A stretch of DNA of 64,000 nucleotides, from the NCBI GenBank assembly GCA_040954595.2, contig CM082581.2:3464699-3528698 (forward strand), in the 5' to 3' direction. The stretch is from Balanoglossus misakiensis (lineage: Eukaryota > Animalia > Hemichordata). The translations under genes were made by a program, and so were the position numbers. Below, piece by piece: positions 1 to 64,000 of this stretch. Positions within the stretch are counted from its first letter, which is position 1. Each line of letters begins with the position of its first letter. Below the pieces are notes generated by a model. That model worked only from the letters and a program-made list of their open reading frames with translations, was not told the origin of the DNA and ran no database searches.

Positions 1-159
1 CCACCCAATGGCCATGCATCATTAACTTTCTACCATCAAGCATCAGCAAAAGAATATTGGATATCTCTCAAAATAAGAGGATGTTGAAGAATGCTGCCCA
101 CACATAAAGTGAAGCTCTACAGGCAGAACCTGGTAATTGCTGCAATGAATTATGTCTAC

Positions 160-4750
<4,591 letters not shown>

Positions 4751-5454
4751 CTTGGCTGTAGGTCTGCAGAAAAAAAGTTCAATATAAACATATATATGTC
4801 ATAATTACGAATAATATCATTATATCACTGGTGAATGATCACGTTCTTCATAATTTACATTAATTTTTCATGTAGTCTTCAAATGACTGTTTGGTGGCTC
4901 TTTATTCGTGTGGCCACTCTGTGAAAATCTGTGATTTGCTATATCTCAAATTTCCATGTAAACTGTGGCTAAATTGTCATGTACCTTTAAATGCTATCTT
5001 AATTCATATTTATATTAATTTATTTGCGGTGAAACAGTTGTCTTAATAAGACTTAAATTTCATTTCCCGGATGTCTGCAACGTGCCCAGTTCATGTGTCT
5101 TGTGAGAAAATATCGACCCATCAATTTTAAGCAACAAATGTGGATTCAGAAAATAAACCTCCAAATAATTCTCCACAACCAAGACTCCTTCTGGAGTATA
5201 ATTAGCATAATTGGAATAATAAAGGGTCCACTTAATTCAACAAAAATTTCACACTAGACGGAGTCTTGCAATTTTCATTGCATTTATTTATTTATTTATT
5301 AATCCAACTTTTCATTTTCCAACAATGATAATACAGTGTATAAGAATTGTTTTCATTATATACCACATCAAAAAGGTTGGATTAATGCAACAAAAATGCT
5401 TCTCCACAACCAATAATTTTTTTTCATTATAGAGTGAAATTTTGGTTGCATTAG

Positions 5455-5634
5455 AGGTATACGGTCACCTCCAATTTACATATCGCCATATACATGTATA
5501 GTTGAAATGGCGTAGTTGAGTGTTCTAAAGAACACTTTATTTTCGCGTGTGCCACCCACTGAAAATCTGTGATTGGTTAGATCTCAATTTACCATGGTAA
5601 CTGTGGCTAAATTTGTATAGGTGACCGTATACCT
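5455..5634. mobile_element. ~185-bp MITE family A (AGGTATACGGTCACCT TIR, TTAA target; Kolobok-like)
   Basis: Same family at 6792-6976, 33452-33641 and 34634-34818; fragments at ~4905-4990, ~18960-19015 and ~19500-19545. Left flank here is TTAG, right flank TTAA. Confidence 0.85.
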
Positions 5635-6427
5635 TTAATAATCCAAACTTTATTCCAATGATGATACTATTACATGTATAATTATATTATTATTATTATC
5701 ATCATCATTACGCCACAGTTTAAATCACAATACCACAACTATGCACTGCGATTGATATCATATATAAATTATAGACAGGGAGAAGGCAGAGAGATACAGG
5801 GACACATTCCCTCCACACTGTGTGTGGTGATGGACTATGAGGACAAACGGCAGATAAAACAATGCTGTACTTGTATACTTGCATAGTTGTAAAACTCCAA
5901 CAACAAATGATTTACTAATTTTCTATTCATCAAGCAAGAACATTTATGTTGTATGAATATATTACAGGTCGCCTGATGTTAAATTTGAGTTAAGGGATTG
6001 CTGTTTATTATTACTGAGAATTTAGAAAGGTACTCTACTGTACAGTGAACAAAATGGTGGACATGATATGCGGGATGTGCACATCATGTACGCAAAAACT
6101 GCAAATATAAGAGGTGACAGCTGTTCACGAATTCCATAGCAAAAGACAATTCACACATCGATCGTTCGTGTTCTCAGAACCATAGCCAATTTCTGTGATT
6201 GAAACTTTATCTCCGTTACACATACAAAATTTAAGTTATAAAACAATGTTTATGGCAATGTTCAGCAAACACGGAAGTAAAGTGACACGGAAATAGGTCA
6301 ACAAATCACAACGATACACCACCACACGTAGAATTAAAAGTTTCACAAAATCTGTTGTTGGAATCTTCCAAAAGTGTTGAACTTCTAGAAGAAATACACA
6401 GTACATGTATCTTGTGTCACAACTTAC

Positions 6428-6535
6428 CAGATATTCTCCTGTTTATGACTACCCAGTGGGTAACGCTCCTAACACCAGGAGCGATCGCACCCTGTCCTGC
6501 TTCGGTATGTCACACCCAAATACGGAAGTAGCTGG
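6428..6535 (-). promoter_or_regulatory. Probable 5' non-coding exon and promoter of CYFIP
   Basis: Minus-strand GTAAGT donor at 6427-6422, locally higher CpG content, ETS-like CGGAAGT at ~6523. TSS not determinable from sequence. Confidence 0.45.
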
Positions 6536-6791
6536 TGCACTGATTTATATACATGTACCTGGATGACAGTTTGGAAATGTCGAGGTCACTGAGGTCTTCG
6601 GTCACATGTTCAAGCGATTTTCAAAAGTTTGCCTTCTATTTTTTCCACTGCTACCAAAATTCTCCTACTATTAAATTACTTGTTGACAGTCACTTCACAG
6701 TGGAGTCTATTGCAGCAAAGTAAGTTTATCACGTACGTGTTTGTTTGTTTGCGGATCACAACCCTCTTGTGGCAGCGAGCTGAGCACTTAA

Positions 6792-6976
6792 AGGTATACT
6801 GTCACCTATGGAAAATTAGCTATAGTTACCATGGCGAATTGAAATCTAGCCAATCACAGATTTTCAGTGGGTGGCACACGCGAAAAAAAGAGTGCCACCA
6901 TATGTTCTTTAGAACGCTCAAATACCCCATTTCAGCCATATATGGACGTATGTAAATTGGAGGTGACTGTATACCT
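6792..6976. mobile_element. MITE family A copy
   Basis: ttaa|AGGTATACTGTCACCT ... AGGTGACTGTATACCT|ttaa. Confidence 0.88.
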
Positions 6977-7037
6977 TTAAACTCCTGCCAGTCTTTGGAA
7001 GGAAGTTGCGTGCAAAATATTGTTGAGTGTGTTTGTT

Positions 7038-7059
7038 CATAGACCCTCGAGGGTCTATG
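7038..7059. repeat. 22-bp perfect palindrome flanked by a 7-bp direct repeat (candidate P-type excision footprint)
   Basis: gtttgtt|CATAGACCCTCGAGGGTCTATG|gtttgtt. Confidence 0.65.
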
Positions 7060-7139
7060 GTTTGTTGTACTTCAGGTCGAGATGCAGCTAACTCCAGGCG
7101 TCGCTCGCCACTCAACTCGCTCACATGCGAGAAAGGTTA

Positions 7140-7660
7140 GGGACCGTTCATTTTTTTACGGCTGGGGGGGGGGGTCACTTATATCTGTATATTTTGAAAT
7201 CCAAAGGGGGGGGGGTCATCTTTTTTTCCGATGTTTTTTTTTGGTAGGGGGGGGGGGTCACATACTACTTTGCCCCCCCCCCCCCCACTTCTGCTTTTGA
7301 GTCCACAAAAATGCAGTTTCGAGCCCTTTATTTTACAAAAGTTTCTAATGTGGGAGGGCCACACCCACCCCTTCATTCTTCGCCACATTTCACTTATTGG
7401 CTGGTTTGTCTAGTGTACTAGAGCAGAGTACTACTACTACTTGCCACCCCACCACACCAATGCTAACTTTGAGTGGCAAACTTAAATTTGTCCTCCCCAG
7501 CATTTAGTTTTTTTAAATTAATATTGTGAGTTCATTAAAATGCAACTTTGCGCTCCGTATTTTACAAAATTTTCTTATGTGGGAGGGGGATACACCCACC
7601 CCCTTCACTTCTTGTTTTACCAATTCTGCCCACTATTGTATTGACTTTACAGGTGAATTA
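7140..7660. mobile_element. G/C-run-rich non-autonomous element (Harbinger-like), partial
   Basis: Starts tta|GGGACCGTTCA. Internal sequence (TTTTGAGTCCACAAAA..TGCAGTTTCG..CCCTTTATTTTACAAAA..TGTGGGAGGG) is shared with the element at 38935-39732. Right end not located. Confidence 0.55.
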
Positions 7661-9115
7661 AACAAATATAAGAAAACTTGTCCTAAAAATGTTGACCATA
7701 AGTATGACACATACATGCATATACACACATACAGATTATTTATATACCATGCTTAGACTCTATAAACTCCACACTTTTTGCTATAAGCAAAGGCTTCTGA
7801 AGGGCTTGCCAATGGGTAATAGACTTTATATAATAGAGCAAATCATATGCACAGTTCACAAACACAATGTCATAAAACTATTAAATTACTTAACAGATGA
7901 CATAAGAAAATATAATTATGCAACAGTTTCTTTGAACAAATTTAAAGGGACAGAACCTCTTTGGAAAAAAAGTTAAGTTTTATTCAAATTTCTTCATCAA
8001 ATTGTACATTTGTTGAGACTACCTTTAAACTTAATGCTAAAGCAACACACAACCATACCTTGTTGTTCAAAAATTGTGAAATGATTATATTATTTGCATG
8101 TATCTGCATAAATATGACACAATCTCACATGATGAAAAACCGCAACATGTTTGGTGGGCATATCAAAAATACAGGCTCTTTCTAATGTCACATGAAGTGT
8201 AGCAGAGAGCTCTATAACTATATTGATCAATGCATGAACTCAAATGACTTGTTCTGTTATAAGCCCGCCAACAACTTTCTACAAGTCTGGCTAACATCCT
8301 AAATTGTTAAATGAACAAAAGAGAACTTCAGCAAACATGAACATAAACACAGCACCAACTAAATAGGATTGACAAAGGATACAAAATTACAAGGATACTA
8401 TAAATGTACGGTGTTTTTGTCAAGGGTGGTACTCCAGCAAATGCAACTGGCATTCCCCAGTCATTTCACTTGGGTTCCTCAAGGTATATGAATGCAGTAA
8501 TATCAGTGGGTAGCAGAAATAATAATACCTGGGTTACCAAAATCATTTACCAATCTTCCCCAACCTTAGCTAAAACAATGGTGTAAACATTGAATCTGCT
8601 CTACAGTTAAACTTGAAATCAAGAGCCATGATTTTCTATCAGAATGAAAAGTGTACAACTATAATTGACCCCCCCCCCCCCTCACGTCCTCTATGTACAT
8701 AAGCTTCCACAACTGAACAGTTCCAGTGCTGCAATGCAGTTCAATCCTGTTGATTTCAATGGCATGGTTGGGTCTATATTTAGAGTTGATCAGGTTCTCA
8801 CTGATGGTTTGACAAACTGGCTTCAGCGAAGACTTATGTTAATGCTTGTGTTTGTTTCAATTTCATCCTAGTCTATGGTTAAGGTTTTGAACACTTGAAC
8901 TGCAACTTCGGATGCTCTTCACAGAGAAAAAGTTGAAAAACTGGTCTGTCAAACTTTTCAAGTGAAACCAGGCACGCTTTACAATTACAATCAAGATCTC
9001 TTTCGCCATTTTAGTGGCAAAAATGCAACATTGCAATTCGTCAAACAGTCATTCAACATGTATGTATTGACAGTCACTGGATAACAAGCCGTTCCAACTT
9101 CCAAGAGACAAAACT

Positions 9116-25808
<16,693 letters not shown>

Positions 25809-27299
25809 TGTTGTTAGTTATATTCCCCTTTCCAACACTCTAACGGGAGATAACTTGCCCGAAAGTCGAAATTAACTAGCTCACTGCGACATGCAAGGAT
25901 ATCACATGCACTCTCGATCGAGCGCCTGAGTGCTTGTTCGTTTGTTCGTGCATACTATTCTCTCTACTAGGAAAAATACAGAGGGCGCACTGTATTGAAC
26001 AATATGAATGACATGTATTTGACAGGATCGTTGGGATAAAGGATACGGAGCCAATTTTGATCAAAATTGTTATAGAGATGTTGTTTCCCACCATGTATTC
26101 ATATATTTCGAGACCCCTCAGTCATCAACAATCAATAACATGCAAATTTGCATATTTTAGTTTAATTTAATTTACTGCTTTGAAGGTAAATTTACACATT
26201 TTCAGTTTTTGTCAAACTATGTGTACATATGAGCATATTCATTTCATATTACTGTGGTTTGTCATAATGTGGTCTATGTTTTAATTTATCTATCACAACT
26301 AGCCAGGTGCATGGTGTGTGGACTTGGATGCCGTGGGCAGACAAACACACACACAAAACAGAATCTAAAAGTTAACACACTTGAAAATACTTATTAAAAT
26401 GGTCTTATAGTCCCTAGACCCATATAGACCCTAGGGTCAGACAAAACTCTGGCGTGGAACACAGCAGACATAACCAGATAACGCGATATCCATGTTATAA
26501 CTTCAATTTCAGACACAAGAATGGTTAATTAAGTTATTTAAACTGTTGGCAATTGATATATCTTTTTTTCGTGTATCTGTTGGCACTTCCAACTTGAGTG
26601 TGCATGCATCTAACTACTAGCTGCAATAATTGTAGCTCCGATGGGTGCCATAATAAATAATTAACTTCTTTGGGTAAATTATGGCATAATTATAACGAGT
26701 ACCTACAGCCAAATTTATCAACTTTTGCCTAATAAAATTTGCTTTGCTGCTACTTCGACTTGAGGGTGCATCCATTTGAGCAGCGCAGCCAGCGGCGCGG
26801 CGGGGGAAAGCGCCCGCACTGGCCCGCACTGAAAAAATGGGATCTACCATTATTCGGGGGTAGGAGCGAGACCAGGTAGTTTGGGCCGTAATCAGATCAC
26901 TTCAGATAGCCATATTGTAAGTCTTTGAGCGGCGGTGTGGCACTGAAGTCTGTGGAGAGGGAATCGTTGGTTACGTAAGGTATGTTGTGTTCATACTCCT
27001 GATGATTTACATTTTGTACACTCAAAACAAAAACAAGATAGGTCCACAACTGCCATGCCATTATATGTACCACAGTGACCCCATGCCAAACACGCGTTCT
27101 GTCATGTACCGTCTTATGAAAAGTACAAGCTGCAGTGAGGAGAGACGCTTCTACATCCAGCTTTTGACCCATCACTGTTTACTACACTACAGTAAAAACG
27201 GAACAACGTTCGATTTTATGTTTATTTATGTTAGAGGTAGCTGTGGTACGCAGCTGTACCGTTGGGGGGGGGGGCTGATTACCCGTTGGGAGAATCAGC

Positions 27300-27332
<33 letters not shown>

Positions 27333-28356
27333 ACGGTAGAGCTAGATGCGAGGTGAACGATTATCACGTGATTGTCCAAGGTGGTTGAGATATGTTTTGG
27401 TCTACATGTTAAGTGTGAGTATGTAGCAATGAGGGTTATTGCGGAAGACAGTGGAATCAAGACAAGTAAAGTACATTCACATGCAGTCCCTCTAGCCTCA
27501 TTGCCAACAGGGGTTAATTGAGGACACAGAATGGTATCATGAAAAGTGGGTCAAATCAATATAGCTCAGCCAGGTGAACTAAATCGGCTAGTTTAGGGCC
27601 AGGAAATTTCATGATTTATAACAAAGAGGTGGTCAGAGGAATCAGGGGAGGGTGTCATTTTAGATTTGGAAATTCGACAAATTTCTACCATTTATGCTGA
27701 TATCAAATTCCATAGTGAAAATTTTGTATTTCCTGTGAAATCAAGTTGTTGTTTTGATTGCATCAGAAATGGTAATCATACGAGAATGTCAGTTTTGCCC
27801 TGATTGGAGGAAAAGTTGAATGACATACATCACGTGGAGGTATTGTTAGAAATCAGAAATGCAATTATGAAGGTGTGGAGAATGTCAACAAAAGGAGCAT
27901 CTTAATTATGAATACTTGTTCTTAATTGCTACACTGATCAGGGCTCTCAGCAGGCCATTAAAGCATAAGTGGGCAACAATACAAATTAATTAACATAACA
28001 ATTGTGTCTATTGTTGTGCAAAACCACCACTACTCAATAATAAATTCTGCGGGAGAACACTACTCCTCTTGCACTATCATATGATCAGAATACGTGTTTC
28101 GCTGTCCAAGACTTGTTACACTTCTCAGACTAGAGGCCACAGTTCATCAGATAACTTTCCTGTTGGCTGGCCAACTATAGCCATTAATTATCACACATAG
28201 CAGTTTAGCAGATTGTGTGATATTTTCCCTTGCCAAAATTGGGGTTACCAAAACCACTAGCTCCCATATACACACTTTGGGTGCACTTATAATTGTAACA
28301 CAGACTGCCTCAAATTGTGTTGGGATGTACTTCAAGTTCAATGGCACCAGAAATAT

Positions 28357-28549
28357 TCTGAAAACCGGGAAATTTTTAAGAACAGTAAATTTTCGTGAAC
28401 TTCACGAGAGGCAATAAAATGCAAAAATAAAAAGTCGCGTAAAAATGTTTTTCGGAGATACCGTTTGGGAGAAATACGAGAACACAAAAATTAATCCTCG
28501 CGTAAGAGTTGCCTCTTTTGATATTGCGGAAATTTCCCATTTTACAGTA
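28357..28549. mobile_element. MITE family D (TACTGTAAAA..GGGAAATTTT / TTTACAGTA ends)
   Basis: Related copies or fragments at ~895-990, ~20605-20812, ~33953-34108 and ~49945-50004. Confidence 0.6.
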
Positions 28550-29418
28550 CATGTACCTAACATTAAAGGTCCAGTCCAGTCCACTCCAAAATGCCTTGAA
28601 TTGACTTCTGTAGTAGTGTTTGGGGGAAGGTTGTAATTGGTGTGGGTGTGCTTGCCCCCAAATAAATATAGGCAATGAGGACAAGCTTGCCAGATAAGAG
28701 TTGGACTACTTTGGTCTTAGTATTGATTGGGTTAGGATTGCCCTAGATTTGAGCTGGTGTTATGTGTAAATGGTAGTGTGATTGCATTACACCATTCCAT
28801 GGTCCCAGCTGCAGCTTGGCTCATTTGATTTCAGGCATAGAAATGACATTGTTTATTTTATTGGCCCTAAGTCAGAAACTGACTTGCAGCTAGAAGTATC
28901 AACACAGACCAAATGTACCAGTAATCCCAGAGAAGACATTTAATGGCCAAGAAAATGTGAACTACATTTCTGAGAGATACTCCTCGGGACAGAGACAAGA
29001 TAATATGACTCACTTTAAAGCTCTGTAACTTTGCACTATATTTTCAGTATGTTTGTTTTTTGTATCTACTGCTGCAGTTTCCCTACAATATGATGAATTG
29101 CCCAGTATCCAGCTTGTTAACACAACCTATGAATATATAATCAGCATTGTTATTGTGCAAAATTTGTATTCTGAAAATAAAACCAAAAGATACAGTTAAT
29201 TTTCTTACAATATAATGTCAAATCTTGTGTGACCCAAAACAAAAATGAACTTCAAACTAGTACATATCACCAGCAGTCAGTTCGTTCCTGCATGAGGATA
29301 TCTTCCAAAGTAATAGAACTGGACTGGTACCGGTATATATTATTAAGAAAACAAATCTCACTTATTTGTTTGTATGTTTTTCTATGTCCTTCAATATTTT
29401 AGGTATTGAACAAGCACC

Positions 29419-32400
29419 ATGTTAAGTAGACTGAGTGTGTTGCGTCAAGTTGCGCCACGTCTCTGTCGTGCTCAGGGCACCAAAGCAAGTCCAGCGCCGT
29501 CCCAAGCTGCTGAAAAACTTTTCAAAAAAGAGGAAAAGTATGGTGCACACAACTATGCCCCAATTCCAGTTGCCCTATCCAAAGGAGAAGGTATGTCTAC
29601 AGTGCAGCTTAGGAATAGCTTTCCAATTTGCTAACAACTTGCTGACACGGTGTTTATAATGAGCCAACACAGTGTTAGCCTGTGTGTTCCAAGTGTTACA
29701 AAGGTGTGAATCTGTTGGCCCTGGCACTTGGCATTGTTCAGTGTTAGCATGTGCTACAAAGGTGTTAAACCTTGGCGCACCCTATTGTTTTGGCACACAG
29801 TGTTAGCCTGTGTGTTCCAAGTGTTACAAAGGTGTGAATCTGTTGGCCCTGGCACTTGGCATTGTTCAGTGTTAGCACCTTGGAGCACCCTATTGTTTTG
29901 GAACACCCCAGTTAAACACAAGCCCAATAGGTGCTAATTAGAGCGCCAATAGGGTGCCAACCCAGAGTTGACCCAGTGTTGGTGCAGTTGGAAAGCTATT
30001 CCTAAGCTGCACTGTAGTTCTGTGTTTGAATTGTAAATATATCAGTCACTAAAGGTAGTGCGAACCTTTAATAGGGAAGATCTTCAGAAAAATGGTGTCC
30101 TGCAAATACGTCAATTCATCGGTATATGAAATTGTGTGAAAAGACTTTTTTTTAAGAAAAAAAGGAGAAAGTAGCATGTTTACTTTCTTTCCATAACAAT
30201 CACTATTTTAACCCTTTCACCCCCAGTTCCCTCCATAGAAGTCCAAACTTACTACAGAAAACAATGGGTTTGGACTGAACCATAGTAGTGAAAGGGTTAA
30301 TGTATGTCCATGGAATTAACATAGAGATTGACAACCTTTTTGAATTTCAGAGTTGACGCAATTTGACACTTTCATTTATTCATTTAATATTTCGTGTTGT
30401 GACCCCACCCCAATTTTATTCCCAATTTAAAAGGAGAATAATCTAAATTTGCCTTGAGCAAATTAAGAGAAAAATTGTAAGAATTTTGAGGTGCATTCTG
30501 CCTTTTTGTCGCTTGAATGTTTAGAGAAAACATAGGCATTAGTTTATTCACTGAACCAGATCCAGCACTTTGAAATTGAACTGAGATTTAATTGACATGG
30601 CAGATTGAATTCTGCTTGTAATTTCATCAATAAAGCTGTCAGGTTCATTCAGGGATGACACTACCTTTTTGCATAGTCTGCATACTCTGTACAAATTACA
30701 ATGGCATTGGGGTCACTCAAAATGTGTCACTAAAAGTCTAACCAAATCAAAGTGGAAGTATAACACTGACTTCTATAGGTATCAATAGCGATGATGTCAT
30801 TTCCCCATTATTTGCACATTGCAAAACAATTTATCTGGAAAAAAATCAAAATACATTCCTAAAAGAGTAGCTAGGAAGTATGAATGTTATTAGATAGTTC
30901 CTATATGTACATGTACGGTAGTCTGTGGGTAGGACTTTACAATAATTTGTAGGTTGATGTACCGCTTACGGCTAATATGTACTAGAGGCCAGTCTCTTTA
31001 GTAATCACTAAATTACATTTGTACCTTTTATGTTTTTTTTAAAGATTTTACAATGGGTAATTGATGGAAAATTGACAAGAGTAAACTATATGTGTTGTAT
31101 AATTTTATTTTTAGGTGTCTTTGTATGGGATGTTGATGGTAACAGGTACTATGACTTTCTGAGTGCTTATAGTGCTGTCAATCAAGGTCATTGTCATCCG
31201 AAGATAGTGAAAGCACTACAAGATCAGGCATCTAAATTGGCCTTGACCTCGCGTGCTTTCCACAATGACATCTTAGGTGACTATGAAGAGTATATCACTG
31301 GACTGTTTGGTTATGACAAAGTCTTACCAATGAACACAGGTGGGTTTTATGCTTTGATGTTATCCATTCCTCTTGTGCCTCATCGTACAGTACTTTCTGG
31401 CAATATCTAATGTGGTAGTTGCTGCAATGACTCCAGACACTCTCAACGTTTTATGTAACGACACAAAACATCAGCAGTGTGTGGCCCTTTAACAGGGAAA
31501 TATTCATAATCTGACTCAAAAAATAACCAAGTTATTTTATAGTGGATAAAAGAGAAAGCACACATTTGTTTACTATAATTTCTATTTGCTTGTGATATTT
31601 GGACAAGCCACAACATATGCCAGGCAAAAAATGACAGCTGATAATCAATTTACTGTGGGATTTTCATTGATTTTTTGGGGGGGGGGGGAGTGTGCACTAG
31701 CTGGAAATCAATACACGAATATGGGTCACCCCTTCTGCTGTTTTTGAATGTTATGAATGTGTGTCAATGACATTAGGGACATAAAATGGTTATCTGGTTG
31801 GACAACCAACTAGGAGAATTAGAAGTTTTAGATGTCCAGGGAGACCAACTACAAATTATTTTGAGGCTTGGTGTTGGAAATTGCTCAGTGAGAGATCAAA
31901 TACACCTGGTACAGGACAGTATATCATTCATACATTTGTATAGAGCAGTTTTGATCAAATGTGAGCACAGTGCCCTTGATGCTATTTTTCTCATTTGACC
32001 CAAGGTGTTGAAGGAGGTGAAAGTGCATGTAAGCTTGCCAGAAAATGGGCGTACAAGGTGAAGAAGATCCCCAAAAACCAAGCCAAGATTATTTTTGCTG
32101 CCAATAATTTCTGGGGTCGTACCTTAGCAGCTGTATCCAGCTCCACTGATCCATCTGCATATGAGGATTATGGACCTTACATGCCTGGCTTTGAAATTAT
32201 CCCTTACAATGATCTTGCTGCTTTACAGGTATAGATCACATAAGTGTTATGCCTTAGAATTATACGTGAATTAATTTATACCATTAATCCTTGCACAGTA
32301 CTCATAAATGAATAAAAAAGTTAAAAATTACAGATAGTGTCCCTTGTACCAGTATATGTAAAAAGCTAGGTGTGTGAAATGATCTATTTTTTTAAATACT

Positions 32401-34435
32401 TCTTTCAGAAATCATGCAGTGATCCGAATGTGTGTGCTTTTATGGTAGAACCAATCCAAGGTGAGGCTGGTGTCTTTGTACCAGACCCAGGCTATCTAAA
32501 AGGTGTCAGAGACATATGCACCAAAAATAATGTAAGTACCAGTATGTCATCACAATAATATCAGTAGGTTTTACTAATTCTATATCAATTCTCTACACTT
32601 AAATTCCCAGACTAACATATACCATTGAAAAAATGTGAATATTTTTTGAAGAAGAGATTAATAAAACTGTGACATCAGAGACCATTGTAGACCCTTCCTC
32701 TAGATGACATCAATGTTTTTAACCCAAAATAACTGATCATAAGCAAATATATCATACTAACAATATCAATTTGTAAAGCCTTTGCTAATTGTCGGCTATG
32801 GAGAAGATTTGTCCCTTCCAGAATCAATGCATGTCTAAAGTATTAACATTCAGTTATAGAAACAGTGCTTCACATCACTTAATGAAATCTTCCATTCTGG
32901 GCCTTGATTACTCATAATTAAAAAAATATATGTGAAGTCCAGTTCTTAAATGTACTACAGTGGCAATGGAAAGAAAACTCCAAAACTAAGATTTTTCTTT
33001 GATAAATATATGTTGAATATGAATGTTTGTTGTACTCTGCAGGTTCTTTTTATTGCTGATGAAGTTCAGACTGGTCTATCCAGGACTGGCAAGCGATTGT
33101 GTGTGGATCATGAAGATGTACGACCAGACATTGTTATACTGGGCAAAGCATTGTCAGGAGGTCTTTATCCCGTAAGTTTCAATAATTTGTTCATTCGTCC
33201 AAATTTTCGTGTACTACCAACCAAGTCTGACCAATCTTTGTTCTGGTTATGACAAAGCAAGAAAAATGGCATAGAACAGGAATAATACATGTTCATAATG
33301 GTATCTGTTTGTAAGCGTATTTGTTAGCTTAGAAGCATTTACTAAAGACATACCTGAAACAAACCCCTGAGTCACATTGATAAACCAAGGCAATATAGAA
33401 TACAAGAATGCATGTTTGTCACCATGTAAACTTGCTTTCCACCCATGTTAAAGGTATATGGTCACCTATGCAAATTTAGCTACAGTCACTATGGCAAATT
33501 GAGGTCTAGCTAATGACAGATTTTCAGCGGGTGGCACATGCGAAAGAAAGAGTGCTGCCATATGTTCTTTAGAAGTGAACACTCAAATGTGCCATTTCAG
33601 CCATATATGGGCGTGTGTAAATTGAAGGTGTCCGTAAACCTTTAACTTTGATGCGTTGTGATGCTTTCCAGGTTTCAGCTGTTCTCTGCGATGATGAAAT
33701 CATGCTGACCATCAAACCGGGAGAACATGGATCCACATACGGTGGCAACCCTGTGGGGTGCAAAGTAGCAATAGCATCACTTCAAGTATTGGAAGAGGAA
33801 AAACTGTCCGAAAATGCAGAGAGACTGGGACACATTCTACGCGCTGAACTGAACAAACTTGACCGCAACATTGTGACACAAGTGAGAGGCAAAGGACTGC
33901 TGAATGCCATTGTCATCAAGCCCACTCCAGGTATTGAAGATGCACGCACAGAATACTGTAAAATGGGAAATTTTCCCTTTTGATAAATTTCCGAGAACTT
34001 CGCGAGAGCCAAAAAAACGTGAAAATAAAAAGTCACTTAAAAATGTTTTTCAGATATATCGGTGCAGTGAAATACGAGAACATGGAAATTAATTGTTGAT
34101 TTTTACAGACTCTATCTGATAATCACCTCTTCCTTTATACTTGATCAGCAGATACAAAGCCACTCATTGATATGCATCATGGTCGTCAGTCATTCATGTA
34201 CATGTAACAAATGGGAGCACAGTGTCCCTGACACTATTTTTCTGAATTATTTCTCTGTTTGGTTTTTACAGATTATGATGCATGGAAGGTGTGTCTTCGT
34301 TTGCGTGACAACGGTCTTTTGTGCAAACCTACCCATCAAGACATCATTCGACTTGCTCCACCACTGGTCATAACAGAAGAACAGATACATGAATGTGTTG
34401 CCATCCTCTCTGAAACCATGGCATCATTCGGTTAA
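29419..34435 (+). CDS. OAT: Ornithine aminotransferase, mitochondrial
   Basis: Exons 29419-29590, 31115-31339, 32005-32228, 32409-32531, 33043-33171, 33672-33930, 34272-34435; total 1296 nt (431 aa). Arg-rich transit peptide, [48 protein letters not shown] lysine in [19 protein letters not shown]. Confidence 0.98.
29600..30014. mobile_element. TA-flanked TIR element with internal direct repeats, 9 nt downstream of the donor of the first OAT coding exon
   Basis: ta|CAGTGCAGCTTAGGAATAGCTTTCCAA ... TTGGAAAGCTATTCCTAAGCTGCACTG|ta; perfect 27-bp TIR; ~80-bp internal segment duplicated at ~29668 and ~29795. Confidence 0.85.
30212..30296. mobile_element. 85-bp piggyBac-like mini-MITE
   Basis: ttaa|CCCTTTCAC ... 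GTGAAAGGG|ttaa. Confidence 0.75.
33452..33641. mobile_element. MITE family A copy in an OAT intron
   Basis: TTAA-flanked, AGGTATATGGTCACCT left end. Confidence 0.8.
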
Positions 34436-34633
34436 ACATATCTTGCCTATTTTCATGGTTCCCTTGACTTCAAAACTAAAGCTTATTTCCAGTAATGGAA
34501 AAAAAATATCTTTTAGACATTGACAGTGAAACGGATCACATAATCATACTTTTAAATTGATGTTGGTAAATGTGACTGTGGGTGTAAGTTTTAAGGAAAA
34601 TCAGGATGATTTATCAATGTTTATTGATATTAA

Positions 34634-34818
34634 AGGTATACGGTCACCTATGCAAATTTAGCTACAGTTACCATGGCAAACTGAGATCTAGCCAATCACA
34701 GATTTTCAGTGGGTGGCACACGCGAAAACAAGAGCGCCACCATATGTTCTTTAGAACACTCAAATATGCCATTTCACCCATATATGGGCGTATGTAAATT
34801 AGGGGTGACCGTTTACCT
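34634..34818. mobile_element. MITE family A copy ~200 nt after the OAT stop codon
   Basis: ttaa|AGGTATACGGTCACCT ... GGTGACCGTTTACCT|ttaa. Confidence 0.85.
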
Positions 34819-36599
34819 TTAAAATGCAAAAATATGGATTAAAATATGATTGTGTGTAGATGAGTCATTGTGGATTGAGATGAAACCTGACTGGATTGAT
34901 GTTAACCCTTTTTGCCAAGCAATACTTCCACTGTATTCATTGCCAATGTAAATGCCTTTTGTTACATCTGCCTTTGTTTGAAAATTGTCGCTTTCATTGG
35001 AAACAAAATCTTTATTGGTGTTTCACTTTGGAGTGTGTCAGTCGTTGTTTCAGACAGAGGCAGTGTGTATGACATGTTACTTTCTCCATTGGCCATCTGT
35101 GATCAAAAGTGTGTACACTCATGGGTAGATAATTCTGGAAAGACATCTGAAACAATATTTTGATTTCTGCATTGTTGGCTGGTGACTAATGACGCTACAA
35201 ATAAATGTGTATGTGCACAAACTGTTTGATAGTTTGTTTCAAATTGGTAGCTGTGTCATGGAGTCACATGACATTGACATCACTTACAGTCATTGAAGTA
35301 GACTCAGCCTCTTTCTCTTGAATCTTTAATAGCTTTTGTTCGGGAAATCTAAAAAATGAAGTATTGAATCTTCTCAAAGAAATGAAGGCATTGAGGTTGA
35401 TGTAGAGTCATAGACTAATGTAACTGGGAGACTTTTAACTGTAGTGTTTGTTTCGTAACTGCCATACTTGATGAAATTGCTACTGCCAATTATGGAAAAT
35501 ACAAAAAAACTTATTTTCTTTCATCACACTCAGGGGATAAGTTCATGAAATGAGAAACGGCATATGGCTTTTTCAGAGACCTGTTCAAACAAGAATTAAC
35601 AGTACATGTATACCACTTTCTTCTCTTTATATATGCAAATATGTCTTTCAGAAATTCATTCCTGACTTACTGTCCATGTAGTGATCGAGCGCACATACCG
35701 GTACTTGTCAAACAAGTACATGAATCATGTACTGCTCATTCTGAATAAAATTTGCTATTCTGTCAAAATGAGTTTTTGGCATTTTATTATGCAGATTCAT
35801 CAATACCAGTTATAAATTATCTACATCAAGTGTTTCAATCCTAACAGGAAATGCACACATGAAGAAATGTATCCTATAAACACACTTTCTAGCAATGAGA
35901 TTAAAATTGTGAATGTCTCATTTCCACTCAGGGTATTCTGCATTTAGATCATATGAATTTTTTAACACCTAATGGTGTTAATACCCCAAAGAGGATTTTG
36001 TTAACTTTTGGTATTCTTGGTTAGCCAGACCCCTCTGCTTCTTCCATTGGGCACTCAAGAAAGAGGGTCTGGGGAAATACTATAGAAAAATCTCTGGGCA
36101 AAGATGGCCGACTCGAGGCAAAAGCGATGCATGATGGTCGACATTTATGACATTTGATATTATAAACTGCAGAAAAACCTCCACTCTGAAATGGGAAAAA
36201 GGCCAAAAATCCATGAGGTCTACATCTTCTACAGATGCTGACATAATGATAAATTAGGTAACCCCCTGTACATGAAATTTGGAAATAAATTTTGGATATT
36301 TCAGTGTTCCTTGAATTTTTATTAAAATAGTATTAAAGCATGACAAAATGCATCTCACTGTGTTTGGCCTAAAATCTCCCAAGCTCTGATAAAATGAAAG
36401 ATCATGATGATTGAAAGTCTGAAAACGAACATGCTTTTAACTCCTTTGGTCTAAGTTTTCTCAGTTAGAAAATTTGTTATTGATACTTTTATTGCCCATT
36501 GGAGAAAAGTTTCTAAAATAAGTTTCGAAAATGACGTCATGGTTCTGCCTGATAGGATGCACATGCGCAAGTTTCTAAGTGAACGTCCTTTCAAAATGG

Positions 36600-36853
36600 T
36601 CAATTCAGATTATTTACTTGAGTTACCTGGTAAGTATTTTATTGGATGCAATAGTTGAAACCTTGCGATGAAGGCGCATATCATTGTACTCTTCACAAAG
36701 AATTTTTTTTAGGTAAAACATCAATTTTAGATTATTTACTTGAATTACCAGGTAAGTATTTTATTGGATGCATTAAAACTTGCATTGTTGAAACCTTGCA
36801 ATGAAGGCGCATATCACTGTACTCCACAAAGAAAGTTATTTTAGGTAAAACAT
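36600..36853 (+). repeat. ~122-130-bp imperfect tandem duplication containing the helicase exon end and splice donor
   Basis: GATTATTTACTTGA.TTACC.GGTAAGTATTTTATTGGATGCA...GAAGGCGCATATCA.TGTACT...TTAGGTAAAACAT occurs twice. Confidence 0.85.
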
Positions 36854-38934
36854 GAAAATTACGTGCAAAAATTGTCATTGAAAATCAGAAATATGCCTAT
36901 TTTACTTCATCATTCAGAATGGAAGGGGCAGTCAAGTAACTACCTCTTTACTAATTTAAATTGCAGTACATGTATGCAATTTCTTGTTCTATCAACAAGC
37001 GTGTTTTTAGAAGCAAAACAACAGATTCTCAGACTCACTTTCAATTCATGAAACAAAAGCAAATTTAATCTAAAAACATGATTTGTGTAAAGTGATACAT
37101 TACTCTATGTACACAAGGAAAGCTGGTTTTATTGAAGTTCACAAGTGAAAAATTTGAAGTAAAAAAATATATACAGATATTTTGAACTCTACAAATAAAA
37201 AAAAAAGGTTTTCACAGTATCTTTCTATAGTGTGAGTTCAAGACAATGTCCCTTTTTAACAAATAAAGCACATAACAAAATTACATTTCATTTTAATTTG
37301 CAATACATTTCTCATTTGGCATTTGACTCCCTCAGTGGTTTCTTTTTCTTTTTAAGGGGTTCGCCTGAACATTGTGTATACAGAGGTACCTTGATACCTC
37401 CTGTGTTTGACTTTCTTGTACGAATGGTCTGTTCAAGTATGGTACTACATGTAGTTACTACTTTCGCGTATGCTGAATATGTTGGATTGGTTGTGTTGCC
37501 ATTGTATAACCCCCTCTCTTGGCAAAAGTGATTTTCAACTATATCACTATTAAAACGACTGGGCACCAAACCCCAACCAGGATATTCAGTTGCCATTGAT
37601 TTTGAAACGTACAGAAATCCCAAAATGGACGAGGCTAGGTCTTCTCTGCATTGGGCAGACATCAACATTTTAGATTTTACTGATTTATCCTGCTGTGAAT
37701 TGATGACATCCCCCTCCCATTCTTGGAACCAGGCATGAATACCTTCTAATTTATCAAGGCGCTCATAGTCATTGGCAGTGATTGGCCTACTGTCTTTGAA
37801 AGTTTCTATTAGACATGATGTTTGTTCCAGAAGGGTGATGGCTCCATTCAGATGAAGGCCATTTGGTAGACTTGCCCTATAGCATTTCATCAAATGTAAC
37901 ATATTTGTGTCAAGCATTTCAGCAGCAAGATGATTTCTCATCTTTTCAGTTTGGTTTGGATACATATGAGTATTGGTCACCTTGTGGTGAATTGGTCTTG
38001 AATTCGTTTTCCAGTCCCATTCCACAGCTTCAACCCAACTTTTCCAGACAATGAATTGCCCCCCATACTGTAATTTTCGCTTATGATATCTCTCATCTCC
38101 ACTTGACAGAATAGCATTGCGTATTTTTTTGATAACATGCGAAATATCCTGGCAATGGGCAATCTTACGAGATGGGTCCACCAAATGGGTGCTTAAGAAT
38201 TTGACGTCAATTGGAGGGCCACTGAAGTGCATATGGGTGAATGATCTGTTTTGTTCACCTCCATCCTGGCAGATATAGTCGACTGTAAAACCCCAGTCTT
38301 GCAGTTTAGAAATTACATTCCAGATATTTATAAATATCTCTGAGGCTTTTACACCACTTGTTGGATAGTGAGCAATGGGGAAACGAAATCCTGTGTTACC
38401 CAGAAATATCAGTTGCCATGCCTCGGTGGCCAACTGCCGTGTGAATCCCTTATGTTTCATCACCGACAAATTAAATGCTTCATCACCCAAGTCTATTAAT
38501 CCTACCAGTTTCAGTCCATTCCCCTTTCTTTCAAGAACAAGCTCATCCTGAATTTTACACTCATCGTGTATAATGCTATCATGCATGCCAGGAGCTGGTA
38601 TTTGCCTCTGTGGCCGCGGCTTTATACATCCATGTAATCAGATTTCATCCCGTATGCCACTCGCCTGTGGTACACAGTGTTTGTAATGACGTAACAGTCT
38701 CGCTGAGGGCAGAATAAGCATTTTACTGTCATATAAATCCTGATAAGCTCTTGGGCTCCTGATCCACAAAGTGAGACACACTTTTATGATCTGTGGATCC
38801 CACCTTCTTGCATAGGGACTTTTACACATCAGTGCCTCATGTTGGCTTTTAAGGAGGATTTTCATTTCTGCTGATGCTGATGGATATACTTGGGAGAGCA
38901 CTTCTTCCATTTCTTTGTGGTCGTCTTCTATTAA

Positions 38935-39732
38935 GGCTGCATTCACAAACACCTCTGGAGGGGGGGGCAGGAGAATTGAGGGGGGGGATTTGAAAAAATT
39001 GAGGGTATGTGAGGGGGGGGATTTGAAATAATTTAGGGACTGAAAGGGGGGGACTTGAAAACTTTAACGACTAAATATTTATTTTGAGTCCACAAAATGC
39101 AGTTTCGCGCCCTTTATTTTACAAAATTTTCTCATGTGGGAGGGGGACACCCCCTCCCACACCCACCCCCTCCATTCATCAACACCTTTCAATCATTGAC
39201 TGGTTTATCTAGTGTCCCAGGTCAGGGGACTTGCCCCACCCCATGATAACTTTGAGCGCCGACGGTTAAATTTGTCCTCCCCAACATACCTGTAGTTGAG
39301 TTAATTTGCTTTTGCCGGGTTCATTAAAATGCAGCTTTGAGCTCTGTATTTTAGAAAATTTTCTTACGTGGGAGGGGGACACCCCCTCCCAAACCCACCC
39401 CTTTCAATTCTCGGTTTACAAAGTCTCCAAACACAGAATACAAATATATGTACTTAAAAAATAAAAACAATGTTCAGTTTTAATACCCACTGATGAGGGA
39501 AAACATCAGTTTCAAATTCTTTTCATGGGAGCGCTGTTTTTCTTTTTACAAGATAGATAGGTGATGTGTTTTGCTCTGTGAAAGACAATGGGGGGGGATT
39601 TCAAAATTTTGGCAGTTCGGAAGGGGGGGATTTGAAAATATTGGCAGTTCGGAAGGGGGGCATGTGAAAATTAGCGGTAAAAAAAATTGAATTCTCCCGC
39701 CCCCCCCTCCAGAGGTGTTTGTGAATGCAGCC
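38935..39732. mobile_element. PIF/Harbinger-like non-autonomous element (TAA TSD) inserted in the transposase ORF
   Basis: taa|GGCTGCATTCACAAACACCTCTGGAGGGGGGG ... CCCCCCCTCCAGAGGTGTTTGTGAATGCAGCC|taa. Confidence 0.92.
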
Positions 39733-41541
39733 TAAGAGCACCTTGCCATCACTCTCTTCATCTACATTATTACATGTAGCAGCCTTCCTTGGGTCTTCTC
39801 TGTTAATCCTTATAAATGCCGTTTGACATGTGTGACAAGCAGTACCAATAGAGGTCCAGTTCAGTACTTGTTGGCACCTCGAGTCTCGCAGTCGATAGTC
39901 AGCAGGGTTATCACTACAGGCAGGGCTATACATCTCTTTTATAAGTTTAGACATCCTTTCTGGTGTGGCCGCTGTCTTTGCTTTTGAAATGGACATGCCT
40001 GTACAGATGTTTATTTTGTCAACAATATTCAGTATATCCTGTACTTCTTCTTTGGTAGGTTGAAATTTATTTGAAATGAACAAGTGTTTCAAATCAATGT
40101 CAACATTACGGACTTGCAGTTTCCATTCATTCTGTAGAAATGTCACTTTTTTGAAGATCTGGTTGCCGTTGCAAACTTCACTTGACAGAACGCCAACCTG
40201 TACCACATTGCTTTCAGCTGATGGAAGGTGAAATGCATTTGCAGGAAGGAACTTTGTTATATCATCCAGTGCGCACAGCTCTTCTGTATCTTTGTTACAC
40301 TTAAACTTCAGCCCTTTGTACACTTGGTGCCGCTTTCCAGTTGTACATTCAGTGGTTTTACCATTTCTTACTGGGAACAAAGCCTGCAACACTTTCGAAA
40401 AAGTATTATGCGTAACCTTTTCAGCAGACTTGCTGGCAGCTTTCACGTAGGCATCCCATACAGCCATTTGTTTTATGCAACTTGATTCACAAACTTCAAG
40501 ATTTTGGTAACACCTACAAAGTAAAGCAGAAAATGCAAGTGAGAAATATGAGAAATATTGTTGAAATTAAATTAGAATTGTAGAAAGATGTATACTAAGC
40601 CTGATTTGTTGGCACTTATTGGTTATTTCTATGCACAATTGAAATACAAAATGCCTAACGTTAGACCTTATACAGTTAGTGGGTACAACAAAATTCCCAG
40701 TACAATACAACTAGTGGCATACAGTCACATCTTTGTCTCTTCTCTGGTTCATTTATTCATCCAGAGTAACCCTGCATTTACATAAACTAAAAATGTTTAA
40801 TGCAGTTCATAATTTGCATACCAAACATGACTGGAGCTCAGCTGAAAATAAAAGCTGCAGAGTTCCTGTTATATTGCAGTTACTTCTTTTCCAGGCTGTT
40901 TCTTTGCAAACCATATTAACTTTATTGTGTTTTTTTTTCAATTACAGGAGTGATGAAAACCTATAAAGCTGTAGACAGTGGTGATCCTAAGTACTTCAAG
41001 GATTTTAATGCACCTACAAACCTTCACTTGAAAAAAGATGCCCCTGTCATGTTGACCATGAATTTAAATGATAAACTGGTGAATGGCCTTATCGGTCACA
41101 TAATTGACTTTGTTGACCAAGGGCCTCGAGTCTTTTTTGAGGCTATACAAAAAACTATCATCATCACAACGTACACATTTTCCAAGTACAGACCAGATGT
41201 GAAAAAAGTTGTGGCTACTCGTGAACAAATTCCATTGAAGCTGGCCTTTGCCATGACGGTGCATAAATCGCAGAGTCTGTCCATTCCACGGTTACAAGTG
41301 GACTGCCGCCATATGATGTTACCAGGACAACTAGGTGTGGCGATTGGTAGGGCAACAGAGAAAAAAGGACTAAGAATCCTGAACTTTAAACAGTCTTTAC
41401 TCAAACCCCAGCCAGACAAAGTTATCGAATTTTATAATTCACCATGTGCCATGTTTAAGAGTGACATGAGCTGCTGTACTTCCCTGGCATTTGACAAGTC
41501 TGAACTTCAAGATGACGACCATGCTTTTGTAGGCAGCATGT

Positions 41542-41542
<1 letters not shown>

Positions 41543-41581
<39 letters not shown>
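41543..41581 (+). repeat. (GAT)n trinucleotide repeat encoding poly-Asp in the helicase ORF
   Basis: tatgatgatgatgat... translated in frame as YDDDDDDDDDDDDD. Confidence 0.9.
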
Positions 41582-41942
41582 CCAACAGATGATACAAGCC
41601 TTAGAGCAAGTGCTGAGTGAAATTAATGAGACATCTGTGTCAAGTGATTCAGGATGTGATGGAGGCTATGGTGTGAGGAACAGCGATCACAATACTCTGC
41701 CTGATCACAAAGCAATAGACAGAATCACCAAAGAACTGAAATACAGAGATCCAAAAACACAGGAGCAGCGAGACCTTAATGCTGCACTTGAAGAGCTTGT
41801 AGATAGCAGACACTTCAGGCCATTTTGCCATAAATTGTATTTCAAATATAATGAAATAGTGCCCAAAACACTTAACCAGACTCAGCTGCAAAACAAAAAT
41901 TTCACAGAGCTCTATAAACAGTTTGCTTTATTTATGAGCAGC

Positions 41943-42140
41943 AAGGTGGGCGGAAGTTGGTCCTGGCGCTTTTTTTCCCATGATTCAAATTACAGTAAAC
42001 GCCATATTGGAAATTCTGCCAACTTTCCCTAGATTTTGTAAAAAATCGCGCGACCTATACATGGCGAATATGTTTTTTTCTGATAGAGTGACATTAAAGC
42101 TACCAAATTATGTAGAAATCGGCTATGACGGATTTCCCCT
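41943..42140. mobile_element. Single-arm fragment of family B inside the helicase-PHD gene
   Basis: Near-identical to 13581-13768; ends CGGATTTCCCCT|ttaa. Confidence 0.9.
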
Positions 42141-43616
42141 TTAAGACTTAAGTCAGAACTGGCTTCAAATACACAATATATAGAAAACATGAATATGAAA
42201 AAGCCTGAGCTTGCCTTGCTCTGTCAGGCATATAACATTTCAAAATCAGAACAGAAGACAAAGATAAACATGATCAATGCATTAAAGACAACAATAATAA
42301 ATAGTCAACAAATGCCATATCCAGACAAGATAAAATCACCAACACAGCAAAGACAACACAGTGAACAGATAAACACTTCTTTTCATACACTGTCTGAACA
42401 GCAGCCAGGGCCAAGTGGTACTTCAAAGGTCCACAATCAAGAAGTTGCTGTACCACTACCAGATAAAGATGCAAAGACATCTTAATCTGAGCTTGACAAA
42501 GAACAGCCAGATTCAGGAAACACAGTGGCCAGAGCAGAGACTGTTAAACAGAAAAGGAAAAGTACACACAGAAACATAAAACGGCCAAAAAGACAGAAAG
42601 TTGCTAAATGGCCCTGTGGTAGATGCAGTGAAAATTGTCTTTCAGATGCAATATGTTGTGATATTTGCCAAATGTGGTACCATTTTAGCTGTGTTGATAT
42701 TACTGGAGACAGTGTGGATGATGATGAGGATTGGTTATGCCACAAATGTTTGATAAAAGATTGAACCGAATCAGAAGCAGGAAATGATAGGTCAGGTGTA
42801 GTTGAAATAATTATTACGTGTGTGTAAGGGGTGGCCGCTTCCAAATGTAATAAGACTAGGTGTCATCAAGCATCACATTACATGTAATTAACAAATGACA
42901 TGTTAAATGTTTTACCTTATTTTTATCAAATTTTTATCACTGCTGTTTTGTTTTTACAAATTTCTTCTTATTTTTATTGGTGTTGCACTAGGCACACCAT
43001 TGACATTTACATTACATAATACATATAAACAGCCCTTTCAGGAATACATGTATAATCAAAACCAAAATGCCCTCTTCAGGGCCACTACGAAGGTGGAATA
43101 AAGTGCAGGATGCGACACTCAGGGACTCTGCATGTTTTGTTCACTAGTTCAGCTATCTATCACTTACCTGCATACACCAATTTATACAGCCTGAGCCAGC
43201 ACAGTCATTTATAATTATATTATTAAAAATGAATAGAAAAATTTACTCAAAAATCACTTGATAGAAAAAGATATACACTTACCAAGAAACTGCATACACA
43301 TTTTCAGAAGCCATTGCCAATGTCGCCTCGCAGTTACAGAAAAAGATTTGCGAACGCACATGAAGATGTTACGCTGACCAGGATCTGAAATTCAAATGTT
43401 GGCGGTTGTCGCGCAATTTCTTTATGTGTCAGTGGGGTATAGGCCTAGGCCCGAACATAGCGCGAGAGAAACCACGGCCATCTTGTTCTAGCTCGCACAC
43501 AAGCTCTGCAGTGCATTATGGGTAAAAGTAATGTTTATCAACAAAGGCTAAATCGGGACGATACCCGCCGTTTAACATGTGCTTCTATGTCAAAGGGATG
43601 GGAGAAGGTGTTCAGT

Positions 43617-43749
43617 CAATCTGATTAAAATCAGATGTAGGGAACGGCGACGTGGTTTTTTTATGCTGTCGCCTCACACTAGTTTTGTGAGGCGACGACA
43701 GCATAAAAAACCACGTCGCCGTTCCCTACATCTGATTTTAATCAGATTG
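43617..43749. mobile_element. 133-bp hairpin MITE with 9-bp TSD
   Basis: gtgttcagt|CAATCTGATTAAAATCAGATGTAGGGAACGGCGACGTGG ... CCACGTCGCCGTTCCCTACATCTGATTTTAATCAGATTG|gtgttcagt. Confidence 0.88.
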
Positions 43750-43831
43750 GTGTTCAGTATACATAGGTTTCCATATTAGACCAGGTTTGGTTGTTACCGA
43801 TTGTAGATCCTTAACCTCTCTTCAGTATCAT

Positions 43832-44215
43832 CAGTGTACGAAATAAAGCCTGTCCGACAGTCCGAGACTGGTTGTTTTTCAGGACTGGTAAAAATAAAAT
43901 GTTACCAGTCCGACAGACAGGTTGATTTTAACGTGGGAGTTGACCAGTGGTATCATGGTATCTTTTAGACTTTCCCCAGTTCATGTATTGCAAATAAAAG
44001 AAACAATGATCTAAGTAATGTAAAGAGAAACTGAAAGATGATTCCATCCCATCTTCAATTGTTCAAAGATGAGGTAATACCTTCTCAGTTGTATTTGATT
44101 ACATTTAATTGTAAGGTATAATATCAGGACTGGTAAGTTTTTGGCAGGACTGGCAACTTTTTGAAGTTGCCAGTCCTGGTGACTGGTTGATATTTCCTAC
44201 GAATTTCGAACACTG
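43832..44215. mobile_element. ~384-bp TIR element with CA...TG ends and 7-bp TSD
   Basis: gtatcat|CAGTGTACGAAAT ... ATTTCGAACACTG|gtatcat; near-identical inverted copy at 62455-62836. Confidence 0.9.
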
Positions 44216-44829
44216 GTATCATACCCCATTACGTCTCAATCAGTGACACTGGCATAGCTAGAGCTTTGTTTCAGAATACAGTACTTTATTTTCCGTGAAA
44301 ATGATAGCGACATACAATCAAATTAAAGTTTGGCTGATACAAACTTTACACTTCACATAACTTGACAGCAGTATTAAAACAAGTGTGAAACATTTTTGTC
44401 AATGTCTGTTCTATCTCAATCTCATTTTGAGAACATGAAAAAAATCTAACATTAACACGAACAGAATAAATACCTTTTTTTTCAATGTCTCTATCCACAG
44501 AGGTTCCAATGTTCAATCCTATCAGACAGTCATCAAGTGCTAAATCTAGTTTAATATTCAAAAGTAGGATTATGTATACAGTATAGTAAAACAAAACAAA
44601 AACAATATGATTATTCACAACTACCCTGAATAAAAACATACAACTCACAAAGTATGTTACTGCAACCAAAATACTTTCTTTATACACTCTCCACATCATC
44701 CCTGTAGTTATTCGTTCTGGTTGATGACACAATTTTTTTTATATGTTTGTAACGCTTTGATTACTACAGTCTGTCCTCATTATATTTATATCAATAAATA
44801 TGCTTTTTTTGACTCGTCTAAGATTCCTG

Positions 44830-44906
44830 TAGTCCTGTTCCCAGCCCCATTCCTAACGCTGGCTGCACTACACCCAGCCATGGGAATGGGTCAGGGAACC
44901 AGACTA
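44830..44906. mobile_element. Short TAG...CTA hairpin element
   Basis: TAGTCCTGTTCCCAGCCCCATTCC ... GGAATGGGTCAGGGAACCAGACTA; AGATTCCTG repeated on both flanks (imperfect TSD). Confidence 0.55.
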
Positions 44907-46624
44907 TTGAGATTCCTGGCCCTCCATACACTACGAATTTGATTACCGGTACCTTGTAGTGCAAGATTCATTGCCTAGCAACAGCAAAGCCATCTATCAA
45001 CATGCCCATTGTACAGACTTCAAAATTCAGTTTGTGGATTCAATTTGTCTTTGATCAGAGATTGTTGGTAGCAATTTTGAATACACCATTAGTTCCAATC
45101 TGTATCATGCATAATTAGTTCAACCTTTCATATGGTTTGACACTGACACAAAAATAGCTCACAGCATTTGGACCAGTGGTTTCAGAAGACAAGTGTTGAC
45201 AGATTGCCAGACAATCACTCTATCTGATGAGCTCCATGTTGCTGACCAACAGAGCTAAAATTTAAAAACTGAAGAAATTCATTTGGGGAAAATAAGCTTT
45301 GGGGAGGGGGGGGGGGCAGTGAAAGTCATTCTGAAATGGAATGTTGACAGAACTGGCATTAGAAACAAATACATCGACTTGTAAATGATGACATTAGAAA
45401 AAAAAAAGCTCACTACTTAACACCAGACTATAACACATATTTTGCATTACAGCTATGTGAAATTGAATCCAGACAATCTTTCTAGGGTTGCAGTGGGAAG
45501 AGACATCAGTCTTTTGAGACAGTTGGGGGAACATTGTGATCCATTATTTGGGAACTGTGGCAAGGCTGGTCACTCTTGATGGACAAGGTCAAATACCTGA
45601 CATTGAGACATTGAAGGTTTCATTGGTGATGAAGAGAAGTTAGCCACTTCCATCAATGGTCAAGCAATAGTGCAACTACTACCTTCAGGAGTGGTGACCA
45701 TTACTACATCCCCTCCACCTTAAAAGCTATGGTATCTCCCTGATTTCCAGAAAAAAATAGATTTAGCCTGTATCTTTTGTGTTTGAGGACGAAAACCTGA
45801 ACACAGTTTTAAAGCTGCGAGAAGTTCCATATGAATGCATATTTTCGAAGATGATCAACATCTTACTCAGTGGAGTCGAGCTAGGGAGACTTACGTTTAT
45901 ATTTGCTTAAATTTCCATCACAATGCCAATGTGTAAAGGACACCAATGTAACTGTATGCTTATTTGCATTTGCTTATGGCAAATGAACTGAATTCCCAGC
46001 AAATTGAAGTGATTGATCCCGAGGGAGTAACAAGTGAAGTTTTAGTCTGTTACTTTGGACCTAGTCTCCAGTTGACTCAGTATGCACATATTTATTAGCA
46101 ATATCTTATAAAGTATGCCCCACACTTCAAGAGGTTGTAACATTAAACTGTAACACTTTAATTTTGCGACACTTAAGCTTGAGGCAATGGCAACAATAAA
46201 GTATTTAATGCCCCCATTTTCTGACATTTGTTTCTTGTACACAACTGATCCTAACAACTCTGAAGTTTTCATTTTCTGTTCACTGTAACACATATGACAG
46301 CATGTGGTGACATTTTGCTTTCGTACGATGGGGTTGCTTTCTGTCCTTGTCAATACAAAATCAACACAGAAGAATCTTCAAGCAGTTGAAACTGTTTTGA
46401 TTTACACGGACCCTCAACTTCCAGTATCCAGACCCATTCATCTGTCAAGTGTGCGTGGTGCGTGGACTCAGTAGGGCCTATATATGGCCAAGCCAGCGAG
46501 ATTTGGTACAATACGCCAATGTCTGTAAATGAGCCATGCCAAGATAGGACTGCAAAGAGACTCAATACCTCGTTTAAACCACTTGCCAAGGGTGCCCCAT
46601 GTAACACCCCTGGCAGGAAGAGAG

Positions 46625-49600
46625 TTAATGAGCTGCTGTAGCGCTTGCTGTAGACTGATCTAAGTTGATGATTGCCCCGGATCGAATCTCCATATGGCCG
46701 TTTCTTTGATGTCCATATTCAAACTTGATTCTCAATTCTCCAATCTTGGACTTGGGTAGAATATCTGGAATCCACTCTATCACTAGAGGTGTTGGCTCCT
46801 TCTGATCTGGTGCAGTGTTACCTTTAATCAAAGAGAAGTAGTATCAGATGATTCACAAAATACTATAGACAGTATAGACGAAGGCTTGAAGTGAGTGATA
46901 CCTAAGCAAATGTCTACAGAAACTGAGTTATGATACGGTAAATTACTTTGGGGCTCTGGTCTGGTTGTTCTTGGCCTAAAGTTAGATAATCCTGGCAACT
47001 TACCCACTTTGAGGTAGGTCTTCAATTCAAATGGTTTGATTGGTGGTTGACCTTCACTCTTTCTATACGCTTCAGCTATTGTTTCCACTTGGACTTTAGG
47101 CACATTGAACTCAGAGAATGAACCATCTCGATTCTCCACAAAGCTGCGTGTTATTTCCAGTGGCATCTACGAGTAGAAAGTCAATTATAACATCGTTAAA
47201 TAGTTTTCTGTATAAAGGTATTGCCATGGTAATACCTGGCAAAAGCAAGTTTGTGATCTAGTATCCAAAAGTGACTCTTAACAACGAGAGATGCCCCATA
47301 TACTTGTAAGGCCCCAGTCATCACCCACAGAGACTGATAAAACTTACATCAGGAGTGTCAAAGATCTGCTTCACATGGATAATGTTGTTTATATGCCACG
47401 TGTACTTGGAGAATGTTCCCAGTGGTAGTGCATCTTTCCTGATAAATGCCGTTGTTGAGTTTGGTAGTCGCTTTTTCTTGCTACCAGTTGATATCCTTTG
47501 TTGTAACATGTCAAAGAACTTCTGGGGAACATGGAATACCAGTGGTTCAGGATTACCTGCAATGTACAGCCAGATTAACAGGAAGGGTTTATGGGCAGTA
47601 GGCAAAGAGGTTGACAAATAACTAATACCAGGTTCACACAGGGTAAAATCCGAAACGTTTCTGCAACAATATTGTAAACACAGAGCATTAATCCTTTGAA
47701 GACTTGTTCTCACTAAAAGTTTCGACACCAGTGCTACATGTATGCCAGTGTTTACTCTCTGCAAACACAGGGGATAAGCCCACAGAATCTCCGTGCGTCC
47801 ACACACTAAACTTTTGGACACTGTTTTGAAATAAACACCGTCTAAATGGTCATGTTTAGCAACACGGCAACTAACAAAATTGAGGACGTCGAGGACATTA
47901 CAGCAACATGTTTTAGTTTCTATACCTGCATATGCGTTCTAGATGACTTTGTGACAGTTTTGATAATGTTTAGAAGTAAATGAATGTTAATCCATAAATG
48001 GAAAATGCCTCAGCTTTTCGGTGATCAAGAGAACCTTCTGAAAGTTGGTAGCAGACTGAAGTGTTGCAGACCTGGCAAACTGCGAATGGTTTGAAAACCA
48101 CTCGCGTCCAGTGTGATTGACTTCACAATGGAAACTGACCAAAGACAATGGGCTATACCTAATAAACATACACAAGTCACTGCAGGGTGGCGCTTTTGAA
48201 CGGTGTTTGTTTATCTTTGCGTTCTCACTGACTATTTGCGTCGGAGCGCTGGCCCAGCACTGGCCCTGACCCACCACCCATCGCCGTCGCAAATTAACAC
48301 CGGCACAGCACCGGTGTAAAGCGTTCTCACTTGTTTTTTTCCGTCAGTGTCAAATCTACACCGGTGTAGCACCGGTGTAAACGTGCCAGTGTCAATGCCC
48401 TTTGAGTTGCTTGTGTTCACACACACAAAGTTTACGTATAGGCGCTGAGGCTTGGCCCCATAGACAATGAGTTGCAGAGAGGTGTTAATCCTTGCACTGG
48501 TTCAGGTCTGACCGGCAAAGCCGTCTCAAATCTGAGACGTTTCAGGACCACTTAAACCATTCAAACATGATAATTTATGCCAGTATTTCATCTGAGATTT
48601 TTCAGAACCGTCTTGATGGTCCCTGTGTGACCCCCATATGAGAGGATACTTTATTTAACAGTAATACTGCACAGAAGATGGGAGGTGTAAACATTCAATT
48701 ATCTGGACTCTGAGACTTACAGGTTTGAGTATGCAAACATTTGGGATATGCAAACCAAGAGGTTAGGGTCAACTTTTGGTAAATTTTATATTTACAAAAG
48801 GGAACATTTGCAGTAAATGTTGCCTTGTGTCCAAATGTGTACATACTAATTCCACAGACCTGATTATTCCCAATCAACTCACCATCAAACTGATAATGCA
48901 TAGTCTGATTAATCCGTTCAGTGACACTTCCCAACCATTCATTAAAACACAGAGTGCTTTCCTGGTCATCTGGCACACCTGGTTTCTTCGTTCCAGATGG
49001 CAAACTGATGGTGCCACTAAACTTCTTGATGGGACTCTTCTTGCTTGTTGTGTTGGCACTATCCTGCAGGGTCAGTAGGGCACTACTGGCTTGAACTACA
49101 TTTAATATCAAAACATTTGCAAGAAAAAGAAACTTAATGGTGCACAGACATTTTTAGAAAAAAGGGTAAATAAATGTCCCAATAGAAGTAATATGGCTAT
49201 AATACAATCAGCCCTCATTTCTGCATGTTACAAAACTTCTGTGTAACAACCTACTGTAAACTCAAACAATGATTACATGAAGGAATGAATGTTGGACAGG
49301 TTAACTGTATGTCCCTATTTAACGAATGGCATGAGGCCCATCTACATGTAGGATTTCCCTTGGACAGAATCTACATGGACATAACATCTACAACTTGGAA
49401 AACACAGTAAACCGTCCATCCAAACTGTCAGCCAGACACATGAGCACCAATAATGCCCTAAAGAGATGTGAATGACTACGATGATTTGAAACAGTCATGA
49501 CAGCTGTCAATCTCAATCTTTGTCCGGACATAGAAGTTACAAGAAGGTTTGTACATGAACTGGATAGGGTAAATGTGTGAAACCAGTTTTAATACACTGC

Positions 49601-51919
49601 TGTGAAACCACAGGCAATGCTTTCTTTCAACAAGATATGCAAATGAAAAGAAACAAAACAGCAAAGACTAAGAGGTCAACCGCTTCACTGCCACGTACCT
49701 AAGGAGTCATCTCTTTTCCTCTTCTTTCCCACCTTGGGACTTTCTATAGTTTCAACAATAGTAGTTGTCCCGTCTTGTGTGTCTGTATAAACAGTCATGA
49801 TCTGCCTTTCTGGTGTTGCAGCTGCCACTTTAACCAAATAATACAAGATTTTAGATCGTGGAATTTGGGTGAATAACCAAAGAAAACAAATGTACACAAA
49901 ATCAAACATCTAGGAGACATCTAGGTGTAGAGACTTGACCATACCAGTTGCCTCTTTTGATATCGCGAAAATTTCCTGTCGCGAAAATAACCTGTTTTAC
50001 AGTAAATTCCTAGAAAAATGGTACCAATAACCATTAACAATTTTACAGTCACATGACCTATGCACCTTCTTACATTGACACAATATGGGAGATGTTGCAA
50101 GTTTTAATTAAAGACTTTCCCCGGCACCAGTTATTTTAATTACCCAAGTCTTAATTACTTAATTATCGCCCAATACTAGTGCAGTCCGGTTTACTCTGTC
50201 TAAGTAACTATGGGAATCCATTACAGATTGCAACAAATCCAGACTTGGTAGTTAAGTGCGGTAAAACCCATGATAGCTTCCTGTGTATTTCTATGTTTGC
50301 CACGTACAATGTATAACTTTCAATTCTGACTTTTCAGATTGTGATTGCAGATATGCCATCAGCATCAGATAACAATTATACCTGCCATACAACACGATGA
50401 CCTCAGCACTTTTAGCCCATGAAGCCTGGCACCTTTCCACCACTATTTTGTGCATTTTTGCAAAACTCGCACAAGTTATACATGGTGAAAATAGTTTTTC
50501 TCAAATAACTAAACCCAAGGCTACATGTAGCAGTAGTAGTAAGTACATACGTAAAAATCAGCCTTGCTGAACTTCCTCTGTAATTACATTTGTATGTAAA
50601 ACTGTCATTGCATTTGTTCCATACTGTTCATATAGCTCAAAGGAAATAGTTGATAGGACTCAACAGCAAAGTTTTGCTTGATATTGCACAGTGGGTTTAT
50701 ACTCTCGATTACCCAGACCCCTCTGCTTCTTCTGATGTGCTCCAGAAAATGGTCTGGGGAAATACTATAGAACAATTTGTAAATTTTAGTCGAGTTGCAT
50801 ACTGACAGATTAACCAATCAGCGGCTGATCGAAATCCTGGCAGTGGCCATTTTGTTTTAAAAAATCGTTCTATAGTATTTCCCCAGACCCTTTTCTGGAA
50901 CACAGCAGAAGAAGCAGAGGGGTCTGGGTAACCGAGACTAAGTGGGTTTATTGACCTTTTAGCTCCTCACCATCAGGATCAATTGTGTCACTTCAAATTA
51001 TGGCAACATTGGTATTGAGATAAGCATATGAAAGAAAATAATTATATTATAATCAGAAATATCTGTTCGTATAACACTGACCTTGCTGCACATGAGCATC
51101 TAAATTGATGTAGTAGTTGAATTCTTCAGACAATTTATCATCACTCGCAAAAGCACAAATGCACGCATAGAAATGCACACATCGCCTTTTATGTTCTTCA
51201 ATATGTCCAATGGTTTTCAAGTTCTTGAAGGCTCTGCACGTACAATGGAATTTTCTCTCTATCACACCGCCTTTCTTTGTGTTCTCACTGAACGAGAAAT
51301 GTAGGAATCCAAGCGGTTGCTTTGGATTTGTCTTGCACTTGACAACCATGATGTTCTTGGTTACTCTTTGCACCAATGGTCCCGTGGTTTCTGTTGCCAG
51401 CAACCAGATGGCCTGTTTGACTTCATTGGAAACTGGCAGGGAGTTCAGAACAGAATTCTTCAGTGTCAAAGGCACCGCATCCTGACCGCATTGCAGTGCG
51501 AGTTTGATGTGGTTGCAAGGTGTTTGAACAACTCCCCCCTGCGATCCCGGTCGCAAACACGCATCCACAAAACATCTTCCTGTCTGTCCAAGAACTGAGC
51601 TGTCAACTGTCGACGGCTGGCCAGCTTGCAACTCTGGGGAGAGTGGCAACTGGACAAAACCCCGATAGTCTGGCCCTCTATCTCGAAGTCGCACAGAAAA
51701 TACTTGTACTGTTGATCCGGTGATAATCTTAACAGCGTCTGCACTATGTCCACCTCTGCGTTGTCTGTCCTTGAAAACTGCATTGCACGCTTTATTTTTA
51801 CAACTGAGACCTCTGGTGCCATTATAGGTGCCACACTTTGGGCATTTCTTAACACCTCGCATAGTAGGCCTGCCAAGGTCTTCAAAAGTTATCTTCGGTT
51901 TTTCAGGAGCAGCCATCAT
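46625..51919 (-). CDS. C2orf42: C2orf42-like protein (N-terminal treble-clef zinc finger)
   Basis: Exons 51919-51082, 49827-49699, 49095-48883, 47556-47348, 47166-47004, 46821-46625; total 1749 nt (582 aa). Motifs [119 protein letters not shown] match recalled C2orf42. Confidence 0.92.
50700..50940. mobile_element. Non-autonomous element with TA(G/C)...CTA ends, ~75-bp TIRs and 10-bp TSD (AcademH-like)
   Basis: agtgggttta|TACTCTCGATTACCCAGACCCCTCTGCTTCTTCTG ... CAGAAGAAGCAGAGGGGTCTGGGTAACCGAGACTA|agtgggttta. Confidence 0.85.
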
Positions 51920-53059
51920 TTTGAATTTATTTCAAAGGAACCTACATGCATACATCACCTGTAAAGTAAAACAGAGAACTGGTTATTTAATAAAGAGAGT
52001 ATAATGCATGTTTTGGAAAGACTTTCTCGGTATAATTCAGGTGTATACACTGCAGTACTGTATAAACTGGCATATACCAGTACATTAACTGCACCATTTC
52101 AACCATAATTCGCATGGTGCACTGTTTTGAATTTTGTGTTGGCATTTTGGGCGTGTTTTTACCACAGGGCCTAAAAAAAACACCCAGTTTAGAGTACACA
52201 AAATTATGTTACATATCTGCAGTGTTTCAACTAGATGGTGGGATGGGGATATTCACCCCCTGTTGCCATGTAGGCACCCCATAGCAATTTGTCAATGGGT
52301 GACCAGTGCCCCTTAAAATAATGTCACTCACATGTTGGAGATATTACATTCCCCACTGCCCAAAGAGTCGAATCGCCCCAAAATATTCTGACAAAAAGGG
52401 GACATATCCCCCACCCCACCATGTTGACGTCATCCTGGATGGAAAACTGATTCAAGTGTTTTCTGGTGCCTGGTAACCCCCCCCCCCCCCCTCTCTCTCA
52501 CACACACATTGTTTTGATGTGGCTGAATATTACCAATGGTCGAGGGCATATTCCTTGCTGCGGATCCGTAGCTCTATAACTCAAGGAATCGGTTATATTC
52601 GTTGGGAGAGTTTTAGATCTGCGGCACCACACTCCACAGCAAACACACCCGTAGCACCGAACTCCCAGCATTTCATGCATGTACTCTCTCAATGCATTTG
52701 TGTGAAGCTGCGAGTTCGGGCTGTAGGGATTAGGAGTGTGACCAGTTCAGAAATTCCGTCTTCTTAACTGTACTTTCGAAAATGTGGGATTAAATTACAG
52801 AAAATGGATACACACACGCACGTGACTATCCGCAAGATATTTCAAAGTACATGTATCGTCCACTGTCCAAGTGACAAACAAAATTGTATGGATTCAATCA
52901 TTGAATTCACAGTGTGTACATGTACTCCCTTGCCGGTCTAATTACATATTTCAGTATACGATACAATTACTTTCCGCATACAAACAGGAATAACATCCCC
53001 ATATCACTGTTTAACTATGGAACATCAATGTTTCTAAATATGATCAGTGGGCGTTTTAC

Positions 53060-54035
53060 CTTACAGTTCTTCGAAGGAAACGGTCGCTTTTACAATGTTG
53101 AGCCGTAGAAGCCCGCCATATTGGTCAAGTAAGAGAAAACAACAACGCGAAGTAGCCGCAGTGTGATTGGTCTATATTGGTCACATGGACTGGATTTTCA
53201 AAACGATGGTAATCATTGGGTAACGACATTTTTTTATTTTGACCATAGATGGCGCTAGATCCTCAGGACCTTCGCTGAACACTGCGTCTCACGTGACTTG
53301 GCAAAAAGACGTGTTTGTCACCGAGGCAGGGTACCAGCCAACTCAGGACCGAGCTTTGCAGAAAATTTTCCCATGAAAATCGTAGAGTTACCACGATGTC
53401 AAGAACAATTCATCGCAAACAGGAAACGAAAATTTCAACTATAACGCTTATTTCGTGAAAATGGTCTTATTTTGAATGCATTGCCCTCTGAGCTCCATCC
53501 ATCTTCTCCCCCACCGGTACCCCAGCTCACCCATCCGCAATCCGCATACAGCTACCTCCCTATCATCAGATCCCAGGTGTTTTTTACTTCCTCAAATTAT
53601 ATGAATATTTTTTCTGGTAGACAATTTTACGTATTAGGCCAATATATTGCTGGTGTAATATCAGTACGTCCAGTATCTATAAGTTTCACTGGTGACATCA
53701 AATTCAATTAGTCTAATATGGCCTTTTGCTCTTTTTCAAAAGTGAAAATCTTAGAAGAAAAAGTGAAAATCTTAGAAGAAAATAACAAACATAATGTAGT
53801 AATCACCCGGTATATTTCTCGACGTCATGACCTTATAGTAGGCCGTACAAATAGTCATATTCAGAGAGAAAATGACAAAACAGCCCGAAACTACACAATG
53901 TCGATGTATCAGCACAGGGAACTCAGGCTCATAGATGCTCATAGCATCTTCAGTGCTAGTACATGCGTGCATGTTTGCCCTGAAATGACCTTTCACCTTT
54001 GTTCCACGTCGTCGATAGCAGAAGGTACACACATC
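53060..54035. promoter_or_regulatory. Divergent promoter region of C2orf42-like and PRDX3
   Basis: Probable C2orf42 5' UTR exon donor at 53059-53058; CpG-enriched; YY1-like CGCCATATT (~53114), ATTGG/CCAAT boxes (~53166-53180), E-box TCACGTGA (~53289); PRDX3 ATG at 54036. Confidence 0.55.
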
Positions 54036-57000
54036 ATGGCGTCTCTATCAAGTTGTCTTCGCTTCGGTGTAAGTTCTGTGCTACATTTTAAACTATAACT
54101 CCAATCTAGTCTTATGATATATAAGGCTTATTTTGTCGGAAGAAAGTTTTGATCACGGTGCGGTTGTGTGGGTTTATACGAATGTAATATATTTGCGATG
54201 TGTGTACATCAATGCTTACACTGTTACAGGTACAAACGCTGGGAAGGACTCGATGTCTGACCCTCCCCTGCACTCGGGCACGTGTGGCCAGTTTTGCAGC
54301 CAACAGGCTCTTCAGTACTGGTAAGTGTCACAGTAAATTGCTTCAGGTCAGTGCCATGCACGAACCTACCTCTCCCATTGCATCTAATACAGAGCAAAAT
54401 GAGAAGTAGGTCAATGACCTACAGTAAAATAAGGAAGTAAGTCAATGTATGTACATATATTAAATTCCTTATATTCTTAGCTGCAATGATTGTAGCGGGT
54501 GCTGCCAGGTTGAGTGGTGTATTCGCAGCCCTACACACCAGTCAACCTAGCAGCCCCCGCTACAATCATTGCAGCTATTATATTCCCACCACTGCTTGGC
54601 GAATAGCCACTTCCTTATCATATATATAAAGACATGTTCAGGAATTAGTCACAAGTGATGCTTTGCAGTAAAAATGAAAAAAAAAAAACATGTATGAGCA
54701 TGTATGCATATGCCAGTATTGGTATGAATATTGTAACATGGCCCATACTTATAGTCAAATACTGGATGTACATTTTGGAATTTTATTGCAATTTTTGGAG
54801 CCAATCTCTCTGCCAGTTCCCTCTATTGTGGCATATGTACTGAAGATTATTCTGTAGTTCACCGTAACCATGCATGGTATATTGCCTCTCATCAATGTGA
54901 GCATGAAGAAAAATAGTCCCTTTCAAAATCCAATTTTACGGAGCATTTGTTGAATGGACAATTGACTAACAAATTCCATTTTATGCTTGCTTATAGTTTT
55001 TCTCTCACTGTTATCAAATATTTACAATAACTCTCATGGGCATGTATAACAGGTCAAAACTTACATATAGAGTGAATTTAGAGTATCATGCCATGAAATA
55101 ACTGCAAATTAGTCGCATGTCCATCTGATAATTTTTATGGTATTTCATTGCATTTTATGCAAATGAGTAAAACAAGTAGGACTAAAGTTCTGTTTATAGT
55201 CATCAGACACCAAGAACGCTTGAGCTGAGTTATGATTGCCGAAACGTGGGGATTTTTCAACATTCTAGCAAGTCATTGTATTATCATTCCCAACTATTGT
55301 CAGAATAACAAAACAATTAGTTGTGAAGTATATTTGGGAAATTCAAAAATTACAAAAATCTGGCTATTGCCAGTGTTCTCAAATATTGCTGATGACAGAT
55401 GTGATCTTGAGACCTGAGCTAAACCACTGATGAAATGACCTGACATGACCCTACTGTGCATAACAAAGGTGTAATTTTGTCCAATGAACGGCTGTCTCTG
55501 AGTTGCATTGTCTCTCCAGCATCACTGTACTGAAAATCAAAACGCCACAATCAAAACTTCCATTTTCATTAAATCTGAGGAAACATATTCAATAATAACA
55601 CTTTTACAGAACTTCATGACCACTGCACTTGACCTGTGCCGTACAGAACTTATTTTCACTTGTGAACATGTGAACAATTTCAGCCAATAACACCTGCCCT
55701 TACTCGAACAGTCATTTTGCAGCCAAAACTGCTTCATTTATATTACGGTGTACGCATGATTGAGATCAATGAGATAGTGACCAGCATTTTCCTGAAATTC
55801 CTCCAAATGCAAGTTTTAGTTGTCTGGGGCCTGTAGACTACTGTTAATTTGATCCCTTAATCCCCAAATGAGATTATGATATTGTACTACACCTGGTAGT
55901 TAGTAGAATTGAATAGTAAAGGTGTACTTGATTTATTTTATTGTACAAGAAGCAGGGTAATGATCCTTTTTCTTTGTATTTTGCCAGGTAATGCCATGTT
56001 TGCTGTGGATATCCAGAAACCAGCTCCTAATTTTGAGGGTATGGCAGTGGTTGATGGTCAGTTTAAAACGATCAAATTATCAGACTTCAAGGGCCAGTAT
56101 CTAGTCTTCTTCTTCTACCCATTGGACTTGTAAGTATGAATTCTGGCAAAAGATAAACATACCATTCAGTAGAAGTGAGGGGGATTAATTTATGGATACA
56201 AAATATGCCAACAAAATGGTGATTTGATAGAAAATACATACTGTAAGTGACCAGGGTATGATCTTTTGATGTGATTTTAATTTTTGCTTGAGAAATATTA
56301 AAGGGAAGGGGTTGTCGCGCTGCGTGGGTGTCCCCCCTGATGAGAATATGTCCTTTAAAGTGTGAAGCTTCATTTTTAAAGATGCATTGGCTAAAATATT
56401 TCTATGGCTGTTATTTCTCCGCAGCACATTTGTGTGTCCCACTGAAATCATTGCCTTCAGTGATCGCGCCAAGGAGTTCTCAGATATCAACACTGCTGTT
56501 GTTGGTGCCAGTGTGGATTCGCACTTTTCACATCTTGCTTGGATTAACACACCCAGAAAGGTACAATATATTTCAAGTGTAATGTTCAACAAATCACTGT
56601 GATCACAGTCTGACCTTAAAGTTTGGGTGTTTATCGAAGGAGAAATCTCTGGAAATCTTTGTTGCTAAAACTAATGATCTTGTTTATTGAGCCAATGGAC
56701 TCCTCTATTGTTTGTACTTCTTTAGTGAGATGTTATCGATGGAAACTACTTTTGACCAGCAATTTTTATGGATTATAGAAATGCATATATTTTATAACCT
56801 TTTGGGACTTGAACTTTATAAATTTAAATTAATTATTAGAAATGTGATTTTATCATCAGCAAGACAGGTGTGTCAACAATGAAGTATTTCAATACTTCTT
56901 TACAAGAATTATTGATGATTTCGGAAAAAAGTACACAAATGTCATCATACAAATTGTAGTTCTTTTTTAAATGTTTGTCTTAATAATTTCCAATAATCTT

Positions 57001-57986
57001 GAGAAAAACCCCAATAGAAATTATAATAGGAAACATTCAAATGAGATATAATGGTAATTCCCATTTTGTGATTTGTTATCAGCAAGGAGGTCTTGGTAAT
57101 ATGAATATCCCGCTGTTATCGGACTTCAACAAAACAATCTCAGCTGACTATGATGTCCTCATCGATGCTGGTGTGGCATTAAGGTTAGTATTAGAGGGTT
57201 CTTGGCTCTAAAATAGCTACTATTTTATAGTTCAGTGTACATGATATGTAAATTGAATGACAACGTTACTGTGCTTTTCTTCAGAGGACTATTCATCATC
57301 GACAAAGAAGGCATCGTACGACACAAGAGCGTCAATGATCTCCCTGTAGGGCGATCAGTGGATGAGGTGTTGCGTCTTGTCAAAGCGTTCCAATTTGTGG
57401 AGAAACATGGAGAGGTCTGCCCTGCTGGATGGACACCAGGTTCAGACTCGGTACGTCACATTTTCTTGTTACATTATGATGCACTATGCACCTTCAAGCA
57501 AGCGATTCAAAAACGAGGCCAGTAAGCCACAGAGTAGTGCTCGATCTCGTCTGGTTTGTTCTATATAAGATACAATTTGCGTGTAAAAATTATATATCAT
57601 TAAAATGTGGCTGGCGAACATCTTTCCCAACTATAACGACAATACGCAAGACGGTAACAATTTTACTCCGTGGCTTACTTGACTCGTTTTTGCATCATCT
57701 TGGAAGGGCGCCCTCTTTATGGAAAAGGCGTATTAGGAAAGGTTCAGAACTTGTACACTGTCACTGGTTCATCCAGAAAACTGTCTAGATCACCTCTCTC
57801 TTCTGAAGCATTTGGATTAATATACTTATATGTATACATATAGGTATAAGTGATAGGGCTATTACATACACTATGCTGTGAAGAGAATTGAAATATTTAC
57901 TTCTTTGTGTACTTTTGTTTTTTTCCCCTCAGATGAAAGCTGACCCTGAAGGTTCCAAGGAGTATTTTGAGAAAGTCAATGAATAA
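54036..57986 (+). CDS. PRDX3: Typical 2-Cys peroxiredoxin, mitochondrial (PRDX3-like)
   Basis: Exons 54036-54068, 54230-54320, 55988-56129, 56425-56560, 57083-57183, 57285-57450, 57933-57986; total 723 nt (240 aa). Arg-rich acid-free presequence, [15 protein letters not shown] (peroxidatic Cys), [13 protein letters not shown] (resolving Cys), SKEYF. Confidence 0.95.
54478..54577. mobile_element. 100-bp TAG...CTA hairpin MITE, ~9-bp TSD
   Basis: ttatattct|TAGCTGCAATGATTGTAGCGG ... CCGCTACAATCATTGCAGCTA|ttatattcc; related single end at 26618. Confidence 0.8.
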
Positions 57987-60273
57987 ATTCACATATTTTA
58001 TGTTGTCAGAAAGGGCAAATGTTTTAGACTATATGAGTACTGTGTGACAAATACAATAATGATGACCCCACATCCATGATAGATTTTGTATACTTTTCAA
58101 CTTATATAATGTTTTTTGAACTTCCCATGTTAGTAACGGGTCTGGCAAACAATTATTAAGTAACTTTTCCATACAAAAATGTAGTCGTTGCTTGATTTTG
58201 CCTCATAACAAACGGTCAGATAGTTAGCTTGTAGTGACTGGCAATGTGGGTATTCTGCTGAATTATGCATGGTATTTGGTAAAATTGGAGTAAAGTAAAA
58301 TTATACTCATGAAAGAAAGCTGGGCCTCATTTTTGTGGAGTGGAAATAGAGAGCTGTAGTTCGCGAAAAATGGTTGAAATCGGGTGAAGAGGTTGTAAAT
58401 CATGTGAGCTATACATGGGTGGTCATTATTATGATTGTAAGTGCAAGCATTGCTTTCTGTTAATTCTTGCCTGATAAACAAGAATGACACAATAAATGAT
58501 GTGTTGATACCAATTAATATGGCCTCCAGTGTTGACTCTTGTCAAAGTGGCAGTCATCCTGTTTGCTGGCTGTGGAAACACAGCTATTTGGTGGTGGGGA
58601 AAACAGTATACCCTTTCATCCCCCACTCTAAATAGCTGTGTTCCTACAGCTACTGGTTTGCATGTACATACACCAAACAAACCACAAACTTTTGCAGCTG
58701 CATTCCTTGCAACAAATCAAAGTGTATCCACAAATAATTTAGTGTATTTTGCAGATCTGGCAAATGTAATTTCTATCAGCTCTTTTCGCCATTTCCTTAG
58801 TGTGGAACCCTTTTTCTTTCTTGGAAAAGGGTGATTACTAGTGTTTCCACATAAATGTTTATGTCATTACCCAGAATACATTGCAAAATGTACCTCTGAT
58901 ATCATCAGTTAGATAGCCAATCAAGTTGTTTGGTGATCGAATGTCATGCATTTAGCATAAGATCAAGAAGCCTGCTGTTGAATGTTTTTTCTCACAGAGT
59001 TCAAAAAGGGGCAGTTTGGCAAAAATTCAATAGCTGGAACTTTGCCTTTGCTTTCAAATGCTTGTTTCCTGTATGTTCTGTTACCTAACATGGAGAAAGC
59101 CTAAATCTTCTGAAGTATATTAAAAAACACACGCACACACAAATGGGATCCTTCTTACAAATTTATTCCAACTTCTATAAAATAGGCATAGAACACACAG
59201 ATTCCCAAATACAAGGCTATCATTGTAAAACAGTATGAAGAAACCCTTTGATATATCGACCTGATTTTCCTGAAAAGATTCTGTGAATCTTTGAATTTGC
59301 CACCCTTGATGTGTTCAGTCAGATTGAATGCTGTAAATGACTGTTGTATGACACCAGGATATCCACAAGCTTTGACCATATACCAAATGGGACCTACAAA
59401 AACACAATCTTTGCAGCAGAGGTACATATATACCCCTTTTATTAAAATGGGTAGCTTGATTGCAAAATTTCTTCAATACTATGTTGAACTTTTATCTACT
59501 ATATTTGTAAAATAATTAAATTTTAAACTACAAAGAAGTGTGTTAAGAGGTTTTTGTGGAAAATTTCACATAGTTTGCTGCTCGAAGGTCAAACTTGACA
59601 AATGAATAATATGAAAATGACCATAATGCAGGAGTCGGTATAACAATTAACAGATTTACAAGAATGTTTAAACAGAACGGGATTGGTTTCTGTTGTAGTA
59701 TGGCTTTCTTGATAGGTGTCTGTGACCTGGTGATCACGTCTCACACTCAAAAGTGGCATCAAAATATAATGTCCTTTAAAATCACATCAAATGTTCTGAA
59801 TGGACGGAATGAGGAAAGAAATGCACATTTAGCTTTAGAGAGAGACATAAAACATGACAATTAATTTTTTGGCAAAATATCTTAAGTTATTATATATACT
59901 AAATTATGCATGTATACAACATATTTCATGAATCACACATATACAAATACATATGTAAACGATTCAAAGACACACAAAATTTAGACTATCAAAGTAACAC
60001 ACAAATTTATAAAACGTGACTTTACAGCTTGTGTTCATTTGTATATAAATAGACTACTTCCACTAAACAATGAATTTCACACAATATCTGGTTGTATTGT
60101 TCACTGTAGCCATCACGTATCAACATGAACAGAAATTTTACTCATAAGGTTTTTCACTTTCACACTTACAATATCCGATTAATTTTTGCGTAAATGTTGT
60201 ATTGAAATGTAAAAGACCTATCACGAAAAGTAACAAACCGACACAAATGCGAAGAAAGTTACAAAACTGTTCA

Positions 60274-60673
60274 CCGTAATCACTCCATTAGTTCGACCAG
60301 AAAAAAATAAATATGATTTGTGAAAAGACTAACTAATAGAATAAAAATAACAACAACAAAATGGCCACTCAAAGTGCTTGAATAATTTTCCAGGGGGGCA
60401 TGTTTGCATGGCATGAACTGTATGCACTATCAGCATGTAGTTTAGATGATATTTATGATAGAATTGAACTGTTAAAGGTCACACAGAATAAAATCAGTGA
60501 GTTCTGAATATCTTGGAAGGTCAAAGTTGCAGATATCTTCATAAAAAATACACAATATCAACACATGCATTTAATCAGTGGTCAAACAATTGAAGGTTAT
60601 AAAATAATTAATTTTCCAAAGAATAGTGGGTGGTCGAATTAATGGAGTGGTCGAACTGATAGAGTGATTACGA
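60274..60673. mobile_element. Degenerate CCGTA-ended Tc1/mariner-type MITE
   Basis: CCGTAATCACTCCATTAGTTCGACC ... GGTCGAACTGATAGAGTGATTACG; TSD not intact. Confidence 0.6.
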
Positions 60674-62454
60674 AAACTTTTCAATGAATCTTTCGTAATC
60701 TTTATCAAGGTTTTCCAACATATGCAATCTACAATAAATAGAATTCTCCCTGAAGAGGGGTTCCAGCAGATAAATATCTCTTTATGTCGGTTCTACTGTG
60801 TTCACAAAGCTCAAATTTGATACATGTGTTTCATTTAGTGCTTTTTTCAGTTGCAAGTTTGTAAGGATCACAAAATGATTTTGTTTTTTATTTATATACT
60901 AATTATAACTATTATGAGGTCCTACCATAACACAGTATCAAGGACACTGTACTCATATATGACAAAGTCGATATAATATGTTAAAAACTTTTTCTATAGA
61001 ATTTTTTGGTGATCTGTTAAATGAAATATGTGTAAATCACATTATAAACATGTAGAGAGTTGTTAGGGAGTAGCAAAGATGACGACTAGAAAAGGCCAAA
61101 TTTCCTTGTGTTCACAACCTGTCCTTTGGCCACCTTTGTTTAACTTGAGGTTTTGGAATCCCCAGCTATATGTGGACTTAGGGTTAGACTGCTTGCATTG
61201 ACTTAGGAATGTGTATATGATATGAGATAAAAATGTAACATATATCTAAAATTAAACAGTAAAACAATTAAAAAGTAAACGGTCACATTGCAATGAAATA
61301 ATTTTATTTTTATTTGTATTAAAAATCTTCATACCCCGATACCTTTCAAAACAGCTGTGTGAATGTTACGTTTTCACTTTGTGCGGATACCATTTGTGTA
61401 ATTGAACTATTTTGACTTTATTTGCACATCTGGGGTTTACATGAACTCATGTTGAGAGATTTTGGTGCTTGGCACTTTCAACTAAAAGGTGTTCGGTTTC
61501 TTTGAAGATCTATAATATCACAAATGATGAGAGCTAGAGTTGAAATGAGGATCCTCTGTATTGAGGACTTTCATCCAGCATCATGCCACAGTAACAGGCG
61601 AGACTGTCTTCATGACCACAAGAACTAGCATTGTTATGGAGGAATCTGAATGTGTTTCATATAGAGAATGGAGACATCAAACTCTGCCATCTATCTCAGC
61701 CTTCAGTGATTACCAGGCAGGGCATTGTTTGCCACACTGCATCACACCTCCAATTTCCCCCATAACCAAAAATTCACAATATACCTTTACACTTTGTATT
61801 AAAGACATCTGAGATTATATTTCCATGGTTAACCCATATTTTTGTTGTGCAATGACAAACAGACGGCTGTGTTTCCTATCCTTCATTTAAATTAACGTAC
61901 TTTATACTCAATCAACAAATGCACAATCAGGATAAACTTCAATATTTACAGCAAAAAAAAATGTAATATGTACAAATTGCAAAAATTACACAAAAGGCAC
62001 AGCTTTTGCCTTGCTGTCACACTGAATTGTAAAACATTTCATAGTTGCAGATACAAAGAGATTTTCAATTTTTCAATGGCACTATTCAATTTTACAGGTA
62101 TAGGAATTAAAATATAGTCGTAAGCATACCCGGGCACAACAGTCCAGAGCAACAGCAAGTATTAGAGAAAATGACAAAATTTCTCAGAAAATGAACAAAT
62201 CAAGAAAGTCCACAAGGTACATGCACACCAATTCTCAAAGCATTTTTTGTAAAGTTTTGACTATTTTTGCATTTTTTCAGCACAATTGCATTGTTTTGCT
62301 TTTGAACATAAAGCCACCTACAGTCCAGCATACATCTATACACACCAAATACTGAGGTAGTGAGTGCAGCCATGTAAGTTTTTGCACTGGACGGACTTAC
62401 ATACTTAATATAGACACACACAGCCAATCAGAGCGCTGGAGTCAGACCTAACAT

Positions 62455-62836
62455 CAGTGTTCGAAATTCATAGGAAATATCAACCAGTCACCAGGACTGG
62501 CAACTTCAAAAAGTTGCCAGTCCTGCCAAAAACTTACCAGTCCTGATTATACCTTACAATTAAATGTAATCAAATACAACTGAGAAGGTATTACCTCATC
62601 TTTGAACAATTGAAGATGGGATGGAATCATCTTCCAGTTTCTCTTTACATTACTTAGATCATTGTTTCTTTTATTTGCAATACATGAACTGAGGAAAGTC
62701 TAAAAGATGCCATGATACCACTGGTTAACTCCCACGTTAAAATCAACCTGTCTGTCGGACTGGTAACATTTTATTTTTACCAGTCCTGAAAAACAACCAG
62801 TCTCGGACTGTCGGACAGGCTTTATTTCGTACACTG
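62455..62836. mobile_element. Second copy of the 7-bp-TSD element, opposite orientation
   Basis: ctaacat|CAGTGTTCGAAAT ... ATTTCGTACACTG|ctaacat. Confidence 0.9.
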
Positions 62837-62885
62837 CTAACATATAATTACTGGTAAAACAGTTACAATGACAACTCATTCTTAA

Positions 62886-63173
62886 AGTGCAGCGGTCGTC
62901 GTGCTGCGCTTACGCACTGAGTCTGTTTTTGTTTTGATAAACATTACAATTTACCCACAAATTCCTGCGATTAGATAATTTTTAGAACGGACCAAGAGGC
63001 CCATGCACTGTAGCATAGTCACCATTAAAGATGAAATTGTATGTTGGTGAAACTCGCTGAACTATCATCCGTTGCTGCCATTATTACTTTGCAGAGATCA
63101 GTGAGGCATTCTGGGACATATTCTCATAGGGGGACACCAACACATGCAAGTGCAGCGTGACGACCGCTTCACT
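62886..63173. mobile_element. TTAA-flanked TIR element (Kolobok-like)
   Basis: ttaa|AGTGCAGCGGTCGTC ... GACGACCGCTTCACT|ttaa. Confidence 0.75.
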
Positions 63174-64000
63174 TTAAGGTCATACAGATCTGATAAACCT
63201 AATGTAATAGTTTCATTGTTGACTGACTTTCAAAGATAATCAAATTTGTTAGAAATGCATATCAAGTTCAAAATTATGTTGCCTTTACTGATGCAAAGCC
63301 AAATTCAAGGTGAATTAAAATAAACCTTGTCTTACATTTACAATAATTAAATTGAGAAAACAACCAAATCTATTCAGTCTATTATTACCAACTGACCAAC
63401 TCTTGGAGCAGGCTCTTTGTTTCAAGCCTATTGTCTAATTGCTATTGACTTGTAAACAAGTATTTAGCATGAATTATCTTTTTTTCATCAAATGAACGAG
63501 TGATTTCTATTTCATCTTATGAAGAAGATTATTTTCCTGGAAAGCTCATTCCACAAGGTAATATCCGCTTGCTTCCAAAGTTTTTCTGTACAAAAATCAA
63601 AAATGCATTCAGTTGTACTTCACTATGTCAGCTAGTAGTAAACTAAACTAGGGTATCAAATGCAAGTGTAGTTTGCTCAACCTTTCCAAAGTCTGATTAC
63701 AATTTAAAAATCTTGTTGTGCCTTATATTTGACAGTTACTTCACTTTTAACTACCATAATTAGGCTAATGCTATCTAGGTGAGTAAAATGAACTGTAGAT
63801 ACAATAAGCTGGCAGATTTCTGATATACCTACGTCAGAATTGTTATTGTCCGACTTGTTGTAGTCAAATATGCAAGTCAACTTCAATTTTGGTCATACTG
63901 ACATTTTTATGTATTAAACTACACAGACCATAGCCACACAAAATTCCTTAATAAAAGCTGATTTATCACTTTTTAATTCATCACTCGATCATGATCGAAT

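Follow-up and report, generated by a model that had tools for sequence, protein, structure and literature searches.

A Dead Two-Gene P Transposon in a Hemichordate Genome and the Probable Relocation of Its Transposase C-Terminal Domain to a Pif1 Helicase

When a P-type transposase and a Pif1-type helicase occupy opposite strands of one block of DNA, as in the hemichordate Balanoglossus misakiensis, it has to be asked whether they are two genes of a single transposon or neighbours by accident, and what a helicase would do for such an element. The window analysed here (the whole stretch of 64,000 nucleotides) is intron-rich animal DNA littered with nested repeats, in which Pfam identifies host genes for the RNA polymerase II second subunit (12130-25813), a class III aminotransferase (31012-34435), a zf-tcix protein (51053-51931), and a peroxiredoxin (57217-57525). 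The aminotransferase gene ends approximately 1.6 kb to the left of the transposon block, which lies directly downstream of it. With a probability of roughly two in three, we read the block as a dead, left-truncated two-gene P transposon whose transposase lacks a domain that is predicted to be fused into the Pif1 helicase-PHD protein, both proteins likely acting in one transpososome.

Two interleaved genes in the window

The minus-strand gene could be reconstructed as 810 codons plus a stop by joining an inferred exon 1 (43314-43283) to exon 2 (from 40513) and excising an 801-bp MITE, and its catalytic residues (D394, D494, D533xxH536, and E737) agree with the original prediction of an approximately 810-codon P-type transposase with D, D, DxxH, and E motifs. 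Pfam recognizes TNP-like_RNaseH_N in it (E 2.7e-8), together with RFX_DNA_binding under the curated cut-off (1.9e-4) and a weak P HTH (0.078). The plus-strand gene had likewise been described correctly as a Pif1-type C-terminal half followed by poly-Asp, a helical region, and a PHD finger; the exon contains Pif1_2B (Pfam E 2.5e-5) and the late helicase motifs, and the finger at 42615-42749 (Pfam 1.8e-7) has TAF3, Alfin, and Pygopus fingers among its best PDB matches. The block consists of the following features.

36013..36163, no strand: terminal part of a distinct non-autonomous repeat of high copy number, with an Academ-like TIR
36600..36629, plus strand: helicase exon remnant (ten-codon exon end with a phase-1 GT donor) preceding the intron that contains the transposase
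37312..38931, minus strand: transposase exon 2, C-terminal part, with HTH and RNase H plus insertion domain, without C-terminal domain; catalytic codons D 38565, D 38265, DxxH 38148-38137, E 37536
38640-38638, minus strand: internal stop of the transposase, flanked by two compensating frameshifts
38932..39732, no strand: MITE 1 inside the transposase, 801 bp with 44-bp TIRs and a TAA duplication, which by the TSD rule we take to be PIF/Harbinger-like
39733..40513, minus strand: transposase exon 2, N-terminal part, with RFX-like winged helix and a conserved four-Cys motif
40948..41938, plus strand: helicase last exon, first part, with Pif1 2B/2A motifs, poly-Asp, and a first helical region
41939..42148, no strand: right half of a TTAA MITE, of which a full copy lies at 13156-13772
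42144..42764, plus strand: end of the helicase last exon, with a small helical region, a basic stretch, and the PHD finger; premature stop at 42483-42485
43283..43314, minus strand: inferred transposase exon 1, 10 codons plus 2 nt with a phase-2 GTAAGT donor, past the 3′ end of the helicase gene

The two genes are nested in each other, since the first intron of the transposase contains the last exon of the helicase gene. The inferred exon 1 is compatible in frame with exon 2, a similar exon ending in TG before GTAAGT occupies the equivalent position in a metagenome relative (locus L012), between the left TIR and the helicase end, and the CpG observed/expected ratio exceeds 1 over 43250-43750, the region of this exon. 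The exon remnant has an identical end and phase in four other loci (L001, L003, L004, and L014), with a second copy at 36721-36751 that is a tandem duplication. It is positioned beyond the 3′ end of the transposase, and the transposase therefore lies antisense within a helicase intron. The helicase had been called 5′-truncated, and N-terminal Pif1 exons are indeed absent from the whole 64-kb window in tblastn and HMM scans, but the lost part lay beyond the transposase and not just before the surviving exon.

The copy was rightly called dead; both genes carry stops and MITE damage. The internal stop of the transposase, at codon 369, is a single one within a stretch of about 20 codons framed by two compensating indels, and the TTAA half-MITE occupies a gap of approximately 930 bp in the helicase gene, with a domain predicted to resemble the P C-terminal domain (hereafter CTD-like) among the missing part; residues 339-613 of a relative, P0017 (about 275 residues), are unmatched in the window helicase. 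In two sequencing runs of one sample (X1 and X2), one contig each joins 38931 to 39733 with no MITE 1 in between, contigs of both runs have a different base at 42483 and no stop there, and an X1 contig has approximately 930 additional bases at the half-MITE site, as inferred from piece coordinates; therefore less damaged versions are present in the sample. Over 38547-38770, X1 contains both the window version and a divergent one with 12 substitutions and 7 gap letters, the first frameshift site being among the differences, and X2 lists the window version only.

The block had been taken to start at 36012, where the stretch up to 36163 is in fact a TIR of the kind found in the MITE at 50700-50940. 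It was rejected as the left terminus: it matches both arms of that MITE at 82-84%, its depth runs into the thousands, and there are loose ends just past 36163. The MITE family itself is high-copy; its 84-bp TIRs contain hairpins, and its duplication of 10 bp is a TSD length like that of AcademH. Sequence common to the window and the long X1/X2 contigs begins at about 36599, and searches around the copy gave no TIR pair or TSD above chance. Read depth of X1 and X2 over the element is approximately twice that of the flanks, which is only a hint since depth is not copy number; runs X4 and X5 match chiefly the MITEs, and Rfam has no match in 35000-45000. A 133-bp near-palindromic MITE (45-bp TIRs, 9-bp duplication) is found at 43617-43749, and two MITEs at 43832-44215 and 62455-62836, 98% identical and with CAGTG termini and 7-bp duplications (GTATCAT and CTAACAT), are a young family with P-like ends, whose link to the two-gene element is conjectural.

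Relatives, termini, and shared history of the two genes

By catalytic core and ends, the element belongs to the P superfamily, outside the canonical THAP lineage. The transposase has a P-type RNase H with D, D, E, and C/DxxH, and a structure model aligns with 431 of the 442 residues of 6P5A_A, including the predicted fold of the GTP-binding insertion domain; Pfam finds TNP-like_GBD in 6 of 65 family members, and GTP binding is a prediction. Its assignment as THAP9-type was not borne out, as Pfam detects THAP in 0 of the 65 members (RFX in 8), the THAP pattern occurs in 0 of 34 full-length proteins, and the N terminus is modelled as an RFX winged helix.

With the transposase core as query, 16 longer proteins were found, including a Holothuria leucospilota gene model (P0004, KAJ8044896.1) in which transposase, Pif1, and PHD are fused, the transposase being joined to the helicase from mid-Pif1 onward. 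Known from the gene model alone, this fusion implies a same-strand layout there, in contrast with 32 of 32 loci described below. The helicase exon retrieved 19 proteins, among which Pecten, Mytilus, and Mercenaria have full-length forms of about 1000 residues whose Walker A and B motifs are intact. Dispersed, near-identical cluster members occupy 4 contigs of Pecten maximus and 2 of Mytilus trossulus, and RefSeq gene models for the family are present in bivalves. When 1.84 billion representatives were searched by HMM, 866 proteins reached E 1e-30 or better by profile match alone, and 0 of 88 pattern matches on viral contigs encode a relative. The lineage is real and widespread, in molluscs, an echinoderm, and marine metagenome hosts.

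Using the transposase alignment only, 75 metagenome loci were gathered, and the helicase-gene profile matched 32 of them (L033 by PHD only), with all 74 hit segments antisense to the transposase. After collapse at 90% DNA identity the pairing is found in 24 of 52 sequence families. Among loci reaching the transposase end with at least 1.5 kb beyond, 23 of 26 are helicase-positive (20 of 23 families), those outside the 26 being too short to decide. Three loci (L018, L049, and L060) have no helicase match in 1.9, 3.4, and 10 kb downstream of a family transposase and are either truncated copies or a helicase-free branch. The transposase sits in the helicase intron at profile position ~205 in L001, L003, and L007 versus ~383 in L011, L012, L029, and L050, and the genes stand simply tail to tail in L016, L030, L035, and L058; the layout was therefore rearranged more than once, with the antisense orientation retained.

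Of the shared termini and TSDs that had been proposed as a check, TIRs were found in two relatives and a TSD in one, but neither at the window copy. In L012 the whole element spans 629-12648, with TIRs of about 120 bp starting CACAGG, CA...TG termini, and an exact 8-bp TSD (chance about 2e-5 for that word), and it is the only locus to combine the CA-starting TIRs and 7-8-bp TSD of the P superfamily. L016 has TIRs of about 150 bp, its contig stopping at the terminus, and in both loci the two genes lie within the TIRs. The protein trees were compared for the 15 pairs in which the helicase core covers at least 110 residues and the transposase core at least 100 (13 of the 24 positive locus families, the window, and the Holothuria model), and are congruent: they share 7 of 7 splits at support of at least 90 and 9 of 12 overall, against at most 3 with shuffled labels. 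One split is in conflict at moderate support, and shared host ancestry could contribute to the agreement.

These results bear on two readings in which no two-gene transposon exists. A P element may have landed by chance in a host Pif1 gene or a Helitron, as the abundance of nested repeats in the window, the position of the transposase within a helicase intron, and a window copy without termini might suggest, but repeated linkage already contradicts this: the homologues co-occur elsewhere, across families, inside common TIRs, and with congruent histories. A Helitron RepHel origin in particular is countered by full-length helicases that begin at motif I (Walker A), with no Rep or Helitron_like_N among the Pfam matches listed, by a pattern search of six-frame pieces that found no HUH Rep motif in the 75 loci and the window, and by a helicase profile that scores cellular Pif1 (E 3e-95) far above Helraiser (E 1.6e-30), so we judge chance nesting very improbable. 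Nor is a domesticated, immobile pair of host genes readily credible. Purifying selection would fit it (in a comparison of L030 with L035, dN/dS is 0.11 both in the transposase exon and in the CTD-like domain and 0.18 in the C-terminal half of the helicase, dS being close to saturation), as would the RefSeq models in bivalves, yet the TIRs and TSD of L012, the dispersed near-identical copies, the broken copies, and a MITE-damaged window copy just downstream of the aminotransferase gene all speak against it. That the two genes form one co-mobile P element, as originally predicted, is almost certain.

The C-terminal domain and a possible two-subunit transpososome

The original prediction passed over the nested layout and the probable transfer of the transposase's C-terminal domain to the helicase protein. 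The modelled transposase stops where chain A of 6P5A stops, and transposase tails are shorter than 150 residues in 88 of 89. The CTD-like domain of the helicase protein is predicted to match the fold of the P C-terminal domain, and we consider it quite probable that the domain was split off in this way. Sequence searches linking the CTD-like domain to canonical P transposases came back blank, one of them giving 22 proteins, 0 with a transposase Pfam family, and a complex prediction for the L001 transposase core and L001 CTD-like domain, run with no alignments and an uncertain partner fold, scored 0.00 and speaks neither for nor against the transfer. When the histories of the two genes are compared, distance correlations reach 0.63 in two helicase regions and 0.27 in the CTD-like one.

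Alternatively, the two-gene P element is real and the helicase-PHD is an accessory gene, comparable to the RecQ of AcademH and KolobokH, while the transposase functions with no C-terminal domain at all and the similarity in fold reflects a common helical arrangement. The linkage evidence fits this equally well, the CTD-like domain has no sequence similarity to P C-terminal domains, and a THAP9 study (PMC10824691) reports that the C-terminal region of the human protein could not be aligned with Drosophila, so that this part varies. On balance we consider such an accessory role unlikely, and prefer a C-terminal domain relocated to the helicase.

With the domain so relocated, the ends would be bound and cut by the transposase, with its RFX-like winged helix, its HTH, and its RNase H bearing a GTP-binding insertion, and the helicase protein would provide the C-terminal domain in trans. 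In Drosophila, this domain touches both the target DNA and the single strand that loops out at the transposon end. Pif1 motors move 5′ to 3′ on single-stranded DNA. A CTD-like domain on the helicase would place the ATP-driven motor at transposon end and target, where its likeliest job would be to remodel or disassemble the strand-transfer complex and help gap filling; the PHD finger, with its predicted binding, would plausibly bias insertion toward marked chromatin. For an obligate, motor-coupled complex of the two proteins, we would put the chances slightly below even. It may tentatively be pictured that in an old animal P lineage the target-DNA-binding C-terminal domain came to sit on a protein that combines a Pif1 motor and a PHD finger able to read histones, giving an obligate two-subunit transpososome; ATP-driven unwinding and chromatin reading might then be built into target capture, with interleaved genes that could be hard to separate.

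If the split is real, the lineage would be a natural separation-of-function system for questions of P transposition, for which PMC7776569 states that the route to the unusual end structure and the disassembly and repair of the strand-transfer complex are unknown. A further consequence is that many bivalve and echinoderm gene models named "PIF1" belong to transposons.

Comparison with known transposon systems

In open articles, mostly at the level of abstracts, we found no description of a P element that carries a gene for Pif1; elements of this sort may be entered in Repbase as P families or be listed in supplementary tables of papers based on it. Drosophila P, THAP9, and zebrafish Pdre2 (PDB 6P5A, 6PE2) share with the new lineage the HTH, the split RNase H with insertion domain, D-D-E, and DxxH, as well as CA...TG termini with an 8-bp TSD, here in L012; 8-bp TSDs are given for P elements and Pdre2 in PMC7776569 and PMC10983969. 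The new lineage differs in its RFX-like winged helix and four-Cys motif instead of THAP, in a transposase without the C-terminal domain, and in the extra antisense Pif1 helicase/CTD-like/PHD gene. Whereas canonical P and THAP9 elements have a single gene, the elements described here hold two, measure about 12 kb, and are bounded by TIRs of 120-150 bp.

AcademH and KolobokH are likewise cut-and-paste transposons that encode a helicase, but their transposases (Academ or Kolobok) belong to other superfamilies and their helicases, including that of AcademH, are RecQ/SF2, in contrast to the P-type transposase and SF1 Pif1 helicase found here. Among KolobokH elements with a RecQ helicase, Kolobok-1_CCri carries it on the complementary strand (PMC9587614), and AcademH has TSDs of 9-10 bp (PMC10045372); the excerpts of both articles mention no split of the transposase. 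Pif1-family helicases on mobile elements are familiar from Helitrons (PMC8788227 and PMC11417382), and in the main text of the former the words "P element," "DDE," and "PHD" never occur. Unlike Helitrons (RepHel, Helraiser 7LCC), the new lineage has no Rep domain, possesses TIRs, a TSD, and a DDE transposase, and encodes a helicase nearer to cellular Pif1.

By analogy only, the helicase protein may be likened to the separate NTP-driven subunits MuB, TnsC, and IstB, and as such would act in target capture or activation; these partners of bacterial transposons are AAA+ ATPases, not helicases, and carry no piece of the transposase. IS21 is one such bacterial transposon (abstract of PMC11208146). 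Beside these systems, the element would extend the small set of helicase-carrying cut-and-paste transposons by a P-superfamily lineage whose helicase is of the SF1 type, and would offer a modular transposase with its targeting part on a separate protein.

Follow-up and report, generated by a model that had tools for sequence, protein, structure and literature searches.

Two genes on opposite strands of the Balanoglossus misakiensis genome appear to be threaded through one another, each with its main exon in an intron of its partner, and the locus raises the question of whether such interleaving marks a single co-evolved unit, as a preliminary description had proposed, or is a later arrangement of genes that already belonged together. 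We read the window (the whole 64,000-nucleotide stretch analysed) as most probably carrying a decayed two-gene P-like transposon, with genes predicted to be spliced across each other's main exon and an order likely derived from an internal block swap in a convergent ancestor. Its features, in window coordinates, are as follows.

36597..36629, plus strand: helicase exon remnant preceding the 2B domain, with the motif NSDxLLxLPG and a phase-1 donor
36630..40947, plus strand: predicted helicase intron, with transposase exon 2 antisense within it
36721..36856, plus strand: tandem duplicate (83%) of the helicase exon remnant and intron start, with a second donor at 36751
37128..37133, minus strand: AATAAA 3' of the transposase stop, within the helicase intron (weak, common hexamer)
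37312..40513, minus strand: transposase exon 2, with RFX-type winged helix, middle domain and P-type DDE core (profiles, structure match)
38935..39732, no strand: MITE within the transposase exon, flanked by a TAA target duplication and with TIRs of 44 nt
40514..43282, minus strand: predicted transposase intron 1, 2,769 nt, GT..AG, with the helicase terminal exon antisense within it
40948..42764, plus strand: helicase terminal exon, with Pif1 2B and C-terminal motifs, acidic linker, unknown domain and PHD finger
41939..42144, no strand: right part of a MITE at the helicase deletion site (96% to the element at 13155-13773)
43097..43102, plus strand: AATAAA 3' of the helicase stop, within transposase intron 1 (weak, common hexamer)
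43283..43314, minus strand: predicted transposase exon 1, 11 codons, with a split Trp codon at its end (in-phase join)
43315..43700, minus strand: CpG-rich region, likely promoter, upstream of transposase exon 1

On the minus strand, the 32-nt first exon, whose donor reads TG|GTAAGT, can be spliced, as originally proposed, to the acceptor ..TTTGTAG|G at 40513; this join (43283^40513) is in phase 2, restores the Trp codon and opens the long transposase frame, and the predicted intron contains the helicase terminal exon. The acceptor position and phase of this intron are common to 11 related loci and are seen in L017, and an exon of the exon 1 type is present in L012, L029 and L017. Uninterrupted homologues (P0038, P0045, P0052 and P0080) read VSW at the junction column, and exon 1 of the window ends likewise; of 142 protein records, 27 have R at this column (read-through of AG|G), nine have W, seven have other letters and 99 have a gap. 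The pattern ATG..TG|GT(A/G)AG, which yields two matches in 100,000 nt of flanking sequence inside the window (both strands), has a single match over the 6.5 kb upstream of the acceptor, namely at 43314, and a relaxed first-exon pattern, with 14 matches in 100,000 nt of flank, also has just one there. At 43315..43700 the CpG observed/expected ratio is 1.03-1.08, against 0.45 for the window as a whole and 0.09 in the gap separating the acceptors; values of at least 1.0 occur in 12 of the 213 300-nt bins of the whole window.

On the plus strand, either of two helicase donors, CCTG|GTAAGT at 36629 or CCAG|GTAAGT in the second copy at 36751, joins in phase 1 to the acceptor ..TTACAG|G at 40948 to yield LPG-VMKTY, across a predicted intron that contains transposase exon 2. 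The motif NSDxLLxLPG with the same donor recurs in L001, L003, L004, L009 and L014, the exons flanking the predicted intron occupy the same positions in L001, L003 and L009, and PF21530 and PF00628 both score over cut-off in the terminal exon. The mutual interleaving is thus confirmed at the DNA level, with splicing predicted, and the expectation that intron positions would be conserved in homologues is borne out among related loci. The helicase exon said to end at 36629 has the proposed donor and motif, but no more than about 33 nt of it remain; tblastn with bivalve and L001 queries gave no convincing match to the helicase 5' half (Walker A/B) in the whole window. The AATAAA hexamers at 43097 (plus) and 37133-37128 (minus), to which the preliminary description had pointed, do exist and are the first past each gene's stop, but they are weak evidence because the hexamer is common in the window (about 1.1 per kb per strand) and an ATTAAA at 37292 (minus) lies closer to the transposase stop.

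Judged by its sequence, the window copy is dead, with two MITE insertions, frameshifts, a deletion and the loss of the helicase 5' half. Transposase exon 2 is interrupted by its MITE and, in the three-frame view, also changes frame near 38640-38580, while about 275 codons are absent from the helicase terminal exon (a tblastn gap against P0017 residues 338-614), which also holds one in-frame stop at 42483-42485; both large exons being broken, neither gene is intact. When 34401-37300 and 42761-48000 of the window were compared for paired TIRs, the matches were at chance level only, and the element ends of L012, L017 and L029 have no match in the window.

Members of the P superfamily have TIRs with a 5'-CA end, a 7-8 bp target-site duplication, typically an N-terminal THAP zinc finger, and a GTP-binding insertion domain, and their GTP-dependent cut-and-paste transposition leaves staggered 17-nt ends. 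By its domains and the ends of its relatives, the element is a P-superfamily-like DNA transposon with a P-type DDE core, an RFX winged helix in place of THAP and a second gene for a Pif1 helicase-PHD protein. Profile A1 matches 6P5A, the transposase of the Drosophila P element, at E 7e-9 and brings the acidic motifs into register, the motifs DE-x-K, DG/DLG, DxxH and D-I-x-E align between family transposases and 6P5A, and the window transposase retains HDE, QDGG, QDISH and DIVE together with PF21787 (34.6 bits, over the cut-off of 24.6). For the GTP-binding insertion domain, PF21788 was matched in one of two transposases (P0015, E 9e-4, under cut-off) and not in the window piece, and the region aligns to 6P5A 283-553. 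No THAP zinc finger was matched in the transposase, at whose N-terminus lies an RFX DNA-binding domain: PF02257 has an E of 1.7e-4 in the window, under cut-off, and 3e-6 in P0006, over cut-off, and the top Foldseek matches of the transposase model are the RFX domains 1DP7 and 8ZJR (probability 1.0, target TM 0.78 and 0.71, E 0.012). The family helicase is Pif1 (PF05970/PF21530), and its frames in L001, L012, L014 and P0022-24 begin at the PIF1 domain, without Rep/HUH; a Helitron origin of the helicase was rejected for the lack of Rep, and L012 has the TIRs and target duplication that Helitrons lack.

In L012 the interleaved element is complete and lies between TIRs at 629-747/12511-12648; it starts with CACAGG, finishes with CCTGTG and is flanked on both sides by TCGGTAAT, an 8-bp target duplication readable at L012 alone, the single locus with both flanks present. 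L017 has TIRs around a convergent gene pair, its right end cut by the contig, and elements of the family measure about 12 kb, with TIRs of 120-150 nt. One relaxed pattern detected no RFX X-box-like motifs in element ends, and two scans of viral contigs detected no relatives.

The transposase and helicase likely travel as one unit, with an exon order that has been reshuffled several times. A helicase is present in 29 of 75 related loci (two tallies each give this count, L047 being included in one only and L024 in the other only) and lies on the strand opposite to the transposase in all 29; among loci with at least 2.5 kb downstream, it is found there in 11 of 14. The 46 loci without a visible helicase are mostly short contigs, and L049 (3.4 kb) and L061 (10 kb) have downstream sequence without one. 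Transposase and helicase distances correlate (Mantel test, Spearman 0.59, 0 of 10,000 permutations as high, 16 pairs), the two trees (like all trees here, quick and unrooted) contain congruent clades, and helicase proteins more than 90% alike occur on different chromosomes in Pecten maximus (three, near full length) and Mytilus trossulus (two). Two annotated helicase genes, XP_033725340.1 of Pecten maximus and XP_045173548.2 of Mercenaria mercenaria, group with the clade of L012. The proposal of one co-evolved unit is supported by these distances, by the opposite strands and by the ends of L012, but the genes do not owe their unity to interleaving, because relatives are convergent, probably nested or use other helicase introns.

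As read from the relatives, interleaving is not obligatory: the two genes of L017 plainly converge, those of L003 and L009 are probably nested and others are interleaved. The convergent order is widespread, in about 10 distinct elements, L017 being complete. The helicase intron that hosts the transposase lies at LP|G in the window, L001, L002/3, L004, L009/10/24 and L014, after the CC motif in L006, L007, L008, L011, L012 and L076 (and, by the acceptor side, in L029 and L050), and after Walker A in L078. L070, tried as a post-CC type, was dropped, its helicase grouping with that of convergent L023. Relatives with different first exons or junctions had been named in advance as evidence against the proposal, and they exist in part: many are convergent, L003 and L009 probably have their first exon inside the helicase intron, and L012/L029 and L078 use other helicase introns. 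Only three elements (the window, L012 and L029) show an exon 1 on the far side of the helicase exon, and in L001 and L078 the absence of a TG|GT donor between the acceptors suggests the same position. For L029, a candidate at 405 in CpG-rich context was preferred to one at 3299, which is antisense in the helicase coding exon. Upstream of exon 1 the CpG ratio is 1.03 in the window, 1.16 in L012, 1.64 in L029 and 1.31 in L017, and between the acceptors it is 0.09, 0.07 and 0.34 in the first three, with 0.36 within the L017 intron.

The interleaved order probably arose by internal block swaps. The starting order T1-T2><H3'-H5' would be two genes facing each other, each driven from a promoter near one element end and pointing inward; the block [T2 + H3'] would then be duplicated as a tandem copy or by self-insertion, possible during gap repair, and once the first T2 and the second H3' had been lost, T1-H3'-T2-H5' would remain. 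Transposase intron 1 would have to contain one breakpoint, and the other could fall in any helicase intron, which would account for the three host introns. Both promoters and both reading frames would survive the swap, so that the interleaved order would be tolerated, and since interleaving is not obligatory and involves three host introns, the unit is likely older than its interleaving. The orders as mapped across the family need at least three rearrangements. In AU tests, a single clade uniting every element with the transposase in a helicase intron is not rejected (p 0.43 and p 0.37), and independent origins from the convergent state were therefore not kept as an established result. In function, the transposase would cut and paste the element, its RFX domain binding the ends, and the PHD finger likely reads chromatin. 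Host Pif1 promotes recombination-coupled DNA synthesis, and by analogy the element's helicase likely aids refilling of the donor-site gap from the sister copy.

If the genes are interleaved, the whole middle of the element would be transcribed on both strands, and it is conceivable, if doubtful, that interleaving was selected as a regulatory switch, in which converging polymerases and antisense introns would make expression mutually exclusive or self-limiting and mRNAs with little complementarity would escape double-strand silencing. Consistent with this, three lineages place the transposase exon in a helicase intron, each in a different one, and have intact frames (774 and 775 codons in L001, 776 in L003, and in L012 and L029 helicase exons of 647 and 541). 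The convergent relatives, widespread and complete, argue against it, as does L001, in which no poly(A) hexamer follows the transposase stop before 6104, past the next helicase exon at 5953-6100, so that the mature mRNAs would overlap. A bolder composite proposal, of an undescribed P-like lineage of marine invertebrates with RFX for THAP, its own Pif1-PHD helicase for donor-gap copying and a repeatedly evolved interleaving that acts as a transcriptional toggle between cutting and copying, is a shade more speculative again.

It is improbable that the window transposase instead starts from a promoter in 40514-40947 or inside exon 2, with 43314-43283 a chance pattern. This reading draws on L003 and L009, both of the window's clade, which probably keep the transposase first exon inside the helicase intron: L003 has an in-phase candidate 94 nt upstream of the acceptor with CCAAT- and TATA-like motifs, and L009 has a CpG-rich stretch (observed/expected 1.0) and two weak candidates just upstream. 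The 434-nt gap between the acceptors of the window, however, has one CpG and no ATG..TG|GT pattern, and the exon at 43314 agrees with the VSW read in homologues, even though VSW was not part of the query used in that search. That two unrelated elements, or a host helicase gene struck by a P element, met here without shared history is scarcely credible, since the missing ends and helicase 5' half of the window and the 46 of 75 loci without a visible helicase are set against opposite orientation in 29 of 29, shared TIRs and a target duplication in L012, congruent clades and dispersed multi-copy helicases, and L012 and L017 already largely refute it.

For the interleaved transposon preferred here, no description was found in the literature (Repbase families lay outside that comparison). 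MuDR (mudrA/mudrB) and ProtoRAG have two convergent genes per TIR element with promoters at the ends, as does the family; we know of no exon of one gene within the other's intron in either. The Drosophila P element (6P5A) and THAP9 resemble the family in DDE core, PF21787, CA-start TIRs and 8-bp target duplication (L012), whereas the family has an RFX winged helix, a Pif1-PHD second gene, a length of about 12 kb, TIRs of 120-150 nt and varied exon orders. AcademH and KolobokH likewise combine a DDE transposase with a helicase in a cut-and-paste transposon, the AcademH helicase being RecQ. The KolobokH helicase is also RecQ, and that of Kolobok-1_CCri lies on the complementary strand, according to PMC9587614. 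The helicase of our family, in contrast, is Pif1 (PF05970) with PHD, and its transposase matches the P superfamily. Helitrons (RepHel) carry a Pif1-family helicase, as stated in PMC8788227, whereas the family combines TIRs and a target duplication with a DDE transposase and is without a Rep/HUH domain. Nested and interleaved host genes are mentioned as a case in PMC5534336; they too set exon opposite intron, but in the family a single mobile element carries both genes, and the arrangement reappears through different introns.

The standing question of how TIR transposons multiply, and of what accessory helicases do for them, becomes open to test with a cut-and-paste element that encodes Pif1 itself, and the convergent, nested and three-intron interleaved orders, with the same genes and end promoters, form a natural series for setting neutral against regulatory interleaving. 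Gene finders would split or fuse interleaved element genes, and in the genomes of bivalves and sea cucumbers the annotation treats elements of the family as host 'PIF1' genes or lists them as uncharacterised.

As far as can be read from sequence, the interleaved anatomy in the window is real, with the order helicase exon (plus), transposase exon 2 (minus), helicase terminal exon (plus) and transposase exon 1 (minus) along the DNA. Both joins named in the preliminary description are in phase, with predicted splice sites that agree with consensus; the two AATAAA motifs that it listed are present, but this hexamer is common (about 1.1 per kb). The surroundings are animal DNA of about 37% GC with many small non-autonomous transposons, and an ornithine aminotransferase exon ends (about 34437) some 2 kb to the left of the interleaved genes.

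Features of the window (a slash marks the splice position)
34271-34437, plus strand: last coding exon of the ornithine aminotransferase gene (E 7e-20 to human OAT)
End at 36629, plus strand: helicase exon remnant, joining in phase 1 to the acceptor at 40948
38935-39732: MITE with TAA target duplication, breaking the transposase
41939-42144: half MITE at the site of about 275 missing helicase codons
43314-43283, minus strand: transposase exon 1, 32 nt, ending TG/GTAAGT; the acceptor at 40513 gives the G of a Trp codon

A tandem copy (83%) of the helicase exon remnant supplies a second donor (36751). This copy of the element is dead, a fossil: the transposase is also broken by a frame change near 38640-38580, the helicase carries a stop codon at 42483-42485, and searches of the window found neither the helicase 5' half nor the left end of the element. 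The half MITE repeats the right arm of a full MITE with long terminal inverted repeats (TIRs) at 13155-13773, which has a diverged copy at 10251-10487.

The product of the minus-strand gene is classed as a DDE transposase of the P type by PF21787 (above cut-off) and by a profile built from 15 homologues, which matches 6P5A, the P transposase of Drosophila, and aligns the acidic motifs. A confident structure model (pLDDT 92.7, 52 sequences) and a weak Pfam match identify its predicted N-terminus as an RFX-type winged helix rather than THAP; the two best Foldseek matches are the RFX DNA-binding domains 1DP7 and 8ZJR (prob 1.0, rmsd 2.2, E 0.012). The plus-strand gene in the window encodes three parts in this order: a Pif1 helicase (C-terminal half), an unknown domain and a PHD finger. 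Pecten, Mytilus, Mercenaria and Ostrea have annotated full-length forms, about 1,000-1,050 residues long. The window element is a variant of the P superfamily.

Three independent lines indicate that the predicted transposase exon 1 is real. The first-exon pattern is rare: the 6.5 kb that precede the acceptor hold a single instance, and 100,000 nt of flanking sequence within the window hold two. The homologue search used exon 2 alone as query, yet returned proteins that run through the junction, reading IVSW, TVSW, GVSW or VTW where the window gives AVSW; across 142 protein records the junction column holds W in 9, R in 27, other residues in 7 and a gap in 99, R being the residue that a gene finder would read on running through AG/G from the intron. 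CpG is dense in the 300 nt upstream of exon 1 (17, o/e 1.03) and sparse in the 434 nt between both acceptors (1, o/e 0.09).

A scan of metagenome contigs yielded 75 related loci. The helicase is found in 29, in every case on the other strand from the transposase, and lies downstream in 11 of the 14 loci having at least 2.5 kb of downstream sequence. Several relatives have open frames across the whole of both large exons. Locus L012 is a complete 12-kb interleaved element with CA ends and an identical 8 bp on both flanks.

Features of L012
629-747 and 12511-12648: TIRs
1337: first exon, five codons plus Trp
5362-3425, minus strand: helicase terminal exon
6129: transposase acceptor
12086-9409: helicase 5' exons

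In L029, likewise interleaved, the first exon is at 405, the helicase exon at 2386-4006 and the acceptor at 4608. The complete element L017 is plainly convergent: its first exon, of the same kind, lies 200 nt from the TIR and is followed by an intron of 739 nt; convergent order occurs in about ten distinct elements. A CCAAT box and CpG-rich stretches lie within the L017 TIRs themselves (47-195 and 11550-11700), and therefore both genes may be driven by a mirrored pair of promoters there. Four further intron-bearing loci (L076-L079) came from a scan of prokaryote genomes, in contigs of two Sedimenticola sp. MAG records (GTDB bins); these animal transposons are likely host contamination of the symbiont bins. 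One of them, L076, has an in-phase candidate first exon near 510, ending CG/GTAGGC, upstream of its acceptor.

Lineages differ in which helicase intron hosts the transposase. In the window's clade it lies within the LPG motif (LP/G), with the donor seen in all five distinct relatives and both flanks in L001, L003 and L009; in the L012 clade (eight loci) it follows a CC motif, and in L078 it comes directly after Walker A. Within the window's clade, we infer that L001 is interleaved, since a search between its acceptors found no TG/GT donor, while L003 and L009 are probably nested, with candidate first exons inside the helicase intron; CpG in L003 is uninformative on the place of the first exon (0.60 vs 0.57). 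In L001 (5930-6110), 22 nt separate the transposase stop from the helicase donor, and the first AATAAA past that stop is the antisense of the helicase acceptor pyrimidine tract, a sequence used on both strands. In Holothuria leucospilota, the gene model P0004 (KAJ8044896.1; 1,512 aa) fuses transposase to helicase (about motif IV to PHD) on one strand, in contrast to the opposite-strand rule; it may be a same-strand nested form, its transposase grouping with L003/L009, or a faulty model. The helicase P0018 (an ENA record), of the window's clade, is unbroken through the LP/G position; therefore either P0018 represents a transcript or its element cannot host the transposase in that intron.

Quick, unrooted maximum-likelihood trees place these types. 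The transposase tree (62 rows: the window, 45 loci with enough sequence and 16 proteins) groups the LP/G type in one clade and the post-CC type in a second (99 for each), convergent elements being scattered between them. The same clades recur in the helicase tree (43 rows), where the exceptions, L002/L003 and L014, are short fragments that do not overlap. Patristic distances in the two trees correlate (Spearman 0.59, none of 10,000 permutations as high) over the 16 pairs left after removal of near-duplicates and helicase pieces below 300 residues. A single clade uniting all intron-hosted types was not rejected by AU tests (p 0.43 with 23 rows, p 0.37 with 40 rows). Three host introns require at least three rearrangements, however many times such types arose from the convergent state. 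Interleaving, as predicted from gene order, recurs within the family. The preliminary description had argued from interleaving that the genes are one co-evolved unit; they do form one mobile unit, but the reasons for that unity are likely older than interleaving.

Two genes sit in one TIR element; in L012 and L017 both are read inward, from start codons that lie 200-700 nt inside the ends. Such an element would move by P-like cut-and-paste transposition, its ends putatively bound through the RFX domain. Host Pif1 acts in recombination-coupled DNA synthesis, and the chances are about even that the Pif1 of this element helps such synthesis to refill the donor gap. Among routes to the interleaved order, a block swap by duplication and loss is somewhat favoured. 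The alternative, that nesting came first and a new first exon followed, sits poorly with the first exons of interleaved and convergent elements, which agree both in kind and in their position close to the end. That exon order affects the regulation of expression seems doubtful.

Full-text literature searches at the level of listings and abstracts, with Repbase and subscription journals outside their scope, turned up neither a P-like element that carries Pif1 or RFX nor a transposon with interleaved genes. Related work covers Kolobok accessory proteins including RecQ (PMC9587614), AcademH (PMC10045372), Pif1 in Helitrons (PMC8788227) and interleaved genes as a counting case (PMC5534336). Oyster P families may already be in Repbase, so the two-gene element is not certain to be new; the novelty of recurring interleaving is less doubtful.

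Elsewhere in the window, a palindromic MITE of 133 nt (43617-43749; arms 45 nt, 9-bp target duplication) lies just beyond the likely transposase promoter, and a 384-nt repeat occurs in two copies, 98% identical, in opposite orientation 18 kb apart (43832-44215 and 62455-62836). A match to Pfam TumE at 26921-27385 (plus) is weak, below cut-off (E 0.012) and probably due to chance. A 292-codon frame at 51056-51931 (minus) strongly matches zf-tcix (PF14952, E 2e-21) and is likely a host-gene exon.
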